Source: a virus. From it: a stretch of DNA of 64,000 nt. Positions 1 to 64,000 of this stretch are shown in pieces. Both the position numbers and the translations under genes were made by a program. The notes under the pieces were generated by a model that worked only from the letters and a program-made list of their open reading frames with translations, was not told where the DNA came from and did not search any database. The DNA is taken from IMG/VR virus record IMGVR_UViG_3300011443_000014, positions 2,563 to 66,562 of that record. One strand, written 5' to 3'. Position 1 is the stretch's first letter, and the number at the start of each line of letters is the position of its first letter.

Positions 1-388
1 CTTCCCATGGATCGCCAGTCGTGATGGCGCTGCGAAAGACGTAGACCTGCGCATAGATGTTCGCGGTCGTGCCATCCGTGTCGACCAGCGGGTTCGTTTC
101 AGAACCGCTGGCTGCACGCAGCCAGTACAGCCAGTAGCGTTCCACCGTCGAACGCGTGAACGGTGTCCCGGTGAACGCCGTCCACCCACTGACCGAGATC
201 GTCTCCGTATTACTGCGGATGTTGACGAGCAACAGGAGGATGTCATTCGTCTGGTGCGCCGGGAGCGTGACCGTCACGTCGCCGCTCACCGCGGCTTGCA
301 TGGTCGCCTTCGTGACGTACGTCGGCTGGGCCAGTGCCGTCGACGACAGCAGCAACAGGAACGCGAGGGTCGTCAGGAGTCGCAACAT
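1..388 (-). CDS. Partial (runs off left edge) fibre/adhesin-like protein with signal peptide
   Basis: Not in ORF track; my translation from ATG at 388: MLRLLTTLAFLLLLSSTALAQPTYVTKATMQAAVSGDVTVTLPAHQTNDILLLLVNIRSN..., open to position 1; starts 25 nt after the upstream stop. Confidence 0.7.
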   Translation of the reverse strand, partial: MLRLLTTLAFLLLLSSTALAQPTYVTKATMQAAVSGDVTVTLPAHQTNDILLLLVNIRSNTETISVSGWTAFTGTPFTRSTVERYWLYWLRAASGSETNPLVDTDGTTANIYAQVYVFRSAITTGDPWE

Positions 389-413
389 TAACCGGGCCTA
401 TTGTGCCAGAAAC

Positions 414-3230
414 CTAGCGCTTCTCGATGCGATGCACGATCAGGCGGGTCCTCCCGCTCTCCGGGCCCGTCGCATGCTCGTCGCACAAGGTCTCGACCGG
501 CTGGAACGAATTCGCCCACTGGATCTTCGTCGCGTTCGTCCCACCGAGGACGCACGTCACGCCGCGGCCCCCCTGGATGAACGAGTAGCACCGGGTCGCG
601 CCGTCGAACGACGCCACCGGGGACCCTTGCGACGTGTGGCCCGAGTTTTGGTACTGGAGCACACCCCAGTCGGCCGGCACGATGCCCGTCAGGCCACGCA
701 CAAACGCGTCGGCGCACAGGGTCTCGACGCCACCCGGGATCGTGCACTCGAGGCCGGCGTTCGTGTGATGAATCGCCGGGGTATCGAAGCAGCGATCGAG
801 CAGACCCGCCGTCAGGAAAAAGACCGGGTCGTTCATGCGCCTCGAGGACTGATAGAAGTCGGCCGCGCCGATCCGCTCGTTGTCCCACGATGGCACGTTG
901 TGGCGACTGGCGATCGCGTAGATCTCCCGGATGCGGCGGACCTGGTTCCAGTAGTCGCGGCCGCGATCGAGATGGGCCGTGCAGTACGATCCGCCGGCGC
1001 CGTCGTAGCCGTCCTCGAGCGGTTCGTCTTCCTTCGCCGCGCCCACCGCCCACGGCAGCGCCAGTCCTTTGCACCATCGACGGAGGTTCGCCGTGTCGTG
1101 GATCGCCCCCGACTGTGAGCCGTGGTAGAACTCGTTCGCCGCTTCGAGGGTCGCGTTCCCCGCCGCATGGCCGATGCGTCCGACCTCGCGGACCACCGGT
1201 TCCCAGTTCGTGAACTTGTCCTGGTCCGCGAACAGTTTGCTCCCCGTGATCGTCGTGAGCTCCGCGCCGACCCCGTGCGACTTCAGCCACGCCAGGAAAT
1301 CCGGCAGTGCGGCGATCGCGGCCTGGGGCTTCAGTTCGTTCCACCCCTTCCCCGTCACCAGCACGCGGGCGAAGTTGAACCGATGGGCCAACATGAACCC
1401 GAGATAGTCTTCGGCTTGCTGGCGCTTCCCGTCGACGATCAGTTTCAACAGGACGAACCCGGAGATCCCGACCGGCCGGAAGATCTGGCCGCCGCGGGTC
1501 ATCACGCGCCCACTGACACCGAGGCTGCCATCCCACGTACCGACCGGGGGCGGCAGATTACCTGGGGGAATCGCGCCACCGTGGCCGCCATCCTCGAGCG
1601 GTTCGCCCTTGATGTCGTGGATCACGTCGCGCACGGTCCAGCGCTCAGCCAGCGGCCGCCACGCCAGATGCGCGTAGTCGATGTCGCCCGGTTCGTGGCC
1701 GTAGTAGCTCCGGTACGTGTTGATGATCGACGGGTAGTCCGTGTGAACGAACTGGTCGTAGGGCATCACGGGCGTCGGGAACGACTGGCGCTTCCCGTGG
1801 CCACCGGCCGGCGGGTTCGTGATGTCGGCCACCGCGTCTTCCGGCGTCCAGCCTTCGGACAGCAGCCGCCACGCGTTGTGCGCAAAGTCGGGATCGTTCG
1901 GGCGCTGGCCGTGCTTCGCGCGGAACGCGGCGGCCACCATCGGGATCTCTCGGTGAACAAACTCCGGGTATTGGGCAATCGGTTGCATGATGGGCGGCTC
2001 CGTCGTCGGTGGAGGGTCAATCGGGGGTTCAGGGCTGGACACCGTCACCAGCCGTTGCTTACCGGTCTGTCCCATCCCGCCCGGGCCTTCCGCGCGGAGG
2101 CCGATCTCGTACGTCCCGCTGCGCGGGAACACGTAGTCGTACGTCGGGTCCGTGAGCGGGTGTCCGTTCGGGGTGAGGTTGTCCCAGAGGGAGTCGCCCA
2201 GCGGGCGGCTCAGGAACGAGAGTTTCGTGATCGGGCCTGAGCCGGCCTCCTTCGCCCACGTCGCTGTGGACGTGAGCGGGGCCGGCCCGGAGGCGAGGTA
2301 GCTGGTGATCGTGATCTTTGGCCTGGCGACGACTGGTGGCTCCACAGGGGGCTTCACAGGGGGAGGCGGAACCGGCAGGGCGGTCAGCGGGTCGTTGAAC
2401 GACGCCTCGTAGATGGCCAGATGACCGTTCGTCTGGTCGCCCGCCACGCGGAACGTGTTCCCCATGACCGCGACCGCGTCGACCTGGTTCCCGGCGTGCG
2501 GGAAGATGACGGCCGTCGGCTGCGCGTGGCCCAACGGCCTGGCCAGCATGTACGCCGTACCATTAATCTCGGCCCCGGTCACGACCCACTTCACGCCGAG
2601 CGGGCCGAACACGACCTTGCACGGGCCTTCACCGCCCGTGATGTTCACGAAACCCTGGGTCGTGTCGGGCAGCCGCAGGGCCGACGGGCCGAAGTACCCG
2701 TACGCCACGTAGTCGCGGGACGCGCGCACGACGTTCGGGCCGACCTTCGGGACCACGTCGGTCACGACCCGTGTGGTCGTGTCGATCAGGCGCACACGCG
2801 ACGGGGTTCCCCAGTTCGAGACGCACAGCTGTTCCGACAGGTCGGTGTAGTTGTACCCGGGGCCGAGCCAGACGCCGTCGAGGCACAGGCCGGCGTGATA
2901 CTGCACGACGCACCAGTGCCCGCCGCTCGCACGGAACAGGCCGCCGCGATAGTTGCCATCGTTGCGGTACAGCGTCAGGGCGCCGGTCGGCACGTCGTAG
3001 GCGTAGAGAAAACCGTCGCCCTTGAACGTCGCGTCGTCGTGCTGAATCAGGATCGTCCTGGCGTTGAGCCAGCCGCCGCGTAGGAACCCTTTCAGTTCAC
3101 GCGCGATCGGCTTCTCCGTCTTCGTCTGCAGGTCGATCAGTTTCAGGAACCCGTTCCCGGCCAACACGTAGCGCCCGTCTGGCGAAAACATCGGCCAGAA
3201 GCCGCTCGTCGTGGAATACAGCAGGGTCAT
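414..3230 (-). CDS. Multidomain protein: beta-propeller-like N-terminus, PKD-like domain, two DUF4214-like repeats, C-terminal glycoside-hydrolase-like TIM barrel
   Basis: Start reassigned to ATG 3230 (GAAGGA RBS, just after upstream stop); Pro-rich linkers; GTYEIGLRAEGPGG PKD-like end; AANEFYH and WDNERIG resemble GH-A clan catalytic motifs. Confidence 0.75.
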   Translation of the reverse strand: MTLLYSTTSGFWPMFSPDGRYVLAGNGFLKLIDLQTKTEKPIARELKGFLRGGWLNARTILIQHDDATFKGDGFLYAYDVPTGALTLYRNDGNYRGGLFRASGGHWCVVQYHAGLCLDGVWLGPGYNYTDLSEQLCVSNWGTPSRVRLIDTTTRVVTDVVPKVGPNVVRASRDYVAYGYFGPSALRLPDTTQGFVNITGGEGPCKVVFGPLGVKWVVTGAEINGTAYMLARPLGHAQPTAVIFPHAGNQVDAVAVMGNTFRVAGDQTNGHLAIYEASFNDPLTALPVPPPPVKPPVEPPVVARPKITITSYLASGPAPLTSTATWAKEAGSGPITKLSFLSRPLGDSLWDNLTPNGHPLTDPTYDYVFPRSGTYEIGLRAEGPGGMGQTGKQRLVTVSSPEPPIDPPPTTEPPIMQPIAQYPEFVHREIPMVAAAFRAKHGQRPNDPDFAHNAWRLLSEGWTPEDAVADITNPPAGGHGKRQSFPTPVMPYDQFVHTDYPSIINTYRSYYGHEPGDIDYAHLAWRPLAERWTVRDVIHDIKGEPLEDGGHGGAIPPGNLPPPVGTWDGSLGVSGRVMTRGGQIFRPVGISGFVLLKLIVDGKRQQAEDYLGFMLAHRFNFARVLVTGKGWNELKPQAAIAALPDFLAWLKSHGVGAELTTITGSKLFADQDKFTNWEPVVREVGRIGHAAGNATLEAANEFYHGSQSGAIHDTANLRRWCKGLALPWAVGAAKEDEPLEDGYDGAGGSYCTAHLDRGRDYWNQVRRIREIYAIASRHNVPSWDNERIGAADFYQSSRRMNDPVFFLTAGLLDRCFDTPAIHHTNAGLECTIPGGVETLCADAFVRGLTGIVPADWGVLQYQNSGHTSQGSPVASFDGATRCYSFIQGGRGVTCVLGGTNATKIQWANSFQPVETLCDEHATGPESGRTRLIVHRIEKR

Positions 3231-3241
3231 AGGATGGTCCT

Positions 3242-5965
3242 TCAGAACGGCGCCGAGGTCTCGCCGCCGCCGGCGGGGGCGGATGCCAGTGCAGTGATCC
3301 ACGAATAGCCGGTGTACCAGGTGCCGGTCTCTCCCAGATCAACCGTCAACAGATCGCCGATCTCGACCGTGTCGACATAGGTGATACCCAGCGTGCCGGT
3401 CGTCCGCACGTAGAACTCCATCACGCCGTCGGCGGTCGGCGTCGGGGGAGTACCCGTCACGGTCGTCCAGGTGTCATCGGACCCTGCGAAGGTTCCGATG
3501 GCTGCGTCCGCGTTGATGCCGATGGCCGGGTTCGCCGCGACCCAGATCTGCGGCTCCGTCGCACCGTTGTACGCGGCGCTGGTGCGAATCCGAACGGTGA
3601 TTGTCGGGGCATTTCCATTCTCGACGGCCGCCTTCCACCCGCTGATGAAGCCGTTCAGGTGCGTAGTGAGCCCGCCGAGATAGTTGAAAGCCGTGGTCGT
3701 CGGCGTGAGCGAGATGGACGAACTTCCCGCGTCGACCACCGTGGTCTCTTTCGCAACGACACCCCACTCGCTCTGTGCCCAGCTCCTGTCCGGGTCTCCG
3801 TCGATGTTGTCGAAGAAGATCCACGCGGGGAACCCGTTGTACGTATCGAACGGGGCGCAGATTTCCGTGGCCGATCCGAGCGTTGACGACAGGATGTAGT
3901 TCGGTGACATGACGATCATCCCGTTGATGAAAATGTCACAGCTGCTGTGCGTCAGCATCGAACCGGACGCCACACCAATCGTCATGTTCGAGAACTTTGA
4001 ATAGCTCATGTAGGGCGTGTCACGGAACCAGATGCCGTACGGCGTCGTGTAGCTCGTCTCGCCGTTCGCCGTCAGATACGCGAATTCGGTGAAGTGTCCT
4101 CCGACGAACTGGAAGTTCCCAGACGCATTGCCCCACGCCTTCGCGTACTTCATTCCTGAGCCCATATGCGCCTGGGCGAGATTGAACCCGAACGAGTTGT
4201 TCCGCCAGAACTCGTTGTACGAACCACTCGAGCCGAGCAGGCGCAATCCACCAGAGTCGAACTGGATGCCATGAGCCGCGTTGCTGTGAGACGTGTTCCC
4301 CTCAAAGGTCCGCCAATAGGGGGTCGCTCCGTCGGTCCCGACGAACTGGAAGCCGCTCTGCGCGTGGGACGACGAGCGGTTCCCGACCATCGTCGCTCGC
4401 GATCCCTCGTCCCGGATACCGTCCGTCTGTGAGCCAACGACAGCGTTGCGACTGAAGACGCCAGTCGTCGTTGTGGACGAGCGACTTTTCAGGATGACCG
4501 CGTTGCACCCACCACACGCACCCGTGGCCATGTCGTAGAAGACGTTGTCCTCAATCGTGTACCCAGCAGGCGCGACGTCTGCGTGCAGCACCAGCCCGAT
4601 GAGCTTCGACTTCCAGAACGAGCAGTAGGTGATTGAGATCGTGCTCCCCGTCGTGTAGTTCCGAAAGTCGAGCGTGTACTTGCCGTCGCCGTTGATGCCG
4701 ACGTACTTGAACGCTGCCCACTTGAACACCGGGTCCGTCTCGACGGTCGTGCCCTGTACCGGGCCGCCACCGAACCAGTACGTGTAGTTAGTCGAACTGG
4801 CCGAGCGTAGGATGACGTTCCGCGTCAACAGCACGACCTCACCGATACTCGGCGCAGTGCCGTCGTGCGCGTTCGTCAAACCCGCCGTGATACTGAACGA
4901 CGAGGCGCCAGCGTTCCCACTCAGCACGCGGTTCTCGTATTGCGAGTAGGTCCTGGACGTGCTCCCGAACCCCACTTCGTCCGTGTCCAGCCAGCCCGTA
5001 TCTGCGGCCACGTCGATAGAGGTCGATGCCGCCGCTTCGTTCGCGGTCAATGTGGTCCACGTCACATTCTTCCCGGACGTGCGAGGGCTGCCGACCATGT
5101 TCCACGTCCCGACGTAGAACTGCACGCCAAACTCTCCGTCGCTGCCACAGTCGAATTCGAGGACGGCCGTCGACGTGCCTGGAACCGGCGTGGCGACCGT
5201 CCCCATCGTGAACGTGCCGTAGCGCATCGACAGGTTGCCGCTCAGTTTCAGGTAGTAGTTCGTCGACGCCGACGTGCCGTACGCGAGCGTGCCGTTGTAC
5301 CCGAGGTTCATGTAGCCGAAGTCGGTCGTCGCCGTGTTGTCCATCGTCACGGTCACGGCGCTGTACGTAGTTCCGTCGTGGTTCCCGATGACGTGCATTT
5401 GATCGCCCGCGGCCGGCGCCGCCGTCACGTCCGTCGGGAAGTAATGCCACCAGTTACTCGTGCAGTTCGAATAGCCGGTCGCGCCTGACGACCCTGAGCT
5501 CACGCGCCAGCCGAAGCGATAGTCGTTCCCACCATCGGCCGTGTACGTCGACGAGAACTTCATAAAAACGTGTGTCGGGTTGCCGTCGCTTTGCGGAAGG
5601 TCAGCCAGGGGAATCGTCACCGACCGAACGACGTTCGTCGTGCCGTTGTCACTCAGGTCGACCGTGAGCGTGCCGGTTGATCCCGAGGCGTCCACGAACA
5701 CGACGACGCCCTCGAGAACTTCACCGTTGTCGATGGTGAAGTTCGCGCCATCCCAGCTGTTATTGGCGCTCGTCGCGCCAGCACTGAGACCACCCGCGCA
5801 GAACGTCACCATCCCGGCGTTCGTGATCTCGCCGGCGCCAGTCGCGGCCGACCGCCACGTCCCCGCCGTCGTGAAGTTCCCGGTCGTGGCCGCGGTCAAC
5901 GTGTCCGCAGACGCGGAGCTCGTGAGGGCCAGAAAGACAATCAGACGAATCAGCAACCCGCGCAT
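3242..5965 (-). CDS. Tailspike/adhesin-like protein with parallel beta-helix repeats and signal peptide
   Basis: 907 aa; MRGLLIRLIVFLALTSSASA signal peptide; TGNFTTAGTW G8-like start; Asn-ladder repeats (GNRSSSHAQSGF, GNTSHSNAAHGI, WRNNSFGF); GGAG RBS. Confidence 0.75.
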   Translation of the reverse strand: MRGLLIRLIVFLALTSSASADTLTAATTGNFTTAGTWRSAATGAGEITNAGMVTFCAGGLSAGATSANNSWDGANFTIDNGEVLEGVVVFVDASGSTGTLTVDLSDNGTTNVVRSVTIPLADLPQSDGNPTHVFMKFSSTYTADGGNDYRFGWRVSSGSSGATGYSNCTSNWWHYFPTDVTAAPAAGDQMHVIGNHDGTTYSAVTVTMDNTATTDFGYMNLGYNGTLAYGTSASTNYYLKLSGNLSMRYGTFTMGTVATPVPGTSTAVLEFDCGSDGEFGVQFYVGTWNMVGSPRTSGKNVTWTTLTANEAAASTSIDVAADTGWLDTDEVGFGSTSRTYSQYENRVLSGNAGASSFSITAGLTNAHDGTAPSIGEVVLLTRNVILRSASSTNYTYWFGGGPVQGTTVETDPVFKWAAFKYVGINGDGKYTLDFRNYTTGSTISITYCSFWKSKLIGLVLHADVAPAGYTIEDNVFYDMATGACGGCNAVILKSRSSTTTTGVFSRNAVVGSQTDGIRDEGSRATMVGNRSSSHAQSGFQFVGTDGATPYWRTFEGNTSHSNAAHGIQFDSGGLRLLGSSGSYNEFWRNNSFGFNLAQAHMGSGMKYAKAWGNASGNFQFVGGHFTEFAYLTANGETSYTTPYGIWFRDTPYMSYSKFSNMTIGVASGSMLTHSSCDIFINGMIVMSPNYILSSTLGSATEICAPFDTYNGFPAWIFFDNIDGDPDRSWAQSEWGVVAKETTVVDAGSSSISLTPTTTAFNYLGGLTTHLNGFISGWKAAVENGNAPTITVRIRTSAAYNGATEPQIWVAANPAIGINADAAIGTFAGSDDTWTTVTGTPPTPTADGVMEFYVRTTGTLGITYVDTVEIGDLLTVDLGETGTWYTGYSWITALASAPAGGGETSAPF

Positions 5966-5974
5966 CGGTGTCTC

Positions 5975-7351
5975 CTACGGCGTGATGGTCAGGGTCAACG
6001 TGACGCGCGTGCAACTCGTCACGGAATCGACGTTGTAACCGAAGACCGCCCCCGCCGTCACGCTCGTCGTCCAGCCCGTCAGGGTCGTATCCTGGGATTT
6101 GTTCGCGCTACTCAGTGTCGGCGGGGCGCTCGCCGTGATGGAGTCGGCGTCCGTCGGCGGGTAGTTCGCGTACGTGTCCTTCCAGACGTCGAACACCACC
6201 GAGCACGCGGTAGCGCTGGCGTCCGTCGACAGCAGGGTCGCGGACACAATCGTCCCGCTGATCGGAGCGACCGAGAATCCTTTGACGCCCGTCGTGATGG
6301 CCGACCCCGCGCCGTCGACCGTGATCCCCATCGTCCGGTTGCCGCCACCGGACGCCGCGCCGAGTGACACCGTGACGCCGTTGATCCTGGCGTTCAGGAC
6401 CGTCCCGCTCGAGTTGTACCAGAGGTCGCCATCGGTCGGGGCCGACGGGTTGCCGGCGTGGGCGCCGACGTTCAGGCCCGCGTTCGTCGCGTTCGGGTTG
6501 AAGGTCTGGCGGATCCCATCCGGCAGGGTCAAGGTCCCCGTGTCGGTGGCACAGATGACCGAATCCTGAATCAGTTTTCCGGTCGTCGTGTTGTACCGGG
6601 CGAAACACTCGTCGGTGGCCGAGGCCGGGCCGACGACGTCGCCGCTTCCGGCGCCGGTCGCGACCTGGTCGGTCTGGCAGGAAAAGGTGTTCGTCGATGT
6701 GGCGTAGTGCAACTTTTCCGTGATGCTGTTGCACAGCGGCACCGCTTTGCATTGGTAGACCGACCCGTTCGACACCGCGACTTCGTCGTCGGCGCACAGA
6801 CTGGTCAGGCCGAGGCCGCCGAGCGATGGCGGGATGCTGGTGCACTCCTCGACGGCGCCCGTGCTGGCCGTCGTGCGGCAGAGCACGCGGGCCGTCGACA
6901 TGGTCAGGGCGCTCGTCGTGATCGCGCCTGGCACCACGTAGTCGGTCCCCGCGACCGCGATCGTCGGTACCCCGGTCGTCGTCGTGTTCTTCAGCAGTCC
7001 GGTCGCCAGCGCGCCGAGCGGGAATTCGTTCGACAGGCCGGCTTCCGCGACCTTCGTGATGTAGCTCGCCGCCGCGTCCGCTCCCGACCCGCCCGTGCCG
7101 ACTTCGACCCAGCCCGTGTTGTCGCACCCCGTCCCGGCTTGCTTGACGTAGAGGCCGACCGTCCCGCCAGAGGTCCGCCGGAACGTGGAGCCAGGACAGG
7201 CGCTCGTCGAGGCTTCCGGGTCTACGGCGCCGGTCAGGTCCTGGGGCGCCGTCGCGCACGCGCCGAAGCAGATCTTCGAGAACACCCCTGTCGGCTGCGC
7301 AGAGGCCGCCACAGACCACAGCAGCAGCACGAGGGTCAGCAGGTAACGCAT
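5975..7351 (-). CDS. Tail-fibre-like protein with signal peptide, Cys-rich
   Basis: Start reassigned to ATG 7351 (MRYLLTLVLLLWSVAASA-QPT); fibre-type motifs GDVVGPASATD..ARYNTTTGKLIQ and PSAPTDGDLWYN; multiple Cys pairs. Confidence 0.75.
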   Translation of the reverse strand: MRYLLTLVLLLWSVAASAQPTGVFSKICFGACATAPQDLTGAVDPEASTSACPGSTFRRTSGGTVGLYVKQAGTGCDNTGWVEVGTGGSGADAAASYITKVAEAGLSNEFPLGALATGLLKNTTTTGVPTIAVAGTDYVVPGAITTSALTMSTARVLCRTTASTGAVEECTSIPPSLGGLGLTSLCADDEVAVSNGSVYQCKAVPLCNSITEKLHYATSTNTFSCQTDQVATGAGSGDVVGPASATDECFARYNTTTGKLIQDSVICATDTGTLTLPDGIRQTFNPNATNAGLNVGAHAGNPSAPTDGDLWYNSSGTVLNARINGVTVSLGAASGGGNRTMGITVDGAGSAITTGVKGFSVAPISGTIVSATLLSTDASATACSVVFDVWKDTYANYPPTDADSITASAPPTLSSANKSQDTTLTGWTTSVTAGAVFGYNVDSVTSCTRVTLTLTITP

Positions 7352-7355
7352 GGTC

Positions 7356-9959
7356 CTAGCTCCTCGTGGCGAGCAACGTCGCCAGCGCAAACCCTTCGTA
7401 GGCCGCATCGTTGACTTTCGCTTGGAGGCGGATCGCTTTGGTCGTGGCCGGCAGGGCGATCGACGTGATCGTCTCCTCGTCGGCGATCGTCGTGGTGCCG
7501 ACCGGACTGGCCATCTCCGCAACGACCGTGTCGTCTTCGTCCACGACGCGGACCTGGATGGTCGCGCTCGCGTGGGAGCACCAGCGCTGCACGATCAGGC
7601 TCAACGTCCAGTTGTAGAAGTCGCCGGCGCGCACGGTCGGTGTCAGGCGGCCTGGCACGTCCACGTAACTCGTCGACGCGATCGGGGTCACATGCGACCC
7701 GCCGAGCTCTATCGTCGTCACCATGGGCGTCAGGTCCTCGAAAAATTCGGTCAGGTCCAACAGGCCGACCGTGACTTCCTCATTTGAGGCCGACAGTCGG
7801 TGGCTCACCGCAAAGCCCGGCGTTTCGACGTCGCCCAATTCTCCGGGTCCGTTGTAGTGCGTAAACCTTCGCACGTCGCCGAGATCCGTCGCAAGCCCCA
7901 TCAGGCCGAGCACCAGCGGCTGAATCCGCCGTGGCCGGCGCATCAGCCGGAACAGGCGGCTCGACACGTCCTGGGCCGTCGCGCGATCGCCAACGAACCG
8001 GAGCTCGAGCGGGTCGTCGTAGTAGGCAATCGGCCCGCCGTATTCGTCCGCCAGATCGCGGTCGGTGTGCAGCCCGTCTTCTTCCCGGAACCGGCGGGCT
8101 TCCGCGTCATAGTCCCACTTGAACGCCATCTTCGAGCAGACACGCTCGTCGACGATGGGCGGAAGCCAGCGCTTGATCTCGATGCGGTCGCGCCAGAGGG
8201 CGCCGCTCGAGGGCACCATCGTCTCGTCAATCAGGCGCGGCCCCAGTTGCCCTTGACAGCTGGTCCGCCAGTAGGCGGCGAGGCCCAGACTGGCGTGTCG
8301 GAGGACGTCGCGCACGGTCATCGGTTCGTCGATGACGAAGCGCAACTTGTAGCCGACCGCCGTCCCGAGGCGGAACCCGCTCGTCGTCTGCCCGTCCGTG
8401 AACAGGGAGCTCTGCAGACGTTCGACGCCGTCCGCGAACGTCGGCAGGCCGAGCCACGACCCCGTCTTATAGGTCGTCTGGTCGACGTCGAGGCCGGCCC
8501 AGTTCGACAGCAGGTGCTGGATGACGCGAAACCCGTGCACCAGCACGCCGCCCGTCGCGTCGGCGTTTTCGGTGTACCCGGGGATGTTCAGCGCGATCGC
8601 GACGACGCCTGAGACGTGGTGAAACGACCGAGGCCCACGCCCATAGAACACCGTGAACCGGCGCCCGTTCCGCTCGACCCACGGGTCGTCGTGCGGCCAT
8701 TCCGCGTCGTTCGGCCCGATGAAGTCTTTCCCCCAGATGGTCGGATCCATCAACGTCCGTTCGGGCGGCGCGCCGAGGACGTTGCTCGCATAGATGTCGA
8801 CCTGGTCCCACGACAGGGCGCCCGCGCACACGACGTAGGTGTCCCAGTACAACGGGCCGCTGCCCGGCGTGCCTGGCGTGCCGGCCGCCAGTTGAGCCGT
8901 GTTCGTCGTCGGCGGGGGCGGATACATCCCCTTGTCGTGACGGTCGTCGCCGTCGTCGATGTATTGGTCCGCCGCGTTACCGGCGGGGTTGTAGTTCATG
9001 TCGAGCCGGTACCGTGGGGTTCCGGTCGTCGAGTCGTCGAGGGCGTAGATCCGATAACCGATCACTTCTTCCGAGGGTTCCGGCGCCGTCCAGTCCCACG
9101 ACACGCGGTTCGGCAGACCTGGCACGAGCGAGTCGGAGAACTGGAGCTTCGGGTAGTCCGCGACCGTGACGATGTTGCTCAGGGTCGTCTCGCCGAAGTT
9201 CGTCACCGCCGTCACGCCGCAGCGCACGCTATGTGTCGGCAAGCCGCCCGGGTTGTAGACCGTGATCTCCAGGTTCGTCGGAGGGCTCAGATACGACGGG
9301 GCCGTACCGGGGGTGCCCGGGTACCCAGCCGAGATCAGGGTCTTCCCGACGTACTTGACCGGGACCAGTCCCTTCTCGGCCGACGCCGTCGCCGATGTCC
9401 CGTCGAGGGTCGCGCCGTGATCGCTGCACTCGCCGTAGACCAGCGGCACGACATGGTCCGCGATGTCGGGCGGGAATTCGTGCAGACCCGACCAGTCTTC
9501 CCCGAAGCGCCACAGCGGCAACTCGCGATCGAGGTCGATGGAGAGCAGGTCTCGCGACTCGATGATGACGCGCAGGCCGTCGAGCAGGGACACCTTGTCG
9601 ACTTTGCCGCGCCAGCCGATGCGCGGGGTCGCCCCCGTGTTGTACCCCTCCTCTGAGATCAGTTCGGCCTTCAGTTCCCAGCGCTTGTAGTTCTTCGTCG
9701 CGGGGTCACGGAGCAGGGCGCGAATGAAATGGTCCTGGTCGTCAAACTCGAGGCGCCACACGTCGACGTCGTACTCACCGTCCAGGGTCGACAGGTGGCG
9801 CACGATGTCGCCGTAGCCGCCTTCAACGATGCGGCCCTCGACCAGACCGGAGGCCGGCGCCATCGCGCGCGCCGAGAATCGGTACGTCTGCGTGGTGTCC
9901 GTCGGCCACGGACGGACATACAGCGTGCAGATCACGCGCAGTTGACGGTAGGTGCTCAC
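7356..9959 (-). CDS. Tail tip/central hub protein with FN3-like insertion
   Basis: 867 aa; downstream of tape measure and Dit-like gene; GTGA coupling; LSPPTNL..VSWDWTAP..VIGYRIY FN3-like segment. Confidence 0.7.
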   Translation of the reverse strand: MSTYRQLRVICTLYVRPWPTDTTQTYRFSARAMAPASGLVEGRIVEGGYGDIVRHLSTLDGEYDVDVWRLEFDDQDHFIRALLRDPATKNYKRWELKAELISEEGYNTGATPRIGWRGKVDKVSLLDGLRVIIESRDLLSIDLDRELPLWRFGEDWSGLHEFPPDIADHVVPLVYGECSDHGATLDGTSATASAEKGLVPVKYVGKTLISAGYPGTPGTAPSYLSPPTNLEITVYNPGGLPTHSVRCGVTAVTNFGETTLSNIVTVADYPKLQFSDSLVPGLPNRVSWDWTAPEPSEEVIGYRIYALDDSTTGTPRYRLDMNYNPAGNAADQYIDDGDDRHDKGMYPPPPTTNTAQLAAGTPGTPGSGPLYWDTYVVCAGALSWDQVDIYASNVLGAPPERTLMDPTIWGKDFIGPNDAEWPHDDPWVERNGRRFTVFYGRGPRSFHHVSGVVAIALNIPGYTENADATGGVLVHGFRVIQHLLSNWAGLDVDQTTYKTGSWLGLPTFADGVERLQSSLFTDGQTTSGFRLGTAVGYKLRFVIDEPMTVRDVLRHASLGLAAYWRTSCQGQLGPRLIDETMVPSSGALWRDRIEIKRWLPPIVDERVCSKMAFKWDYDAEARRFREEDGLHTDRDLADEYGGPIAYYDDPLELRFVGDRATAQDVSSRLFRLMRRPRRIQPLVLGLMGLATDLGDVRRFTHYNGPGELGDVETPGFAVSHRLSASNEEVTVGLLDLTEFFEDLTPMVTTIELGGSHVTPIASTSYVDVPGRLTPTVRAGDFYNWTLSLIVQRWCSHASATIQVRVVDEDDTVVAEMASPVGTTTIADEETITSIALPATTKAIRLQAKVNDAAYEGFALATLLATRS

Positions 9960-11014
9960 GAATTCACCCAGTCTTCACCGGGCGGCGGGTCGGCCGCAAA
10001 CGGCACGCCGCCGAAGGTCACGACGCGGGGTGTCCAGTTCCGGCCAAACTGTTCGACGCCGACGCCGGCGCCTGGCGCCACGGAATTCCCCGTGTGATCG
10101 CAACACTGGTTCGGCACGGAGTCGTCGAGCGGAAGATCCGGCGTCGTCGCCACGGGGCCGGCGGGCACGGCTTCGTCGTCGTCATACAGGCGGGCGTAGT
10201 AGCACTTCCCCGGCATCCCGTCGAAGCCGAGGGCGTAGGTCATCCCGTAGGTGATGGCCCCTGACTTCGCCGCAAAAAACGGGGTCGCGATCTTCTCAGT
10301 CTGGCCGGTCTCGAGCACGACGCCGTCGGTCGTGCCTGGCAGATCGGTCCACGTCACGCCATCCGGCGACGTGCGCATCCGGACCGACACGTAGCCGTTG
10401 TTGTTCGGGCTGCCGAAGGTGCCGGTATCACAGCGCCAGCGGGTATCGAATTCGACCCACTTGTCGATGATGTCGGCCCACGGGAACCCGGCGCTCGTGT
10501 CGTAGTCGCTGCCTGGGCGCACGCCGCAGAACGTGTCGAGTTTGAAGTCGGTCCCGTCTTCGTCCCAGAATCCGACGAGGATCCCGCGGTTGCCGCTGCC
10601 GAGGCCTTCGCGTGACGCCGACGTGTAGATGGTGACGACGGGGTAATAGAACGCGTCGGCCTTGACGTCCGCGTCGATATAGTGTCGTGAGACGGTGCGT
10701 CCCAGCGACATATTCCAGCCGTTGCCCGCATGTTCAGGGGTGCCGTCGCCATCGAGCGGGACCGTGCCGAAGTCGCTGAAGACCGCGCCGGTACTCACCC
10801 ACTCCGGGGAATAACCCGAACTGACATCGATCCCTTTTTCGCTGGCGGGTCCGACACCGGACGGCTTGAACCACGTCCCTTCGTACTGCCAGATGTCCGG
10901 GCGATCCGCGTCGGCCGCATCCGATCCGACGATGGGCTGGTGCTTGAAATCGTCGGTGTTGTCCATCCATGTCGCTGGTACCGGACCAGCGAACAGGTCA
11001 ACGACCAGCGCCAT
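9956..11014 (-). CDS. Minor tail protein, possible ConA/lectin-like fold
   Basis: 352 aa in tail-tip module; aromatic/Gly/Asp-rich; KWVEFDTRWR..NNNGYVSV pattern. Confidence 0.55.
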   Translation of the reverse strand: MALVVDLFAGPVPATWMDNTDDFKHQPIVGSDAADADRPDIWQYEGTWFKPSGVGPASEKGIDVSSGYSPEWVSTGAVFSDFGTVPLDGDGTPEHAGNGWNMSLGRTVSRHYIDADVKADAFYYPVVTIYTSASREGLGSGNRGILVGFWDEDGTDFKLDTFCGVRPGSDYDTSAGFPWADIIDKWVEFDTRWRCDTGTFGSPNNNGYVSVRMRTSPDGVTWTDLPGTTDGVVLETGQTEKIATPFFAAKSGAITYGMTYALGFDGMPGKCYYARLYDDDEAVPAGPVATTPDLPLDDSVPNQCCDHTGNSVAPGAGVGVEQFGRNWTPRVVTFGGVPFAADPPPGEDWVNS

Positions 11015-11192
11015 GCGGGCCCTTCACTTTCACGCGATCGTCCCAGCGCTTCAGGCGGGCGGCCTTTCGCTTACTCAGGTGCGCCGTCAGGGCGGCGACC
11101 TTGTCGGGCCGGCCTTCCGCGAGGTACCGATCAATCCGTCGACGGATCCCTTCTTCCGCCACAGAGTCTGCTTCAGGACGCTGCTCTGCCAT
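10998..11192 (-). CDS. Small basic hypothetical protein
   Basis: MAEQRPEADSVAEEGIRRRIDRYLAEGRPDKVAALTAHLSKRK..; fills the gap between 11195 and 11014. Confidence 0.4.
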   Translation of the reverse strand: MAEQRPEADSVAEEGIRRRIDRYLAEGRPDKVAALTAHLSKRKAARLKRWDDRVKVKGPHGAGR

Positions 11193-11194
11193 CG

Positions 11195-11944
11195 TTACCA
11201 CCGATGCCGCGGCACTTCGTCGAAGGCCAGGACGACTTCGTACCAGATGTCGCCACCCGAGGTCGGCACGCGGCGCCATTCGAATCCGACCACCTTCACG
11301 ACCCACGCATCCGTCGGGTCGTCGTCGTCCGGGATGATGACCAGCGGCCGTGAGCCGTCGCGGGTGCTGAGCACCATGGCTTCGATGGCGTCGAAGTCGG
11401 ACGGGGCGTAGAGGTTGGACCCACGGAGGCGTCGACCCTCGAGGCCGCGGTCGTACGGGTTTTGCGACGAGAATTCGGCCTGGGGGTCGATGGCGTACCG
11501 CTGATGGCCCCACACGTTCTGCCCGCGGTGTAGGTTCCTGGCCAGCCGACGGAGTTTCCCGACGAACAGTTCCCCGACCACCGGGTCGACCGGGTTCCCG
11601 GTCACGACGAAGGTCAGGGAGTCGACGCTCGTCTCCGTGAATTCGTCCCACGGGTTGAGGGTGATCCCGTTCGCCCGGGTCGTCGGGGTCAGGGCCGCCG
11701 AGACATCCCCGCCGACCGTACCCGCCACAGTCAGGTTGGAATGGGCCAGGACGACCCCAGAGCACATCTTCGCCGCGCCCGTGATGGTCAGGGACAGGCC
11801 GCCGCCGACGCCGCGTACAGGGCGCCCAGCGCGGCCGTCGACCAGCCAGCCTTGTTCGTAGTCCGTCGCAACCGCCGTCCCGCCGACCGTCGCGTCGAGC
11901 GTGAACAGTTCATCCGGTTGCATGTACGCGAAACCAGCCGCCAC
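11195..11944 (-). CDS. Distal tail (Dit)-like protein
   Basis: 249 aa immediately after the tape measure; size and position typical. Confidence 0.6.
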   Translation of the reverse strand: MAAGFAYMQPDELFTLDATVGGTAVATDYEQGWLVDGRAGRPVRGVGGGLSLTITGAAKMCSGVVLAHSNLTVAGTVGGDVSAALTPTTRANGITLNPWDEFTETSVDSLTFVVTGNPVDPVVGELFVGKLRRLARNLHRGQNVWGHQRYAIDPQAEFSSQNPYDRGLEGRRLRGSNLYAPSDFDAIEAMVLSTRDGSRPLVIIPDDDDPTDAWVVKVVGFEWRRVPTSGGDIWYEVVLAFDEVPRHRW

Positions 11945-11952
11945 CTTGCCTC

Positions 11953-14900
11953 CTACTTCGACCGGCGCGCCATCCGGTCAAACCGGGCGCGAGGTTCCCC
12001 GCCGACGTCTTCGATGGCCCGCATCACCGCCGCCGGCACCTGGCGCTCGAGCCATTCTTCGGTGGCGCCGACCGGCGCATTGAGCTCGAGCGTCACGTAG
12101 AGGTCGCCGCCGCCCGTGCCGATGGCCGCGCGCTCGAGCCACGACTCGAGACGGTCCAGCGGCACGATGGCTTCCGGGCCCGCCTCGCCGGCGATGACCG
12201 GGGTCGCCTGGCGCACGATGCCGCCGTCGGCCATCTCGGGAAGTTCGATATTCCCGCCGTCAGGCAGGCCGTCCGGGTACCGATACCGGATCGGGACGTT
12301 GATCTCCGGGATCTCGATGCGGCTAAATGACTCCTCGACCGCCGCCGCGCCGTCGGCCGCCGCATCCGGGATGCTGCCCCCAAGGTGCTTGATCAGGATG
12401 TCGAGACGCCCGATCAGCGTGTTGATCCCGTCGACCATGCGCTCCGCGGCCGGCTTGAACTTCTCGCCCACCAGCCCCGCCTGTTCGGCTTGCTCGAGCA
12501 GGAGCTTCGTTCCTTCGTCGAGCTCGAGGTTCCACATTTGCGAGGCTTCCCACGCCTTCTGCAGTTGCGGCTGCATCAACCGGAGGGCGTCTTCGGCGCT
12601 GGCACCACCGGCCGTCAACGTGCCGAACGACTTCACGAGGATCCCCGTCAGGGCGTCGAACGACTGCTGCGTGATCAGGCCGGAATTCGACAGGCCGACC
12701 AGCATGTCGTCAACCCCGCTCAGGACCTCGAACAGTTCCTTGTTCTTCGTGACGAGGCCTTCCCAGCCGAGGATCTGACCCAGGAACCCTTCGGCGTTCA
12801 CGCCAGCCGCCGCGAGGACGTCGCGGATAGTCGCCAGACCGGGGCCCATGACGTTCAGGGCCTCAACGACCGACAGGCCTTTCGCCAGCAGGGCGCCGAA
12901 CGCGGCTTCCGCCAGCACCGCGATCGTCGGGAGGTTTTCCTTCAGGTCAGCGATGAAGTCGGCCGACAGTCCATCCTTCCCCTTCTCGCTGATGGCTTCG
13001 AGGATGGCCTCGAGGTCCTTCGATCCAGTTTGGAATCCCGTGATCAGCGCCACGAAGTTCGTCGCGATTTTGTTGAAGCCTTCCGCCGCGAGTTGTGTGC
13101 TGTGTTCGAAGACCTCCTTCAGCGCGGCCTTCGCGGCTTCCTTATCCTTGTCCTTCAGCATCGCCGCCCAGAGGTCACGCCCGATGATCCGGCCTTCGGC
13201 GGCGGCCTGGCGGAAGTCAGTCGCCAGTTTCTGGACGCGCTCGTTCACCGCGGCGAACGCCTTCTCGATCTCGAGGACCGCGGCCTCGTACTCCTTCGCG
13301 TTGCGCGCCTTCAGCAACTTGTCGAGGGTCAGGCCGGCGTCGTGCGCCATCTCGTTCAGTTTGGCCAGTCCGCCGTGGGCCTGGACGAAGGCCTCCCGGA
13401 CTTTGTTCACTTCCTTCTGTTCAGACTTCAGGAGTTTGTCGAGACCCTTCCCGATGACCGCGCCGAGGCCGGCGCCGATCAGCGAGCCGATGACGGGGAT
13501 CGCCGCGCCGACGGCCTTCCCGATACCGGCGCCGATCTTCCCGCCGAGGGCGGTGCCGAGTTTCTTCCCGATGTCCTTCCCGAACGCCTGACCGATCTGG
13601 CCGCCGATGCTGGCGCCGATGGCCTTGCCGACAGAGCCGCCACCCTGAATCGCCGACAGGATGACCTGCGCCAGATGCGCGCCGAACTGGTCGGCCCCGC
13701 CGAACATACGCTCGAGGACCGTCGGGTTCGCGGCCTCGAACCCTTCGATGGTGGCGACCGTGATCGCCGTCTGCAGTTGGCCGCCGACCGACGAGGTCAA
13801 CGTGTCGCCGATGCGGTCGGTCGTCTCCGTCGAGATCGACACGTCGTCGAGGACGCCCGAGAAATCCGCGAACGGGTTGCCCGCCACACCGGCGGCGACC
13901 GGGCCGACTTTCTGGATGTTGTCGAGGACCTGGGCCAACCCTTGAATCTGAAGCCGGGCAGCCAATGCTTGCTCGGCCCACGCGAAGAAAATCGGCGGGA
14001 CCTGATCGCCCTTCGACACGATGATCGCGATCGACTTGTCGATCAGGTCGGCGAATTCCCCCGCGATGTCCGGGTTCAGTTGGGACACGGCGAGGCCGGT
14101 CTCGCGGATCGCGCCGGCCATCTCGAGCACCTTGTCGATGGTGTCCTGACCGGTTATCCGGTCCTGTAGCGCCTGGAACTTCTTCGCGGCTTCGTCGGCC
14201 GCGGTGCCGCCGTCCTTCAGGGAGGCCTCGTAGAGTTTCACGACCTCGACCGCGACCTTCGCCTTCGTCGCGACTTCCTCGATGGACTTGCCCATCTTCA
14301 GGCCGGCGCGGATGTTCGCCTTCGTGGGTTCGTCGAGGCCATTCAGGATGCGCTGGAACTTCGCCAGTTCGTCGGACAGGGACGCGACCTTCGGCAGGGT
14401 CGACGACGCCACTGCCTTCAGACCGCCAAAGCCCTCGACCACCGTCTTCACGCCGACGCCGGCCTTCCCCGCCGCCTCCGCGCCCTTGTTGAACGCGTCC
14501 GACACAGCCGTCGTGATCTTCGCCCCCTTCAGGCCTTCGAGAGACGCGCCACGAAGGCCGAGGCTGTACGCCATCAGCGCCGTCTCGGCTTCCTGGACGG
14601 AGCCGACCTGGTAGCCGAGGATCTTCGTGATCTGCTTGACGTTCTTTTCGGCCGCCGACGCGGCTTGTGCGGTGGCCTGGGTCGCTTGATCCATCGCGTT
14701 CAGGGCATCGACCGCCGACCAGATGATCGCAATGATGCCGGCCGCCGCCAACCCATAGAGGGCTGCCGTCAGACCCGCGACGAACACCGTCGACCCGGCC
14801 GCCGCGGTGCCGACGTTCGTCAGTCCCACCTTCAGCGCCGTCAGGCCACCGGCCACGGACTCGAGCTTGATGAACCAGCCGAACGCCTCGACGAGTTTCC

Positions 14901-16206
14901 CGACCAGTCCGGTCAGGTTGCCGACGGTGTACGCCAGCGGACCGGCCGCCGCGAGGATGGCCAGGAACGCGAGGGCCGTCGTCTGGACCGGTTGCGGCAG
15001 TTGAGCGAACAGGTCCGCCGCCTTGCCGAGGCTTTCGACCAGCGGCTTGACCGCGTTGAGGGCGGACGTCAGGGCCGGGGCCAAACGCTCGCCCAGTGCG
15101 ATCGACGTCGCTTCCAGTTGGGCCTTGAATTCCCCGAACGTCGCCGCGACGGTCTTTTTGTTGCGCTCGAACGCCGCGTCCAGTTGACCGCTCCCGGTCT
15201 TCAGGGTGTTCAGGGATGACGTCAGGGCATTCGACTGCGATCCGGCCGCGCCCATGACGCCGGCCAGCGCTCGGACGTTGCCGAATACCGCCGCGAGGGC
15301 TTCCTCGTTCCCCTTCGCGGCATCCGTGAGGTCGATCAGGGCGGCGCTCAGGCCTTTCTCAGCGACCGCCTGGCGCAGTTCACCGACCGACGTGCCGAGA
15401 GTCTGGAGGGCGACTTCGGCTTCTTTGGTGGGCTGCAGGAGGGTCGTCAGGACCGCCCGGATGCCGGTCGTCGCTTCCGCCGCGTCGACGCCGAGGCGGG
15501 TATAGGTGGCGATGAACGCGCCGACTTCCTCGAACGACACGCCGACCTGGCTGGCGATGCCGACCACGCGCCCGAGGACGCCGGCCAGTTCGTTCGCTTC
15601 CGCACCGCCGAGGCGGACGGTTTCGAACAGGATGTCCGCCGCGCGCGCCGCCGACAGGTTCTCTGCCCCGTACGCCGTGACCGCAGACGTGATCGCCCGG
15701 GCGACGTCGTTCACTTCACCGAGGCCGACCGCCGATCCCTTCGCCGCCGCCGTCAGGACGTCGATAGCCGCCGCCCCCTTGATGCCCGTCGACGTGACGA
15801 CGAGCAGACCCTTCGCCAGTTCGTTCGGACCTTTGCCGACCGCGGGTCCGAGGGCCAGGACCTCCTTCCGCATCGCTTGCATGGAGTCTTCGCTGATGCC
15901 CGACAGGGTGACGACCTGGGTCATCGAGCGTTCGAAGTCGGTGGCGAATTTGGAGGCCGCAAGGCCAGCGCCGATCAGGGGCGCCGAGATCGACAGGGAC
16001 AGGGCCATCCCCACCGATTCGAGGCGGCTACTGGTCTTTTCCAGTGCCGCCCCGATTTTGTCGTACCCGCTGGCGAACTTCTTCGACGAGTCGGTCGTCG
16101 AGCCAAGTCGCTTTTCGAACTTCGCCAGCGCATCGTCGACGCGCTCGACGACTTTCGTCGCCAAGTCGCGCATCATGATCGCGCCTTCGACCGTGCCGGC
16201 ATCCAT
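11953..16206 (-). CDS. Tail tape measure protein (TP901-type)
   Basis: 1417 aa, Ala-rich helical; DFERSMTQV, TRLGVDAAEATTGIR, MADGGIV..AGEAGPEAIVPL motifs; follows the chaperone genes. Confidence 0.95.
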   Translation of the reverse strand: MDAGTVEGAIMMRDLATKVVERVDDALAKFEKRLGSTTDSSKKFASGYDKIGAALEKTSSRLESVGMALSLSISAPLIGAGLAASKFATDFERSMTQVVTLSGISEDSMQAMRKEVLALGPAVGKGPNELAKGLLVVTSTGIKGAAAIDVLTAAAKGSAVGLGEVNDVARAITSAVTAYGAENLSAARAADILFETVRLGGAEANELAGVLGRVVGIASQVGVSFEEVGAFIATYTRLGVDAAEATTGIRAVLTTLLQPTKEAEVALQTLGTSVGELRQAVAEKGLSAALIDLTDAAKGNEEALAAVFGNVRALAGVMGAAGSQSNALTSSLNTLKTGSGQLDAAFERNKKTVAATFGEFKAQLEATSIALGERLAPALTSALNAVKPLVESLGKAADLFAQLPQPVQTTALAFLAILAAAGPLAYTVGNLTGLVGKLVEAFGWFIKLESVAGGLTALKVGLTNVGTAAAGSTVFVAGLTAALYGLAAAGIIAIIWSAVDALNAMDQATQATAQAASAAEKNVKQITKILGYQVGSVQEAETALMAYSLGLRGASLEGLKGAKITTAVSDAFNKGAEAAGKAGVGVKTVVEGFGGLKAVASSTLPKVASLSDELAKFQRILNGLDEPTKANIRAGLKMGKSIEEVATKAKVAVEVVKLYEASLKDGGTAADEAAKKFQALQDRITGQDTIDKVLEMAGAIRETGLAVSQLNPDIAGEFADLIDKSIAIIVSKGDQVPPIFFAWAEQALAARLQIQGLAQVLDNIQKVGPVAAGVAGNPFADFSGVLDDVSISTETTDRIGDTLTSSVGGQLQTAITVATIEGFEAANPTVLERMFGGADQFGAHLAQVILSAIQGGGSVGKAIGASIGGQIGQAFGKDIGKKLGTALGGKIGAGIGKAVGAAIPVIGSLIGAGLGAVIGKGLDKLLKSEQKEVNKVREAFVQAHGGLAKLNEMAHDAGLTLDKLLKARNAKEYEAAVLEIEKAFAAVNERVQKLATDFRQAAAEGRIIGRDLWAAMLKDKDKEAAKAALKEVFEHSTQLAAEGFNKIATNFVALITGFQTGSKDLEAILEAISEKGKDGLSADFIADLKENLPTIAVLAEAAFGALLAKGLSVVEALNVMGPGLATIRDVLAAAGVNAEGFLGQILGWEGLVTKNKELFEVLSGVDDMLVGLSNSGLITQQSFDALTGILVKSFGTLTAGGASAEDALRLMQPQLQKAWEASQMWNLELDEGTKLLLEQAEQAGLVGEKFKPAAERMVDGINTLIGRLDILIKHLGGSIPDAAADGAAAVEESFSRIEIPEINVPIRYRYPDGLPDGGNIELPEMADGGIVRQATPVIAGEAGPEAIVPLDRLESWLERAAIGTGGGDLYVTLELNAPVGATEEWLERQVPAAVMRAIEDVGGEPRARFDRMARRSK

Positions 16207-16218
16207 CCTTGGGCTACC

Positions 16219-16431
16219 TCACCGACGGCGACCTCGCATGTTCGCGCGATTCGCCGCCCGTTTTGCTTCGTCCTGCCGTTCCCGTTCTTCCTTCTCGAGG
16301 TCGCGCATCCAGCGCTGCACCTCCTCGATCACGGGCGTCGGCGTGGCGAGGTAGTCGGGATAGCTCCACCGCATGAAGCGGCAGACGGCTAGCTCGTTCC
16401 GCCTTCGGCCTTGGGCGCCTCGCCGTTTTTT
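16219..16431 (-). CDS. Tail assembly chaperone, gpT-like -1 frameshift extension
   Basis: Frame reading ..RNELAVCRFMRWSYPDYLATPTPVIEEV.. is entered by a -1 slip at A AAA AAC. Confidence 0.75.
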   Translation of the reverse strand, partial: KKRRGAQGRRRNELAVCRFMRWSYPDYLATPTPVIEEVQRWMRDLEKEERERQDEAKRAANRANMRGRRR

Positions 16432-16781
16432 TCCGCGTCCATCGCTTTCACATGCAGGTCCAGCGCCTCGTCGATCTCCTTGGCGATCTCCTGCGTCAAC
16501 GACGCGATGGATTCGGGCGTGACCTTCAACGGCGCGTCGTCGAGGCCAATGAACGACCACTTCACCACGTAGGCTTCGATCCGCGCGAGCTCGAGCCGTT
16601 CGTAGTTCAGTTCAATCGTGCGGTTGCGTTGCGCCCCCTCGAACCCGCGCACGCCCTCGAGGCCGGCGCCACTCAGACGCGCCTTCTCGCCGGCGGTCAG
16701 ATGTTTCTTCACTTCGATCCAGTCGCCTTCTTTCAGGGCGAGCCTGGTCGTGTCCGGTCGAACGACTCCCAGTCGTGCCAT
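16389..16781 (-). CDS. Tail assembly chaperone (gpG-like)
   Basis: 130 aa between tail tube and tape measure; YVVKWSFIGLDDAPLKVTPESI motif; slippery site near the 3' end. Confidence 0.85.
   Translation of the reverse strand: MARLGVVRPDTTRLALKEGDWIEVKKHLTAGEKARLSGAGLEGVRGFEGAQRNRTIELNYERLELARIEAYVVKWSFIGLDDAPLKVTPESIASLTQEIAKEIDEALDLHVKAMDAEKNGEAPKAEGGTS
16425..16431 (-). other. Programmed -1 ribosomal frameshift slippery heptamer A-AAA-AAC
   Basis: In-frame GAA AAA AAC fits X XXY YYZ; the -1 frame stays open to 16219. Confidence 0.8.
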
Positions 16782-16803
16782 TACCTGCTCCTTCGTTGTG
16801 CGC

Positions 16804-17100
16804 TTACCGTCTCACGATCTTCGGATCGCCAGAGACGTGGAGGGTCACGCGGCCCTCCTCCTCGTCAGGGGCTGGAACCGTCCCTTCGACGGCCCACTCC
16901 CACGCCAAGTCGTCCTTCCCTCGCGGTATCGAGAGTACGAGCGACTTGTTGGCGTACCAGACGGGATGCGCACGCACGCCGGCGGCGTCCACGCGGAAAA
17001 AGTCAGGGGCGACGGTGGTGATGCGCCACACCGGGAGCTTCGCCGCTTCGTGATAGCCGGCGAACAACGTGGCGTTGATCCCCTCGAGCTCGAGGTCCAT
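16804..17100 (-). CDS. Hypothetical tail-region protein
   Basis: 98 aa ORF between tail tube and chaperone genes. Confidence 0.7.
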   Translation of the reverse strand: MDLELEGINATLFAGYHEAAKLPVWRITTVAPDFFRVDAAGVRAHPVWYANKSLVLSIPRGKDDLAWEWAVEGTVPAPDEEEGRVTLHVSGDPKIVRR

Positions 17101-17127
17101 CGGTCCCTGACTTCTCCCGTCTGGCTA

Positions 17128-17535
17128 TTAGTCGAACCCGACGATCTTCCACGGGCCGCCCGCCACGTAGCTCGCGGCGATCTCGTTGGCGGACGTGACC
17201 GTGTTGGACATCGAGATCGAGAGCCACGCCGTCCCGTACGCGTACTTCGACGGCATGTTGCGCGACCAGTAGAGGTACACCTTCACCGGCGCGGTCGAGC
17301 GCTGGGCCTTGAACCACTTGTCTTCGTCTTCCTTGACAAAGCCATTGATGGTGCCCGTCAGGTCGGGCAGACCCTGCACGTACTGCTTGTTCGAGTCACC
17401 GAACGACGTCACTTCGACGGTGTCGGTGGCCATGTCCAGCGTCCACTCGCTCGCGCCCAGCAGCTCCGACGCTTCGGCGCTGCCATCTTCGGCGAGGTAG
17501 ACGATGGCGTCTTTCGCATGGTAAGGAACAGACAC
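17128..17535 (-). CDS. Major tail (tube) protein
   Basis: 135 aa; EWTLDMATDTVEVTSFGDSNKQYVQGLPDLTGTINGF tube-family motif; GGAGG RBS. Confidence 0.9.
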   Translation of the reverse strand: MSVPYHAKDAIVYLAEDGSAEASELLGASEWTLDMATDTVEVTSFGDSNKQYVQGLPDLTGTINGFVKEDEDKWFKAQRSTAPVKVYLYWSRNMPSKYAYGTAWLSISMSNTVTSANEIAASYVAGGPWKIVGFD

Positions 17536-17671
17536 TGCATCCTCCGTCCGTTGAAAACGTCACCCTCGAAGACATCGCGCGGGTCGCGCGCTTCGGTGGC
17601 AACAGGTTCAGCGGCCCCCCTCGTCCCGGCCAGACCATCCCGGTCTTGGAAGTGTTGAGAGGCGCAGCGAG

Positions 17672-18814
17672 TTACTGGACGGTCGAGGCCATCCCAGCCT
17701 CCACACTCATGTCCCGCACTGGTGCATCCCGCACGCAGTCCGCCACGCGCTCGAGGTCCGCGACGACCTGGCGCGCACGGTCGGTCCATGAATGCCCGCT
17801 GACCGTCGCGGGCAGCTGCGCAGCGATCGACCGACGGCCCGAGTCGTCAGTGAGAAAGCGGCGCAGCAGCATCTGAAGATCCGACGCGTTCCTGAAGGTC
17901 GGGACCAGTCGACCGAAGGTTTCCTCAACCTCAGGGCGGTACTCCGACAACGTGAACACACCGGAGGCCGCGAGCTCGTAGCTGCGCGGACCCAAACTCT
18001 CGGCCCCTTCAATCCTGGGGGCCTTCACCGCGAACCCGCACGACGAGCGGAACAGGTTCAGCGCAATCTTCGCTCGACGGTGGAGCATCGTCGTCGTCGT
18101 GTTGTCGACCGCGCCCTGGCGGACGAACTGCCGTAGCGGTGACTTCCGCCGCAGACGCCAGAAGCCGTAGAGGCCGAAGTCGATCCCCGTCCAGTCGACG
18201 GCCTCGAGGATTTCGACGCGCTCCTGGAACCCGGTCCCGACGAACACGACGTCGTGTGCCGGCACGTCAGGGTCGAGCGGGCCGCCCGGTTTGTGGACGT
18301 CGGCGTTGAAGCCGTGTCGGAGGTAGCTGGTCTCACGGCAGTAGTTCTGGAACCACCGTACGCCCGTCCGTTCATTCGTCCATGCGACGTCGCAGAACTG
18401 AATGGCGAAGGCTTCCTTCTTCGCGTCGTACGGGGTCTCGGTCAGGAGCATCGACACTCGAACCGGCGACCCGTCGCGGCGGCGGCACTGCTTCAACATG
18501 GCAAGGGCGTCGGGATGGAAATACATCCCCGACACGATCACGATCCAGTCCGGGTCGTGACGCAAGGCCCAGGTGACGGCGAGCTCGCTAGCCCACAAGG
18601 CCGCATCAGCGGCTCTCGGACGTGTGCCGCGTTCTTCCGGGGTGCGCCCCCGCCGTCGCCAGTGAGCCTCGAGCGCGACTCGGAGCACGCCGAACCGGCG
18701 CCCAAAGTAGTACGGCAGCACCTCGTGACCGGCCGCCTTCAGGCCGCCGACGAGGCCGTCGAAGACGTCGCGCGTCGACCAGTCGGCCGCCGGATCAATG
18801 CACAGGATCCGCAT
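17672..18814 (-). CDS. Glycosyltransferase, CgeB/DUF3880-like (GT-B)
   Basis: Start reassigned to MRILCID; motifs DVVFVGTG..ERVEIL, KIALNLFR, RSYELAASGVFTLSEYR. Confidence 0.85.
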   Translation of the reverse strand: MRILCIDPAADWSTRDVFDGLVGGLKAAGHEVLPYYFGRRFGVLRVALEAHWRRRGRTPEERGTRPRAADAALWASELAVTWALRHDPDWIVIVSGMYFHPDALAMLKQCRRRDGSPVRVSMLLTETPYDAKKEAFAIQFCDVAWTNERTGVRWFQNYCRETSYLRHGFNADVHKPGGPLDPDVPAHDVVFVGTGFQERVEILEAVDWTGIDFGLYGFWRLRRKSPLRQFVRQGAVDNTTTTMLHRRAKIALNLFRSSCGFAVKAPRIEGAESLGPRSYELAASGVFTLSEYRPEVEETFGRLVPTFRNASDLQMLLRRFLTDDSGRRSIAAQLPATVSGHSWTDRARQVVADLERVADCVRDAPVRDMSVEAGMASTVQ

Positions 18815-19328
18815 CAGCATCCTTGACCGCCGCAAAGGCGTAGACGTCGCACGGGCCTGGCGCCTCGAGTACCTGGCAGACGTCGAGCTCGCGTCCCGCA
18901 TCACGCAGCCAGAGGCGCAGCGTGTTGGGGTCGATGTTCTCGTAGAATTCGTCGGGCCGCAGGCCGCCGCCATCGTGCGCCGAATGAGGCTTGCGATTCG
19001 GACCGGCCGCCGTGATCAGGAGAATCCCACCCGGCGCCAGCATCTGGACCGCGCGCTGCACCATCCCCGCCGCGTCGGTCGCGTGTTCCAGGACCTCGCA
19101 GCAGACAATCGCTTCGGGTTGGAACGGCGGGTCGTACGCCATGAAGTCGGCCACCACGTCGACGCCCGGGCCTTTGTGCAGGTCGAGCGAGATGTACTCA
19201 GCCTCGCGCCCGAACAGGTCGCGGATCGTGCCGTTGATGTTCCGGCCACCGATCTCGAGGACCGTCGCCGGCATGCGCTTCAATGCCGTCGTGATCGAGG
19301 CGACGAATTGTCGGGCGTCAGGGTGCAT
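18795..19328 (-). CDS. Class I SAM-dependent methyltransferase (non-DNA type)
   Basis: VLEIGGRNING, LDLHKGPGVDVVAD, IVCCEVLEH, LAPGGILLIT. Confidence 0.85.
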   Translation of the reverse strand: MHPDARQFVASITTALKRMPATVLEIGGRNINGTIRDLFGREAEYISLDLHKGPGVDVVADFMAYDPPFQPEAIVCCEVLEHATDAAGMVQRAVQMLAPGGILLITAAGPNRKPHSAHDGGGLRPDEFYENIDPNTLRLWLRDAGRELDVCQVLEAPGPCDVYAFAAVKDADADPVH

Positions 19329-19329
19329 A

Positions 19330-19716
19330 TCAGAATCCGCGGACCAGTTCGACGTTGAAACTGTAGACGATGCGCCCCTTCCCGTCTACCTCGAGCTCGT
19401 AGGGGGGTTGGATCGGTCGTGCGCGGAGGTAGGTCGTGCCGCTGATCAACGACACGGGCATCTCCGCGAAGTCGTTCCACAGGGCGTACGCCGCAACCTC
19501 CGCGAGGTCGACCGTCGCCCGTCGGATGAAGGCCTGGACGGTCGGCTGGGTCCATTCGATGGCGCCGAACGACTCGACGTTCGGGCCGCCACCGGTCGAC
19601 ACGAACGCGATCGCATCCGTCGGGGTATCCGGCAACCCGCCGCGGAAGATGTTCGTCCCGACGGTTCCGTGTCCAGCCGATGCGGCCCACGCGGCGATGT
19701 CGGTGAGCAGGGGCAT
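19330..19716 (-). CDS. Tail terminator/completion protein
   Basis: 128 aa; IFRGGLPDTP, PTVQAFIR, DGKGRIVYSFN motifs; neck position. Confidence 0.8.
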   Translation of the reverse strand: MPLLTDIAAWAASAGHGTVGTNIFRGGLPDTPTDAIAFVSTGGGPNVESFGAIEWTQPTVQAFIRRATVDLAEVAAYALWNDFAEMPVSLISGTTYLRARPIQPPYELEVDGKGRIVYSFNVELVRGF

Positions 19717-19717
19717 G

Positions 19718-20173
19718 TCAGTTCCCGATCACCGCGTGCCACTTGTCGTTGACGCGTTTGAAGATCCGCTGAGGGAGGCCGCCCGCGAACGCGAACAGGG
19801 GTTGTTCGACGAACTTGTAGGCGCCGACCTTCGCCCACTTCTTATAGCGCTGGCCTGACGGGCTCACGCCCTGCGTCTTTCCGGCGCGGGGGTTTTCGTG
19901 CGTCACCCACGCGTACGGCGCCGCCGCGCCGCCGAAGCCGAACACGCACCGCACGATCCCGCCAGCCGTCAACACCGCGTCTTTCACGTACCCGGACCCG
20001 GCCAGAATCGAGTCGCGCTTCGGGACGTGCTTCTCCTTGATCTCGGCCATCAGCACTTCGGTTTCCTCGCGCACCGCGGTCGCCAGGATCAAGGGGGTCG
20101 CCTGGGCCAGCGCTTGGAGCTTCGCCCGGAGTTTGTCGCTGCCCTCGAATGTGACGATGAACGTCTGCGACAT
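19718..20173 (-). CDS. HK97 gp10-like neck/tail-completion protein
   Basis: Start reassigned to MSQTFIV (TGATG coupling); VPKRDSILAGSG, YAWVTHE, KFVEQPL. Confidence 0.8.
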   Translation of the reverse strand: MSQTFIVTFEGSDKLRAKLQALAQATPLILATAVREETEVLMAEIKEKHVPKRDSILAGSGYVKDAVLTAGGIVRCVFGFGGAAAPYAWVTHENPRAGKTQGVSPSGQRYKKWAKVGAYKFVEQPLFAFAGGLPQRIFKRVNDKWHAVIGN

Positions 20174-20538
20174 CAGAGGTAGACCTGGACCAGAAACGGG
20201 GTCCCTTGCCGGGATAGCACGCCGCGGTCGACTCGGAGGATCGGCCCCGTGCGGCCGTCCGGGGTCAGGAGCCGGTCTTCGTTGCGGATCGTCACGTTCT
20301 GCAGGAACAGGATCCGGGTCGTCGCCCGGACGTCGGTCCCGTTGACGTCCTTCACCAGCACGTCCACGTCTTCCACCAGCGCCGGGCGAAGGGTCGGGGA
20401 ACCAAGGGTCGGGTTGCCGTTCCCGTCTCGCGTGGAGCCATCCCACGAGGCGTGGGACACCTTCGGGAGCAGGTTCCCGTCGGACAGGATGCCGTAGACG
20501 GTCGAGACACCGCCGCGAATGAGGTCGTCGAGGGCCAT
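20173..20538 (-). CDS. Head closure/head-tail joining protein
   Basis: 121 aa beta-rich; position in the neck operon. Confidence 0.7.
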   Translation of the reverse strand: MALDDLIRGGVSTVYGILSDGNLLPKVSHASWDGSTRDGNGNPTLGSPTLRPALVEDVDVLVKDVNGTDVRATTRILFLQNVTIRNEDRLLTPDGRTGPILRVDRGVLSRQGTPFLVQVYL

Positions 20539-20541
20539 GGC

Positions 20542-21072
20542 CTATCCGATGGACCGTCGGAGGCGGGTCGCGCCACCGACGCCGGCCTGGGCCATCTCGC
20601 CCCACGTCGACACGAACTGCCACGCACTCGGCGCGATCGCTTGAAGCACGCCGCCGGCGGTCGTCGGGTCGGCAAACTCGAGCTCGACACTGCCGGCCAC
20701 CAGTTTCCGAATCCCGTCCTGGCCCTGGCTGGTCTCGAGCGACCGGTCGCGGCCGAGGATCAGGCGGGCCTGTTCCGCCGTCGCCCACTTCAGCCGGTCC
20801 GGGTAGATGCTGTTCGACACGACGGCCAGCGTTCCAGGGTCGACGAGGCCGATCCTGGGCCACGGCAGCACCTGGGTTCCAGGCACCGTCGCATAGCCGT
20901 ACCAGGTCACGTAGGCCGACAGTTGTCGGGTCGCCTGAATCAGGGCGCGTTCTTTCTCGTCGGTCGAGTAGTTCGACCACGTCTCGGCCGCGACGTGGGT
21001 GACGTGGTACGCGTCCGCGTCCACCACGGAGCAGAACGAATCGCCCGTCGGGGAACCGGGGGTCGCGTCCAT
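20542..21072 (-). CDS. Head-tail connector (DnaT-like/gp15-type adaptor)
   Basis: DSFCSVVDADAYH, KERALIQAT, QVLPWPR, LKWATAEQA motifs. Confidence 0.8.
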   Translation of the reverse strand: MDATPGSPTGDSFCSVVDADAYHVTHVAAETWSNYSTDEKERALIQATRQLSAYVTWYGYATVPGTQVLPWPRIGLVDPGTLAVVSNSIYPDRLKWATAEQARLILGRDRSLETSQGQDGIRKLVAGSVELEFADPTTAGGVLQAIAPSAWQFVSTWGEMAQAGVGGATRLRRSIG

Positions 21073-21075
21073 GTC

Positions 21076-21408
21076 CTACTTCTTTCGGCCGCCGATGGTC
21101 GGCACGTACGGGTCGAGGTTGTTCTTCGAAGCCTTCTTCTTCGAGGGCTTCGAGGGACCGTCCGCGGCGGGGGAAGGTGATCCCGCCGAAGCCGGTGGCT
21201 GGACCGCGACAACCTCGCCGACCGGGGCAGCCGGCGTTCCCAGCGATTGAGCATCGGCCCGTGGTGCCTTGGGCGCCTCGAGGGGAACCTCGTAGCGCGT
21301 GTGCAGAGTCGGGTCGAACTCTTTCGTCGAGAGTACGCGGTAATCGCCGGGTTTCTTCGGGTCGTGGATCGCCACGAACCCGGGCGGGAGGTTGAGGTCC
21401 GTTCGCAT
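21076..21408 (-). CDS. Small protein following the major capsid gene
   Basis: 110 aa, Pro/Ala/Lys-rich C-terminus; AGGGG RBS. Confidence 0.7.
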   Translation of the reverse strand: MRTDLNLPPGFVAIHDPKKPGDYRVLSTKEFDPTLHTRYEVPLEAPKAPRADAQSLGTPAAPVGEVVAVQPPASAGSPSPAADGPSKPSKKKASKNNLDPYVPTIGGRKK

Positions 21409-21427
21409 GATGTCCCCTTGAACAGGT

Positions 21428-21462
21428 TCGGCCGGGCCCTACTCTGGATAGGGCCCGGCCGA
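21428..21462 (-). other. Perfect 14-bp hairpin downstream of the capsid gene
   Basis: tcggccgggcccta-7nt-tagggcccggccga; no clear U-tract on the minus strand. Confidence 0.6.
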
Positions 21463-21514
21463 GATCCCTCGTGCTGGTCGAGCGTTGGAGCGGTCGTCCA
21501 GCGCCGAGAGAGTG

Positions 21515-22666
21515 TTACGCCGCGCGCATGCGGACGCCGAGGTTCCCGTCGAGGATCTTCACGCCGTAGAGCACGTCGAGGGCCACGTAGACCTTCGACG
21601 TGTCACCGTCGTAGAACATCCGGGACCGGATGGCCAAGCCCGTGATGGGGTCGACGACCGACTCCACCTTCGCGCCCAGCTGGTTCGCAATCGACGGCAG
21701 CGGCGCCATCGCCAGCGCGGCCCAGTTCCGGTGGACCGCGATGTTCTGCGTCTTCGTCGCACCCGAGCCGCCCGACAGGACGACCGTCACGACCTGGTTG
21801 TCGACGAGCGCCGCCTTCAGCGGGGGGTAGATCGTCGCGCCCGTCACGACGCCCGTGCCGTCCGCCAGCGGGGCGTTCGTCAGGACATACTGCTGGGTCG
21901 CGCCCGTGAAGACGAGGATGTCGCCCGCCGCGAACTGCGCGGCCGCCGACACGCCGTCGAAGTTGATCGTCGACACGCCCGCGGCGAACGCGCCGTCAAC
22001 CGCACCCGCGAGGTCCGCCACCGTGGCGGAGGTCATCGACAGGCTGTTCTGGTTGGCGAACCACTCGACCCCGAACTTCGTGCCGAGCGTCCCGCGCATC
22101 TGCGTGTTGACGCCCGCATCGCCGGCGCCCTGCCACTGGCTGAACGCCGTCAGCGCCAGGAGCTTTTCCTCGAGGTAGCCGTCGATCATCCCGTGCAGGT
22201 CGTTCATCGGGACCTGGTTCGTGAACAGGACGCGCCGAGCCGCCGTCAGGTCCGCCACGGCCGCCGACGCCAGCGTGACGTCGGTGTACCACGGGATGAA
22301 CTTGATCAGCTGAATCAGCGCCTGATCGATGTTGTCCGCGAGCGCCACGGCCGCCGGGCGGATGTGGTCGTTGATGATCCGCTCGCCCGTGTACGCCAGT
22401 TCCTTGTCGGTCAGGGCGAACTTCACTTCCTTCCACTGATCGAGCTGGATGGTGACGGACTCGGGGTTGAGATCCTGCGCGGTCGACGGCGCGCTCTGCG
22501 CCGTGAAGGTGCCGGGCTTCGAGATCTGGATGCTCGAACCGGGCTGCTGTGGCGACTTGTCGTAGCCGCGATGGCACCGGGCCGCGAGGCCGAGCGCCTT
22601 TTCCAGCTGGATCAGCGCTTCGTTCGCATACCAGATGGGGTCATACGGGTTGATCACGTTGGACAT
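21515..22666 (-). CDS. Major capsid protein (P22 coat/gene 5 family)
   Basis: 383 aa; WYANEALIQLEKAL, VTIQLDQWKEVKFALTDKEL, HIRPAAVALADNID, LDVLYGVK. Confidence 0.92.
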   Translation of the reverse strand: MSNVINPYDPIWYANEALIQLEKALGLAARCHRGYDKSPQQPGSSIQISKPGTFTAQSAPSTAQDLNPESVTIQLDQWKEVKFALTDKELAYTGERIINDHIRPAAVALADNIDQALIQLIKFIPWYTDVTLASAAVADLTAARRVLFTNQVPMNDLHGMIDGYLEEKLLALTAFSQWQGAGDAGVNTQMRGTLGTKFGVEWFANQNSLSMTSATVADLAGAVDGAFAAGVSTINFDGVSAAAQFAAGDILVFTGATQQYVLTNAPLADGTGVVTGATIYPPLKAALVDNQVVTVVLSGGSGATKTQNIAVHRNWAALAMAPLPSIANQLGAKVESVVDPITGLAIRSRMFYDGDTSKVYVALDVLYGVKILDGNLGVRMRAA

Positions 22667-22804
22667 GATGGTCCTCGTCTCCTACACGTCAGAGGGTTGA
22701 AAAACCTCCCGACGCCATCGGCAACGATGGAACCATCCCGGTCCCTGTGACCCGCGTCCCACGGGTCGTCGTGCGTTCCTGGCGGGGCGCTTCGTTTGTC
22801 GACT
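22667..22804 (-). promoter_or_regulatory. Structured 5' leader of the capsid gene
   Basis: Three hairpins in 138 nt: gaggg/aacctc, ccatcg-gcaa-cgatgg, gacccg/cgggtc. Confidence 0.45.
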
Positions 22805-23602
22805 TCAGTCCACGATTTGCAACTGAAGGCCGGCCTTTTCGGCCTGGGCTTTGCTGTCCTTGTAGACCGACGCGTCTCGGGCTTGCTCCCGCGTGATCTT
22901 CAGCGTGTTCCCGACCTGCTGTGCGCCGTTCGCGGGGGTGTTCGTCCCACGGTTCGGTTCGAACAGGTGCGGGGCTTCACTCGTCAACGACGCGATCCAC
23001 TCTTCGACCTCGATGGGCTTCCCACCCGTCTTGCCGTAGTAGATCGTGCCGTCCTTGTACGGGACGAGTTTCCCGTCCTCGACCTTCCAGACGTCCTTCG
23101 CCCGGCGGGTCAAGTCGTTGATGGCGGTCGAGCGGATACCGGTCTTCGGGGCCGTCTGCGCGATCGCCGCGTTGATCAGGGTGTCGCCCAGCTGCGATTG
23201 CAGCGACGTCGCCTGGTCGGTGAACTTTTTGATGTCGGCTTGGAGGGCGGCAATCTGGGATTCGTGGTCGCGGCGCATCTTCTCGGTGCGCTTCGCGATC
23301 GCCTCCTCGAACTTGCCTTCCTTGATCAGTTTCGTCTCGGCGTTGGCTTCGCCGTCGGCCAGCCACTTCCGGTAGGCCTCGACGTCGACGCCCGTGTACT
23401 TCGCGGCCTCGTCGCGGGCGGCTTTCTCAGCGGCCGCGCGTGCCTGGCGTTCGGTGGAGAGCGCCGTCTTCAGCCCGCTCACGTCCTCGACGCCTTCGGC
23501 ATCGAGCAGGTAGGACCCGTCGGCTTGCTTCGTGTAGAGGGCTTTCAGCGCGTCCGCGAGGGCGCCGTGTTCGTCCGCTGTGACTTTGACTTTGAGGGCC
23601 AT
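22805..23602 (-). CDS. Capsid scaffold protein
   Basis: Start MALKVKV (GGAGA RBS); LYTKQADGSYLLD, VSGLKTALSTER, EAPHLFEP motifs; coiled coil; precedes the capsid gene. Confidence 0.85.
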   Translation of the reverse strand: MALKVKVTADEHGALADALKALYTKQADGSYLLDAEGVEDVSGLKTALSTERQARAAAEKAARDEAAKYTGVDVEAYRKWLADGEANAETKLIKEGKFEEAIAKRTEKMRRDHESQIAALQADIKKFTDQATSLQSQLGDTLINAAIAQTAPKTGIRSTAINDLTRRAKDVWKVEDGKLVPYKDGTIYYGKTGGKPIEVEEWIASLTSEAPHLFEPNRGTNTPANGAQQVGNTLKITREQARDASVYKDSKAQAEKAGLQLQIVD

Positions 23603-23645
23603 TCGTTCTCCGTGGCCATCCATCCCGGATGACCTGACGGAGGAT

Positions 23646-23674
23646 GTTGTAACGCAGTTCCCGGCGTTTGTCTA
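23646..23674 (-). promoter_or_regulatory. Putative sigma70-type promoter for scaffold/capsid
   Basis: TAGACA-17 bp-TACAAC on the minus strand. Confidence 0.5.
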
Positions 23675-24043
23675 GTCGGCGCCCCACAATTCGATGGACA
23701 GGTCGGTGTGAAACCGGCCCGGACTGAGGTCGAAGATCGCCGCGTCCCGCGCGCGTAGCGGGCGCAGCAGCAGTCGTTCGCCGCGGTCGGTCACGCCGCG
23801 AATCGTGTCGGCCACCACCGCCAGCGTCGTCACCGGCAACTCGAACCACCGCGAGTCGGTCCGGTACCGCAGAGTGCTCACGTCGGTCTCGAGGTCCGTC
23901 TCCAGACGCAGTTCGGCGGCGTAGGCGGTCAGGTCGCCACGCTGGACGGCGAACGGTCCGTAGGCCAGCGGGGGGTCATCCTGGCCGCGGTCCTTACCAC
24001 GCATGCCGGGCGGGATGTCGATAGGGTCGAGACGCACGCTCAT
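23672..24043 (-). CDS. Hypothetical protein, candidate immunity partner of the MuF fusion
   Basis: 123 aa; ATGA overlap with the MuF stop. Confidence 0.7.
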   Translation of the reverse strand: MSVRLDPIDIPPGMRGKDRGQDDPPLAYGPFAVQRGDLTAYAAELRLETDLETDVSTLRYRTDSRWFELPVTTLAVVADTIRGVTDRGERLLLRPLRARDAAIFDLSPGRFHTDLSIELWGAD

Positions 24044-27000
24044 TTGAAGATGTCCTCGAGACGTCGGCGCCCGAGATGCGTGATCCCCTTCGCGCGCGCC
24101 TTGGCGATGACCGAATTCCTGACCGCCGTGTCGCCGATCCGAATCGAGTCGATGTCGTCCCAGTCGATGCGGTGCTTGAACATCGTCTCCTGGCTGCCGC
24201 TCGTGTACTGCACGTTCTGCAGGTTGTTCCGGGAATGCACGCCGGATCGGGAATTCGGGTTCTGCGCGCCGTACGTGTCGCTGGCGTAGGCGAACCAGTC
24301 CAGCCGACGGAGCAGGTCGCCGCTCAGGGTCACGTTCGCGCGGCCGGTCTTCGCGCCCGTGTGCTGCCGGGTGAAGATGTAATCCGCCCCACCGGTCTGG
24401 ATGTCCGAGCTCGAGGACATGCCCGATACGCCGATCCCTTCGGAGTACCGGGTCGTCGTGGCCGACAACCCGCCGTTCTCGATCATCGACATGATCGTCG
24501 ACTCGCTCGAGCTCGAAAGCGAGTGACTGAAGTGGGTGATCTTCGTGTGCGCCTTCAGTTTCGCGGTCGCCGCGTCGGTGAACTGCAGACGCGGGCGCCC
24601 GAAGTCGTCCTTCGTCAACACGATGTCCGCCGGCGTGATGCCGACCTTCGTTTTGATTTCCGTCAGGACCTTCGCACGCTCGCTCGCGTTGAGGTCTTTC
24701 ACGCCCGTCTGGAACAGACGCACAAACGCGTTCTCGCCGTACTCCGCGATCTGCGCGTCGGTCGGGTAGGACACGGACCGGACGCCGAGTTTGTCCAGGG
24801 CGGCCTTCAGGTGCTTCGGGTCCGGGGTGCCGGCGCCGTTCTTCACGAAGATCTGGACCGTTCCGTCGTACGCCCAGCCCGAGTCGTCGGGTCGGTGGAA
24901 CAGGATCTCGGTATCCGCGTCGACCTGGACCTTGTAAGTCTTCCCGCTGATCCCGGAGTGCGCATTCGTGCCGGTCAGGTGTGGACGCTGTCCGTAGCCT
25001 TGCACGGATTGCTTCGGCATGTGGAACGGCTGCACCGCCCCCGGTTCGGCCGCCAGTTTCGTCGTCGCCCGAGTTTTCGCATCGCCCGTGAGCTTGAACT
25101 TGAATTCCGTGACGGGCTTTCCGCCGGCGCGCCCGCGATGGTCCGCGACCTGGCGCACGCGAATCTCGAAACCTTCGATGTCACCACCGTCGAAGGTCAC
25201 ACCAGACCCGGCGCTGGCGTTCTCGGCCTTCAGGCTGAGGGCGATCGCGTCGTCGTAGGAATTCTGGCTGTTCAGTTGGGCGCCGAAGACGTCCGAGCTC
25301 GAGCGTCGTCCGAGCACCGGGACCACGCGCGGCGGCGGCGGCGGGGCGTTGATGACGTTCAGGATCTCCGTGCGCTTGGCCGCCAGTTTCTTCGTCCTGG
25401 CGTCGAGCATCTTCACGATCCGGGCCTTCGTCGTCGGGTCCGCCTGAGGGAGCACGTCGTCGACGTACGCCTTCCAGCCGCCCTTCGACTTTTGCAGGGC
25501 CAGGACGTGGTCGATCTGCTTCACCGCCTTGGCGCCGAGGTCGTCCGCGCTCGAGATGCCAGCGCCGTCGAAGACCTGTTTGTAATACACGTTTTTGTTG
25601 ATGAACGAATCCCACTCCGTGATCTCGTCGAGGACGTTGTCGGGTTTCAGGCCGGCCTTCGCACGGAACAGGAACGACCCACCCTGGTCGATGCGCCGGA
25701 TCTGGCCGTTGCCGAGCACGACGACGTTGTCCAGACCCGTGCCCACGGCGTCCCAGTTGGCCGTCAGGACGTCGCCGACGAACCCGTCGAGGATCTGGTC
25801 GGCACGGTCCTTCGTCATCCCGAGGTTGCCGACGGTGCCTTTCACGTCGTCGAGGTACTTCGAGGCGAACACCTGACGCCCGTCCGCGAGGACGCCTGAC
25901 ACGGACTGCGGCGCGCCGATGCCGAGGTCGTTGTAGATGCGGTTCGCCAGCATCTCCCCTTGGGCTTGCTTGGCGTCGGGGTAGAACTTCACGTACCACT
26001 TCGAGCCGTCGGGCGCCTCGAACAGGCCACCCGGGTTCGACCCTCCCTGCGGGCCGACTTGCTTCTTCACCAGCGCCTCGAGGTCGACGGCCGGCGCGGG
26101 TCCGTGGAGTGATTGCGGCAGCACCGCTGGCGCGGACGGGATCACGGGAGGCCCGACAGGGGGAGGGACTACCGGCGCGGCATTCTTCGCGTCGATGACC
26201 GCGTTCAGTTTCGACGTGAACGTCGCGCCACCCTTTTTGTAGTCGTCGACGAGGGCCTTCTGTTCGACCGCCGTCAACTTCTTCAGTTTGTTGATCGTGA
26301 GCGTGTGCGGTCCGCTGGTTCCGAACAGGGCGTTGATCTCGTCGATCACCCCGTTAGCGCTGAGGGCAGGTCCTGGCAGGACTGACTTCGCCTGGCCGTT
26401 GATCATCGCGGCGATCGCGTCGTCGACATTCGTCGAGAACGTCGCGTTCATGTGGTTGATCGCCGTGGCCTGGTCGGCCGCCGTCAGGACGTTCAGTTTC
26501 TTCGCGGCATCGAGGCCGAGGCCGTTCTGTTGGACCCACTGCACGGACGACGGGGTCAGGTTCGACGTGCTCGAGGCCCCAGTCTTCGCGGCCTTCTTTT
26601 TCGCCGCGTGCTTCACCGCGGCCGCCTTTTTCGACGCCTTGTACGCCGCCAGTTCCGGGTCGAGGTCGACCACCTTGGCGACGATGGTCTTCGCCGACTT
26701 CGCCCACGCCTTCAGCACCTCCTGCGTCCCGTGTGAACTCTCGACCCAGTACTTCCCGTCGGCCTTGAAGATGGTCGGCAGGGCCTGAGAGAACTGCATC
26801 GTCGTCGGCGCGACCTCCTGGGCGAACGCCGACGTGACGTGGATGTCTTTCAGGTCCACGATGACGTTACTCGTGACCGGCGTCTTTTTGATCGCCGTGT
26901 CCCACGCCGTCTGCGCAATCCCGTTGTGGGTCGCCACCTTCGGGAACGGCACGTCGACGAGGTTCCCCACGCTGCCGAAGTTCACCGCGTTCGGGTCTTC

Positions 27001-28833
27001 GATGGCCTTCAGTTTCAGCGCGGGCTTCTGGAACTGGACGAAGTCGTCGATGTCGACGATCTCCACCTTCACCGGTTTCCCGAGGGCCTTGGCCGCCATC
27101 ATCAGGTCGGCCGACTTCTGGTCCGGAGCGACGTAATAGTTCGTGTAGCCGGGTACGGGCGACTGCTTGAACACCAGCACGGAGTCGGTCGTGTTCGTCA
27201 GGGCTTTCTGCGTGCCTTTCAACGATGCCGACTTCGCGCCCTTCGTGACGATCAGGTTGTCAGGGAATAGTTCGCTCGCTTGACGGTTCGGCATGGCGCC
27301 GATGATGTCGTCCGGGCTGATCAGCGCGTGCAGTTCGTCCTTGACCGCACTCCCCGGCAGGTCGTCGAACAGTTGGGTCGCTTCGTTGAACCCCAGTTCC
27401 TGTTTGAGATCGTGAACCTTCGGCCACCCCGCCTTCGTGAAGTCGTCGAGGTCGTAGAGCTTCATCGTCAGGTCGTCGGCGCCGTTCGCCCATTCGCCGT
27501 ACGCCTTCACGTTCCCGCGCCAGATGTAGGTCTTCCCTTCCCAGCGGACCGCCGTCACCGTCGGGGTCAATCCGTTCGGCATCGTGCCGGTCGCCAGATA
27601 CGACTCGATCTGCGCGGCCTTCGCGCCCGCCGCGGTCGTGTCGACGATCCCGGCGATGTCCTTCATCTTCACCGTCACCGTCGGCAGGTCGGAGATCTGG
27701 ACGGCGTCGTTCAGGTAGTCCAGGTGCGCCGGGTTCCACGTCGCCGCCGGATCGATGACCGTGAACGGCGAACCCGTCACCTTCCCCGCGTCGTCGACGC
27801 CGAGCGATCGGAGTTTCAGCAGATTCGACGGCACCGGCGGCGCCGGCCTGACGAACGGGGGCACACTCCGCGGCAGGTCCGGGATCGAGGGCCGAGGATA
27901 CGCCGGCGGCGGCACGAAGGGCTTCGCGCCCTTGAACGGCTTCGGGGCGCCTTTCCCTTCGGTCGGTTTGCCACGGACCAGCGCCATGACGCAGCGACAC
28001 TGCGGGTGTGCCGGCGGGGTGTCCTTCGGGCCGTACGTGGTTTTGAACGGTTCGGTCGGCTGGACCTGTTGCCCTTGCAGGGGCGCACAGTAGGGGCACA
28101 GACGGTCGTCCGGGGTCACGATCCAGCGCTTGACCATCCCGGCGCCGATCTCCCCCCGGTTCTTCGCTTCCGTCCACGCGTCCAGTTGGCCGGCGTGCAT
28201 CGCCGACAGGACCTCCGTCCTGGCGATGACCTCGCCGCGGGACCGGAGCAGTCGCTTCCGGTAGCGCTCGACGGCCTTGGCGGCGGCAGCCTGGGCCTTG
28301 GGCGTCGTCGCCTGGGTGAACCGCTCCTGGGCAAACTTGCCGAGCGCCGCCGCACGCCGGGGGTCGAGGCCGACCACCGCGCGCACCTGACGCGCCACGG
28401 TTTCCGCGGTCCCGCCGCCGGCGACGGCCTGAGCCACGATGTCCCGGACGGCGTTTCGTTGCGACTCCTGAATCTGGACGATCAGGTTCGATGAGCGGGT
28501 CGAGGCCCAGAGGACCGCCGAGGGGTTCACCAGCCGGAACTGACCGCCGAGGCCGAAGTGTGTCGGGACCGGGGCGTCGATCTGGCCGAGGGCCGCGCCC
28601 GCCGCCATGGCCTGGGACGTCGCCTGGAACAGGGCGCTTTCGAACGCCTGGGCGCCGGGGGCCCAGCCCTGGGCGACCGTCTGGGCGGCCTGGGTCCACT
28701 GCCCGGTCTTCAGACGGGACTCGACGAGCCGCCAGTTCACCGACGCCCCGGCCTTCTCAGCGGCCTCGAGGACGACGCGACGGTATCCGGGGATCTGGGC
28801 GTCGGCCGAGGCCAGCAACTCGCGCCAGCCCAT
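24040..28833 (-). CDS. MuF (gp7/gpF-type) minor head protein fused to ParB-like repeats, a kinase-like domain and an ART-like domain
   Basis: MuF: VIARTE, KRWIVTPDDRLCPYC, PPAHPQCRC; kinase: GPQGGSNPGG..WYVK..EMLANRIY..DVLTANWD..RIDQG; C-terminus: THFSH..IENGGL..DYIFTR..QETMFK. Confidence 0.88.
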   Translation of the reverse strand: MGWRELLASADAQIPGYRRVVLEAAEKAGASVNWRLVESRLKTGQWTQAAQTVAQGWAPGAQAFESALFQATSQAMAAGAALGQIDAPVPTHFGLGGQFRLVNPSAVLWASTRSSNLIVQIQESQRNAVRDIVAQAVAGGGTAETVARQVRAVVGLDPRRAAALGKFAQERFTQATTPKAQAAAAKAVERYRKRLLRSRGEVIARTEVLSAMHAGQLDAWTEAKNRGEIGAGMVKRWIVTPDDRLCPYCAPLQGQQVQPTEPFKTTYGPKDTPPAHPQCRCVMALVRGKPTEGKGAPKPFKGAKPFVPPPAYPRPSIPDLPRSVPPFVRPAPPVPSNLLKLRSLGVDDAGKVTGSPFTVIDPAATWNPAHLDYLNDAVQISDLPTVTVKMKDIAGIVDTTAAGAKAAQIESYLATGTMPNGLTPTVTAVRWEGKTYIWRGNVKAYGEWANGADDLTMKLYDLDDFTKAGWPKVHDLKQELGFNEATQLFDDLPGSAVKDELHALISPDDIIGAMPNRQASELFPDNLIVTKGAKSASLKGTQKALTNTTDSVLVFKQSPVPGYTNYYVAPDQKSADLMMAAKALGKPVKVEIVDIDDFVQFQKPALKLKAIEDPNAVNFGSVGNLVDVPFPKVATHNGIAQTAWDTAIKKTPVTSNVIVDLKDIHVTSAFAQEVAPTTMQFSQALPTIFKADGKYWVESSHGTQEVLKAWAKSAKTIVAKVVDLDPELAAYKASKKAAAVKHAAKKKAAKTGASSTSNLTPSSVQWVQQNGLGLDAAKKLNVLTAADQATAINHMNATFSTNVDDAIAAMINGQAKSVLPGPALSANGVIDEINALFGTSGPHTLTINKLKKLTAVEQKALVDDYKKGGATFTSKLNAVIDAKNAAPVVPPPVGPPVIPSAPAVLPQSLHGPAPAVDLEALVKKQVGPQGGSNPGGLFEAPDGSKWYVKFYPDAKQAQGEMLANRIYNDLGIGAPQSVSGVLADGRQVFASKYLDDVKGTVGNLGMTKDRADQILDGFVGDVLTANWDAVGTGLDNVVVLGNGQIRRIDQGGSFLFRAKAGLKPDNVLDEITEWDSFINKNVYYKQVFDGAGISSADDLGAKAVKQIDHVLALQKSKGGWKAYVDDVLPQADPTTKARIVKMLDARTKKLAAKRTEILNVINAPPPPPRVVPVLGRRSSSDVFGAQLNSQNSYDDAIALSLKAENASAGSGVTFDGGDIEGFEIRVRQVADHRGRAGGKPVTEFKFKLTGDAKTRATTKLAAEPGAVQPFHMPKQSVQGYGQRPHLTGTNAHSGISGKTYKVQVDADTEILFHRPDDSGWAYDGTVQIFVKNGAGTPDPKHLKAALDKLGVRSVSYPTDAQIAEYGENAFVRLFQTGVKDLNASERAKVLTEIKTKVGITPADIVLTKDDFGRPRLQFTDAATAKLKAHTKITHFSHSLSSSSESTIMSMIENGGLSATTTRYSEGIGVSGMSSSSDIQTGGADYIFTRQHTGAKTGRANVTLSGDLLRRLDWFAYASDTYGAQNPNSRSGVHSRNNLQNVQYTSGSQETMFKHRIDWDDIDSIRIGDTAVRNSVIAKARAKGITHLGRRRLEDIFK

Positions 28834-28836
28834 GTT

Positions 28837-29076
28837 CTAGGCCTTCAGGGACAGGTTGTGGGTTTGCAGGTCGGACATCAGGCGGCGAACGAGGTCGTCG
28901 TCGATCTGGTTGGCGAGGGTTTGGGCCGCTGGACGGAGGTACCGCTCGACAAGGTCGACGTGGACGACCTTCTCGCCGAAGTCGAACGAGACTTCGAAGA
29001 ACTTCGGCGGGGTCGGGCAGACGAGGGCCGCGACCGGGACCGCCAGCAGGGACAGCAGGAACGACCGCCGGTTCAC
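28837..29076 (-). CDS. Small protein with twin-arginine-like leader and a capsid-protein-like segment
   Basis: GTG start overlapping the portal TGA, GGAGG RBS; (M)NRRSFLLSLLAVPVAAL..EVSFDF..ERYLRPAAQTLANQIDDDL. Confidence 0.7.
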   Translation of the reverse strand: MNRRSFLLSLLAVPVAALVCPTPPKFFEVSFDFGEKVVHVDLVERYLRPAAQTLANQIDDDLVRRLMSDLQTHNLSLKA

Positions 29077-30560
29077 TCCTGGCCTCCCGCGCCCTGGTCC
29101 CCTGGTTCGGGGGGGGGCGTCGGCTGGCCAGGTTGCCCTGGCACCGGCGCCGGGTCGGGCGGTTCTTCGGCTTCGATGGTCGTCCGTTCTTCCTCGTACT
29201 CGACGTTCGGGCGGGCAATCTCGCCCGTCTGCAGGTTCCAGTAGAGGGTCTTTCCCGAGATGCCGCCGGCTTGCCACGCCTTCACCAGCGAATCGAGCTC
29301 CTGCGCGGTCAGGCGGGTCTCGAGGAAATCCGTGTTCAGTTGGATCGACACCTTCGAGGCCGAGTCCACGTCGACGTCGCCGTACCCCTGCCACCATGCG
29401 TGGATTCGCAAGGCCTGAGTGAGGCCCATCGACTGCGCCCGGGCCAGCAGCCCGAGGGCTGAGGTCTCGCCGGCGTGCCTGAGGCGCACGGCTTCGGCCG
29501 TCTCCTGGACTCCGGGTTGGCTCTCGAGCAGACGGGCGCCGACCGTCGCCATCTGATGTTCTTTCCGGTCGAGGGCTTTCTCCACGGCGCCGAGGCCGGT
29601 CCCCGTGAATTCCAGCATCGCCACCCGGGCGTCCTTCGAGGGGATCACCCACGCCGTCCCGCTGCCGATCTTCAGGGGAGTCGCGTTGTTCGTCCAGCCG
29701 GTCACGTAGGGCGTCGGTAGCGCCGTGAAGTGCAGCCCGTATTCGTAGTCGACGCTCGACCGCCAATGCGACAGGTTCAACAGGGCGAGGTCGAGCAGGG
29801 GCGGCTTCGCGACCGCCGGTTCAGGGCGTCGAGGTCCGAGAAAGACGAACGGGATGAACGGCAACGGCTTCCCGCGACGGATGAACGCCGACCACGGGCC
29901 GGGAGTGTAGGTCTTCTTCCCGTTCACCGTCGTCTCGACCCACGTCCTCGAGGCCGCCACCTTCTGGCCGCCCTCCGTCGCCATCAGGGCCAGTTCACGA
30001 TACGTGCACTTGCGTTCCTGTTTGTAGGGGTCGGTCGGTGACGGCACCCAGCCGTCGTCTTCGAGCACCACGCGGTCGAGTACAACCTGGCCGCTCTCCA
30101 TGCGCGCTTGCCAGTTCACAATCGACTCGGCCCGCCAGAGGGACCAGTACGGGCGGTTCAACGTCTCGGACCAGTCGACACTGACTCCCGCGCGACCGAC
30201 GACCAGCAACTCCTCCAGCGAGCTCGAGACGAATTCGAGCAGCCCTTCGCCATAGAGCGTGATCCCGCTCTCGACGTCGACGCTGGTCGGCACCTTCACC
30301 TGAGCGGGCTTGCGCAGCACCATCCCGGTCAGGCCGATGATGGTGCGCTCGACGGCCGGGAAAAACGTCCCGCGATCGAGGTACGCCTTGAATTCACGGG
30401 CGTCCGCGTGATCGCAACCCTCGAGCAGGGGCACGTAGGCCACGCCAGCGGAACGAACGGCCTGTTCCCCGGCGTAGGTGTCACGACAGGGCTTCCACCA
30501 GAGGGCGGCGGCTTGCAGGTAGGCCGGATGTCGTGTCGTGATGTCAGGGGTCTCTGGCAC
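29073..30560 (-). CDS. Portal protein (DUF4055-like)
   Basis: 495 aa directly after TerL; YLDRGTFFPAVERT, PPLLDLALLNLSHW..DYEYGLHFTALP. Confidence 0.9.
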   Translation of the reverse strand: MPETPDITTRHPAYLQAAALWWKPCRDTYAGEQAVRSAGVAYVPLLEGCDHADAREFKAYLDRGTFFPAVERTIIGLTGMVLRKPAQVKVPTSVDVESGITLYGEGLLEFVSSSLEELLVVGRAGVSVDWSETLNRPYWSLWRAESIVNWQARMESGQVVLDRVVLEDDGWVPSPTDPYKQERKCTYRELALMATEGGQKVAASRTWVETTVNGKKTYTPGPWSAFIRRGKPLPFIPFVFLGPRRPEPAVAKPPLLDLALLNLSHWRSSVDYEYGLHFTALPTPYVTGWTNNATPLKIGSGTAWVIPSKDARVAMLEFTGTGLGAVEKALDRKEHQMATVGARLLESQPGVQETAEAVRLRHAGETSALGLLARAQSMGLTQALRIHAWWQGYGDVDVDSASKVSIQLNTDFLETRLTAQELDSLVKAWQAGGISGKTLYWNLQTGEIARPNVEYEEERTTIEAEEPPDPAPVPGQPGQPTPPPEPGDQGAGGQE

Positions 30561-30581
30561 GGCGGGCGCCTCCGGGAACGG

Positions 30582-30590
30582 ATTCTAGCA
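30582..30590 (-). promoter_or_regulatory. Putative extended -10 promoter upstream of the portal
   Basis: TGcTAGAAT followed by a GGAGG RBS. Confidence 0.45.
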
Positions 30591-31997
30591 TCAGCGGCGG
30601 CGCATGCTGCCGAATCCCGCGATCGAGACGACGCCGCCCCCGGTTCCGTGAACGAGATCGTCGAGGGCGCCCGACGCCGCGTCGGCCTGGTCGTCGTGGC
30701 CACCGGGGAGGTTTTCCAGTTCCTTCACGAACACCGCGTTCCAGGGCGCACGCAGCAGGTAGACGTTCCGGGCCTTCGCCGCCACCGCGAGGGGTTTCCA
30801 CCGTGTTTGCTTCGGGCCAGTCGCACGTTCGCCTGAGTAGTCGTAGCCCAACATCTCGAGCCGACGACGATAGACCACCGCTTTCCCGCTCGAGCCCGGT
30901 TCCTGTTCTTCGCGCACCGCGCACGCCACCCCGTCGTCACGCGCGGTGGATTTGATCTCCGCGTCGACGTCGGCCGGGTCCCATTGTCCGTGCCGCACGT
31001 CGGCGATGATGACGCGGCCGTCTTCGTGAATCCCGAGTTTCACGCCGGCGGTCCAGTCCGGGTCCTGTGCCGACACGGAGGTCTCGTCCACTTCCGTCGA
31101 GGCCACGTCCCAGAAGCGACACCAGCGGATGTACCCCTCCGGGATCGCGTCGACGTAGCGGAACCAGTCGCCACGGAAGATGGTCCCCGCCGTCGCACGC
31201 ACGTTCCAGTTCCCACGCCGCAGCCGCATCTGGTCGACGTAGGGCAGGGCCTCGAGACGCGCCTCGTACGACGGGTCGACCGTGCGCAGCGCTTGGTTTT
31301 CTTCGAGGGTCATCGGCTGAAACGACAACGACAGCGGCGACACGACGTTCCCGAATTCCGCCTTCAGGGCTTCCGCGCTCTCGCCCCAGTGCAGGTTGTT
31401 CCCCCGACGCACGAACCACCGGACCACGCCGGCGCGGGTCCCGATGGGGAACCCGGTCTCGGCGTCGATCCACCAGTCGACGAGTTTCCGCAGCCAGCCG
31501 CCCACCGGGTCGTCGTCAGGCACCGGGTTCGCGGTCGCGCGGCAGTAGGGCCGCACGCCAGACACCGACCGCAACCTCGAGATGAGGTACCAGAACTGCC
31601 CCTCCGTGAATTCTTCCAGCTGGTCGAACAGGAGGGTCGCGATCTGCGCGCCTTTCCAACCGAGCTTGTCCTTTTCCAGCTGCAGGGACCGGAACTGCAC
31701 GACGTTCCGACCGGGCCAGACCCAGTCCATGTAGTTCGACCGGCCGCCGATCAGCGGGTAGAGGCCCGTCGACTCCTGCCAGAGGCCACCGACGGCCTTC
31801 AGTTGTGGATTCGTGCGCCGGAAGATCACCGCGTTGTAGTTCGTGCGGCGGAGCACGTGTCGGGTCGGTTCGAGCAGGAGGCCGTAGGACTTCCCCCCTC
31901 CTGCCTGACCACCGCCGATGCAGATGTCGGCCCGGTTCTGCGCGAACGCCGTCTGGCCGCCCGCTTGAGGGCCGATCTGCAGGTCGGTCGGGAGCAT
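30591..31997 (-). CDS. terL: Terminase large subunit
   Basis: Start reassigned to ATG 31997 (TGATG coupling); Walker A GGQAGGGKS; RATANP; nuclease motifs RFWDVA, DWTAG, HDDQADA. Confidence 0.93.
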   Translation of the reverse strand: MLPTDLQIGPQAGGQTAFAQNRADICIGGGQAGGGKSYGLLLEPTRHVLRRTNYNAVIFRRTNPQLKAVGGLWQESTGLYPLIGGRSNYMDWVWPGRNVVQFRSLQLEKDKLGWKGAQIATLLFDQLEEFTEGQFWYLISRLRSVSGVRPYCRATANPVPDDDPVGGWLRKLVDWWIDAETGFPIGTRAGVVRWFVRRGNNLHWGESAEALKAEFGNVVSPLSLSFQPMTLEENQALRTVDPSYEARLEALPYVDQMRLRRGNWNVRATAGTIFRGDWFRYVDAIPEGYIRWCRFWDVASTEVDETSVSAQDPDWTAGVKLGIHEDGRVIIADVRHGQWDPADVDAEIKSTARDDGVACAVREEQEPGSSGKAVVYRRRLEMLGYDYSGERATGPKQTRWKPLAVAAKARNVYLLRAPWNAVFVKELENLPGGHDDQADAASGALDDLVHGTGGGVVSIAGFGSMRRR

Positions 31998-32626
31998 CAG
32001 CGGCCGATCCAGCCGGTCGGGGTCTTCCTGAAGTCGAGGGGATGCTGGCACTTCGGACAGGTAATCGGGGTTCCGGGGAGCATCCGAGAGAATTCGGCGT
32101 TCCACGGAACGTCCCAGACCACCCGGGCGAGGGACAGCAGGCCGGTCGCGGGGGCCGCCGCGTTCGCCGGGACACGTCCGAACACGGTCTGGCAGTGGCC
32201 GCACTCGATGGTCGGGTCCGGATCGCGGCCTCCCCCGAACGGTTTGCCGTAGCTGCTGGACCCTGGCGCCTCGAGGGCCTGGGCGAGCGGGGGCGTCGGC
32301 AAACCAGGGGCGAAATCCTTAATGATTTTGAGGGCCGCACTCCCCTGGACTGGGCCAGACGGGGTCCCCTGGTCGGCCCCCTGGTCGGCCCCCTGGTCGC
32401 CTGGCTCGAGCGCCTGGCTCGAGATGCCTGGCGCGGGCCTCGAGAGCAGGCCGGCCAGCAGGTGGATCGAGCCGGTCGTTGACTCGAGGGCCGCCAGCAG
32501 CTGGCCTTGGATGGCTTCCCAGACCAGCGGGTCCTCTAGCCGGGAGTGAAACCGTGGGTCGAGGGTCTGGATTGTCAGGTCGAGCTTCAGGAGATCGCCG
32601 ATCCGGGTCGTTCGGGTCGTTCGCAT
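31997..32626 (-). CDS. Hypothetical protein with C-terminal zinc ribbon
   Basis: CGHC...CPKC; coupled to terL. Confidence 0.65.
   Translation of the reverse strand: MRTTRTTRIGDLLKLDLTIQTLDPRFHSRLEDPLVWEAIQGQLLAALESTTGSIHLLAGLLSRPAPGISSQALEPGDQGADQGADQGTPSGPVQGSAALKIIKDFAPGLPTPPLAQALEAPGSSSYGKPFGGGRDPDPTIECGHCQTVFGRVPANAAAPATGLLSLARVVWDVPWNAEFSRMLPGTPITCPKCQHPLDFRKTPTGWIGR
32366..32399. repeat. 12-bp tandem repeat (~2.8 copies)
   Basis: cccctggtcggc unit encoding DQGA repeats. Confidence 0.7.
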
Positions 32627-32632
32627 GGGGTC

Positions 32633-33424
32633 TTATTCGTCCGAGCAGATGCCGGCGGCCTTGAAATACAGGTCGCGCAGTTGGGCCACCCCGTTCGGGG
32701 CGAGGGCGTCGGGGAGGGTCGCGGCGCGTTCGGTCCACGCCACACGGACCGCCGTCACGTCGAGGTCCGGGCCGAGCCGTCTGGCGAGGGTGTGGCCCTC
32801 GTCGACCATCATCCGGCGCAGGCGCTTGAACTGTTCGCCCCGGCCTTGGTGTCGCCGGTACTGGTAGCCCATCGCCAGTTTCGCACGGCGGGCCTCGAAG
32901 TCGCCCACGGGCACCTGGACCGACTTCGTCACCCTGGCCGGGGCTTCGGCTGGGTCGGCCTGGGCGATCGCCTGGGCGACGGCCTGGGCCTGGGCCTCCG
33001 CGCCTGGGTCGTCACCCTGGACGACGAGGCCGTCCGCCTGGACGGGGTCAGGACGGGGGGGGGTCGGACCGTCGGGGGCCGCCGCCGTCCGTGGACGCAT
33101 CAGCAAGCCGCCTTGCTGGACGTGGTATCGGTAGTCGTCGGCCTGTTCGGGGTCACGGCGACAGAGGTAGGCCAGTTCGTCGTCCGAGGGCCGATACCAT
33201 TCGTAGGTGGCCGCCAGAGGGTCCTGGACGACTCTGTAGAACGCCGAGAACGCCGATTGACCACAGAGCCGACCGTTCCAGAGGGGTCGCGTACAGGCGA
33301 TCGAGAACGGCGTCGTCCCGGTCACGAGGTTCAGGGTCATCGTGACGTACCCGCACTTCCCGCACCGGTAGCCGTTCACGCCCCCGGCGACGTCGCCGGA
33401 GCCGACCGGGTTCGGGCTACCCAC
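32633..33424 (-). CDS. Hypothetical protein with N-terminal Zn-binding domain
   Basis: YRCGKCG..TPFSIAC..CGQS..YEWYRPS..GGLLMRP; Ala/Gln linker. Confidence 0.7.
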   Translation of the reverse strand: MGSPNPVGSGDVAGGVNGYRCGKCGYVTMTLNLVTGTTPFSIACTRPLWNGRLCGQSAFSAFYRVVQDPLAATYEWYRPSDDELAYLCRRDPEQADDYRYHVQQGGLLMRPRTAAAPDGPTPPRPDPVQADGLVVQGDDPGAEAQAQAVAQAIAQADPAEAPARVTKSVQVPVGDFEARRAKLAMGYQYRRHQGRGEQFKRLRRMMVDEGHTLARRLGPDLDVTAVRVAWTERAATLPDALAPNGVAQLRDLYFKAAGICSDE

Positions 33425-33659
33425 GGGCGCGGTCCTCCCGGAGGATGGCTTCGGTCAGGGCCAGCGCGGCGCGCCGAGCGGACAGCCGGGCTTCAGCCTT
33501 CGTGTCCAACCCCCAACCCGAGGCGACGATCTCGCCGTTCCCGGCATGGCAGGACCAGCCCCACTCCCGGCGCATCACCGGCGCGCCTTCCCTGGAACCG
33601 GGCCCGGGCACGTGCCTGGATGCGTAGTGCAGGGCGGGGATCGAGCGTTTACGTGTCAT
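33417..33659 (-). CDS. YegP/DUF1508-like small protein
   Basis: WGWSCHAGNGEIVASGWGLDTKAEA matches the DUF1508 pattern. Confidence 0.65.
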   Translation of the reverse strand: MTRKRSIPALHYASRHVPGPGSREGAPVMRREWGWSCHAGNGEIVASGWGLDTKAEARLSARRAALALTEAILREDRARG

Positions 33660-33756
33660 CGGAGCCTCCCAGAGCAAAGCCGAGCAGGAACAAGGCGAAC
33701 GCCGCACAGTAGACGGCGAACGCCAGATAGAGGACGGCCTGAGGGGTGAGGGTCAT
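33649..33756 (-). CDS. 35-aa single-TM peptide
   Basis: MTLTPQAVLYLAFAVYCAAFALFLLGFALGGSDDT; ATGA overlap with the terS stop; not in track. Confidence 0.55.
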   Translation of the reverse strand: MTLTPQAVLYLAFAVYCAAFALFLLGFALGGSDDT

Positions 33757-34310
33757 CGCCCGTTATCCGGCATCGTGATCACGACGCGGCCCTCGATGGG
33801 ACCGCCGCCGGGACCGCTCAGTTCGACACGGCGCCGTCCGTAGACTTCGGGCTTCCGCCGTTCGAGCAGCCACGCGCTCGCTTGCCATTCGCGCTTTCCG
33901 GCGTTCGTGATGTTGGCGAGGGCGCGGAGCTCCCATTCGTTCAGGGCCTTTTGATAGTCGTAAGAAAAACGGGCGAGGGCCTGATCCTTCGGCGTGTCGG
34001 CCAACACCCACGGACTGGTCGTTGCCGCGGTGAGGTCGACGGGCTTCGGCTTCTGGCCACGACCGACGAGTCGACGCGGGGGAACGTGACCGGCCTCGAG
34101 GTTCGACAGGCGTGTGTAGCAGAGGGCGAGGACCTTGGCGCCTTTCGTGTGCCAGTCGTGAATCGTCTCGCGCGTCAGGCCCGCGTTCTCGGCGGCGACG
34201 TCGAGGGTCGCGCCGAGTCGGATGGCCGTCACGATGGCGTCGTGAACGTCGGGCGTCAGTTTTGTCGGCCGGCCTGGGGGAGTCTTCGGAGGCGCGAGGT
34301 CGTCGCTCAT
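33753..34310 (-). CDS. terS: Terminase small subunit (HTH)
   Basis: GRPTKLTPD..AIRLGATLDVAAENAGLTRETIHDW; WQASAWLLERR..YGRR; VELSGPGGGPI. Confidence 0.8.
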   Translation of the reverse strand: MSDDLAPPKTPPGRPTKLTPDVHDAIVTAIRLGATLDVAAENAGLTRETIHDWHTKGAKVLALCYTRLSNLEAGHVPPRRLVGRGQKPKPVDLTAATTSPWVLADTPKDQALARFSYDYQKALNEWELRALANITNAGKREWQASAWLLERRKPEVYGRRRVELSGPGGGPIEGRVVITMPDNGR

Positions 34311-34331
34311 GGCTGAATACCTTACACCGGG

Positions 34332-34511
34332 TCAGGGTCGCTCGTGCCACTGTCGAACACGGCGGTCGCGCAAGGGCACCTTACAAAGGTCGCAGCCGCA
34401 CGACTTCATTTGCAGGACGCCGAGTCGGGCGAGGATGCGAATGACGTTCTGGTGGCGTCGAGCCAGCGCGAGCCAGCGGCGGGTGTCGTCATTTGCCTTC
34501 GTGGACAGCAT
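34332..34511 (-). CDS. Small hypothetical protein
   Basis: MLSTKANDD..CGCDLC; fills a gap. Confidence 0.3.
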   Translation of the reverse strand: MLSTKANDDTRRWLALARRHQNVIRILARLGVLQMKSCGCDLCKVPLRDRRVRQWHERP

Positions 34512-34926
34512 GGCAGACGGCCGTCCGCACACGCGCCGGGATCTCCGGGTCGTTCAGGGCCGCTTCGTAGTAGGGCCAGCGTTTTCGGGGTGACAGTTCC
34601 GACCAGCAGGATTCGCACAGCACCGCGAACGTCGCGCCGATGGAGTACCGGGTCTGGTGCGGCGTCGTGAACGCCCAGCCGACCGAACACCGGGCACAGC
34701 AGCCGTGATTACCTGAGGTAATCGGGTCCAGCCGTCGTCGCATCCACCAGCCGCGCAGCCGTCGCAGCCAGAGCGGGTTCGTGCCGAGGGCGAGGCCGAC
34801 AACGATGGACGTCAGACCGATGGCTTGATGCGCTGGCGAGGACATATCCAGACCAGCGAGCCAGACGCCAGCCACGATCAGCGCGACCCCGAGGATGAAC
34901 GCCTTCCATTCCTGATACGGCAACAT
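34489..34926 (-). CDS. Membrane protein with C-terminal Cys cluster
   Basis: Two TM helices, then CARC..CESC. Confidence 0.6.
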   Translation of the reverse strand: MLPYQEWKAFILGVALIVAGVWLAGLDMSSPAHQAIGLTSIVVGLALGTNPLWLRRLRGWWMRRRLDPITSGNHGCCARCSVGWAFTTPHQTRYSIGATFAVLCESCWSELSPRKRWPYYEAALNDPEIPARVRTAVCHAVHEGK

Positions 34927-35156
34927 CAGGCCTCCCGCACGTAGGCGACGTGGGTTTGCACCAGCCGGCGCAGCCCGAGCTTTTCGAGGATCTTCGGCGA
35001 CGGCGATCGTTGCGTGTGCAGGGCCGCCGACAGGTAGCTGTAGGGGATGGCCCAGTCGACGCTGAGACTGCGCAGTGTCCCACCCGACGAGGCTTTGGCT
35101 GCCGCACGAATCAGGTCGCGCACGCCGTCGATGGTGTAGCTCTGAATCGCGCTCAT
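34926..35156 (-). CDS. Cro-like HTH protein
   Basis: TLRSLSVDWAIPYSYLSAALHTQRSPSPKILEKLGL. Confidence 0.6.
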   Translation of the reverse strand: MSAIQSYTIDGVRDLIRAAAKASSGGTLRSLSVDWAIPYSYLSAALHTQRSPSPKILEKLGLRRLVQTHVAYVREA

Positions 35157-35803
35157 ACGCCCAGGTCCTTTCGTGCTTCGTCGCGCGCCACGTTCAGTCG
35201 TGCCATGAGGTCGACCGATCCGCCGGCGTCCGGGTGTCGCTCACGGGCCAGCGTTTTGTAGCGGGCGTCGACGATGTTCGGGCTCACCAGTTCGTGCGGG
35301 CCGAACCCGAGCTCGAGGCGCCAGTCGGTCGCCGCGTGGCCGATGGCCGTGTACCCGGCGAACGCCTGGTCGAGCGTGCCGACCCCGTGTCGCTCAATCG
35401 CCCGCAGCGCTTCGACGTGGGCCGCCAGTGCGGCGAGGTTGCCCTGCACCGCCCGGTATTTATCGCACGCCAGACATCGGTCCTGCTTGTTGATTTTGAA
35501 GTAGACCGCGGCGCCCGGGTCGTCCGGGTTCTTCTCGCCCGACCTGGGGAGGCCGTCGTTTCGCGTGCGCACGTTCGTCGAGATGACGATGTTCGTCGCG
35601 CCGAGTCGTGCCAGTTCCCCGATCAGGCGGGCGATCGCTTCGGCGACCGTCAGGTTGTCGGTGCGGGTGTACGACCCGCCGCCGTTTGACGGGATCGTGC
35701 GCTTCGTGGAGAACCGGTCGAAGGTCCGCGCGTGATGGCTCGTGCGCTTCCAGTTCCGGGGCCAGGACAGCGGATAGCGTGAGACGGTGTCGCTGGTCAT
35801 CAT
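35153..35803 (-). CDS. Phage J-domain (DnaJ-type) protein
   Basis: RYPLSWPRNWKRT N-terminus; C-terminal LARERHPDAGGS..MARLNVA with HPD motif. Confidence 0.85.
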   Translation of the reverse strand: MMTSDTVSRYPLSWPRNWKRTSHHARTFDRFSTKRTIPSNGGGSYTRTDNLTVAEAIARLIGELARLGATNIVISTNVRTRNDGLPRSGEKNPDDPGAAVYFKINKQDRCLACDKYRAVQGNLAALAAHVEALRAIERHGVGTLDQAFAGYTAIGHAATDWRLELGFGPHELVSPNIVDARYKTLARERHPDAGGSVDLMARLNVARDEARKDLGV

Positions 35804-36132
35804 CGGCTCTTCGACGAGAACGTCAGTAGGGCCGCGCGCGCCTGGCGTTCGGTGATCTCGTTGTGATTGCTCACGGCCAACTGGAACGCCGCGATCAGGC
35901 GGATCGCCGCCGCGCCGTTGAACACGGCTTCGGCCAGATCCCCGATGGCTTTCTGTTGTTTGTCGAGGTAGTCCACGACGCCTTGCGGGACCATGTACGT
36001 CTGGCCATCGAGGGTCACGGGGTTCAGGACAGGTGCAACCTCGTGGTGAACGTGGTTGCAGTTCGGGCAGCCCCACACGCCCGCGCTCCCGTCTTCTTTG
36101 ACCATCGGGCTTTCACAGAATCGACAGTTCAT
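35800..36132 (-). CDS. Zn-ribbon protein
   Basis: MNCRFCESPM..WGCPNCN. Confidence 0.65.
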   Translation of the reverse strand: MNCRFCESPMVKEDGSAGVWGCPNCNHVHHEVAPVLNPVTLDGQTYMVPQGVVDYLDKQQKAIGDLAEAVFNGAAAIRLIAAFQLAVSNHNEITERQARAALLTFSSKSR

Positions 36133-36137
36133 GGTCG

Positions 36138-36851
36138 TCAATCTCCCTGTTGCTTCTCGAACACCGTGAACACGCGCGCTTGATTGCCGCGGCCCATCAG
36201 TACCGCCACGACCGCGACCTCCTGACCGATGACCGCGCCGGTCAATGGCGGACGCGGCCACACGTAGTCGAGGATCCCGACACGACACCCCAGCGCCACC
36301 CGGCGCAGCGCGTTGCGGAGCAGCAGGTTCGCACTCGGCAACGACACGCGACTCGAGGCCTCGTAGTGCAGGTGATCCGCCTTCGTGTAGGGCCGGTCGA
36401 TCAGCACCGAGGGCCAGTACGCGTTCGGGATCGCCGTCAGGTTCTTCGTCTCTCCGTAGTCGCCGCGCTCGAGATACACGCCGCCCTCGATCATCGCGTG
36501 CAGGTCGCCGGGCTCGTCGCTCGAGGTCAGGCGCACACGGGTCGGTGGCGTCTCCGTGCGGCGGACGTGCAACGGCGGGAGCTCGAGGTTCGCATCGCGC
36601 AGAAAGTCGGGCAGGTAGTCCGGGCTCGCGTCCAGCGTCATGTCGTTCGGGCCGAGGCCTTTGTAGGCGACTCCGTTGTGTGGCCCCGGATACTGACGCA
36701 CGGCACCCGCGCAGACGTGGAGCACCGCGTCGTACGGACGCACGCCGAGCAGCGCACGGGCGCGGGACAGGAACCCCGCCGGATAGGCGCCGTAGAACTT
36801 CACCTTCGGCCGTGCCAGGATCCAGACGTCGGTGATCGGACGGTAACTCAC
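36138..36851 (-). CDS. Putative amino-(N6A/N4C) DNA methyltransferase-like protein
   Basis: GTGA-coupled start; YGAYPAGF, VLHVCAG (SAM-binding), VLIDRPY (DPPY-like). Confidence 0.6.
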   Translation of the reverse strand: MSYRPITDVWILARPKVKFYGAYPAGFLSRARALLGVRPYDAVLHVCAGAVRQYPGPHNGVAYKGLGPNDMTLDASPDYLPDFLRDANLELPPLHVRRTETPPTRVRLTSSDEPGDLHAMIEGGVYLERGDYGETKNLTAIPNAYWPSVLIDRPYTKADHLHYEASSRVSLPSANLLLRNALRRVALGCRVGILDYVWPRPPLTGAVIGQEVAVVAVLMGRGNQARVFTVFEKQQGD

Positions 36852-37111
36852 TGCACCGTCTCCCGCCGTTCGGCCGCGTCGTGAATTACGCCTTCGATGG
36901 TCACGGTCAGGGATCGGGCCGACGCCATCTGCACAACCCACACGCCGAGCACCGCGGTCTCGAGGGCACCGCCGGCCAGCAGGAACAGGCCGATGGTCGA
37001 GTCGCCGTCCGTGATGGCCACGGTCAACGTGCCGACGAAGCACAGCACGCACACCCACGCCGCCAGATAGACCGCCAGTTTTTCCTTGAACAACGTCGTC
37101 CAGCGCTTCAT
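36848..37111 (-). CDS. Two-TM membrane protein
   Basis: 87 aa, hydrophobic; coupled on both sides. Confidence 0.6.
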   Translation of the reverse strand: MKRWTTLFKEKLAVYLAAWVCVLCFVGTLTVAITDGDSTIGLFLLAGGALETAVLGVWVVQMASARSLTVTIEGVIHDAAERRETVQ

Positions 37112-37287
37112 TCGTCAATCACCAATCTCCGGCGTTTCGGGCCGGTCATCGTCGGGGTCCACGGAGGGGGAGGTTCAGGTTCGGCACGGCGAAGGGCCGC
37201 CGCGACACGCTCGAGGGCCGTCTCAAAGTCATCGGACAGAATCGGCCAGACCTGTAGCCGAGGCGCGCCGTACGCGTAGATGTTCAC
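37108..37287 (-). CDS. Small hypothetical protein
   Basis: GTG start coupled to the upstream TGA; NIYAYGAPRLQVWPIL.. Confidence 0.45.
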   Translation of the reverse strand: MNIYAYGAPRLQVWPILSDDFETALERVAAALRRAEPEPPPPWTPTMTGPKRRRLVIDE

Positions 37288-37391
37288 AGGCCGAGGGCCG
37301 CCGAGACCTGGGCCTGGGCCTGGGTGATGACCTGGCCAACGGCCAGCGCCAACCACAGGGCCGCCACAACAACCAGCAACACGATGCGCAT
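37284..37391 (-). CDS. 35-aa membrane/secreted peptide
   Basis: AAGGAGG RBS; MRIVLLVVVAALWLALAVGQVITQAQAQVSAALGL; not in track. Confidence 0.6.
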   Translation of the reverse strand: MRIVLLVVVAALWLALAVGQVITQAQAQVSAALGL

Positions 37392-37412
37392 GGTCGACCT
37401 CCTTGGGCACGG

Positions 37413-37442
37413 AGGATACAACAGGATGTTGTGGTTTTACAA
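37413..37442 (-). promoter_or_regulatory. Putative promoter with palindromic operator
   Basis: TTGTAA-18 bp-TATCCT; ACAACA-gga-TGTTGT palindrome at 37418-37432. Confidence 0.45.
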
Positions 37443-37466
37443 ATCGGTGTGCTTTTGTTCGGGATT

Positions 37467-38918
37467 CTACAGGGCGATGTAGGGGCCGGATTTGCCGAAG
37501 GTGCCTTCGGCGAGGGCACGGGCCAGCCGGTAGGCCATGATCGGCGGGACCGAATTCCCCATCCGGGCCCACGCCTGGGCCCTGGACTTCGGCAGCCAGA
37601 AGTCGTCCGGGAACGAGCAGAGGGCGCGGACCTCGTCGATGGTGATCAGCCGGCGCACGGCGAACTTGCCCGCCTCAACCGCGATGCCATGGTGCTGCTG
37701 CTGTGTCGTGACGGCGCCGGCCGGTTCGGTGCTCGAGATCTTAGGCTTGTGCTTCGCCTTCGCGGTCGGTTTGGCGTTGATGCCGGCCGCATCCACGGTC
37801 ACGGTCGACAGGTGCGGACAGGCGTCACGGATGCTGTAGCGGTATGGCAGGGGCGTCGGGAAGGTGATCGGCAGGTCGAGGTCCTGGCGCACGCACACGA
37901 AGATCACGCGGCCACGGGTTTGTGGCACGCCCAGCCATTGCGCATCGACCTTCCGGCACTCGACGCGGTAGCCGGCCGCCTTGATGGCCCGCACGATCCC
38001 GTTGTAGATGCCGCGGGCGACACCCATCGTCAGGCCGACCACGTTCTCCGCGATCGCCACCTTCGGCTGCAAGCCGTCCAGCAATCGGATCCACTCGAAA
38101 AACAAATCCTCGATCCGGTCCTGTTCCACCCCGCCGTGCATCTTCGTCTCGTTCCACCCGTCTTCACGTCGGCCGGCGGTGCTGAACGCCGTGCAAGGCG
38201 GCGATCCTTCGAACACGTCGAGCTCGCCAGCCTTCAGGCCGGTCGCGCTCAGGATGTCGGCGGCCGTGATCACGCGGATGTCGCGGCGGTCGAGGTCGAC
38301 GTCAGGGAAGTTGAACCCGTAGGTCTGTTGCGCGATCGGGTCGATGTCGTTCGCCCAGAGCGTGCGGAACCCGGCCATCTTGAACCCGAGGCACGTCCCG
38401 CCGCCACCGCTGAAGGTCGAGACGTGGGTCAGGCCATGCGTCCCGAGGGCGTGTACTTCCGACAGCAACGGTCGACGATAGGGCGGCTTCCCTGAGACAT
38501 CGACCGGGGCTTGGTCGCTGGCCGCCACGATCTGTGCGTAGTGCGCACGTTCGGCGCCGAGGCCTTCGGTCGTGATGCACGGCGCCGGGTCGTCGATCCC
38601 CGTCGTGGTGCGAATCGAATGGCCCTTCTTTTTGCTCGAGGCCAGATACGAGGCGGGCATGACGATCTCCGTCTGGTCGGTGGAACTACCGTCGATGCCG
38701 CCGGCCTGGATGCACGGCGGGGCGTCAATCGACGACGTGCGCTCCGTGCTGAATCCTGACCGACGCGCGAGGTAGGGCTCAGCCATCAGCACGACCTCGA
38801 TGTCGCTGTGGCCGCATTTCCGAATCCCGCTCGCCGTGATGCACGGTGACGGTAGGTCGAACGGCACGACGTCTTCCGCGGCCACGCCTTGCCGGTACGC
38901 GAGGAATCCATTCACCAC
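37467..38918 (-). CDS. C5-cytosine DNA methyltransferase with N-terminal repeat extension
   Basis: STFSGGGG (I), GSPPC (IV), ENV (VI), QTRGRV (VIII), RMGNSV (X). Confidence 0.92.
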   Translation of the reverse strand: MVNGFLAYRQGVAAEDVVPFDLPSPCITASGIRKCGHSDIEVVLMAEPYLARRSGFSTERTSSIDAPPCIQAGGIDGSSTDQTEIVMPASYLASSKKKGHSIRTTTGIDDPAPCITTEGLGAERAHYAQIVAASDQAPVDVSGKPPYRRPLLSEVHALGTHGLTHVSTFSGGGGTCLGFKMAGFRTLWANDIDPIAQQTYGFNFPDVDLDRRDIRVITAADILSATGLKAGELDVFEGSPPCTAFSTAGRREDGWNETKMHGGVEQDRIEDLFFEWIRLLDGLQPKVAIAENVVGLTMGVARGIYNGIVRAIKAAGYRVECRKVDAQWLGVPQTRGRVIFVCVRQDLDLPITFPTPLPYRYSIRDACPHLSTVTVDAAGINAKPTAKAKHKPKISSTEPAGAVTTQQQHHGIAVEAGKFAVRRLITIDEVRALCSFPDDFWLPKSRAQAWARMGNSVPPIMAYRLARALAEGTFGKSGPYIAL

Positions 38919-39442
38919 TCGTATCCGCAGTGTTTACAGGTGTGCTCCGTCTCGAGGACGTCGTCAATCGCGGCGAACGTGTCCGGGGCAATCACGGGGC
39001 CGCGCACCGCGCGCGCCAGTTCGTCTGGCAGGAACCCGAGCTTCGGGGCGTCGAGGCCGTCGAGCAGGTCGCGCAGTGTCGCGCCGTCCCACTGGCTGAG
39101 CTCGTTCGTGCGGTTGTCGGCGATCGCGAGGATTTGCTTCTGTTCGTCGCTCAGGCCCGTCCGTCGCACCGCGACGACCGTCTCGCCGTCGGACTCGAGG
39201 ACGAGCACCTTCGTGAACCCCGCCGCCAGTGCCGCCTCGACGACACCGTTCCCCGCCAGCACGACGTTGTGCTCGTCGAGGACCAGCGACCGGCCTGGGC
39301 CGACGGTCTTCAGGGCATGAGTGATCGCGCGGATGTTTTCCGGCGTGTGGCGCCTGGCGTTGCGCGGGTCAGGCAGGAGGTCGGCGAGGTTCAATTCGAC
39401 AGCAACCATGATGTTTGATGGGCCGACCCTCTCCACCGGCAC
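38912..39442 (-). CDS. ParB N-terminal-like domain protein, paralog 1
   Basis: LADLLPDPRNARRH, SLVLDEHNVVLAGNG, LAIADNRTNE; C-terminal CKHC. Confidence 0.85.
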   Translation of the reverse strand: MPVERVGPSNIMVAVELNLADLLPDPRNARRHTPENIRAITHALKTVGPGRSLVLDEHNVVLAGNGVVEAALAAGFTKVLVLESDGETVVAVRRTGLSDEQKQILAIADNRTNELSQWDGATLRDLLDGLDAPKLGFLPDELARAVRGPVIAPDTFAAIDDVLETEHTCKHCGYEW

Positions 39443-39506
39443 GGGTCAATCGTGGCTGATACGGCCGTGTGCCAGTTGTGCACTGAACCACCAGTGCGCC
39501 GGCCCG

Positions 39507-40028
39507 TCAGAAGTCTACGACGAATCGGTCGTCGAGCGGCCACGGTTCGAGGTAACGCTTGTCGACCAGCCATGTCGGGCGCGGCAGTTGTTTCCCCCAT
39601 CGGCGCACGGCCAGCGCCCGCTGAATCGAGATGGTCCCGAGCAGTGCAATCCGTGGCGGCGACTGGTTCAGCATCAGCACGAGGGTATGCGCGGGCGGCA
39701 GGTCGGAGTCGTCGAACCGGAGGTCGTAGGTCGGCTTGCTGATGGTCTTCACCGCGTAGCCGTCAACGTCCGCGTCTTTCCAGGTGCTCGTGAGCTCGTC
39801 TACGGTCGGCAGGGGAAGGCCGGTCACGACACGGAACGCCACTTCGCCTTGCATGCCGAGGACGCGCTGGTAGCGTTGATCTGGCGTGTGCGCGTAGCGG
39901 GGATTCGGGCCGAGGTTGGCAGCGTTCTCGGCCATTCTGGTCGCCGCCGCGTCCGCCAGCGCCAGATGCTGGTCGTTCAGCACGCACCAGAGCCAGTTAC
40001 TCGATGATGATCCGGCGCCGTCGGACAT
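39507..40028 (-). CDS. Hypothetical protein, possible PD-(D/E)xK nuclease
   Basis: GMQGEVAF..DADVDGYAVKT pattern. Confidence 0.5.
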   Translation of the reverse strand: MSDGAGSSSSNWLWCVLNDQHLALADAAATRMAENAANLGPNPRYAHTPDQRYQRVLGMQGEVAFRVVTGLPLPTVDELTSTWKDADVDGYAVKTISKPTYDLRFDDSDLPPAHTLVLMLNQSPPRIALLGTISIQRALAVRRWGKQLPRPTWLVDKRYLEPWPLDDRFVVDF

Positions 40029-40245
40029 GGTCGATCCTCGAGGGAACAGGCACGTCGTCGAGCACGAGGACCGGGATCGTCCCGAGCGCGTGGCCCATTT
40101 TCACGATGGCTTCACCGGCTTCGTTCACGGTGAACGCCGACAGGCTGAACGCTTCCGACAGTCGTTGAAGGTTCACGGCCATTTGTTCGACGGCCGCGCG
40201 CATGGCATCTTCGACGTCTATTGGAGGCGGCGGCAACGTGGGCAT
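39997..40245 (-). CDS. Hypothetical protein
   Basis: 82 aa, GGAGAG RBS. Confidence 0.5.
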   Translation of the reverse strand: MPTLPPPPIDVEDAMRAAVEQMAVNLQRLSEAFSLSAFTVNEAGEAIVKMGHALGTIPVLVLDDVPVPSRIDHVRRRRIIIE

Positions 40246-40799
40246 CGCTCTCCCTCCTCAGTCCCGCCCGACAGTCCGTCACTGGTCGAGGCGCGGCCGC
40301 TCATCGACGCGAGGTCGTCTTTCCTGAATCCGAGTTTCGCCATCAGGTCGTCGTCGCCGGCCGTCATGGTGTCGAGGGCCGCGCGCAACTTCGGGCCGTC
40401 GAACGTCGAGAGCTCGTTCGCCCGGTTATCGGCGATCGCCAGATGGCGCTTCTGCTTGTCGTTCAACCCACGCCGGCGCACGGCGACGAGGGTGTCCGGG
40501 CCCGCGTCGACGACGACAGCCTTCGTCAGGCCCACACTCGCGGCGGCTTCGGTCGCGCCGTTACCCGCCAGGATCATGTTCCCTTCGTCGATGACGATGG
40601 ACCGCGAGAACCCGGCGGCCTGGATGGCGTCTTCGATGACGGCGAGACTCCGGGCGGTGTGGACGCGGAGGTTGTCGGGGTCGGGGGTGAAGGTCGACAC
40701 GGTGGTGTCTGTGAGAGTCGGCCCAGCGCGTCGACGAGATGGTCGCCGTACAGGGGTTTTCGTTTTCGCCGCAGCTTTTCGAGCAGGTCGCTTAGCCAC
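40218..40799 (-). CDS. ParB N-terminal-like domain protein, paralog 2
   Basis: FTPDPDNLRVH, SIVIDEGNMILAGNG, LAIADNRANE; C-terminal CPRC; basic N-terminal tail. Confidence 0.85.
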   Translation of the reverse strand: MAKRPARKAAAKTKTPVRRPSRRRAGPTLTDTTVSTFTPDPDNLRVHTARSLAVIEDAIQAAGFSRSIVIDEGNMILAGNGATEAAASVGLTKAVVVDAGPDTLVAVRRRGLNDKQKRHLAIADNRANELSTFDGPKLRAALDTMTAGDDDLMAKLGFRKDDLASMSGRASTSDGLSGGTEEGERCPRCRRLQ

Positions 40800-40802
40800 A
40801 CG

Positions 40803-41123
40803 TCATTCTCCTTGAAGGGTCGCCCGGATGTCGAAGCGGACATCCCGCATCCCGCGCATGTACTGCGAGGTGTGGTCCGCGAACGACGTGACGTCGATGG
40901 TCTCATGGGTCACGTCCACGCCGCAGAGGACGCCGACTTGTCGGAACGCGCCGTCGATGAACAGGTAAAGCGGCGGATCTTCTTTGGCTTGCCATCCGGC
41001 CTGGACGGTCGCAATGACTTCGACGAGTGAGGCCAGCGTCGTCGTCGGCGGGTGTGCTTGAACTTTCCGTACAGACGGCAGGGTCTCGAGCTCGACGCCG
41101 TCTACGAGGATCCGTCGCTTCAT
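40803..41123 (-). CDS. Hypothetical protein with a tail-tube-like C-terminal segment
   Basis: 106 aa, ATGA-coupled; VDVTHETIDVTSFADHTSQYMRGMRD. Confidence 0.7.
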   Translation of the reverse strand: MKRRILVDGVELETLPSVRKVQAHPPTTTLASLVEVIATVQAGWQAKEDPPLYLFIDGAFRQVGVLCGVDVTHETIDVTSFADHTSQYMRGMRDVRFDIRATLQGE

Positions 41124-41470
41124 CGGATGGTCTTTCGGTGCGCGCCACTCGGGCCGCTGAAGTGGCAGCCGTGACAGAGCAGTCGGCAGTTTTTCGGGTC
41201 GGTCCAGTCGCCGCCGAGGGCCTTGGACAGGATCTCGTCGACGTGGCCGACAAGGGTGAATAGTTCGTGGGCCAGATGCACGAACACGCCGCAGCGGTGC
41301 TTCCCAGCCGCGTCAGAGGGGTAGCAGTGCGGACAGCCCGTGCACTCGCATCGGGACATCGCGCGCTTCCAGACGACCGCGCAGCACTTCTTCCGGGCGC
41401 GGAGATCGACGCGCTTCAGGCGGGCCTTATGCTTCGCCCACGGTTCCGGCTTCCAGTTCGGTACGATCAT
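41120..41470 (-). CDS. HNH endonuclease-like protein
   Basis: CECTGC..HVDEILSKALGG..NCRLLCHGCH. Confidence 0.7.
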   Translation of the reverse strand: MIVPNWKPEPWAKHKARLKRVDLRARKKCCAVVWKRAMSRCECTGCPHCYPSDAAGKHRCGVFVHLAHELFTLVGHVDEILSKALGGDWTDPKNCRLLCHGCHFSGPSGAHRKTIR

Positions 41471-41910
41471 TCCGTCACCACGATCCGGCGGCCACCTGGA
41501 CGCGTGCGCTCGACGGCCTGGCCGGGTTCGGCCATGACGTCAGGGAGCAGCAGACATTCAGCGATCTTCGTCGTCGCAATCCACGGGGTCCCACATTTGG
41601 CGCACACCGGTTGCGGGACGTCCGACGAGGACAGGCGGCCCGGGATCACCGCTAGATGGTGGAGGCAGCAACTGCAGACGGCCCGGAACGCCCGGTTCGG
41701 GGAGTCGTAGCCGAGCTCACGCGCACGCCATGCGCGCCGCCACCAGACGTCTTCGCCTGTGGCCAGTTGCGTGTCCGTCGCTTTGTAGTCGCAGCCGCAG
41801 CACACGACCGACGCGTGCATCGGGTCGTAGTAGACCTCACGGCTGAGACACGACGGACAGGCCACCTTCGTGCCGACCAGCCACCGGACGTCAGGCTTCG
41901 GGAACGGCAT
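41467..41910 (-). CDS. Multi-zinc-finger protein
   Basis: CPSC, CCGC, CSCC, CAKC. Confidence 0.6.
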   Translation of the reverse strand: MPFPKPDVRWLVGTKVACPSCLSREVYYDPMHASVVCCGCDYKATDTQLATGEDVWWRRAWRARELGYDSPNRAFRAVCSCCLHHLAVIPGRLSSSDVPQPVCAKCGTPWIATTKIAECLLLPDVMAEPGQAVERTRPGGRRIVVTE

Positions 41911-42475
41911 CGGGCTTCTTCTGGCCCTTCTCCTGCAACTTTGCCGTCCGACCTTCGACGCGCATCCGGTCGGCCAGTCGGTCGGCGTCGGACTGGTCCT
42001 TCGCGCTCACCACGACGTACCACGCCGTCGGGCCACCACCGGGCTTCGCGGACTGGACCTCCGCGCGCAATCGCTCGCGCGTCCACGACGATCCGTCGGG
42101 GTCGCCTGTCACCGCGCGCTCGAGCCATTCGACCTGGGCGGACGGCTCGAGGCCGGCGACTTCACGGTGATGGAAAAACGTGAGCTCCGGACGTCGGATG
42201 TCGCGGTGGACGCGCGCGCAGACCCATCGGTACTGGTTCAGGGTGTCGATGGCCCAGCCGGTCGCGTCGATGGCCTGGGCGGCTTGTTCGCCAAACGCTT
42301 GCTCGCCGTAGTTCAACCAGTCGCCGATGCACCACTGAATCCCGTGCTCGACGGCTTCGAGCCACGCGCCGAGGCCCGCCCAGTCGGTGAACGACAGGTC
42401 TTTGTTGACGCGAAGGCCGAGCGGGTCGAGGTCGTACTTCTTCCGGCTGAGGATGGCGACGGCTTCATCGGACAT
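41891..42475 (-). CDS. LmbU-like DNA-binding protein
   Basis: QWCIGDWLNYGE..TLNQYRWV..RRPELTFFHHREVA..WLERA. Confidence 0.7.
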   Translation of the reverse strand: MSDEAVAILSRKKYDLDPLGLRVNKDLSFTDWAGLGAWLEAVEHGIQWCIGDWLNYGEQAFGEQAAQAIDATGWAIDTLNQYRWVCARVHRDIRRPELTFFHHREVAGLEPSAQVEWLERAVTGDPDGSSWTRERLRAEVQSAKPGGGPTAWYVVVSAKDQSDADRLADRMRVEGRTAKLQEKGQKKPDAVPEA

Positions 42476-42707
42476 GGGCGGACTCCGTGCGCTTCGCACA
42501 CCGGTAGCCGGCGTACCACGCGCTGATCATGTGAGGTTGGGCGTAGGGGCACCGGGTCTCGGTGCGGGTCGACAGGTCGTGAAGGGCGGCGGCCCAGCCG
42601 AAGCGGAACGCGCCGCTCTGGATGCGGGATTGCGCGATCGAGGCCGGCATCTCGGCAGCGCTCACGGGCGCCGAGGGCCGACCGGAGGTCGTCTTCGTCG
42701 TCTGCAT
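42465..42707 (-). CDS. Rmf/CrpP-like small protein
   Basis: FRFGWAAAL..RCPYAQPHMISAWYAGY resembles RMF GYQAG..CPY..W..GW. Confidence 0.55.
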   Translation of the reverse strand: MQTTKTTSGRPSAPVSAAEMPASIAQSRIQSGAFRFGWAAALHDLSTRTETRCPYAQPHMISAWYAGYRCAKRTESAHVR

Positions 42708-42743
42708 CGTCGGGGTCTCTCCGATACTACACCGGGTTGTGGT

Positions 42744-43262
42744 TCAGAAGCCATCCGAGAACGCGTTGGGCGCCGTCTCCGCGTCGACCAGCGTCTTCAC
42801 GGCCTGGCTCCACGCTTCGCCGTGGGCGTTCGGCAACTCGTGGATCGTCACGCGCACACCCGGGGCCTCGTGCGCGAACGCGTAGCGCTTCTCGACGAGC
42901 AGTCGGGCCACTTGTTTGTCGTCGGCGAACGCCGTCTTCTGCAGCCCGTCGAGGACCGCGCGCGCCAGTTTGTCGGCGTCAGGCGTGACGACGGGGTAGA
43001 CCTCGAGCTTCCGCGACTTCGGGCGCTCGAGGCGGAATTCGAGGATGACGCCGAGCGGGCCATCGGCGAACATCGCCATCTCCCCGGTCGTCGTGTCGGT
43101 CACAGCATCGGCCGCCGCGGTGCGGATGACGCCTTCCCACGTCCGCAGGTTCTTTTTGTTCGCCGGGATGACGACCGCGCGATTCGTGCCTGGGATCACG
43201 AACGCTTTCGCGGAGCCTTTCGGGCTGGGCTTTCCGTAGACGTCAAACTCGACGCATCGCAT
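42744..43262 (-). CDS. rusA: RusA-family Holliday junction resolvase
   Basis: GKPSPKGS; PDADKLARAVLDGL; ADDKQV. Confidence 0.9.
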   Translation of the reverse strand: MRCVEFDVYGKPSPKGSAKAFVIPGTNRAVVIPANKKNLRTWEGVIRTAAADAVTDTTTGEMAMFADGPLGVILEFRLERPKSRKLEVYPVVTPDADKLARAVLDGLQKTAFADDKQVARLLVEKRYAFAHEAPGVRVTIHELPNAHGEAWSQAVKTLVDAETAPNAFSDGF

Positions 43263-43591
43263 GTGGTCTCCTCGAGGGTGATTCGGCGGCCAGACTTCTT
43301 CGCGGCGTAGGGGCGTACGGGCATGGTGTTCGTGATGGCCTCGAGGACCAAACGCTTCGCGGTGTTCACGAACGGACTGACCGCGATGACGTCCTCGAGG
43401 TTGCGCACTGCATCGCGGTCGATGAATAGCTCGACCCGAGGGAACACGGCGTCCTCGCGCATCTTCGTTTCGTGGTAGTCCCCGGAGGGTTGCTCCGTCA
43501 CGCGCACGCCGACCCCGACGCGGCCATCCTTATGGGCCAGCATCTGGTAGATCTCCATCGACAGGCGCATCAGGACCTTCGCGGTGTTCAT
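43196..43591 (-). CDS. Hypothetical protein
   Basis: ATGA-coupled start MNTAKVL. Confidence 0.55.
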   Translation of the reverse strand: MNTAKVLMRLSMEIYQMLAHKDGRVGVGVRVTEQPSGDYHETKMREDAVFPRVELFIDRDAVRNLEDVIAVSPFVNTAKRLVLEAITNTMPVRPYAAKKSGRRITLEETTCDASSLTSTESPARKAPRKRS

Positions 43592-44124
43592 GGCAGCAAC
43601 GGGGTCGGGTTCGGGTCGCCCACGATCTCGATGCCCGGGTCGACGCGCGACGACCAGACGAACCACGCGCACGTCACGGAGTCGGTGCCGCCGTCACCCG
43701 TGAACGAGATCCGAGGCAGCACGATCAGGCGCCGAGGCGGGGTCTCGACGAGCAGCCGCTCCCGGCCTTCGCACGGCTCGAGAAACGTCAGGCGCAGCAG
43801 GAACGCGACATGGTCCGAATGATCGAGGGCCTGGCGCAGGATGTCCGACGCGATGACGAACGGCGGGTTCGTCACGATGGCGTCCCACCGTCCAAACTGG
43901 TCCCAGAACTTTCCGTCGCGTGCGTCTCGGTGATACATCGTCGCACGGGTCAGGTCCGGGTCGTTCGTCGTGACGTAGTGATGGTCGCGGAGGACCGTGG
44001 CCATGTCCAGCGCACCCGCGCACGGTTCGAAGACTTGCGACCCGGCCGGCAGATGGAACCGCTGCAGCAGGGCCTGAGTCGCCCACGCCGGCGTCGGGTA
44101 GAAGTCGTTCAGGCGCCGAGCCAT
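43588..44124 (-). CDS. N6-adenine DNA methyltransferase (small phage type)
   Basis: DFYPTPAW, FEPCAG, IVTNPPF, LLRLTFLE. Confidence 0.88.
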   Translation of the reverse strand: MARRLNDFYPTPAWATQALLQRFHLPAGSQVFEPCAGALDMATVLRDHHYVTTNDPDLTRATMYHRDARDGKFWDQFGRWDAIVTNPPFVIASDILRQALDHSDHVAFLLRLTFLEPCEGRERLLVETPPRRLIVLPRISFTGDGGTDSVTCAWFVWSSRVDPGIEIVGDPNPTPLLP

Positions 44125-44348
44125 CAGTTCACAAACTCCACCAGCGCCCAGTCCTGCGAGATCCCTTGCTTGTCGGCGATGACGTTGCCGACGTGCTTCA
44201 TCACCGACGCGTGTTTACCGCCGAGGCCGACGACCTTCACGCGCTCACCTGGCTTCGGGGCCAGTCGCTTCGGCACAAACGCCCACGGCCGGCCATCGAG
44301 CACGGCCTTCAGGTCGTCGTCGTAGAGGCGGACGATCAGGTCATTCAT
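44124..44348 (-). CDS. Small hypothetical protein
   Basis: MNDLIVRL..; TGATG coupling on both sides. Confidence 0.55.
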   Translation of the reverse strand: MNDLIVRLYDDDLKAVLDGRPWAFVPKRLAPKPGERVKVVGLGGKHASVMKHVGNVIADKQGISQDWALVEFVN

Positions 44349-45682
44349 CAGAATCCTGCCAGTTCCGGGGGTTGGGCTTCGACGAACTTCGTCGCCGTCG
44401 CACGATAGGCGAGCTCGACGCGGGCCAGCGGGCCTTGTCGGTTCTTCGCCACCTTCAGCCAGATCTTCGCTGGCTTCGAGCGTTCGTCGCGCCAGAGCAG
44501 CCACACCTGGTCGGCGTCCTGCTCGAGGTTCCCCGACTCGCGGAGGTCCTTCAGCGTCGGCTCGCGCTTCCGTTCAGCATCGCGGCCCAGTTGTGCCAGC
44601 GCAATCACGATGACGTTCATCGACTTGGCAATGCGCTTCAGGCCGCGCGAGATTCGGCCGACGGTCAGGTGGCGCTTGTCGTCGTCGTCGTCGTCGGTGT
44701 CGCTCAACAGCTGCAGATAGTCGACGATGATGATGTCGAGGCCGCCAAGCAGTCGGCGGTGTTGCATCGCCCTCGAGCGCACTTCGGCCACCGTCTGCGC
44801 CGTGTCGTCGGTGGCGATCGACAGGTTCAGGACCGTCGCTTCCGCGAACCGGGTTTCTTCGGCTTCGTCCAGTTCACCGGAGGACAACCCGACGACCGGG
44901 ACATCGGCCGCCACGCCGACGTACCGCTGGCCGATGGAGGCCCGGTCCATCTCCGCGCTGATGAACGAGATCTTCAGGCCGGCCTTCGCCCACGGGATCG
45001 CCAGACTCACCGCCAGTGCCGTCTTCCCGACCGACGTCCTGGCGCCGACCAGCACGTATTTTCCGCGTTGAATTCCTCGCGTGACCCGGTCGAGGCCCGC
45101 CAGCCCGGTTTTGATCATCGACTCCTGGCCGCCGCGATAGTGGTCCCACACGTCCGCCATGATGGACTCGAACGAATCGGCCTCGAGCGGTCGCGCGGCG
45201 TCTTCTGCCGTGTCCAGGGTCTCGTAGAGGCTCGCGCGGATGTCATCGAACGACTCCGACGCCAGTTTGCCGCGGGTGTCTTCGAGGGCGTAGTAGAGGG
45301 CTCTCCGCCGAGACGCATCCCGGACGCGTCGAGCGACGTCGTCCCACACTTTCGAGATCGGGGCCGCATCCGACAGGCGGGACAGGTCGAGGGCTTTCAC
45401 CCCGTCGAGGCCGAGTCGTTGCAGTTCCTGGCGCACGGCCTGAAGGTGCGGCGTCTGGTTCGCGCGGACCAGTGACAGGACGGCTTGCATCGTGGTCCGG
45501 GCCACGAACCCGTGGAAATGCCCGGGCTCGATGCCGGCGCCGACGACTTCGGTAGCACGGTCCGGGTACGTCAGGATCCACCCGACCAGTGAATCCTCGA
45601 GGTCTTTGTCCCAGACCAGTTTCGAGGTCAGGAGATCCTTCGGCGGTTCCGGGCGGTCGTCCACCTTCATTCGGCGCCTCAT
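44348..45682 (-). CDS. dnaB: DnaB-like replicative helicase
   Basis: Start reassigned (ATGA with the initiator stop); GARTSVGKT, FISAEM, IIVDYLQL, LAQLGR, DLRESGNLEQDAD, KNRQGP. Confidence 0.95.
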   Translation of the reverse strand: MRRRMKVDDRPEPPKDLLTSKLVWDKDLEDSLVGWILTYPDRATEVVGAGIEPGHFHGFVARTTMQAVLSLVRANQTPHLQAVRQELQRLGLDGVKALDLSRLSDAAPISKVWDDVARRVRDASRRRALYYALEDTRGKLASESFDDIRASLYETLDTAEDAARPLEADSFESIMADVWDHYRGGQESMIKTGLAGLDRVTRGIQRGKYVLVGARTSVGKTALAVSLAIPWAKAGLKISFISAEMDRASIGQRYVGVAADVPVVGLSSGELDEAEETRFAEATVLNLSIATDDTAQTVAEVRSRAMQHRRLLGGLDIIIVDYLQLLSDTDDDDDDKRHLTVGRISRGLKRIAKSMNVIVIALAQLGRDAERKREPTLKDLRESGNLEQDADQVWLLWRDERSKPAKIWLKVAKNRQGPLARVELAYRATATKFVEAQPPELAGF

Positions 45683-46515
45683 TTGGACACCGGCAGGTGC
45701 ACCAGGCAACGGCCGGCCGCCGCCTTCCCACAGACGCACGCCTTCAGCCGTTCGGCACGGGCCGCCGCCGCAATCTGGTCGCTCGTCCAGAGGGTCGAGG
45801 TCGTCGGGACGATGGGAACGCCGACGTCGGGGGAGGTTTCTCGCTGGCGGGCTTCCAGCGAGGCGTGGCAGGCCTTCAGGCACAACACCCACGTATCCCC
45901 GCGGGCGGCCAGACGGAGGGGGTAGTCCCGCTCGTCGAGGTACGCGTCGTCGAGGGTCAGGAATTCCCTCAGGTAATCCTCGAGGGACACGCCTTCCGGC
46001 TCGAGACGGCCGGCCAGCGTCTTCAGGTGTCGGCGCTCCTCGCGCTCGACGGTCGGCGCCACGGCCGTCCTGGGCCGGCCTTTCAGTTCCCGGTACACCC
46101 GCAGGAACAGCATCCACTGTTGCGTGCTGGCATTGATGGCGGGTCGTTGTGGTCGTCGGGGTCTTTGCATCGTCTCCTCGTCGCCGGCGACAGCCGGTAC
46201 TGACTCCCGAAGGGAGTACCGATCTAGTACATAGTCCGAACCGGCAAATCGTCGTCCCTTTTTGCCGGTTCGGAAGTGGGACAGGTCGAGCAGATCCGGC
46301 TTCCGGCCGCCGCCGGGGTTCGGCCTGGACTGGCGGCGCAGCCAGCCCCACGACTTCAGCCGGCGGTAGGCCGTGCGGACGGTCCGTTCGGACACCCCGG
46401 ACAGGTGTGCGATCGTGGTTTGCGCCCGGCTCGTACGTCGGGCGCCGGGTTTCAGTTGGGCCAGGATGGTGTCGAAGACGCGGTAGTCGGACGTCGTCAG
46501 TCGTTCAGGGGCCAT
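45679..46515 (-). CDS. Replication initiator with N-terminal winged HTH
   Basis: AQTTIAHLSGVSERTVRTAYRRLKSWGWL; directly upstream of dnaB. Confidence 0.75.
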   Translation of the reverse strand: MAPERLTTSDYRVFDTILAQLKPGARRTSRAQTTIAHLSGVSERTVRTAYRRLKSWGWLRRQSRPNPGGGRKPDLLDLSHFRTGKKGRRFAGSDYVLDRYSLRESVPAVAGDEETMQRPRRPQRPAINASTQQWMLFLRVYRELKGRPRTAVAPTVEREERRHLKTLAGRLEPEGVSLEDYLREFLTLDDAYLDERDYPLRLAARGDTWVLCLKACHASLEARQRETSPDVGVPIVPTTSTLWTSDQIAAAARAERLKACVCGKAAAGRCLVHLPVSK

Positions 46516-46583
46516 CGTCGGTCAGGTCTCCCGTGCGGCGGGCTCGCCAGCGGTCTCTGGCGGGTCGTCACCCGAAGGTTGAG

Positions 46584-46613
46584 ACAATACGCTTCCAGTT
46601 ACACCGTCGTCAA
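46584..46613 (-). promoter_or_regulatory. Putative promoter for the replication genes
   Basis: TTGACG-18 bp-TATTGT. Confidence 0.5.
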
Positions 46614-47275
46614 ACGCGACGGAAATCTCGTTCCTTTCGCGGGGTCAGGCCGGGCACCGCCTCGCTCAGCAACTCCTTGAACTGGTCGGCCAGTTTGTGG
46701 ATCGGGGTCGGGTTCACGGACACGCACTCGAGGCCCGCCTTCCCGTCGAGGACCGACTGCAGGAACGCGCGGAGGTCGGTCACGTCGGCCTTCCACTTCG
46801 TCACTTCGGTCAGACCCTCGAGCTCGGGCAGAGCGATCGCGCCGTCGCGCACCCCTTCCGCGGACCGGAGGTCATCGGCCAACGTCGTGAGCACCGCGGC
46901 TTCGGCCGGCGTCTCGGCGACCTGGGCGGCGGCCTCGAGCTCGGCGACTCCCGCCGCCGTCTGCTGCGTGATCAGGCGGCAGGCTTCGGCGTCCCGCCAT
47001 TCGCGGATGGCGAACGTCACGTCGGAGATCCGCGCCGTGATGGTCTGCACCATGTCGCGCTCGAGGGCCAGGATCTCCGCGCGCGCCTGGTTGAGGGGGT
47101 CCTTGATGCGCTTCACCCGGCGCTCGATCTCGGCCTTGGTCGTCTTCAGTTTGACCAGTAGATCCTGCGCCTTCACGAATTCCTTCGGGTTCGTGACGTT
47201 GTACGCCTTCGTCAGGAGGTTCTTCTCGCTAGTCGTCAACGAGAGTGCCGGTCGCTTCTTCGTCGTCGGTTGCAT
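46610..47275 (-). CDS. Coiled-coil protein of the recombination module (Gam/Gp157-like, tentative)
   Basis: LKTTKAEIERRVKRIKDPLNQA; adjacent to the nuclease and SSAP genes. Confidence 0.6.
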   Translation of the reverse strand: MQPTTKKRPALSLTTSEKNLLTKAYNVTNPKEFVKAQDLLVKLKTTKAEIERRVKRIKDPLNQARAEILALERDMVQTITARISDVTFAIREWRDAEACRLITQQTAAGVAELEAAAQVAETPAEAAVLTTLADDLRSAEGVRDGAIALPELEGLTEVTKWKADVTDLRAFLQSVLDGKAGLECVSVNPTPIHKLADQFKELLSEAVPGLTPRKERDFRRV

Positions 47276-47876
47276 GGTCGGTCTCCCACCAGTCCAGCGT
47301 GAGGCGGCGAAACTCGTACACGTCACGCGGATCCGTGTACGGGTTCATGGTGTAGGTGCCGTCGGCCTTCAGATGCACGCTCAGGCGCAGCGTCGTCGGC
47401 GGCAGGTTCAACATCAGCACGTAGCCACCCAGTTGGAGGCGATGCCACGGCTGCTTCGGGCCGGTCTTCAGGTCGAGGACGGCATACGGGGCACCACCCA
47501 ACCCCTCGAGCACGCCGGCGCGATCGACGATGCCGGCGACGAGGCCATCCCAGTGCACTCGGCGCTCGATGTAGTCCCAGGTCTGCGGGCCGTGGAACCG
47601 GCGCCGGAATTCCAGCCACGCTTGCACGTAGCCTTCCTCACCGTCGAGCACCATCGACAACGGGTCGTCGTGGACCGTCGGGTCGTCGTGCGTTTCGGTC
47701 GCGCGGTGGACGCGCCGGCCTCGCGCCAGATACGGCTTCGCAAACTTCAGGCGGCCCGCTTCGGGGATCAGGCCATGCCACCGGAGGATCGACGTGCAGG
47801 ACGGGATCACGCGGAGGTCCGACGCCCGTCGGAACAGATGCCGACGGGCGTCGAAGTGAACAACGACGAGGGGCAT
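47229..47876 (-). CDS. PD-(D/E)xK exonuclease (Cas4/RecB-like)
   Basis: PSCTSIL, GRRVH, IERRV, AGIVDR, LDLKTG, QLGGY. Confidence 0.85.
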   Translation of the reverse strand: MPLVVVHFDARRHLFRRASDLRVIPSCTSILRWHGLIPEAGRLKFAKPYLARGRRVHRATETHDDPTVHDDPLSMVLDGEEGYVQAWLEFRRRFHGPQTWDYIERRVHWDGLVAGIVDRAGVLEGLGGAPYAVLDLKTGPKQPWHRLQLGGYVLMLNLPPTTLRLSVHLKADGTYTMNPYTDPRDVYEFRRLTLDWWETDHATDDEEATGTLVDD

Positions 47877-48973
47877 CAGCCGCCGACCTCGTCATCGGCG
47901 GGGCCACCGGCTTCGACCCACGCCTTGCACGCGTTGAACAGGCGCTTCGGGATGCCGTGGCCATCGGTGGCTTCGACCTGGTGCACTCGCTTCAGCCAGT
48001 CGAACAGGCGCTGCGCCTCGACGTGGTTCGTCCGGAGCATCCCCTTCATGTAGTTGTACTGGGCGTCCGAGATCATCGCGTTCAGACCCGCACGCTCTGC
48101 CGCGTCCGGGTTCGCCTGGGCGGCCGCCGTGGGCTTCGAGGCCTGGGCACGGGGCTTCGCCTGGGTCGTGGGCGGTTCGTTCTCCATCGGCGGCCCGGAC
48201 GGGCCACGCGGGGCCTGGGCGGGCTTCGCCTTGGGCGGACGCACGTAGCCGCTCGCCGACGCGCCGTCGATCTGCGTCTTCCACGCGGCCTTGTTCGGGC
48301 TGCCGGGATGCACACCGGTCTCGTTCCAGTGCGGCCCGCGCTCGAGGGTCCGCCACTCGTCGAATTCCTCGTTCGACGACTTGTCCGTCCGGTAGACGTG
48401 GACGGCGTACTTCGACTTCCAGTCTTCGGTGAACTTCCGATCCCAGTTCTGCGCGGCCACGCCGATGTCCTTGCAGCACCGCATCAGGGCGTTCGACTTC
48501 GCGGACTCCATCGCCGTCCCGTACGCCATCTCCCACTTGCGGGCCTTCGCGCGGTCGGTTTTGTAGTTCGCCTCACCCGGCGCCGTCGCCACGACGCGGC
48601 CACGGATGACCAGCGCCCACAGCTGCACGAGGGTGTCGTCACGCAGAACCGGATCGCCGAGGGCCACCAGTCCCCACGCGCCCGGGCCGAACACGTCCAG
48701 CAATCGCTGGCGATACCCGATCTGGTGGAGGTAGACCTCGCCGGTCGGCAGGATGTCCAGTTCTTCGTCGGGCACCGTGGCACGCAGTCGGGCCACTTCG
48801 TCCGGGGTGAACGCCGCCGCGCCCAACCCGCGCAGCTGCCGGAAGTCGTCGAGGGTCCGATCCTCGAGGGCGTAGGTCACTTCGAGGTCGCCGGCGCGGA
48901 CCTGATGGATCGGGCCGGTTTCCGTGGATTCGGTCGCCAGCGGCAGGGCTGGCGCCTGGGGTTCGTTCGTCAT
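47876..48973 (-). CDS. Rad52/Mgm101-like single-strand annealing protein
   Basis: DILPTGEVYLHQIGYRQRLLDVFGPGAW..ESAKSNALMRCCKDIGVA..WD. Confidence 0.8.
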   Translation of the reverse strand: MTNEPQAPALPLATESTETGPIHQVRAGDLEVTYALEDRTLDDFRQLRGLGAAAFTPDEVARLRATVPDEELDILPTGEVYLHQIGYRQRLLDVFGPGAWGLVALGDPVLRDDTLVQLWALVIRGRVVATAPGEANYKTDRAKARKWEMAYGTAMESAKSNALMRCCKDIGVAAQNWDRKFTEDWKSKYAVHVYRTDKSSNEEFDEWRTLERGPHWNETGVHPGSPNKAAWKTQIDGASASGYVRPPKAKPAQAPRGPSGPPMENEPPTTQAKPRAQASKPTAAAQANPDAAERAGLNAMISDAQYNYMKGMLRTNHVEAQRLFDWLKRVHQVEATDGHGIPKRLFNACKAWVEAGGPADDEVGG

Positions 48974-49064
48974 CGTCGGGGTCCTTTCAGTTTGTGCTAT
49001 GGTGTCTACAGACGTCGTGCTTCTTCGTCGGGGCACACAGTCTCCCAAGGGCCGGCGGTGCTCG

Positions 49065-49268
49065 TCACACTGTCGGCCCGCTTTTACGTACGGCCATCGC
49101 TTGCACGCGCTCGAGGTCGACGGTCGACCAGTAGCCGTGGCACTCGCAACAGAGGTAGCCGTCGTACCTCCCTTCATCCTCGCTCTCGTCGTGCAGATAC
49201 TGGCCCTCGAGCGGGTCGGCGCAGCCATTCGGGCACGGGATGTCGTCGCGGTTCGTCGGGGTCGTCAT
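49065..49268 (-). CDS. Small Zn-ribbon protein
   Basis: CPNGC..CCEC. Confidence 0.5.
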   Translation of the reverse strand: MTTPTNRDDIPCPNGCADPLEGQYLHDESEDEGRYDGYLCCECHGYWSTVDLERVQAMAVRKSGPTV

Positions 49269-49462
49269 CAGAAGTCTCCGCGCAGCCGTCCCTCGATGGC
49301 GTCCGCCAGCGAGCAGTCGTGTTCCCGTTGCAGTTGTTCCGCGCGCTGCCAGCCTTCATCGGTCAGTTTGATCGACGCCGCCTTCGTCCCTTTGCCGGGA
49401 TAGAGGGTCGGCGGTCCCCCGCGCGTGGGGTTCGTTTTCTTCGTCAGCGTCCGTCGCTTCAT
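49268..49462 (-). CDS. Ribbon-helix-helix DNA-binding protein
   Basis: ASIKLTDEGWQRAEQLQREHDCSLADAIE; AGGAGA RBS. Confidence 0.6.
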   Translation of the reverse strand: MKRRTLTKKTNPTRGGPPTLYPGKGTKAASIKLTDEGWQRAEQLQREHDCSLADAIEGRLRGDF

Positions 49463-49476
49463 CGTCGTCTCCTTTC

Positions 49477-49917
49477 CTACGTGGGTCGGGTCGTCGTGTC
49501 GAGGGCTTCGGCGAGGGTCATCGCCACGCCCATTTCTTCGGTCATGTCGAGCAGGGCGCGGCCGAACTTCGCACGCGTCCAGTCGTCCGTGACGGTCAGC
49601 AGTCGGTGGCAGAACGCGGCCTCGAGCTCGCCGGGGTTCTGCTTCGGGAGGATCGCCAGCATCTCCGTACGCTCGTCGTCGGTCATGCGGCGGACCAGTT
49701 GCGCGAATCCGCGGGCGCGCAAGGTCATCCAGCTGGCTTCTTCGCGGTCGTCCGTCACCAGCAGCACGCGCGAGGGCTGGTCGGGCAACGTGCGCAGCAC
49801 CGCCCACACCTGGGCGCCGGTCTCGACGTCGATGGCGCGGGCCAGGACGGCATCGGCGAAGGCCTGGATGGTCGGCTCGTGAATCAGGAATCGTCCGTGT
49901 CGGAGTGAGGTCGTCAT
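49477..49917 (-). CDS. Hypothetical protein
   Basis: 146 aa; GGGAGAC RBS. Confidence 0.65.
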   Translation of the reverse strand: MTTSLRHGRFLIHEPTIQAFADAVLARAIDVETGAQVWAVLRTLPDQPSRVLLVTDDREEASWMTLRARGFAQLVRRMTDDERTEMLAILPKQNPGELEAAFCHRLLTVTDDWTRAKFGRALLDMTEEMGVAMTLAEALDTTTRPT

Positions 49918-49938
49918 GTTCAGTCTCCCGTCTTCGTT

Positions 49939-49975
49939 ATGTTATCACGCGTAGTGTTACGACTGGCGTTCCCCC
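49939..49975 (-). promoter_or_regulatory. Degenerate fourth copy of the early promoter/operator
   Basis: atgttatcacgcgtagtgttac matches the -10/spacer half; no TTGACG. Confidence 0.45.
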
Positions 49976-50157
49976 TTGACGCCGCGCCAGAGGATCGAAA
50001 ACGCCCGCACGTCACCCGCCTTCACCGGGGGATGGTCGTCGAACTTCAGGACCTTCCCTTGGGTGCGCTCCCGGAACTTCGCCACGAACGACGTCCCGTC
50101 CTTCAGGACGACGCGCACGCGCTTCCCCGGATAGGTGATGGTGTGCGGGTGCTTCAC
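49957..50157 (-). CDS. Small Sm-like beta protein
   Basis: GKRVRVVLKDGTSFVAKF; GTGA coupling. Confidence 0.55.
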   Translation of the reverse strand: MKHPHTITYPGKRVRVVLKDGTSFVAKFRERTQGKVLKFDDHPPVKAGDVRAFSILWRGVKGERQS

Positions 50158-50456
50158 TTCGGCAACCAGCGTTCTCGCACGTCGTGGACGTCCGAGAACC
50201 CCTTCCAGGCCCCGAGGATGGCGCCGGTCAGGACGTAGACCGGCCACGTCAACAGACCCCACCAGCGGTCAGCCACCCACGCGGCTTCGAATCCCGCCGA
50301 GCCGTACAGGCCGACGCACAGCGTCCAATGGACGGCGACGGCCCCGTACCACAAGGTCAGCGACCAGAGGCGCAGGGCCGTCCACTTCAGGAGGACGCAC
50401 GGGAGGACCACCAGCAGCCGCCAGAGCAGCACGAGGATCAGGGCGACGGTCTGCAT
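50154..50456 (-). CDS. Membrane protein
   Basis: 100 aa, very hydrophobic, Trp-rich. Confidence 0.55.
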   Translation of the reverse strand: MQTVALILVLLWRLLVVLPCVLLKWTALRLWSLTLWYGAVAVHWTLCVGLYGSAGFEAAWVADRWWGLLTWPVYVLTGAILGAWKGFSDVHDVRERWLPK

Positions 50457-51367
50457 CAGTCCTCGAGGGTGATCTTCCGTTTGCGCCCACCGGCTTCCGC
50501 GACCAGCACCTCGAGGCCGCGGGACATCGCCGTGAACCGGGCCGCGATCGCCGCGCGCACGCTCTCGTCGTCACGCACGGTCTCGACGTTCACCGACTCG
50601 AGGGTCGACCTGGCTTCGGCCAGCATCGCCGCCAGCGTCGTGTCGTCCGCCACGTTCCGGCCCGGGAACCCGTCGACGAATTCGCGGAGGTTCTCGAACG
50701 CCGACGCGTAGACCCGGCGCTTCTTCCCGTCCTTCGTCTTCCCGTCCATCTGGTCGACGAGTTTGGCGACGTAGTCGGCGGCGGCGACACGGAGCATCGA
50801 CCGGTAGGACTCCGCGGCTTCCTGCAGGTGCTGGCGGTACCGCTGCCGTTCCTGCTGGTCGAGGGCTTCGTCGACGGCCGCCAGTTGGGCCGGCACGCCA
50901 CCGGCCAGCAGCCGCCACGACATCCCAAACTCGAGGGCCGCGACGTCCGGCGTCGGGTAGTCCTTCAGGTTGGCGAGGCCGGCCAGACGGGTGATCGTGC
51001 GGTCGCGGTCGACAGGATACGCGACCTTGAACGCCTCCACCAATCCCGCGCGGGCGTCGGCGCGTTGCTGCAACCAGCCGATGACGTCGGACAGGTTCGT
51101 CGTCGCCACGCGGTAGAGGCCCGACTTGATCAGGGCCGGGAGGGTCTTCTTCGCCAGATCCTTTTGCACCTTCGAGTCGAACGCTTCGATGGATCGGAGG
51201 GTCGGCGAGTCGATGCGGATTCGGGTCGCGGACGTCAGGGTCTTATCCCCGTCGACCTGGTATTCGTCGTCGCTCATGGTGCGCTTGAGGCCAAACCGGC
51301 GGAACGACACCGCCAGCAGGAGGGTCTTCTCGTCGATGGACTGGATCGCGTCGGGGCTCATAGTCAT
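50456..51367 (-). CDS. DUF3150-like helical protein (tentative)
   Basis: LLLAVSFRRFG..KTLPALIKSGLYRV..LKDYPTP..FENLREF. Confidence 0.6.
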   Translation of the reverse strand: MTMSPDAIQSIDEKTLLLAVSFRRFGLKRTMSDDEYQVDGDKTLTSATRIRIDSPTLRSIEAFDSKVQKDLAKKTLPALIKSGLYRVATTNLSDVIGWLQQRADARAGLVEAFKVAYPVDRDRTITRLAGLANLKDYPTPDVAALEFGMSWRLLAGGVPAQLAAVDEALDQQERQRYRQHLQEAAESYRSMLRVAAADYVAKLVDQMDGKTKDGKKRRVYASAFENLREFVDGFPGRNVADDTTLAAMLAEARSTLESVNVETVRDDESVRAAIAARFTAMSRGLEVLVAEAGGRKRKITLED

Positions 51368-51564
51368 CGTCCTTTCTTCGTCGGGGGCCACGGGTGTCCG
51401 GGTTCGGCGCCACACGAACACCGGCAACGGCCGGCCTCGTGGTTGTGGGCCAGGATGCAACGGTGGAGGCGGGCGTCGAGGTCACGGAATTCCTGGCCGC
51501 ACGCCCGATGGTGGAGCACCACCACCGGGGTCTCGTCGTCGTGGTCGAAGGGGAGCAGCATCAC
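51364..51564 (-). CDS. Small Cys/His-rich protein
   Basis: 66 aa, coupled on both sides. Confidence 0.5.
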   Translation of the reverse strand: MMLLPFDHDDETPVVVLHHRACGQEFRDLDARLHRCILAHNHEAGRCRCSCGAEPGHPWPPTKKGR

Positions 51565-52037
51565 AGACCCACGTCGCCGTCCACGCGGCCATGGTGACGG
51601 TCAACCGAGGCGCACGGGCGCTCGTCATTGACGTCCGTGATGCCGCCGCACACGCGGCGCAGTCGGTCGATGGTGCTCTCGGTGAACAGCATCGTCTTCC
51701 CCGTGCGGATGCGACGGAGCTCGAGCGGGTACCGCGGGCGGTTCGGGTGCAGGGCCACGACCACCCAGTCTTCGCGGTTCACGGTGATCGTCCGTCCGTA
51801 CGCCGACTTCGGGAGGTCGAACATCGGGGCGTAGCGCTCGAACAGGAACCGCTCGACCGACGTCCCGTCCGCCCGGGTCTTCAGGGTGAACGTGACCTTC
51901 GGACGGAACGAGGCGCCTTCGATGGTGCCGCCCGTCGACTTGTAAGTGAGGCCGTTCGCTTCGGCGACGGCGCGGAGGGCGTCGTCGATCTGGCGGCCGA
52001 GGTTCCGGCAATCGTTGTTCGTCAGGCTCGTCATCAT
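51561..52037 (-). CDS. Hypothetical protein
   Basis: 158 aa from MMTSLTNN. Confidence 0.65.
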   Translation of the reverse strand: MMTSLTNNDCRNLGRQIDDALRAVAEANGLTYKSTGGTIEGASFRPKVTFTLKTRADGTSVERFLFERYAPMFDLPKSAYGRTITVNREDWVVVALHPNRPRYPLELRRIRTGKTMLFTESTIDRLRRVCGGITDVNDERPCASVDRHHGRVDGDVGL

Positions 52038-52285
52038 CGTCGGTCTCCCGTGCAACGGTTCATGGTCAGGGCCGGCGACAACGAGTGCCACCGGGTCTCG
52101 AGGATCTGAATCAGTCGGTCGTCAGCGACGTAGTAGCCGTCGCCGTCGGCGAACGCCACGTACCACGACAGGTGATCGTGGCGCTCGAACGTGAACTTGG
52201 CGCCCGTCGGGAGGTTCGCAATCAGCGACTCCCCCCGACGGATGACCACGGCGCCGATCAGGTCGGTCGAGGTCAGGTAGGCCAT
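52034..52285 (-). CDS. Hypothetical protein
   Basis: MAYLTSTD..; TAATG coupling. Confidence 0.55.
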   Translation of the reverse strand: MAYLTSTDLIGAVVIRRGESLIANLPTGAKFTFERHDHLSWYVAFADGDGYYVADDRLIQILETRWHSLSPALTMNRCTGDRR

Positions 52286-52482
52286 TACGTCCACCCACAC
52301 GCATGCCGGTCTTCGTCGGCGCACTCGCGCTCGTATTCGGCGACGGCGAAGTCGTACGCCTCCGCACAGGTGCGGCAGCACGGCTTGCCTTGACGACGGC
52401 ACCCACGGGTGTGGAGGCCTTCGCAGTTGTCGACGACGTTCATCACGCAGCGGACGTGGGTCTTCTTCGCGGGGGTGTTCAT
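52285..52482 (-). CDS. Small Cys-rich protein
   Basis: 65 aa, 8 Cys. Confidence 0.55.
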   Translation of the reverse strand: MNTPAKKTHVRCVMNVVDNCEGLHTRGCRRQGKPCCRTCAEAYDFAVAEYERECADEDRHACGWT

Positions 52483-52721
52483 TACGCGTTCCTCTGGGCG
52501 TCGGTGATGGCGGCGTACTCGGACGTGAACGGGCCGACCGGGGCACCGTTCAGCACCCAGTACCAGGCTTCGGTCTGACGGTAGAGGTCGACGGTCGTCG
52601 TGTCGTCGATGGCCACGTACTTCAGTTCGTCCACGTAGGCGTCGGCGACGTCCGCACGCTCCTCGTAGAACCGCTCGGTGGCTTCGGCTTCGGCTTGTTC
52701 GTAGCTCGTCATCATGTCCAT
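52482..52721 (-). CDS. Small acidic protein
   Basis: MDMMTSYEQAEAEATERFYEE..WYWVLNGAPVGPF. Confidence 0.6.
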   Translation of the reverse strand: MDMMTSYEQAEAEATERFYEERADVADAYVDELKYVAIDDTTTVDLYRQTEAWYWVLNGAPVGPFTSEYAAITDAQRNA

Positions 52722-52745
52722 CGTCGTCAGTCTCCCGTGTGAGTG

Positions 52746-52777
52746 AAAACCCAAACCGGAGGCCCGAAGGCCCCCGG
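52746..52777 (-). terminator. Intrinsic terminator
   Basis: CCGGGGGCC-UUCG-GGCCUCCGG followed by UUUGGGUUUU, just after the stop at 52790. Confidence 0.75.
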
Positions 52778-52789
52778 CTTCGTCAGGGT

Positions 52790-53179
52790 CTAGCGGTTGA
52801 TGTAGGGGTTCGGGAACATCCCGCAAATGATCTCCGTGTGAACGCACGACACGGCTTCGGCAATCGACGAGCAGAGGTCGCTCGCGTCGGCCACGAACGA
52901 CTCCATCGTGACCTTCCGCGAATCGTGGTTCAGGACGACCATCCCGCCGCGGGTGATCATGATCGTCTTCGTATCGGTCACGACGAGGACCGTCGAACCG
53001 TTCAGGCGCACCGTCGCGCCTTCGGGCTTGGCCACCGTCAGGACACGGTCAACACCGTTTGCGAACCGGAGGCCGTCATCGTTGCGGCCGGGGAACACGC
53101 CGAACGCGTGGGCTTCAGCCTTCTCGGCGAGGCGGGTCAGTTCCGGGGTCGTAATCGGGTTCGTCAGGCGGGTCGTCAT
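52790..53179 (-). CDS. Hypothetical early protein
   Basis: 129 aa, first gene after the promoter at 53228-53257. Confidence 0.65.
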   Translation of the reverse strand: MTTRLTNPITTPELTRLAEKAEAHAFGVFPGRNDDGLRFANGVDRVLTVAKPEGATVRLNGSTVLVVTDTKTIMITRGGMVVLNHDSRKVTMESFVADASDLCSSIAEAVSCVHTEIICGMFPNPYINR

Positions 53180-53222
53180 GTTCGTCAGTCTCCCGTTGTT
53201 CGGCGCCCATCGCCGTCAACAC

Positions 53223-53264
53223 GAGTGATGTTACTACGCATAGTGTTACTACGTCAACCCCCCG
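53223..53264 (-). promoter_or_regulatory. Conserved early promoter/operator, copy A
   Basis: TTGACG(53252-57)-18 bp-TAACAT(53228-33); spacer contains ACTATGCGTAGT. Confidence 0.8.
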
Positions 53265-53715
53265 CCTTTCCTTGGGCTTTCCGGGCCTTTTTCCGGGCCG
53301 TCGACCACCGGGCCTTCAGACGTCGACGTTGACGTGAGGGCAGACGGGGCTCGTCGAAGGGCAACCGCTCACGCTGCGTCGAGCTCGGCGCCTGGATGGG
53401 CAGCAGGGCCGCCCAGCATCGGGTGTAGAGGTTCGCGCGGGTCGGGTCGTCTTTGGAGATCTCCGACTTGAAGTTGTCGTAGTTCACCGCGTTCGCCAGT
53501 TTCCACACGGCATCGCTCACCGACTCACGCGGACCTTGCGCACGATACCGATAGTCGGCGACGTCGTCGCGCTTCGTCGGGCCGAGGCCCGGGCAGATTG
53601 CACGGAACCGCTCGAGGTCCGCCGCGCACCTGGCGCGCACGGTCAACGTCTTCGTCTTCATGTCCCACGGCTTCTGCACGATGCTGTAGAACCCGATCTT
53701 CGTCATCAACCACAT
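53254..53715 (-). CDS. Conserved phage hypothetical protein
   Basis: MWLMTKIGFYSIV..VRAR..DYRYR..YDNFK. Confidence 0.75.
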   Translation of the reverse strand: MWLMTKIGFYSIVQKPWDMKTKTLTVRARCAADLERFRAICPGLGPTKRDDVADYRYRAQGPRESVSDAVWKLANAVNYDNFKSEISKDDPTRANLYTRCWAALLPIQAPSSTQRERLPFDEPRLPSRQRRRLKARWSTARKKARKAQGKAGG

Positions 53716-53716
53716 C

Positions 53717-54502
53717 TCAGTCTCCCACCACGATCCGCCGGCGCACGACCGACGTCGTCGTCGGCCTCGAGCTCGTGCGGTCGTGTGCGGCCGGCAGCGT
53801 CAGCGCCACCTGGCCCTTCGTTTTCTCGGCCGCCTTACACGCCGCGCGTGTGCAGAGGCCACGTTCCCACGTCACGGCGCCACGCAGCACGTTGTTGCAG
53901 TGTCGGCATCGACGCTCCGGGCGCGGAGGTCCAGCCGCCGCGATCGAGGCTTCCGCTATCTGCTCGAACGACTGGCCGCCCGGCAGTGGTGTGGCGACGT
54001 AGACCTGGGCCGGCATGCCGATCACGTCGCCGGCGTCGTTCATCGTGCTCGGGGCCAGGACCACGCCGCTCGGATACGCCGGCGACCACTTCGGCACCAT
54101 CCCCAGATGCCGCACCGGGCAGTACCGCTCACGCCACGCCGACGCCGCGGCACGCACGACGGACACCTCGAGCTTCGCCCAGAGGGCGACCCACGTCACG
54201 GTGTTCTCGTTCCACGACGTCGGCTGGCGATCGAGGGCGCCGAGTCGGAAGGTGCGACCGACCTGGAGCAGTCCGCGCCACCGGGCTTCGTGGGCAATCT
54301 CCTTGACGACTTTGAATCGCGGCGAATTCAGCAGGAGGCGCAGCGACAGGAGGTCAGAGGGTTCGACGGTCGGGAGGGTCCGCGCGACGTAGTTCAGGAC
54401 GTTCAGCAGATGCGACCCGTCCATCGAGCGGACGGGTCGCTTCTGCTTGTCGAGAGTCGTCCATGTCGCCCACGGTGCGGCGCGACGATGGGTCAGGGTC
54501 AT
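53717..54502 (-). CDS. Hypothetical protein with C-terminal Zn finger
   Basis: CRHC..GLCTRAAC; TGATG-coupled start. Confidence 0.65.
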   Translation of the reverse strand: MTLTHRRAAPWATWTTLDKQKRPVRSMDGSHLLNVLNYVARTLPTVEPSDLLSLRLLLNSPRFKVVKEIAHEARWRGLLQVGRTFRLGALDRQPTSWNENTVTWVALWAKLEVSVVRAAASAWRERYCPVRHLGMVPKWSPAYPSGVVLAPSTMNDAGDVIGMPAQVYVATPLPGGQSFEQIAEASIAAAGPPRPERRCRHCNNVLRGAVTWERGLCTRAACKAAEKTKGQVALTLPAAHDRTSSRPTTTSVVRRRIVVGD

Positions 54503-55056
54503 CAGTCCTCCATGATGATCCGGCGCAGCCGTTCGACGCCAGCGACCGGGACGACCGCCTTTGCCATCGCATTCGGCGCCACCAGACGGAGGTCGTCGAC
54601 GAACGCGTTCCACTCGGCACCCGTCGCCAGCCCCGTGATGATGGTGAACCCGAGGCTGGTGAACCCGAGGCCGGGCCTGGCCTTCATGCGCTCGAGAAAC
54701 TTCTCTCGGACCAGCGCGCCGAACGGGTCGACGACGGCTTCGGTCGCGGGACCTTTGCCGACCGACGCCAGCGTGCCCGCCGACTGATACCGCTCGATCA
54801 GCAAGGACGGGTGCGACTCGACGTAGAGCAGGTGCTTACACAGCACCTCGTAACCCGAATTCCGGGTTTTGAAGATGTAGGACGGGCAGAGGCATCGCAG
54901 GTCCTGGGCCTTCACGGCTTCACGGATGTCCCGCATCACGACGGCCGGGGAGGTCCCCGGTCGTCGCTGCACCTGCCAGAACTTCGTCGGGTCTTTCGAC
55001 GTCGCCAAGTCGACGACCGGGATCCAGATGATCTTCGCCGCCTTTGCCGCCGTCAC
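54502..55056 (-). CDS. SWIM zinc-finger protein
   Basis: RCLCPSY..LCKHL. Confidence 0.7.
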   Translation of the reverse strand: MTAAKAAKIIWIPVVDLATSKDPTKFWQVQRRPGTSPAVVMRDIREAVKAQDLRCLCPSYIFKTRNSGYEVLCKHLLYVESHPSLLIERYQSAGTLASVGKGPATEAVVDPFGALVREKFLERMKARPGLGFTSLGFTIITGLATGAEWNAFVDDLRLVAPNAMAKAVVPVAGVERLRRIIMED

Positions 55057-55862
55057 TTTGAGTCTCCCAGCAGTCGCTTCAGGGCGTCGATGGTCTCCTT
55101 CGCCGCCGCGTTCTTCTGCGCTTCGGCACGGGCCAGGATGGACTGACGGAGGACGGTCAGGGCCGTTTCCTTCGCCAGACTCAGGGCGGCTTCGGCTTCT
55201 TCGAAGACCTTGACCACAGCGAGCTCGTCGTTCGTCAGGGTCGACGCCACGTCTGGCGCCACGACCGCTGCGGCGACCGTGGCTGAGACGATGTCCGGGG
55301 GAAGGACGATCCGCACGGGAGGCCCACTCGACACCACCTCAGGCCGTCCAGCACGTTCCTGGCTGTGCACTTCCCGGATCACGCGGTTCACGGCGCCGAC
55401 CGAGGTCATCGGGCCGTAGGTGTCGACGCCGGCTTCCCGCGCCTTGTCGATGGCGATGCGCTGCAAGTTCAGTCCGACGTTCTTCGTCAGGAGCAGGGCG
55501 CCGACCTTGTGCGGGATGGAGAACCGGGCGGCCGTGCGCTCCGTGGTTTCGGTTGAGGCGTAGTGAACGAACCGGTCGTCGTGGTCGATCTCGTAGCTGC
55601 CCGACGGGCCGCCGACGATCATCACGCGCTGGCCGGCGGCCAGATGCTGGCGCAGTTCCGTCGCGACTCGATCCGGGGTTACGAGTAGTTCGCGGCCCGT
55701 GCCGCGCAGTGCGCTCTCGAGATTGTTCAGGCCCATGTCATCGTCTCCTTCAGGTTCGTCGGGGGTGTCGTCTCCCGGCGCGTGGTACGTCCCGTAGAGG
55801 GCGACGGCAGCCCCGTTGCTGCCGGCGTTCCACGGTCGTCGCGCCGTCTTCCGTGCGGTCAC
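55053..55862 (-). CDS. Hypothetical protein (start could be 55736)
   Basis: C-terminal coiled coil; stronger RBS at MGLNN. Confidence 0.65.
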   Translation of the reverse strand: MTARKTARRPWNAGSNGAAVALYGTYHAPGDDTPDEPEGDDDMGLNNLESALRGTGRELLVTPDRVATELRQHLAAGQRVMIVGGPSGSYEIDHDDRFVHYASTETTERTAARFSIPHKVGALLLTKNVGLNLQRIAIDKAREAGVDTYGPMTSVGAVNRVIREVHSQERAGRPEVVSSGPPVRIVLPPDIVSATVAAAVVAPDVASTLTNDELAVVKVFEEAEAALSLAKETALTVLRQSILARAEAQKNAAAKETIDALKRLLGDSK

Positions 55863-56113
55863 AGATTACGGTGTTCCTTCAGCCACCGAACTTCGGCCTC
55901 GAGGGCCTGGGCTCGCGTCGTGAACGGGCCGAGCAGAGGACCAGCGGACGGGCTCATGTCGGCCGTCCAGAGGCCGTCAGGTGTCGGCTCGACGTGTGAG
56001 GCACGGGTGATCGTGACGACGGCACCCTGAGCCACCAGCGGGCTCAGGGCGTCATCGTAGATCGCCCGGATACGGCCGCCAGCGGCGACCTTCAGGACGA
56101 CCGGGGTCTTCAC
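55859..56113 (-). CDS. Conserved small protein of the DUF1257/DUF2997 neighbourhood
   Basis: GRIRAIYDD..ITRASHVEP..WTADM..LGPFTTRAQALEAEVRWL. Confidence 0.75.
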   Translation of the reverse strand: MKTPVVLKVAAGGRIRAIYDDALSPLVAQGAVVTITRASHVEPTPDGLWTADMSPSAGPLLGPFTTRAQALEAEVRWLKEHRNL

Positions 56114-56298
56114 CGGCCGGCTCCCCGTGTCACTTCGACGGGGTCGTTGTACATCTCGGCCGTCGGCGTGTCGTTGATGGTCGTGCCGAGCGCCGTCTCC
56201 AGCGCCCGGGTTGCGTCCTTGCACTCGGCGCCGACGAACCCGTCGGTCGCTACGCGGACCTTGGCGTCCTTCGTGATCGTGACTGTGATGGTCTTCAT
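56110..56298 (-). CDS. DUF2997-family protein
   Basis: ITVTITKDAKVRVATDGFVGAECKDATRALETALG. Confidence 0.8.
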   Translation of the reverse strand: MKTITVTITKDAKVRVATDGFVGAECKDATRALETALGTTINDTPTAEMYNDPVEVTRGAGR

Positions 56299-56343
56299 CG
56301 GTCAGGTCTCCGTCTGTATGAACGTGGGGAACAGGGGGAACGA

Positions 56344-56361
56344 TAAGCCCCGAAGGGCTTA
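56344..56361 (-). terminator. UUCG hairpin (possible weak terminator/processing site)
   Basis: TAAGCCC-TTCG-GGGCTTA overlapping the DUF1257 stop; weak U tract. Confidence 0.45.
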
Positions 56362-56814
56362 CCGCTGGTACCCCATGACGACGACTTCACCGGTCGACTG
56401 GTCGACGTGTCGCGTCACGTCGTACCCTTCGGCCATCAGCGAACGCGCCGAGGTCTCGGCCGCGTATTCCTGGCGCAGCCGCTCGAGGCTCCGACCGGCC
56501 ACGGCCTCGAGGCCATAGCCTTCGTGCCAGTTGTCGTACACCAGCGCGAACCCGTCGCCGTCGGTCGCCTTGACGACGCCGATCTCGTACGCGTTCGTGT
56601 TGTTCGGCACGCCGATGGCGTGCTCGCACTTCCCGAAGGTCTTCGGGTCGCGGGTCCGGGCCGCCGCGTCGTTGCCGCGGTAGTCGCCGACGAATCGGCC
56701 GTACCACTTGTGCGTCTTCTGGTCGGTTCGGAATTCCAGACCGACGTTCAGGCTCGCTTGCGCGAGGGCGTTCAGGTCGAGGACCTTCAGGTCCATCTCT
56801 ACGACGTGGGACAT
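56359..56814 (-). CDS. DUF1257 (Ycf35-like) protein
   Basis: MSH..LDLNALAQA..GLEF..YEIGV..FALVYDNW..RLRQEYA..GY. Confidence 0.8.
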   Translation of the reverse strand: MSHVVEMDLKVLDLNALAQASLNVGLEFRTDQKTHKWYGRFVGDYRGNDAAARTRDPKTFGKCEHAIGVPNNTNAYEIGVVKATDGDGFALVYDNWHEGYGLEAVAGRSLERLRQEYAAETSARSLMAEGYDVTRHVDQSTGEVVVMGYQR

Positions 56815-57113
56815 TGCACACTCTCCTTCTGTTGTTCGACGGTCGACGACGACGAGGGCTTCAGGACCAGGTACTGGTTGTAGACGCACTCGGTGACGCG
56901 CGTGGCGTGGTTGTAGCGGCGACCCGCATAGTAGGTCGTGCCGCGTCGGTCGTTGTTCAAATAGGTCACGGTCGACATCTTCAGGCGGACGTCGAGGATC
57001 TGCACCTTCCGCCACGTTCCCGTGCAGTCCTTGTAGAGGGTCACGCCGTCAGGGTTCGCACGATGGGCGATCAGCCGCTCGACGAGCAGACGGTCCGCGG
57101 CGGCGCGGGTCAT
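56799..57113 (-). CDS. Hypothetical protein
   Basis: MTRAAADRLL..; ATGA coupling. Confidence 0.55.
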   Translation of the reverse strand: MTRAAADRLLVERLIAHRANPDGVTLYKDCTGTWRKVQILDVRLKMSTVTYLNNDRRGTTYYAGRRYNHATRVTECVYNQYLVLKPSSSSTVEQQKESVQCPTS

Positions 57114-57355
57114 CGCGCCACCGCCACATACACCGGCACGACGATGGTGTGCAGCCGACCGGACCCGAGCAGGGAGTCTCGCATCCGGATCGCCGCGGTC
57201 ATGTCGACGAAGGGGATCGCGTAGTCGGAACCACCGGGCATCCAGCAGGACGACTCCGTATCGTAGACCCATGAGGTCCCGTCGACGAGGTCTTCCTGGC
57301 GGAGTGAGTAGCGGATAACAGGGGCGGGCGGGTTCGTCGTCGTCGTGTTCGTCAT
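57110..57355 (-). CDS. Hypothetical protein
   Basis: First gene after promoter copy B. Confidence 0.55.
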   Translation of the reverse strand: MTNTTTTNPPAPVIRYSLRQEDLVDGTSWVYDTESSCWMPGGSDYAIPFVDMTAAIRMRDSLLGSGRLHTIVVPVYVAVAR

Positions 57356-57383
57356 CGTCGTCTCCCGTCGGACCATCCGACCC

Positions 57384-57426
57384 GAGTGATGTTACTACGC
57401 ATAGTAACACCACGTCAACCCCCCGG
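57384..57426 (-). promoter_or_regulatory. Conserved early promoter/operator, copy B
   Basis: TTGACG(57413-18)-18 bp-TAACAT(57389-94); here GTTACTA-TGCG-TAGTAAC is a perfect inverted repeat. Confidence 0.8.
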
Positions 57427-57451
57427 CAACCCTTAGGAAAACCGGGGGGTT
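57417..57451 (-). terminator. 10-bp stem hairpin after the AAA gene, overlapping the -35 of copy B
   Basis: aaccccccgg-15nt-ccggggggtt. Confidence 0.5.
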
Positions 57452-57460
57452 TACCGAGGT

Positions 57461-59068
57461 CTAGCTCTCCAGTTTGATGTCCCGCTTCCGCACGTTCGAC
57501 GGCACCGGCAGGGCCAGTTCCGGCTTCGCCGTGGACGGGGTCACATAGGAGTCACCGGTTCGGGCATCGACGAACCCGGACGCCACGGCTTGCTGCCGCA
57601 GACCCTCGACCAGTCCGGGGTTGCTCCGGTAGATCGACACGATCTTCCGGGCCGCATCGGTCAGGGGCTTCTTCGTCCGTGCCGAGATCTCGCAGCACGC
57701 CTTCACTTCGGCGCCGGTCCAGTTCGTCGACACCGGCAAGGGCTGGGCCGCCAGTTTGTACGTCTTCATGTAGTGCGCCCAGAGGGCCGCCATCCCACGA
57801 TCTGTCGGGAGGTCGAAGTAGTAGAGGCCGTACTTGAATCGACGCCGCAGTTCGGGCGGCATGGCCTCGAGGCCGTTGCACGTCGCAATCATCAGGACGC
57901 GGCCTTGACCGACGGCATCGACGACCGACAGGCCGTGACGGATGCGCGCCTGGCTGCCACCGACGAGCTCGTTCTGCATCGCGCCGAGGTCGAACTTCAC
58001 CGTCGGGGCGCCGCAGTAGGAACCGGCCGCCTTCGCAAACGCCGACTTCCCGGTACCAGGTGCGCCCATCAGGAGCAGGCCGACGACGTCACGGAACCCG
58101 TCGGCGCCATCGGACCACGACAGCAACTGGCCGACCTGATCCTGCGCCACGCCGCTCGTGTCGCCACGGAACCCGGCGATCGACTTCTCGATCTCGTCCA
58201 GCCACATGACGACGCGCGGCGACCAGTGCTTCGACAGGTCACGCACAAACTCCGCGGCGCCGTCGACGTCCTGCAGTTCGGTGAACTGTTCCTTTCCGCG
58301 GTAGACGCTCAGGCCTTCGGTCTGTTCGATGACGCTGATCTTCCGGGACCAGAGCTCGTCCTTGTCGACGCCGGCCTTGCGCAGCGACAGGGCCGTCACC
58401 TGTTCGACGGCGAAGGCCGACAGGCCGATGGTCGCGTCGACCAGTTGATCGAGGGTCGGCGCATCGGGCTTCGTCACCTTCCCTTGTTCGAATACGTCAT
58501 TGATGATCTTCCGCACGGCTTCGTCGTCGGGCAGGGCTTCGGCGAAGACGAGCACGTCGTTCACCAGTTCCGTCGGCAGACGCAGCGACGGCGCGAGCAG
58601 CACGAGGGTTCGGCCGTCTTCCTTGAACGGGTCACGGGCGATCGTGACGGCCTGGATGGACGGTGTCGAGCGGGAGTCGGGACCGCCGACGACGCGGTGC
58701 GCGTTCATGGCGAACACGCAGCCGCCTTCCGGCAACCCGGACACGGTCTTCGTCCCGTTCACGAGGACGTCGACGGCCGTCGTGAAGTCGATGGTCCGGG
58801 CCAGGACGAACGGCGGGGCCGGCGGCTGGTTCGGCTTCGGCGGACGGGGCGCCTCGAGGGCCGCGATCCACGCGCGGGCCGCATCGTTCTCCGGGGTCAG
58901 GCCTCGCACGCAATCCCACGTCAGGATCGCGTCGACGCCGACCACGGCGGCGAGGGTCTTAATCGTCTCGGGCTGATCGGGCGTCTCGACGCCGAGGATG
59001 GGCACGCCCTTGTTCCTGGCGTTTTTGAACGTCTCGGACAGTTTCGTCGGGTGAATCGTCAGGCTCAT
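57461..59068 (-). CDS. Ycf46-like AAA+ ATPase with permuted motif order
   Basis: Start MSLTIHP; VMWLDEIEK precedes GAPGTGKS; IATCN sensor-1; PPELRRRF. Confidence 0.88.
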   Translation of the reverse strand: MSLTIHPTKLSETFKNARNKGVPILGVETPDQPETIKTLAAVVGVDAILTWDCVRGLTPENDAARAWIAALEAPRPPKPNQPPAPPFVLARTIDFTTAVDVLVNGTKTVSGLPEGGCVFAMNAHRVVGGPDSRSTPSIQAVTIARDPFKEDGRTLVLLAPSLRLPTELVNDVLVFAEALPDDEAVRKIINDVFEQGKVTKPDAPTLDQLVDATIGLSAFAVEQVTALSLRKAGVDKDELWSRKISVIEQTEGLSVYRGKEQFTELQDVDGAAEFVRDLSKHWSPRVVMWLDEIEKSIAGFRGDTSGVAQDQVGQLLSWSDGADGFRDVVGLLLMGAPGTGKSAFAKAAGSYCGAPTVKFDLGAMQNELVGGSQARIRHGLSVVDAVGQGRVLMIATCNGLEAMPPELRRRFKYGLYYFDLPTDRGMAALWAHYMKTYKLAAQPLPVSTNWTGAEVKACCEISARTKKPLTDAARKIVSIYRSNPGLVEGLRQQAVASGFVDARTGDSYVTPSTAKPELALPVPSNVRKRDIKLES

Positions 59069-59081
59069 GGTCAGTCTCCCT

Positions 59082-59465
59082 TTACGCAGCGTGGAACGTG
59101 AAAAACGCACGGAGGATCAAGTCGATGACGCGGGCGTGTGGCAGCACGCCGGCAGCGTCCAGCCTCAGCGGACGGAGCAGGGCGTACTCTCGCTTGTCGC
59201 CGCGCACCGTGTAGGCACGGCTCGGGAACAGCACCGTGTAGCGGTTCTTCCGCACTTCAGGCGACACCGGGACCATGTCGGTGACGTGTCGCTCGTGGAT
59301 CGTGAACCCCATCAGGCGCATCCCCGTCAGCGGGCCGTCGACGAAGTGAATCTCGGCTTCGGCGACCTTCGTGTTCCCGGCCTTCACCGGGGTCGGCGTG
59401 ATCTTCACGAACACGCCGTCGAGCTCCACGACTTCTCCGTGATCAATCACAGTCGTCATCGTCAT
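59082..59465 (-). CDS. SpoVG-like protein
   Basis: AEAEIHF..MRLMGFTI..VLFPSR..YALLRP. Confidence 0.55.
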   Translation of the reverse strand: MTMTTVIDHGEVVELDGVFVKITPTPVKAGNTKVAEAEIHFVDGPLTGMRLMGFTIHERHVTDMVPVSPEVRKNRYTVLFPSRAYTVRGDKREYALLRPLRLDAAGVLPHARVIDLILRAFFTFHAA

Positions 59466-59574
59466 CCTCCCGCGCGAAGTCTCGCGCCTCGTCGTAGTCC
59501 AGATCAGGATCGCCGGCGTCGGACAGGACGTGTCCGTCGTCGTCGGTCGGAAAGTAGTCCAGCAGTCGGTTCAT
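59443..59574 (-). CDS. 43-aa highly acidic peptide
   Basis: MNRLLDYFPTDDDGHVLSDAGDPDLDYDEARDFAREDDDDDCD; GAGGA RBS; not in track. Confidence 0.55.
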   Translation of the reverse strand: MNRLLDYFPTDDDGHVLSDAGDPDLDYDEARDFAREDDDDDCD

Positions 59575-59582
59575 GGTGTCCT

Positions 59583-59660
59583 CTAGGACAGGTCGACGGT
59601 GACGTCGTGGGCTCGGCACAGGCCCACGACAAAGGTGAACAGGATCACGATGACGGTCAC
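59583..59660 (-). CDS. 25-aa hydrophobic peptide
   Basis: GTGA-coupled; MTVIVILFTFVVGLCRAHDVTVDLS. Confidence 0.4.
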   Translation of the reverse strand: MTVIVILFTFVVGLCRAHDVTVDLS

Positions 59661-59893
59661 GACTCGAACACCCGTGCGATCTCGTCGGCGTCTTCGGTCA
59701 GGTGCTGCGCGCCACGCTCGACCGCCGCGACCATGTCGGACAGGGTCTCGATGGCCGTCGTCATCGCTTCGCGCTCTTCGACGTTCGCCGGGCGGGCGAT
59801 GTCCTCGAGGTCGATCTGGATCGCTTCGATCAGTTCGGCGAAGGTCTTCGCCGCATCACGCGCACGCAACACTTTGTCTTTGATCGTCGTCAT
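59657..59893 (-). CDS. Small acidic helical protein
   Basis: 78 aa, GGGAGAC RBS. Confidence 0.6.
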   Translation of the reverse strand: MTTIKDKVLRARDAAKTFAELIEAIQIDLEDIARPANVEEREAMTTAIETLSDMVAAVERGAQHLTEDADEIARVFES

Positions 59894-59908
59894 CGTCAGT
59901 CTCCCGGG

Positions 59909-60109
59909 TTAGCGAACGAACGCCGCAAACTCGCAACCGTTGCAGAGCACCACGCGCTTCGTGACGAGGCGCACGGTCATCGGCAGGTTGATCAGGTGAT
60001 AGGGTTCGGCGACCGTCTGTTCGACGGTGCACTTGGGATCGAAGGTGAGAGTCGAGCCGCACTCGGGGCAAGTCGTCGGGGCCGTCTTCAGCGTCGGGGT
60101 CATCGTCAT
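59909..60109 (-). CDS. Zn-ribbon protein, first gene after promoter copy C
   Basis: CPEC..CNGC. Confidence 0.6.
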   Translation of the reverse strand: MTMTPTLKTAPTTCPECGSTLTFDPKCTVEQTVAEPYHLINLPMTVRLVTKRVVLCNGCEFAAFVR

Positions 60110-60147
60110 CTCCCGTGTCGGCCATCACTCACCGGCCAACAACACGG

Positions 60148-60188
60148 ATGATGTTACTACGCATAGTGTTACTACGTCAACCCCCCGG
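60148..60188 (-). promoter_or_regulatory. Conserved early promoter/operator, copy C
   Basis: TTGACG(60175-80)-18 bp-TAACAT(60151-56); identical to copy A across the core. Confidence 0.8.
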
Positions 60189-60258
60189 TTTTCCTTCGGG
60201 AATTCTCAATCTGTCAGACCGTGTCCGGGCCGCACGTCATAGCGGCATAGGGGGATTG

Positions 60259-60477
60259 ATGATGACGAACACACGACGCGGACCGACGTCAGGGATCTAC
60301 ACCAGCGGGTGCCGATGGGTCAGTCGCAAGGCCCAGCGCGACGAGTGCCGCCGACTGCGACAGATGGAAGTGGAGAACGCGCGGCGAGAACGTCGGGTCG
60401 TGCGTCACAGCTGCTGCGGACAAACCGGATCCGGTTGCTCGTGCTGCTACGACGACGACCCGACGGTCGAGTACTAG
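60259..60477 (+). CDS. Possible lone plus-strand gene, basic with Cys cluster
   Basis: AGGGGGA RBS; MMTNTRRG..CCGQTGSGCSCC; stop shares CTAG with the convergent gene. Confidence 0.35.
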   Translation: MMTNTRRGPTSGIYTSGCRWVSRKAQRDECRRLRQMEVENARRERRVVRHSCCGQTGSGCSCCYDDDPTVEY

Positions 60478-60698
60478 TCGATGGGAGTCGGGTCGCCGTC
60501 GACCTGGCCTTCGGCGTCCTGGCGGCGGCGCTCGATGCGGCGATCGTAGTCCGCGATCTTCTCGTCGAGGATCGCGTTCCCGGCTTCGTCGGTCTGGTCG
60601 ACGGCGCCACGAATCGCCGCGAGGGCACCGCTGCCGACCTTCACCAGTTGCGAGCCGACTTCAATCCAGACGAGCACTGAGGCGGGGTCGAACGGCAT
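60474..60698 (-). CDS. Small protein, last gene of the lysis cassette
   Basis: AAGGAG RBS; amphipathic N-terminal helix. Confidence 0.65.
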   Translation of the reverse strand: MPFDPASVLVWIEVGSQLVKVGSGALAAIRGAVDQTDEAGNAILDEKIADYDRRIERRRQDAEGQVDGDPTPID

Positions 60699-61227
60699 GG
60701 CTCTCTCCTTGGCGAACGGCAATCCGCGCTTCGTACGCGGTGCTCAGGAACGGCACTTCCTCGTAGGCGACGGACACCTGAAGCGGCAGCGCCGTCAGGA
60801 TAGCGATGGCGGCTTGCTGCACGAAGATCACCTTCCCCACGATCTTCGACTTCGCGGTGTTGTCGCGCAGGAGCTCCGTCGCGCTCAGCGCCAGCGCGCC
60901 GACCTGGTCGATCAACGTGCGAATCTCGGACGGCATCGGCTGGCCGACCGGCCATTGTCGCGCCGTCACCGTCGCGGCCTTCGCGGTCTCGAGGACCGGG
61001 ATCAGTTTCGCGCTGAACGCTTGATGTTCGGCCGGCGTGATGCACAGGGTCGGGCCGTCGCACGTCGCCTTCGATTCGAACACCACGCGTTCGGTATCGT
61101 CGACCGCGGCGATCGCGGCGTGGAGGCCGACCATACTGACCGTCACGTACTTCCGGGCGTTCGACTTCAGGGCGCAGCCCGTGGTCAGCACCGCGAAGAC
61201 GACAAGGATCGAGAGACGTCGCAACAT
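60661..61227 (-). CDS. Lipoprotein (possible o-spanin/accessory)
   Basis: MLRRLSILVVFAVLTTG-C lipobox. Confidence 0.75.
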   Translation of the reverse strand: MLRRLSILVVFAVLTTGCALKSNARKYVTVSMVGLHAAIAAVDDTERVVFESKATCDGPTLCITPAEHQAFSAKLIPVLETAKAATVTARQWPVGQPMPSEIRTLIDQVGALALSATELLRDNTAKSKIVGKVIFVQQAAIAILTALPLQVSVAYEEVPFLSTAYEARIAVRQGESHAVRPRLSARLD

Positions 61228-61244
61228 GGGGAAGGTCCTTTCGG

Positions 61245-61574
61245 TTAGACGGTCGGACTGCTACCGGCGCCGCCGCCTGGCGGAGGCGTCATCCTCGAGA
61301 CCGCCTCACCACTCGCACGGGTGAAGCCGAAGATCCCGGCGGCCTGAAGCATCACGGCGATCCAGCCGACGAAGTATTCCCAGACGTTCGGGCCGGCAAA
61401 CATGATGCCCTTCGAGTATCCGAACAGGGCCACGCCGAGCAGGGAGTAGAGCATCACGGCCAGCGGACCGTAGGAGTCTTTCAGGAACCCCCACTTCGAC
61501 AACTGCACCAGCGCAACCACGGCCGTCGAGATGGCGAGCGAGTCGATCACCGGGGAACCTGTCACAGAATCCAT
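61245..61574 (-). CDS. Three-TM holin-like protein
   Basis: Three hydrophobic helices; lysis cassette; GAAGGAG RBS. Confidence 0.65.
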   Translation of the reverse strand: MDSVTGSPVIDSLAISTAVVALVQLSKWGFLKDSYGPLAVMLYSLLGVALFGYSKGIMFAGPNVWEYFVGWIAVMLQAAGIFGFTRASGEAVSRMTPPPGGGAGSSPTV

Positions 61575-61624
61575 AGGGGGCTCTCCTTCAGGCCGTCACG
61601 GTAACACGGGCCAGTCGTGCGGGT

Positions 61625-61768
61625 CTAGCGAGTCGGGAACCCGAGCAGCAGCAGCACCGCGAGGGACAACAGGAGCACCGCGGGCCAGAGCGGCACCTTC
61701 CCGACGGCCGACACAATCGAGATGACGAACGCGCCGAGGGCGAGCAGGATCGCAAGGGATGGGAACAC
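61625..61768 (-). CDS. 47-aa two-TM peptide
   Basis: AGGAGG RBS; MFPSLAILLALGAFVISIVSAVGKVPLWPAVLLLSLAVLLLLGFPTR; not in track. Confidence 0.6.
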   Translation of the reverse strand: MFPSLAILLALGAFVISIVSAVGKVPLWPAVLLLSLAVLLLLGFPTR

Positions 61769-61769
61769 G

Positions 61770-62024
61770 TTAGCCTCCTGGCTTGTGACGACGGAATCCG
61801 AGGGCTTCGAGGGCCGCCATCGCCAGGATCGTCTTCCCCTCCGTCATGTCGAAGGTCGTCGCGTTCACCTTCATCAGGACGAACAGGACCGCCACCTTCG
61901 TCAGCGGGTTGTTCACGATTCGGCTCAGACGGGCGTAGACGAGGCGACAGCGCTCCCACCATGTCGACGGCCGCCGGCGCCGTCGTCGTCGCTTCGGCGG
62001 CTTCTGGTCGGCCTCAGGGCTCAT
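61770..62024 (-). CDS. Membrane protein with polyarginine N-terminus (holin/antiholin-like)
   Basis: ATGA overlap with the endolysin stop; KRRRRRRR, then hydrophobic helices. Confidence 0.6.
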   Translation of the reverse strand: MSPEADQKPPKRRRRRRRPSTWWERCRLVYARLSRIVNNPLTKVAVLFVLMKVNATTFDMTEGKTILAMAALEALGFRRHKPGG

Positions 62025-62515
62025 TCCAGTAACCGGCGCACGCCGAGCACGCGCCCGACGGGGAAGACCTGGACGTTGACCGCGTCGGCTTGATTGCCGC
62101 CCAGTAGGGCCACCGACTTCACCTGATTCGTCGAGGGGTCGAAGTCGAACGCGCTGTAAAACCCGACGTGTCCCGGTGCGGCGATCACTTCCGGGCCTGG
62201 CTGCGTACCCACACCGCGCTGTAGCACGACGATGTCGAACCCGCGCACGGCGTGCTGCAACGAGATCGGCCGGCCGACGCCGAGCCAGGACCGTGCCGCC
62301 AGCGACTTCGACCGCGGCAACCGCAGATGCCAGCAGATCCAGTTCACGAACGCCGAGCACCACGGGGTCTCGTCCTCGAGCACGGCCGACTTGCGATCGA
62401 GGTTGAGCATCGCCTTGACCACGGGCGTCGAGGTCAGGCCTGGGGTCTCCTTGACGCCCGTGTAGCGCTCAGCGACGTCGTAGGCGGTCAGGTCAAGGTG
62501 TTGCACGTGGAACAC
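62021..62515 (-). CDS. Endolysin, NlpC/P60-CHAP (TIGR02594-like)
   Basis: DETPWCSAFVNW, GHVGFY, LLGGNQ. Confidence 0.88.
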   Translation of the reverse strand: MFHVQHLDLTAYDVAERYTGVKETPGLTSTPVVKAMLNLDRKSAVLEDETPWCSAFVNWICWHLRLPRSKSLAARSWLGVGRPISLQHAVRGFDIVVLQRGVGTQPGPEVIAAPGHVGFYSAFDFDPSTNQVKSVALLGGNQADAVNVQVFPVGRVLGVRRLLE

Positions 62516-62528
62516 TCCATCCGACGAA

Positions 62529-62924
62529 TTAGTCGATCATCCCGAGACGCCAGCGCTCGAGCCGCTGGATTCGTTCGCGCAATTCCTTGTCGTTCTGTAG
62601 CAACAAGGCCTCGAGCCGTGACTCCGGTTGCGTTGTGGCTTTCCGGTCCATCTTCGGAATGATGTCCCCGAACATGGCACGCTCGAGCAAATCGAGTCGC
62701 GCGTCGAGGTCGGCCAGGATCACCGTCCGCTGAAGTAGCACGTTCTGCACGGTGCCGTCGAGTTGATTCACGCGGGTTTCGAGGACGTAGGTGTCTCGCA
62801 GTCGGATCACGGCAAACGTCAGGGCGATCAGGAGGGCGCCGACGCTCAGGCCGCCACCGATCAAGGTCGCGGTGTGCTTGACCGTGTTCCACCGTTTATT
62901 GGTCGAAGCATCGTTGCCGCGCAT
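62529..62924 (-). CDS. Single-TM coiled-coil protein (i-spanin-like, tentative)
   Basis: TM helix followed by coiled coil; AAAGGA RBS. Confidence 0.6.
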   Translation of the reverse strand: MRGNDASTNKRWNTVKHTATLIGGGLSVGALLIALTFAVIRLRDTYVLETRVNQLDGTVQNVLLQRTVILADLDARLDLLERAMFGDIIPKMDRKATTQPESRLEALLLQNDKELRERIQRLERWRLGMID

Positions 62925-63201
62925 GGTCGTCCTTTGCTGCATTGGAGCAGGCGCGCTGGGAAATCCGGATCAGCGAATTCGTCAGAGCGACCAGTTCCGA
63001 GACTTGTTCGCGCGTTTGCTTCATCTCCTGGCGGGTCGCTTGCTGTTCGCGCACGATGTCAGGCAACCATTGCGAACCGACGAGGACCACGTACACCGCG
63101 ATCGCGCCGGGAATTCCCACGAAACCAATCGCCTGGGCCCACGACTTCAGTGAGCTCCAGTCTGACCCGCCGCCGTTCAGGATCCCGTGTCCGTTTGCCA
63201 T
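62896..63201 (-). CDS. Holin-like single-TM protein
   Basis: IGFVGIPGAIAVYVVL, then coiled coil. Confidence 0.65.
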   Translation of the reverse strand: MANGHGILNGGGSDWSSLKSWAQAIGFVGIPGAIAVYVVLVGSQWLPDIVREQQATRQEMKQTREQVSELVALTNSLIRISQRACSNAAKDDHARQRCFDQ

Positions 63202-63269
63202 GGTCCACCTTTGCTAGTCGTCGCCAAGCGAAAGTTTGCCATGGCTGCCGTGATGGCGTTGCACAGTCG

Positions 63270-63605
63270 TTAGACCTTATGGACGAGGATCGTATCAGGC
63301 GCGCCGTTCGGAAAAAACACGACGTCGCCCAGCCCGTCCGTCACCTTCCAGTGCAGCGCGTACGACTTGCCGCCTTGCGCGCCACGGAAGTCGGTCGCGT
63401 CAGGCTTGAAGTAGACCTTCCCCGTCGAGGGGTCGGCGTCGATGCGCACGTCTCCGGACGTCTCGATGTACGCGCTGCCTTCCTCAGGACGTGCGAATAG
63501 TTCGACCGTCATCCCGCCCAGCGGCTGAACGACACCGTCGACGGCCAGCACGAACGGCCCGAGCTCTGCCGTCCAGCCTTCCGTGATCTCGAGCAGCAGG
63601 CTCAT
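63270..63605 (-). CDS. BppU N-terminal-like Ig-fold protein
   Basis: DPSTGKVYFKPDATDF..YALHWKVT..FFPN. Confidence 0.7.
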   Translation of the reverse strand: MSLLLEITEGWTAELGPFVLAVDGVVQPLGGMTVELFARPEEGSAYIETSGDVRIDADPSTGKVYFKPDATDFRGAQGGKSYALHWKVTDGLGDVVFFPNGAPDTILVHKV

Positions 63606-64000
63606 GGGTCCTCCAAGGTGATGGTCCGCGCGACTCCGGTGTACGCCACCGTTCGGGCGACCGACTCTGGTGTGGTGACGGTGCGGGCCGTCCCGGTGTA
63701 CGTCACCGTTCGGATCGCCGCCGTGGCCGCAACCGTCGTGACGACCGGCGTGTGCGCCACGCTGGTCACGTCGACGCCGGCCGGGAAGGTGCCGCCAATT
63801 TCCCCTTCGACCGTCAGGGCCTCGAGGACGGCGGCCACCGATCCGGCGATCGGGACTGTTCCCGCCGCGGCCGATGTCGCCGCGCCGAGCGACTGGCTTC
63901 CGTTACCCGTGACCGGCAGGGTCCCCGCCGCCGCCAGCGTGGCCTGGCCGAGGGTCCTAGTTGTCGTGCCGGCGACCGCGACGGTCCCGGCCCCCGCGCC
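63602..64000 (-). CDS. C-terminal part of a Gly/Ala/Thr-rich fibre-like protein (runs off right edge)
   Basis: Frame open to 64000; ~20-aa repeats AGTVAVAG..LGQATLA / AGTLPVTG..LGAATSA / AGTVPIAG..LEALT. Confidence 0.75.
   Translation of the reverse strand, partial: GAGAGTVAVAGTTTRTLGQATLAAAGTLPVTGNGSQSLGAATSAAAGTVPIAGSVAAVLEALTVEGEIGGTFPAGVDVTSVAHTPVVTTVAATAAIRTVTYTGTARTVTTPESVARTVAYTGVARTITLEDP

Follow-up and report, generated by a model that had tools for sequence, protein, structure and literature searches.

The stretch of DNA analysed here (the window) comprises 64,000 nucleotides of the record IMGVR_UViG_3300011443_000014, which belongs to an uncultured siphophage and has an estimated completeness of 65%. 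Its minus strand carries a single ORF of 1,597 codons (24040..28833) encoding a protein of 1,597 aa, named here P0001. The gene starts with an ATG preceded by GAAGG, and its stop codon TGA shares the sequence ATGA with the start codon of the next ORF. It is situated between the portal and scaffold genes, that is, in the head module adjoining the portal, and the module is arranged in the order TerL (30591-32204), portal (29073-30560), the P0001 gene, scaffold (22805-23623) and major capsid. The same order of TerL, portal, MuF-fusion gene, scaffold and major capsid was found in relatives. The proteins P0002-P0005 share the architecture of P0001 and are 43-46% identical to it over residues 900-1597. 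Megablast of the gene against cultured phages gave no matches.

A MuF / SPP1 gp7-type head-morphogenesis domain occupies residues 5-289 of P0001 (27967..28821, minus strand), as the preliminary description had proposed for the N-terminus. PF04233 matches residues 128-283 with E 2.4e-16 and 60.9 bits (cut-off 29.6), phrog_3517 ("head morphogenesis") matches residues 5-289 with E 3.7e-38, and TIGR01641 matches with E 6e-6. With an HMM score above the curated cut-off and a gene adjacent to the portal, P0001 is a member of the MuF / SPP1 gp7 (PF04233) family.

The linkers between the following domains are rich in Pro, Ala and Lys. Middle region 1 (residues 340-730; 26644..27816, minus strand) comes after a Pro-rich linker and contains weak internal repeats, the r1/r3 alignment reaching z 3.7 relative to shuffles and r2 being weaker. 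It has no Pfam, NCBIfam or PADLOC matches and no homologue among 167 stored relatives. A ParB-like triple repeat was considered for this region, in which only one repeat pair exceeds shuffles. Middle region 2 (residues 755-905; 26119..26571, minus strand) is helical and consists of two weakly similar halves (alignment z 4.1 relative to shuffles), also with no Pfam or NCBIfam matches. PHROGs likewise returned no match in this middle part, and no enzymatic signature from Pfam or NCBIfam was found in the middle 560 residues.

Residues 915-1180 (25294..26091, minus strand) are predicted to form an atypical protein-kinase-like domain, as indicated by the AF2 fold, VIA and Foldseek comparisons and invariant residues. 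The AF2 model (pLDDT 97.1, pTM 0.91) is most similar to CtkA (H. pylori JHP940, 3akj), with VIA Z 16.8 over 217 aligned residues, rmsd 3.2 and Foldseek E 1e-6, followed by PI4KII-alpha (Z 14.8), CotH (14.3), MavQ (13.5) and HipA (12.1). Thus, the model supports a bilobal atypical kinase of the CtkA / PI4KII / CotH / HipA kind, and the earlier proposal of a PI3/4K-HipA-like kinase holds, with CtkA as the best match. The span first given for it, 25560-26070, includes the N-lobe and catalytic loops and is shorter than the whole domain, which extends from about 25294 to 26091.

All the kinase motifs quoted in that proposal are present in P0001: GPQGGSNPGG (927-936), WYVK with K949, E960, DVLTANWD (1021-1028) and RIDQG (1047-1051). 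The corresponding segments are a Gly loop (931-936), a catalytic group D1021/N1026/D1028/N1036 and a metal-binding R1047-x-D1049. The order of motifs suggests that K949 binds ATP, E960 belongs to helix C, D1028 and N1036 are catalytic and D1049 coordinates metal. In 80 homologues, G931, K949, E960, D1021, N1026, D1028, N1036, R1047 and D1049 are invariant, and judging by this conservation, the domain should be catalytically intact.

As for known families, no Pfam model at E <= 10 and no NCBIfam model at E <= 1, including HipA_C and PI3_PI4_kinase, and no PHROG or PADLOC entry matched the kinase domain. In sequence and profile searches against PDB, only the profile gave weak matches, to LepB (E 0.043) and CtkA (E 0.63). 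Members of this kinase family nearly always form part of giant phage proteins, a stand-alone homologue having been found just once, and they are present in cultured phages of Yersinia, Escherichia, Pseudomonas and Gordonia. One of them, in a Yersinia phage protein of 2,146 aa, carries a particle-associated annotation, which is an indirect hint of packaging in the virion.

The C-terminal part of P0001 is a conserved module of 410 residues (P0001 residues 1185-1597), modelled with pLDDT 93.6. Its N-terminal half (residues 1185-1419; 24577..25281, minus strand) is a beta-rich alpha+beta structure with a helical connector in the model. It is co-conserved with the second half in AFDB clusters, contains no invariant charged residues in 116 sequences, and shows structural matches only at Z <= 5 (TBP, T3SS chaperones and triphosphate-tunnel enzymes). 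A triphosphate-tunnel/CYTH identity was rejected as unsupported, the Z of 4-4.6 being in the noise range and an invariant charged residue being absent. A feature search of ESM Atlas with residues 1185-1420 gave nothing usable.

The second half (residues 1420-1597; 24043..24576, minus strand) is a predicted DarT-like ADP-ribosyltransferase (ART) domain. Foldseek of the whole 413-residue model against PDB gave no match at E <= 1e-3, with DarT appearing at high probability and E about 0.05. After this weak outcome, an exhaustive VIA search over 48,161 solved chains resolved the match. For model residues 236-413 (the last ~175), ranks 1-4 are all DarT structures (Z 11.5, 10.2, 9.8 and 9.4; best 154 aligned residues, rmsd 3.8), the first non-DarT match is Tpt1 (Z 6.9), and the protein-modifying SopF, CopC and OspC3 are weaker (Z 5.6-6.5). 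The AFDB cluster matches of the module include DarT/DUF4433 entries. With hhalign, the ART profile matched 14 DarT sequences with a probability of 90%, compared with 0.2% for the Alt/VIP2-type ARTs of its own giant relatives and 1.6% for the kinase alignment. These data support a DarT-type fold for the modelled domain. Absence of the kinase and ART folds from predicted structures had been named beforehand as an outcome refuting the proposal, and both folds were obtained.

The ART motifs noticed earlier are also all in place. By alignment, not by three-dimensional superposition, hhalign puts H1437, Y1485 and E1549 on the DarT His, the DY strand and the Glu of AEFLV, respectively, and LxxLDW and the Glu strand are shared beyond this triad. 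Of the two histidines in HFSH, the second, H1437, is conserved in 108 of 116 sequences, while H1434 varies. Position 1485, next to D1484, is Tyr in 93 and Phe in 12 of the 116 sequences; E1549 is found in 114, with Gln in the other 2, and G1455 and L1456 of the GGL motif are conserved. The key residues comprise H1437, R1462, S1473, D1477, Y1485, R1510, D1512, D1519 and E1549, and seven of them (H1437, R1462, S1473, D1477, D1512, D1519 and E1549) recur in 108-116 of the 116 sequences. The domain thus appears to possess an H-Y-E triad with the Glu in strand 5, and its conserved residues suggest an intact H-Y-E enzyme. The catalytic Arg of DarT (R51 in DarT2, R52 in DarT1) lies in IKxRR, which aligns to GMSSxxD; the invariant R1462 and D1477 are in the same loop region, their equivalence being not confidently placed.

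The DarT/DUF4433-type assignment made in the preliminary description is therefore upheld for the fold and the H-Y-E alignment and fails for family membership. The phage record contains nothing that matches PF14487 (DarT) at E <= 10, residues 1400-1597 have no Pfam or PADLOC DarT match, and no Pfam, NCBIfam, PHROG or PADLOC model covers the enzyme. Nothing was obtained for the module by sequence and profile searches of PDB. PF18760 (ART-PolyVal, H-Y-D) also has no match at E <= 10, and the strand-5 residue, Asp in that family, is Glu in 114 of 116 sequences. The ART is a separate, unannotated family outside Pfam DarT, embedded in the 410-residue module. Antidotes of the Macro, NADAR and ARH types gave no match at E <= 1 in the phage record.

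The ORF that overlaps the P0001 gene by ATGA, an arrangement of translational coupling, encodes 123 aa (23672..24043, minus strand) and is a candidate immunity or partner protein. Its counterparts in the relatives L027 and L029 occupy the same position and are 25-29% identical; in 14 of 61 viral loci, a member of the family comes immediately after the ART gene. Searches of Pfam, NCBIfam, PHROGs and PADLOC gave no matches for it, nor were there any homologues in cultured phages or from the IMG/VR motif scan, and a word-indexed search gave four proteins, one of them new (P0172), in an uninformative context.

The C-terminal module is widespread. It matched 1,065 cluster representatives at E <= 1e-3 (clusters at 50% identity), and because of this number and the confident folding of both domains it is far beyond chance. 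Phage MuF or giant head proteins carry the module C-terminally, with no more than 25 residues separating it from the end in most of 61 IMG/VR loci. A motif scan, run with slightly different patterns for the two sets, detected it in 61 viral contigs and at just 6 loci among about 185,000 prokaryote genomes. At least 37 of the 61 viral loci contain the kinase in the same ORF. Of 151 module proteins, the kinase is present in 69, an Alt-type ART in 33 and a MuF domain in 16, and giant relatives also bear NUDIX, WGR and 2H domains. Three actinobacterial plasmids encode the kinase and the ART module in adjacent genes, with a small ORF after them. We found no study of the kinase-ART pair in the literature. 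A profile comparison with Tox-ART-HYE1 and ART-PolyVal was dropped, as a sample of 800 genomes yielded none and one match, respectively.

For packaging and ejection, for catalysis and its targets, and for what the small ORF does, we infer the following scheme. Inside the capsid, a few copies of the protein would be attached to the portal through their N-terminal MuF domain, with the remainder carried as cargo on the flexible Pro/Ala/Lys-rich linkers. This cargo would consist of the atypical kinase (CtkA/PI4KII/HipA-like) and the 410-residue module ending in the H-Y-E ART, whose closest known relatives are the DarT toxins, modifiers of DNA bases. At infection, the protein would exit the capsid together with DNA, after which the kinase would draw on ATP to phosphorylate proteins of the new host, and the ART would move ADP-ribose from NAD+ onto a host macromolecule. 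Either enzyme would shut down host functions or defences ahead of phage gene expression, and the overlapping 123-aa ORF may restrain the ART in the producing cell. In our opinion, P0001 is rather more plausibly than otherwise such a polyvalent MuF head protein with a kinase and ART cargo acting on the host, and the head-packed enzymes are probably released into the host with DNA. What counts against delivery is that a 170-kDa protein would require unfolding for passage through the tail.

The likeness of the modelled fold to DarT leaves the ART substrate unfixed. A nucleic acid (ssDNA bases or ends) seems a somewhat more likely target than a protein. A stronger version, in which a DarT-type enzyme is used offensively, the capsid-delivered ART hitting host nucleic acid at injection and being paired with the kinase as a conserved cassette, possibly for the same target, may be advanced only tentatively. 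It is likewise a doubtful but serious suggestion that delivery proceeds as proposed but that the ART acts, like T4 Alt, on proteins of the host, for instance RNA polymerase or translation factors, the resemblance to DarT reflecting shared H-Y-E ancestry. Most characterised phage-packaged ARTs do act on proteins (T4 Alt; Bxa, PMC11699363), the weaker fold matches SopF, CopC and OspC3 would agree with such a target, and the catalytic arginine of DarT could not be mapped with confidence on this domain. However, DarT accounts for the top four structures and for the sole significant match by profile, the motifs shared with it go beyond the triad to LxxLDW and the Glu strand, and the presence of an Alt-type protein ART in 33 of 151 module proteins suggests a different role for the second ART.

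It is improbable that P0001 is one of the MuF polymorphic toxins as understood by Jamet et al., in which case the protein or its freed C-terminus would serve bacterial competition or lysogen advantage, not takeover, with the 123-aa ORF as cognate immunity. The layout does fit, with MuF at the N-terminus, toxin-like domains at the C-terminus and, next on the downstream side, an ORF that is small and overlaps the gene. Phage relatives, Pseudanabaena phage Pan1 and plasmids also have a small ORF after the ART gene; Pan1 combines a long MuF with a small ORF, whereas in R5C the MuF is short and the small ORF is absent. There are also precedents in Bxa with Bsi and BAH (PMC11699363) and in MuF toxins (PMC5576092). 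On the other hand, regarding a temperate origin, no integrase or resolvase (PF00589 and PF00239) was matched in the phage record, itself estimated as 65% complete, and the module is predominantly viral in the motif scan. The phage, plasmid and Pan1 small-ORF families, three in total, have no detectable homology to each other, and the small ORF is equally explicable as an ordinary head-module gene. It may still be an immunity protein for the ART in the producing cell under the preferred reading of P0001 as a delivered head protein.

Still less probable is that the kinase and ART form one pathway with a single target, the ART capping a kinase-added phosphate (as Tpt1 can do at 5'-phosphate ends) or the kinase phosphorylating the ADP-ribose mark and blocking its removal. 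Fusion in at least 37 of 61 viral loci, joint presence in 69 of 151 proteins and adjacency on plasmids would suit it, as would Tpt1 being the best fold match after DarT and the 2H and NUDIX domains of giant relatives, which process ADP-ribose derivatives. However, at least 14 complete ART-module ORFs have no kinase inside 6 kb, so cooperation between the enzymes is not required; Pan1, a cultured phage with the ART module (gp15), has no kinase nearby either. Moreover, 16 of 167 stored proteins have the kinase without the module, the two domains are more than 1,000 residues apart in giant proteins, and polyvalent proteins typically combine unrelated activities (PMC5512222). Finally, that the extra domains are non-enzymatic structural or DNA-binding decorations for head assembly or genome packaging is highly improbable: MuF proteins do function in head morphogenesis and the middle of P0001 is devoid of enzymatic signatures, but the residues for ATP binding and phosphotransfer, as well as H1437, R1462, S1473, D1477 and E1549, are almost absolutely conserved in families only 23-40% identical, as is expected of active enzymes and not of scaffolds.

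Injected phage proteins act ahead of all phage gene expression, and few have been characterised. The present data reveal a very large unannotated family (>1,000 clusters) in which phage head proteins end in a DarT-like ART, in most cases accompanied by a CtkA-like kinase. Should nucleic acid prove to be the target, this ART would represent the first viral counterpart, delivered by the virion, of the bacterial anti-phage DarT toxins and a new route to host takeover or defence suppression; if the offensive use is true, DarTG anti-phage chemistry would be turned on the host. The kinase family, equally little studied, occurs in the cultured Yersinia, Escherichia, Pseudomonas and Gordonia phages and is therefore testable there, and the ART module may be tested in Pan1. 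Family models for both domains would allow thousands of "hypothetical" giant phage proteins to be annotated.

Comparing P0001 with known systems, it should be stressed that MuF-fused injected effectors are an established concept, namely that of polyvalent proteins (Iyer, Burroughs, Anand, de Souza, Aravind 2017; PMC5512222), as are MuF toxins (Jamet et al. 2017, PMC5576092), with Bxa, accompanied by Bsi and BAH, as a characterised example (PMC11699363); the premise of the preliminary description that MuF proteins may carry injected effectors or C-terminal toxins is thus well founded in the literature (PMC5512222, PMC5576092). P0001 has the domain composition of a polyvalent protein, containing MuF, a kinase fold and an ART fold in one head-module ORF. 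In common with those described (PMC5512222), it joins a MuF anchor to unrelated effector enzymes, the ART and kinase classes included, in one virion-module polypeptide, with predicted head packaging, delivery with DNA, and relatives in phages and conjugative-type plasmids. Unlike their H-Y-D ART-PolyVal / Tox-ART-HYD2 clade, its ART is H-Y-E, DarT-like and not matched by PF18760. The kinase described there is without the C-terminal subdomain and is known chiefly from Verrucomicrobia, Chlamydia and Bacteroidetes, whereas that of P0001 has a helical C-lobe and aligns with CtkA over 217 residues; none of the Pfam LPD models of that work match P0001. With MuF polymorphic toxins (PMC5576092), P0001 shares the N-terminal MuF, a C-terminal enzyme of toxin type (in such toxins frequently an ART), and immediately 3' a small ORF (<150 aa; here 123 aa). 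It differs in having two enzymatic domains instead of one, an ART of another clade than the described MuF ARTs, no integrase found, a module mostly viral and rare in bacteria, and no hydrolase-type immunity gene.

DarT1 and DarT2 are DNA ADP-ribosyltransferase toxins of DarTG (PF14487; PDB 8BAQ, 7OMV, 7OMU and 7YK3; PMC11543638, PMC5179494). The P0001 ART resembles them in the strand-1 His followed by a helix and GGL, the aromatic residue in the DY strand, LxxLDW and the aligned strand with the catalytic Glu. In contrast to them, it is preceded by an obligatory N-terminal half-module of ~235 residues, leaves the catalytic Arg of the IKxRR loop unaligned and has invariant R1462 and D1477 instead, lacks HMM-level membership and a DarG or NADAR partner, and is a phage-borne presumed weapon, not a host defence. 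The predicted kinase shares the fold of CtkA, PI4KII-alpha, CotH, MavQ, Fam20/Four-jointed, HipA and actin-fragmin kinase (Z 16.8 to 11.6), together with the Gly loop, Lys, helix-C Glu, catalytic Asp/Asn and metal-binding Asp, but is at most 17% identical to them and is not matched by HipA_C or PI3_PI4_kinase. Head-packaged ARTs such as T4 Alt are also established (PMC9503650), and the P0001 ART would be similar to Alt in being carried by the capsid, injected and modifying host macromolecules early; Alt itself is of the R-S-E, VIP2 type, from which the P0001 ART is distinct in the profile comparison with the Alt-type ARTs of giant relatives (0.2% probability). Therefore, what had first been proposed as a candidate for an undescribed system is not new in kind, the concept being known (PMC5512222, PMC5576092), and the kinase-ART pair is a new enzyme cassette within the MuF-toxin / polyvalent-protein theme.

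The C-terminal module (residues 1185-1597) of the 1,597-aa MuF-fusion protein, encoded at 24040-28833 (-), ends in a DarT-like ADP-ribosyltransferase (ART) domain. Its AlphaFold2 model, built from a 116-segment alignment, had a pLDDT of 93.6 and a pTM of 0.92. When this model was compared against 48,161 solved chains, the top four were all DarT, namely E. coli C7 DarT1 (8BAQ; Z 11.5, 154 aligned residues, rmsd 3.8) and the DarT proteins of Thermosipho (DarTG, Z 10.2), Thermus (Z 9.8) and M. tuberculosis (Z 9.4), and the region matched was model residues 236-413, i.e., protein residues 1420-1597. They were followed by tRNA 2'-phosphotransferase Tpt1 (Z 6.9) and then by protein-modifying ART-like effectors (Z 5.6-6.5). 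Among AlphaFold DB clusters, the best matches were uncharacterised proteins with the entire module; several DarT/DUF4433 entries, matched over this C-terminal part only, ranked below them.

Profile comparison was carried out with 14 genuine DarT sequences taken from bacterial genomes. Local hhalign gave 90% probability (E 1.5e-6), with the LxxLDW motif aligned and E1549 matched to the catalytic Glu in the AEFLV strand of DarT. Global hhalign (74% probability) paired H1437 with the strand-1 His of DarT, the helix-GGL segment with NLxxIxxGGL and D1484-Y1485 with the DYVPFYF strand. Both control comparisons of the ART domain were negative: the kinase alignment reached a probability of 1.6%, and the Alt/VIP2-type ARTs of giant relatives 0.2%.

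In 116 sequences, 23-40% identical to the query, S1473, D1477, D1512 and D1519 are invariant (116/116), R1462 is found in 115, R1510 in 110 and H1437 in 108; position 1485 is Y in 93 and F in 12, and E1549 is retained in 114, with Q in the other two. This is the conservation pattern that an active enzyme would show. The proton-abstracting arginine of DarT is R51 in DarT2 and R52 in DarT1, where D54 stands alongside (PMC11543638); in contrast to DarT, no arginine of the phage ART aligns with this catalytic residue. The same loop region holds R1462 and D1477, which, judging from the alignment, may substitute for this arginine. The first half of the module (1185-1419) gave structural matches at noise level only (Z ≤ 5 among the 48,161 solved chains) and contains no invariant charged residue in the 116 sequences; it is regarded as a non-catalytic partner domain.

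The kinase domain occupies residues 915-1180. In an alignment of 80 homologous segments, no substitution occurs at G931, K949, E960, D1021, N1026, D1028, N1036, R1047 or D1049, and the kinase motifs named in the preliminary description are exactly these residues. The active site looks intact. An AlphaFold2 model from the same alignment (pLDDT 97.1, pTM 0.91) matched best, in an exhaustive structural comparison, H. pylori CtkA (Z 16.8, 217 residues aligned, rmsd 3.2, 17% identity), followed by PI4KII-alpha (Z 14.8), CotH (Z 14.3), Legionella MavQ (Z 13.5), Fam20 (Z 13.2), HipA (Z 12.1) and actin-fragmin kinase (Z 11.6), and Foldseek was concordant. Given this ranking, the earlier designation of a PI3/4K-HipA-like kinase holds as far as the atypical kinase group is concerned. 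The fold does not indicate the substrate, as the closest relatives act on proteins, lipids or sugars; in a bacterial host, we infer that a protein is the most likely one. The same domain was found in large proteins encoded by cultured phages of Yersinia, Escherichia, Enterobacter, Morganella, Pseudomonas, Aeromonas and Gordonia (Forza, for example). One of these proteins is gp129 of Yersinia phage fHe-Yen8-01 (2,146 aa, L001:1270-7710; 35% identity over ~225 residues), annotated as 'ADP-ribosyltransferase toxin; phage particle associated protein'. Stand-alone kinase homologues are scarce, with only one obtained in a length-restricted search.

When 1.84 billion cluster representatives were scanned in full with HMMER, 1,065 of them matched the C-terminal module at E ≤ 1e-3, and 278 still did so at E ≤ 1e-10; most matches form the C-terminal end of proteins 750 to >5,000 residues long. 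In most of the 61 module-bearing loci found by a motif scan of IMG/VR, the ART ends 25 residues or less from the stop codon. A scan of prokaryotes (one genome per species, ~185,000 species) revealed only 6 loci, so the module family is mainly viral, a comparison limited by the use of a single peptide pattern in each scan and by slight differences between the two patterns. The kinase lies within the same ORF as the ART in 37 of the 61 viral loci (10 ORFs being cut by the locus edge). Among 151 module-bearing proteins, 69 have the kinase, 33 an Alt-type ART and 29 all three, a phmmer-detectable MuF domain is present in 16, and NUDIX, WGR and 2H domains (Pfam) also occur in giant members. In plasmids of Streptomyces sp. 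F2 (pFRL4, L095:4619-9971), Kitasatospora (pKP058, L098:4505-10007) and Mycolicibacterium fortuitum (L097:4815-9905), one gene encodes the kinase-like protein and its immediate neighbour the ART-module protein, and a conserved ORF of 146-167 aa comes next. These three-gene blocks stand after ATP/GTP-binding, replication-relaxation, ParB-N and DUF4417 genes, and both Streptomycetaceae plasmids have an ADP-ribosylglycohydrolase gene ~5 kb downstream. Fusion in phages, together with adjacency in plasmids, argues that the kinase and ART are deployed together.

Kinase-less members show that this coupling is not obligatory. In 14 of the 61 loci, a complete ART ORF lacks the kinase, with none within 6 kb. 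Moreover, the 'head morphogenesis protein' gp15 (927 aa, L096:3697-6847) of Pseudanabaena phage Pan1, a cultured cyanophage, contains the whole module (E 2e-42) without a kinase and is followed by a 110-aa ORF, making Pan1 an experimentally tractable carrier of the DarT-like module. Dinoroseobacter phage R5C, which is related to Pan1, encodes a plain MuF protein of 368 aa, and the endolysin gene comes directly after it.

The MuF domain is well defined by PF04233 at residues 128-283 (60.9 bits against a cut-off of 29.6) and by phrog_3517 'head morphogenesis' at residues 5-289 (E 3.7e-38). The rest of the protein gave no match in Pfam, NCBIfam, PHROGs and PADLOC at permissive thresholds, with segments also scanned separately. 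The middle region (residues 340-730; 26644-27816 (-)), poorly conserved even among the closest relatives, contains weakly similar repeats, each closing in V-D-[LI]-D; the pair r1/r3 reached z 3.7 against shuffles and the remaining pairs z 1.0-1.9.

The fusion gene is a single unbroken ORF of 1,597 codons with GAAGG ahead of its ATG, and GC content is ~66% across the whole window. It is placed in a standard siphophage head module with genes of the large terminase (30591-32204), portal (29073-30560), scaffold (22805-23623), major capsid protein (21515-22666) and tape measure (11953-16206). Between the portal and MuF genes there is a 79-aa ORF (28837-29076 (-)) with two weak matches under the curated cut-offs, one to a TAT signal model (E 0.0085), the other to part of the P22 coat protein model (E 0.054). 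The phage is only distantly akin to cultured phages: the capsid proteins of R5C and Pan1 share 39% identity with its own, and megablast of the fusion gene against 50,697 phage records gave no matches.

The TGA of the fusion gene overlaps the ATG of a 123-aa ORF (23672-24043 (-)). In the two closest relatives for which the gene neighbourhood was available, an ORF at the same position is 25-29% identical to it. In 14 of the 61 viral loci, kinase-less ones included, a member of this fast-evolving family comes immediately after the ART gene. The ORF has no family match and no detectable homology to the small ORFs of the plasmids or Pan1. It is possibly an ordinary gene of the head module. Small partner genes are known for MuF toxins (PMC5576092), as for Bxa with Bsi and BAH (PMC11699363), and by this analogy a putative immunity or chaperone role would fit the 123-aa ORF. 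No Macro, NADAR or ARH genes were found in the source IMG/VR record (66,921 bp, estimated completeness 65%).

Beyond fold, conservation and context, the overall picture is inference. In the most likely mechanism, the MuF domain would anchor the protein inside the capsid, the protein would be ejected along with DNA, and the kinase and NAD+-dependent DarT-like transferase would act early on host macromolecules. In our opinion, this scheme is somewhat more probable than its opposite, and any particular target deserves lower confidence.

Head-packaged ARTs, such as T4 Alt (PMC9503650), are well known, and the phage protein agrees with two concepts from the literature, polyvalent proteins (PMC5512222) and MuF toxins (PMC5576092). 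However, the ART of the polyvalent-protein paper is of the H-Y-D type and its kinase lacks the C-lobe. In a 2022 survey of viral NAD+/ADP-ribose systems, the only DarT-like ARTs mentioned belong to the ORF28 family of arthropod viruses, and we found no published description of a cassette of a kinase with a DarT-like ART. Thus, the concept of a polyvalent protein or MuF toxin is already known, and the cassette itself is the new part.

Follow-up and report, generated by a model that had tools for sequence, protein, structure and literature searches.

In a metagenomic record of an uncultured phage (an IMG/VR virus record of 66.9 kb with 66% G+C, of which a stretch of 64,000 nucleotides, here called the window, was analyzed), we found a small gene, P0001, whose predicted product joins a leader of the twin-arginine (Tat) type to a segment resembling part of the major capsid protein of P22-like phages. 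Our preferred reading, held at a probability of roughly 40% and resting on sequence comparison, is that P0001 may be a conflict-related capsid mimic sent by Tat to the membrane or periplasm and encoded by a dispensable, late, moron-type gene. What suggests this reading is the combination of a conserved leader, retained capsid residues, a mobile and dispensable gene, and late translation together with head genes. P0001 represents a new small family built from known parts, and our literature search found no paper on a protein with a Tat leader and a capsid fragment.

The head genes of the window lie on the minus strand in the order terminase, portal, P0001, MuF, a 123-aa ORF, scaffold, and capsid (Table 1).

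Table 1. Positions in the window of the head genes and of the parts of P0001 and its capsid counterpart.
Feature	Position	Strand	Remark
Large terminase	30591-32204	-	Head-module order
Portal protein (DUF4055)	29073..30560	-	PF13264 E 3e-41; stop overlaps start of small gene
Shine-Dalgarno GGGAGG	29083..29088	-	6 nt before the P0001 GTG, within the portal's last codons
Small gene P0001, 79 codons	28837..29076, stop included	-	Tat-like leader and capsid-derived segment
P0001 leader, residues 1-22	29011..29076	-	N-R-R-S-F-L-L, then Pro-containing hydrophobic stretch
P0001 residues 24-70, capsid-homologous segment	28867..29007	-	hhalign, shuffles, PF11651, phrog_283
P0001 core motif R-Y-L-R-P-A-A-Q-T-L-A-N-Q-I-D, residues 45-59	28900..28944	-	Corresponds to the amino end of the capsid spine helix
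MuF-domain polyvalent head protein, 1597 aa	24040..28833	-	PF04233 E 2.4e-16
123-aa ORF	23672-24043	-	Without Pfam or PHROG family
Scaffold	22805-23623	-	phrog_206 E 1e-38
Major capsid protein P0002, P22/Sf6 type, 383 aa	21515..22666	-	PF11651 E 1.3e-22; phrog_283 E 5.7e-56
Capsid residues 76-121, WKEVKFAL...DHIRPAAVALADNIDQALIQLI	22304..22441	-	Segment resembled by P0001

Some further features of the phage were observed around this module. In L011, a contig whose capsid is 81% identical to that of the window, the MuF protein (4182-8114, 1310 aa) has Pfam domains for ART and ADP-ribosylating exotoxin where the window MuF has its C-terminal payloads, so that MuF cargo is swapped between close relatives. 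A methyltransferase and glycosyltransferase pair (PF13489, PF13524) lies inside the head-tail module of both the window (17672-19328) and L011 (13350-15015), and is thus conserved within this phage group. Downstream of the tail genes, two large ORFs of the window (5975-7351 and 3242-5965, both on the minus strand) begin with classic Sec-type signal peptides (MRYLLTLVLLLWSVAASAQP... and MRGLLIRLIVFLALTSSASADT...), which suggests that several exported proteins are encoded by the phage. As for the host phylum, there is a weak hint in that related capsids (P0192, P0220, P0221, and P0224; 56-59% identical) are named in Acidobacteriota MAGs, belonging to Vicinamibacterales and Acidobacteriia.

P0001 is a real gene, and it is translationally coupled to the portal and MuF genes. 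Its GTG start (29076-29074) overlaps the TGA of the portal gene (GTGA) and is preceded by a Shine-Dalgarno sequence; the same GGAGG-N6-GTG arrangement is found in L005, the contig of the homolog P0130, and the small gene of a further contig, L002, also starts as in the window. Its TAG stop (28839-28837) is followed by 3 nt and then by the ATG of MuF at 28833, in frame. The GC contents at the three codon positions (0.70/0.35/0.91) form a coding signature that is absent from the other frames of the stretch and matches the pattern of the portal, MuF, and capsid genes. An earlier, sequence-only reading of the window had described a 79-aa protein coupled to the portal stop and preceding MuF, and the position, length, and sequence of the ORF are as it described them. 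The succession of small-gene stop, 3 nt, and MuF start in the same frame was observed in the window (28831-28839, with TAG) as well as in L005 (646-654, with TGA), and this spacing probably reflects termination-reinitiation coupling. Stop-codon read-through from the small gene into MuF was also considered; as the stops differ between the two contigs, termination-reinitiation is the simpler reading.

The leader of P0001 has a twin-arginine consensus near the N-terminus followed by a hydrophobic h-region. Tat signal peptides share the consensus (S/T)-R-R-x-F-L-K, and R3, R4, F6, and L7 are invariant in all four sequences of the P0001 family, whose motifs read NRRSFLL, NRRQFLL, NRRSFLL, and, in P0132, GRRGFLK. 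Ala and Pro abound in the short h-region, a basic residue immediately precedes the Pro-rich start of the mature part in P0130 and P0132, and an AF2 model of P0001 places a leader helix at residues 3-18. The Tat profile PF10518 (TAT_signal) gave 15.4 bits for P0001 and 18.2 and 12.8 bits for two other members against a cut-off of 22.7, remaining below threshold in these three of the four sequences, and gave no match for the 36-residue fragment P0126. TIGR01409 exceeded its cut-off (19.0 vs. 16.7) in P0132 only, so that a Tat HMM cut-off is reached in one of the four. The best PDB sequence match in a profile search was the Tat signal of NapA, at a non-significant score. The twin-arginine-like leader of the sequence-only reading (NRRSFLL and a hydrophobic stretch) is present, with a sub-threshold PF10518 score.

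This leader is also the best conserved and most constrained part of the family. Between the window and L005, it is 82% identical in amino acids with an omega of 0.13, whereas the mature part is 36% identical with an omega of ~0.86, and the flanking portal and MuF segments are 67-69% identical with an omega of ~0.3; these omega values are rough and of limited use, because dS is saturated at ~0.9-1.0 and compressed by the GC3 bias. The difference between leader and mature part suggests that targeting is the most constrained function of the protein, and the fast evolution of the mature part fits an arms race but also relaxed constraint. The dN/dS comparison that had been proposed as a check thus indicates constraint for the leader and, with saturated dS, is ambiguous for the mature part. 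A lipoprotein or o-spanin (Rz1-like) reading of the leader was considered and rejected: LVC and FVC have Val at -1 and do not form the lipobox L-[AS]-[GA]-C, and the Cys is not conserved (Ser in P0130, Ala in P0132). We also searched for an origin of the leader from out-of-frame translation of capsid DNA, and no alignment in four capsid genes exceeded z > 3.

Behind the leader, residues 24-70 of P0001 resemble the E-loop strand and spine helix of the capsid, and as judged from profile and shuffle comparisons this homology is real. Plain BLASTP of P0001 against the capsid found nothing, and profile and shuffle methods were needed. In Smith-Waterman alignment, P0001 scored 50 against P0002, compared with a shuffle mean of 25.6 (SD 4.0). 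The mature parts of P0001, P0130, and P0132 each align best to capsid residues ~96-119, and the observed score was reached by 0, 4, and 0 of 2000 shuffles, respectively. When the small family was aligned with 32 capsids in hhalign, residues 24-70 paired with capsid residues 76-121 over 43 columns at 30% identity (~13 identities), with a probability of 93% and an E value of 3.3e-7 (a second figure being 6.2e-7). In a rerun, the score of this alignment, 46.5, lay far above that of 200 column-shuffled controls (mean 13.1, SD 2.7, maximum 21.6) and of the reversed alignment (12.8). Two capsid profiles fall on the same spot of P0001 below their thresholds: PF11651, with profile positions 86-127 at E 0.024-0.054 (12.7 bits for the whole protein and 13.9 for the mature part, against a gathering threshold of 24), and phrog_283, the family of the resident capsid, with positions 101-127 at E 0.003. 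PF11651 gave no match to P0130 or P0132, and among Pfam and PHROG no structural family matches P0001 as a whole. When a collection was scanned with the family motif as seed, the matches were all full-length capsids of the P22 type.

The residues that the family retains are those that the capsids retain as well. R45, Y46, R48, P49, A50, A55, and D59 are invariant in the family and align with capsid H101, R103, P104, A105, A110, and D114 (R48/P49/A50/A55/D59 with R103/P104/A105/A110/D114); H101, P104, A110, and D114 are invariant in 32 of 32 capsids. The AlphaFold model of the resident capsid (pLDDT 84, pTM 0.81) has the full fold and shows a strand at 77-86, a short helix at 87-90, and a 30-residue spine helix at 94-123, and its best Foldseek matches are the coats of Sf6, P22, and CUS-3 (E 1e-19 to 1e-17). 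Located on this model, the aligned segment indicates that P0001 contains the return strand of the E-loop together with most of the spine helix. The AF2 model of P0001 has the leader helix, a coil, and a long helix at 40-78 (pLDDT 65 overall, ~80 in the long helix); at 79 aa, P0001 does not hold a complete HK97 fold of ~380-430 residues. The similarity between P0001 and the capsid that had been seen by eye, with its ~13 identities and its placement at the E-loop and spine helix of a P22-type fold, is accordingly upheld by the hhalign and shuffle results and by the strand and helix of the capsid model.

That similarity had been drawn to this phage's own capsid, and here only the homology stands. 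The family motif R-Y-[IL]-R-P-A-A is as found in the capsids of L013 and L014 (DRYIRPAAEALANQID, 65% identity over 20 residues), whereas the clade of the resident capsid reads D-H-I-R-P-A-A (DHIRPAAVALADNID) with an invariant H. Being nearer to other P22-type capsids than to the resident one (RYIRPAA vs. DHIRPAA), the motif shows that the segment was not recently copied from the phage's own capsid gene; it is either an old exaptation or an import from another P22-type lineage.

These retained residues bear on two alternatives. P0001 could be an exported envelope effector for which capsid ancestry is irrelevant, acting for example in superinfection exclusion or lysis timing or in a spanin-like manner, with the helix serving as a generic oligomerizer. 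The conserved leader would suit this role, as would the small size, the single N-terminal hydrophobic segment, the long charged helix, and the presence of other Sec-signal proteins in the phage. We regard it as distinctly unlikely, because what is kept across 37% identity are capsid invariants (P104, A110, D114) and the EV.F strand, there is no conserved lipobox Cys, no endolysin, holin, or spanin partner is adjacent, and exclusion genes are usually expressed from prophages and not from late operons. Very unlikely, in our view, is a functionless remnant or an over-called ORF that happens to include a stray capsid piece in GC-rich DNA. Long spurious ORFs are indeed common at 66% GC, and the mature-part omega and the great rarity of the family point the same way, but the frame-specific GC3 pattern, the Shine-Dalgarno sequence, and the start are shared by four lineages, ORFs of comparable length (75-89 aa) remain intact at dS ~1, the leader omega is low, and even the distant P0132 keeps the strand and helix motifs. 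The decay expected of a pseudogene, which the sequence-only reading had named as a refutation, is not seen: intact homologs keep both the leader and the core motif.

The P0001 family is small. Three homologs were found (P0130, P0132, and P0126, at 37-59% identity). Two of them came from an exhaustive HMMER search of 1.84 billion representative proteins: P0130, with 89 aa and 52% identity across the matched region, and P0132, with 75 aa and 37% identity. P0126 is a 36-residue fragment of the family. Two other HMMER matches, P0129 (837 aa) and P0131 (284 aa), were discarded as unrelated tandem-repeat proteins that score by summed repeats. A word-index search with P0001 returned only P0001 itself, and scans of viral, genome, and metagenome contigs, run with single proteins and with alignments, turned up full-length capsids but no further small homologs. 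No family member was found by tblastn among 50,697 cultured phage records, in species-representative genomes, or in JGI metagenome contigs, and a search of the ESM Atlas gave only scores below 0.9. The four known sequences are all metagenomic, three of them on contigs too short to show capsids; P0130 and P0132 occur on three contigs each that are identical in DNA and so carry no population signal.

The genomic settings of these genes indicate that the family gene is accessory. In L005, the layout is that of the window, with the portal C-terminus, GTGA, the small gene, TGA, CCC, and the GTG start of MuF. In the case of P0007, the portal protein most similar to that of the window (63% identical), the contig breaks off after the first 36 codons of a GTGA-overlap gene reading VNRRQFLLSLFVAPIAAAAAPFVCPRPRWHEVTFAL, and this truncated gene (P0126), by its sequence, clearly belongs to the P0001 family. 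The junction between portal and MuF is the site in two of the three homologs. P0132 (on L008) belongs to another kind of phage, where it lies among small genes and follows an 82-aa ORF and the C-terminus of an unlike terminase, so that the family gene has changed its genomic context. Portal is followed directly by MuF, without a small gene, in L003 and L004 (portals ~48% identical) and in L011, and the gene is therefore accessory and dispensable for such heads. It sits at junctions where accessory genes insert.

The 82-aa ORF immediately upstream of P0132 (833-1081, plus strand) overlaps the P0132 start by 7 nt and has a hydrophobic stretch after an N-terminus that resembles the capsid N-arm. 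Its residues 5-45 align with N-arm residues 8-61 at an hhalign P of 0.03 and a probability of 1.6%, which is weak and not significant, and BLASTP with this ORF found nothing. On the basis of such similarity, the ORF and P0132 may together represent the rearranged 5' end (~120 codons) of a capsid gene.

The distribution also weighs on a role in the head itself, either in assembly or as an internal virion protein, in which the spine-helix copy would bind scaffold, portal, or MuF and the N-terminus would serve as a membrane tether for prohead initiation or as a leader like that of ejection proteins. The gene is translationally coupled between portal and MuF in three lineages, and its invariant R-P-A falls at the position of a scaffold-capsid contact in phage SPP1, whose scaffold binds the spine helix at its amino end and whose assembly is impaired by D109N or P110A substitutions there (PMC6813328). 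This role is nevertheless quite unlikely: the gene is absent alongside the 81% identical capsid and from other phages with the same set of portal, MuF, and scaffold; P0132 adjoins neither portal nor MuF; the RRxFL motif would have no reason; and no PHROG or Pfam structural family matches the whole of P0001. An essential function in assembly or size determination in particular is unlikely, because phages with so similar a capsid lack the gene.

P0001 is not the only separate fragment of a virion protein in this phage. A middle-region ORF of 106 aa (40803-41123, minus strand) shares homology with the first ~60 residues of the major tail protein (135 aa; 17128-17535, minus strand; phrog_1407), with a BLASTP E value of 2e-7 at 33% identity over 52 aa and a Smith-Waterman score of 75 against a shuffle mean of 25 (z 11.6). 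No signal peptide was found in this ORF. The tail-tube fragment reported earlier at 40.8 kb is thereby recovered, and together with P0001 it indicates that the phage keeps at least two free-standing fragments of virion proteins.

This second fragment, lacking a leader, is among the points in favor of a cytoplasmic function for P0001, namely as a decoy or sponge for a capsid-sensing defense (CapRel-like, Lit/Gol-like, or PifA-like), the leader then being a tether to the inner face of the membrane or incidental. The copied strand and spine helix are the region predicted to be contacted by CapRel-SJ46, the gene is accessory with a fast-evolving mature part, and a decoy function has been put forward for fragment fusions of a giant virus (PMC5871332). 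By analogy with these systems such a decoy is conceivable, yet we consider it rather unlikely, as it leaves the best conserved part of the protein, RRxFL and the leader, unexplained. Moreover, the motif is nearer to other capsid clades than to the resident capsid, a peptide co-expressed with the portal, a low-copy protein, would be greatly outnumbered by the capsid protein, and the host of the phage has no known sensor.

The reading we prefer, an exported capsid mimic, would work as follows. The pre-protein would consist of a Tat-type signal peptide and a mature part of ~55 residues, putatively exapted from a P22-type major capsid protein and made up of the return strand of the E-loop and, from the spine helix of the P-domain, the first two thirds. 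The leader would take the peptide to the Tat translocon, and P0001 would act at or beyond the inner membrane. There, the kept residues R-P-A-A..A-L-A..I-D would imitate the inner-face element of the P-domain that capsid partners recognize, and the peptide would block or divert a host or rival-phage factor recognizing this element, rather than take part in building virions. That such an element can be recognized is suggested by the SPP1 scaffold described above, the amino end of the spine helix being an established docking position on the inner face of HK97-fold capsids, and by CapRel-SJ46, whose predicted capsid contacts lie on the P-domain beta-sheet and spine helix, where its escape mutations also map (PMC9712102). 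The tail-tube fragment gene of the same phage adds to the plausibility of mimicry. It is worth noting that mimicry and export sit awkwardly together, since an exported peptide is cut off from cytoplasmic capsids, scaffolds, and known sensors; in addition, the small-residue motif of the helix could be kept simply for self-association. A more specific version, drawn from the sequence features above, is that tailed phages export a folded spine-helix mimic via Tat that either neutralizes a capsid-recognizing factor of the envelope or, as a hitchhiker carrier, takes a cytoplasmic sensor out of the cell, and we consider this version quite unlikely.

Capsid proteins are among the main molecules by which bacterial immune systems detect phages, and the spine helix is the part predicted to be contacted in the best-studied case of capsid sensing. 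If the reading as an exported mimic is true, P0001 and the tail-tube fragment gene may point to a general phage strategy of free-standing epitope mimics of structural proteins, and, if P0001 acts in counter-defense, protein-epitope mimics would join the known counter-defense repertoire. Genes of the P0001 type could then be natural reagents for finding capsid recognizers in uncultured soil bacteria. P0001 is also a clean case in which a piece of a structural gene has been exapted as a separate small gene, of a kind usually left unannotated in phage genomes.

Among known proteins, P0001 is most directly comparable to the P22/Sf6 capsids (PF11651, phrog_283), to which residues 24-70 are homologous, with the capsid-invariant P, A, A, and D and the EV.F strand. 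It differs from them in having only ~45 of ~400 residues, matched below threshold, and an export-type leader, and, without the A-domain, the P-domain sheet, the N-arm, and the insertion domain, it cannot form a shell. The leader resembles Tat signals such as that of NapA and those of hitchhiker systems, in which small subunits bearing a Tat signal carry their partners across the membrane (PMC4273604), in the R-R-x-F-L motif, the moderately hydrophobic h-region with Pro, Ala, and Gly, and the basic residues near the putative cleavage site in two family members. By contrast with Tat signal proteins, the cargo of P0001 is a tiny phage peptide without a cofactor, and Tat HMM cut-offs are reached in only one of the four sequences.

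The capsid element itself is known as a trigger of defense. The Gol peptide of T4 gp23 is sensed by Lit. CapRel-SJ46 senses the P-domain sheet and spine helix of SECphi27 Gp57 (PMC9712102). The same structural element of the HK97-fold capsid is thus the recognized surface; however, Gp57 and gp23 present it as part of full-length capsids that activate defenses, whereas P0001 is a free-standing gene. For Bodo saltans virus, a decoy role has been suggested for fusions that contain fragments of essential genes (Deeg et al. 2018, PMC5871332). These, like P0001, join a short piece of an essential protein to an unrelated handle and are kept as separate small genes, their decoy role being a proposal only. 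In that eukaryotic giant virus an ankyrin-repeat domain serves as the handle, whereas the tailed phage uses a bacterial export signal. Finally, CpmB of SaPI1 mimics the scaffold in competition for the capsid's inner face (PMC5644958), and, by analogy, P0001 may likewise be a small helical protein that reproduces the element by which an assembly protein binds and that competes for the binding partner. CpmB copies the C-terminus of the scaffold, is encoded by a pirate element, and changes the capsid size, whereas P0001 would copy the capsid side of such a contact, is encoded by the phage itself, and carries a leader.

Follow-up and report, generated by a model that had tools for sequence, protein, structure and literature searches.

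Why would a phage keep a copy of half of its tail tube protein among its replication genes? The question is raised by a small gene in a 64-kb stretch of DNA (the window) that covers most of the 66.9-kb IMG/VR virus record IMGVR_UViG_3300011443_000014. The window has a GC content of about 66%, and nearly all of its long genes lie on the minus strand. A comparison with 50,697 phage records by megablast and tblastn returned nothing useful, and no named phage close to the window was found. Relatives of its tube protein come from soil-type metagenomes and from genome bins (MAGs) labelled Actinomycetes, Propionibacteriaceae and Sorangium. The first-pass annotation placed the small ORF (40803-41123) among non-structural genes about 23 kb from the tail genes, and this placement is borne out: its neighbors are replication and recombination genes, and 23.4 kb separate it from the tube gene. 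The features of the locus, in window coordinates, are as follows.

40803..41123, minus strand: gene for the small protein P0001, a truncated tail-tube paralog of 106 aa, with a codon-position GC content (0.68/0.41/0.76) that is a coding pattern
40806..40982, minus strand: tube-homologous segment, codons 48-106, equivalent to tube residues 8-68 (from BLASTP, hhalign and the joint alignment)
40983..41123, minus strand: N-terminal extension, codons 1-47, with no tube counterpart (from the alignment and the AF2 model)
41120..41470, minus strand: HNH endonuclease-like gene, whose TGA stop overlaps the ATG of the small gene (ATGA)
40218..40799, minus strand: ParB-like gene directly downstream of the small gene, with an AAGGAG ribosome-binding site inside the last codons of the latter
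46584..46613, minus strand: promoter-like site TTGACG-18-TATTGT upstream of the DnaB block (from a consensus scan)

Reading along the minus strand, the genes are a DnaB helicase, a methyltransferase, RusA, an unknown 202-aa protein, a zinc-ribbon protein, the HNH protein, the small protein, a ParB-like protein, two small genes and a second ParB-like gene. The ATGA overlap suggests that translation of the small gene may be coupled to that of the HNH gene, and the same arrangement, a 4-base overlap, is repeated in the related phage L003. A consensus scan of the minus strand detects no terminator-like site between 47000 and 38000. The lack of such a site from the promoter-like sequence down to 38000, taken with the gene order, makes it likely that the small gene is cotranscribed with the replication genes. 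Its location in the DnaB-to-ParB block and its overlap with the HNH gene argue that it is probably made with the replication proteins, before or apart from the virion proteins.

Some details of this block can be recorded here. The 667-aa ORF listed for DnaB (44348-46351, minus strand) is over-extended: the 447-aa DnaB of the related phage aligns solely to 44351-45676, and a separate upstream gene matches 45691-46134. The two ParB-like genes (PHROG 620; 38912-39442 and 40218-40799, both on the minus strand) lie 0.8 kb apart, and both are kept in L003, which is colinear with the window (83% and 67% identity). L003 also has an extra 92-aa gene (10326-10604) between the small tube paralog and the ParB-like gene, with no counterpart in the window.

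The virion proteins that enter the comparisons below are encoded elsewhere in the window.

17128..17535, minus strand: gene for the tail tube (major tail) protein P0005, the full-length paralog of 135 aa (from PHROG, from PF06199 via homologs, and from gene position)
17332..17514, minus strand: tube codons 8-68, the part matched by P0001 (from BLASTP, hhalign and the joint alignment)
21515..22666, minus strand: 383-aa capsid candidate

Its matches and its position identify the 135-aa ORF as the tail tube protein. Among the PHROGs, its match is to major tail proteins (E = 3.7e-6). It has 47 metagenomic homologs, one of which carries PF06199, and its profile weakly matches the tube protein of a gene transfer agent (GTA; 6TBA). 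The gene is flanked by a glycosyltransferase gene and by the chaperone-like genes and the gene for a 1417-aa tape measure protein, directly upstream of which it lies. Each of the four phages with the small paralog has a glycosyltransferase gene directly upstream of its tube gene (window 17672-19328, minus strand; L007 8193-9858; L015 727-2886; L127 1-921). This gene is accompanied by a methyltransferase gene in the window and in L007, and by a second glycosyltransferase gene and a cytidylyltransferase gene in L015. A glycosyltransferase encoded beside the tube suggests that the virion or the tube may be glycosylated.

The stretch shared by the small protein and the tube is short (about 55 residues) and β-rich, features that favor a chance similarity in which a short β-strand motif has recurred without common descent. 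Four independent statistics reject this explanation. BLASTP aligns residues 48-95 of P0001 with residues 8-59 of P0005 at 33% identity over 52 columns (E = 2e-7, pairwise). The two proteins are reciprocal best matches (E ~ 1.5e-4) among the 842 six-frame ORFs of the window, a set made up of all stop-to-stop frames 40 aa or longer, and the next match has an E value of 0.3. Smith-Waterman scores are 68-78, against a mean of 25 for shuffled sequences (sd 4.4; z ~ 11), and none of 2000 shuffles reached the observed value. Finally, the profile comparison, which had been singled out beforehand as the place where the similarity might fail, is significant: when the small-protein pair is aligned by hhalign with 41 tube homologs, the probability is 87.5% and the E value 3.6e-6. 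Three further members of the small family each match the tube family on their own, and the tube HMM matches the small proteins of L003 (E = 1.5e-4) and L008 (E = 5e-5). A chance origin of the resemblance is scarcely credible. An alignment-free protein-language-model search also returns tube-protein clusters as the nearest neighbors of P0001 (score 0.85), a result that has the standing of a lead only.

The homology extends over a defined part of the tube. In the joint alignment, residues 48-106 of P0001 cover tube residues 8-68, from the AK(D/E) sequence that immediately precedes strand 1 through the whole of strand 4. The small protein terminates at tube residue 68, just before the tube helix, and both this helix and the second sheet are absent. 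On this alignment, P0001 is a 47-residue unrelated N-terminal part joined to the N-terminal half of a tube protein. The first-pass annotation had aligned one peptide of P0001 (residues 69-99) ungapped with the tube protein, which a recount confirms with 12 identities in 31 positions. It was also right that only part of the tube fold is present, but the homology reaches further toward the N terminus than it had noted, from strand β1 onward. Codons 48-106 contain strands β1-β4 with the hairpin/turn motif IDVTSFxD....YxxG, and codons 1-47 contain a conserved RRIxVDGVE island, a Pro/Thr-rich linker and a predicted helix (residues 30-46). Tube residues W31, N49, K50 and Q54, which are invariant in tubes, are replaced in the small proteins, and these have a signature of their own (IDVT and SP[RK]Y).

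Structure prediction is consistent with this division. The AF2 model computed from the single sequence is uninformative (pLDDT 41). When an alignment (A5) of the four small proteins and the N-terminal halves of tubes is supplied, residues 50-100 reach pLDDT 87-91, with strands at 51-56, 59-77 and 88-101, although this confidence is borrowed from the tube rows and is a sign of consistency rather than independent proof. The helix at residues 30-46 has a pLDDT of about 65. Overall, the model is one four-stranded sheet plus an unrelated helix, and together with the alignment it indicates that P0001 keeps the strands and the hairpin of the tube N-terminal sheet without the remaining fold. A Foldseek comparison with the PDB gave no row that reached an E value of 0.001, as expected because only half of a fold is present; the best of the weak rows are a GTA tube/neck protein and a monocin tube protein.

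Relatives of the small protein are few. An exhaustive HMMER search of 1.84 billion protein representatives, a collection in which the exact P0001 sequence is present, yields one true homolog, P0002 (110 aa, 36% identity, full length, E = 2.9e-8). Two further candidates, P0003 and P0004, were rejected as repeat proteins that matched via low-complexity repeats. P0002 is encoded on a 47-kb phage contig that is colinear with the window, at the same position directly after the HNH gene. Genes common to the two phages are 34-87% identical, most of them 50-85%, and the extremes of this range are the tube, which is the most conserved (87%), and the small gene, which is the least conserved (34%). Replication modules of more distant relatives were located via their DnaB proteins and then searched with HMMs, which added two more members. 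The L008 protein (86 aa) matches the small-protein HMM with an E value of 6e-8 and the tube HMM with 5e-5, and scores z = 16 against P0002. The L009 protein (117 aa) has an E value of 1.4e-3 against the locus ORFs, with z = 10 against P0002 and z = 6 against the tube. In all four phages, each of them uncultured, the small gene is located in the replication module (DnaB/RusA/ParB block), and all four also carry a tube of one family.

The four small proteins share a core of about 40 residues in which D-V-T-x-F-x-D-x4-Y-x2-G is invariant in every member, and they differ in what surrounds it. In the window phage and the relative closest to it, the helix precedes the sheet, and in the L008 and L009 members the tube-like core lies near the N terminus and is followed by a different tail. 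Read by eye, the L008 tail is Ala-rich and probably helical. Identity over the homologous segment is 74-83% among the four tubes, whereas it is only 28-44% among the four small proteins. If the copies had tracked the tubes of their own phages, then a diagonal preference would be expected in the matrix of small-protein by tube scores for the four phages. None is seen, and no small protein scores best against its own tube. Both observations indicate that the duplication is old, and, as judged from these comparisons, the copy is not homogenized with the tube and is evolving several times faster while its motif is kept. The DnaB proteins of the four phages are only about 40-81% identical, and retention of the small gene in phages that have diverged to this degree argues for a function, which the gene probably has.

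The gene is also restricted in distribution. In 15 long IMG/VR records with this tube type, whose tubes are 42-59% identical to that of the window by tblastn, no clear copy of the small gene is present and the tube gene is the sole clear match. The small gene is therefore dispensable for that tube type and an accessory of a narrow clade. Other searches added nothing to the family. A word-based protein search with P0001 returned only the self-match, and an IMG/VR search with the small-protein pair, the ParB-like pair and the pair of 202-aa neighbors did not find relatives. A first degenerate DNA motif pattern had no match in viral and metagenome contigs, and a second had none in viral, metagenome and genome contigs. 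Population variation gave no information about selection, since P0002 is encoded on four contigs and its gene does not vary among them. A literature search found no paper describing a tube-fragment gene.

Two marginal look-alikes were encountered, at L113 1087-1692 (minus strand) in a 48-kb IMG/VR record and at L124 1405-1590 (minus strand) in a 35.6-kb record. The 201-aa L113 protein begins MTRRAIALDG (compare MKRRILVDGV in P0001) and has a proline-rich linker and the sequence IDVTSLKD; the 61-aa L124 protein contains PIDVTHFGESEPYYIPG. Both run on into zinc-ribbon-like cysteine pairs, and from their sequences the neighboring genes resemble terminase small subunits. Neither is counted as a member, as the statistics are marginal (E = 0.006-0.014, z = 4-6.6). 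A third candidate, L123 (G015), was rejected because its match is an out-of-frame Arg/Pro-rich stretch.

The closest known proteins are tubes of the TP901-1/Phage_tail_2 type (PF06199), such as Rcc01691 of the Rhodobacter capsulatus GTA (PDB 6TBA). Residues 48-106 of P0001 are homologous to strands β1-β4 of these proteins, the tube-conserved motif (V/I)(E/D)VT(S/A)FxD....YxxG is kept, and the structural and language-model look-alikes are tube proteins. Nevertheless, P0001 has only about half of the fold, lacking the helix and the second sheet and carrying the unrelated 47-residue extension instead. A complete tube fold of about 130 residues, with both sheets of the β-sandwich and the flanking helix, is needed for hexameric rings, and P0001 falls short of this. 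In the tail operon, a tube gene is flanked by the tail terminator gene on one side and by the chaperone and tape measure genes on the other, whereas the small gene lies between the HNH and ParB-like genes. The small protein also evolves much faster than the tubes, does not keep W31, N49, K50 and Q54, and is below the Pfam threshold; neither it nor its homologs have a Pfam match at E values up to 10. From these comparisons, P0001 belongs with the TP901-1/Phage_tail_2-type tubes by descent, yet by fold, position and family threshold it fails as a tube protein.

The reading of its role that we place first, tentatively and with less than even confidence, is that P0001 is a functional, fast-evolving truncated tube paralog that acts via tube contacts, with a decoy slightly ahead of an assembly role. 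An old duplication would have put the 5' half of the tube gene into the replication module, where the copy would persist as a small protein composed of the first four β-strands of the tube (the N-terminal sheet with its hairpin) and one helix. Half of a β-sandwich would expose strand edges and a face that is normally buried, and could thereby make tube-type protein contacts. P0001 may then bind whatever partner the N-terminal sheet of a tube monomer normally meets. If this partner is a host sensor of tube proteins, P0001 would be a decoy or blocker that binds without activating it. If the partner is the tube subunit itself, P0001 could act as a cap or brake on polymerization, for its own phage or for competing relatives. 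Given the exposed edges of a half sandwich and the conserved strand-turn-strand scaffold, protein binding in the manner of the tube N-terminal sheet is the simplest mechanism. The decoy is put slightly ahead because self-poisoning is costly, and because patchy distribution and fast evolution are typical of counter-defense genes.

There is precedent for the sensing that a decoy would have to evade. DSR2 detects monomeric tube proteins by their conserved D1 domain, with strands β2 and β8 in contact (PMC10981675), and Avs proteins are reported to recognize tail tube proteins by fold (PMC13728456). The SPbeta protein DSAD1, an inhibitor of the tube-sensing NADase DSR2, is a small phage protein that stops a defense response to the tail tube protein (PMC10981675), and it can be likened to P0001 as a proposed functional analog only. 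DSAD1 binds the open C-terminal domain of DSR2, blocks tube binding allosterically, and is not presented as a copy of the tube (PMC10981675). Profile searches of all PDB chains, including the DSR2-DSAD1 complexes, found no DSAD1 chain at E values up to 10, and no other solved chain matched by sequence.

The specific proposal that the half-tube family are decoys that present the N-terminal sheet of the tube and so occupy DSR2-like or Avs-like sensors of monomeric tube without triggering them, as a counter-defense by partial self-mimicry, is unlikely as it stands. The mimicry would be partial at best, because replacement of W31, N49, K50 and Q54 means that the exposed surface of the tube is not faithfully copied. 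Fast evolution and patchy distribution fit a decoy, and they also fit weak constraint. No defense-related context was found. The first-pass annotation had gone further and paired this gene with a capsid fragment at 28.8 kb as a self-mimicry strategy. This part is unsupported: the 79-aa ORF in question (28837-29076, minus strand) matches the 383-aa capsid candidate by BLASTP with an E value of only 5.9, and a comparison with all six-frame ORFs of the window gave nothing significant, the best other match (E = 0.66) being on the opposite strand of the capsid gene.

Several other explanations start from the same homology. The tube-derived sheet might have been recruited as a scaffold for a job in the replication/recombination module that is unrelated to tubes, for example as an accessory or specificity subunit of the HNH or ParB-like protein or in another early role. 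This is nearly as likely as the tube-contact reading. It would account for the position of the gene, which is always in the DnaB/RusA/ParB block, overlaps the HNH gene as ATGA in two phages and lies two genes after an HNH gene in L008; there is, however, no HNH gene near the L009 member. The signature residues of the small family, which differ from the tube-invariant ones, also favor such a switch. Weak Foldseek rows to HU-type helix-plus-beta-ribbon proteins point in the same direction, but they are poor (TM ~ 0.2, rmsd ~ 9). The HU-like DNA-binding reading is accordingly weak, with a charge that is net acidic or neutral, and the net charges counted by hand (about -3 for P0001 and about +1 for P0002) are atypical of a DNA binder. 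No family match points to an enzymatic or DNA-binding role. The only PHROGs hit of P0001 is a weak one to a head-tail adaptor family (E = 0.021), which does not reach the family threshold and would favor a late role as a minor tail or assembly part, such as a tube-ring cap, initiator or terminator-like protein that docks via the N-terminal sheet. Tube-fold proteins of tailed phages commonly diversify into terminators, adaptors and hub domains, and each of the four phages with the gene carries the matching tube family. We nevertheless consider a virion part improbable: all four phages have the gene in the replication block, 23 kb from the tail operon in the window, the tail operons already have terminator, tube, chaperone-like and tape measure genes, phages with this tube type lack the small gene, and it evolves far faster than structural genes.

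The gene could also be a leftover of illegitimate recombination that has no function and is open by chance or carried along by its neighbors. It is the least conserved gene common to the two colinear phages, it has a single clear homolog among 1.84 billion representatives and none in the pattern scans, and half of a fold is perhaps unstable alone. Against this, the frame is open in four phages despite the divergence of their DnaB proteins, an invariant motif stands within a core that is otherwise 28-44% identical, and the gene shows a coding GC3 pattern and is tightly coupled to both of its neighbors. A dead remnant is thus about as improbable as a virion part. The reading as a functional tube paralog that acts via tube contacts keeps its tentative first place. 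Bacterial immune proteins detect conserved phage structural proteins, including the tail tube (PMC10981675; PMC13728456), and a phage cannot avoid presenting such triggers. As a conserved, fast-evolving, early-module copy of the exposed half of the tube subunit, the P0001 family is a concrete candidate, whether for a decoy or for a regulator of tube assembly. Whether or not its function proves to involve tubes, half of a core virion gene has here clearly given rise to a new family of small genes.

The colinear phage has one more feature in common with the window. Encoded at L007 1-2957 is a very long head protein of the MuF type (Phage_Mu_F) that has Pfam matches to ADP-ribosyltransferase, and its window counterpart is a 1597-aa protein at 24040-28833 on the minus strand or its complement.
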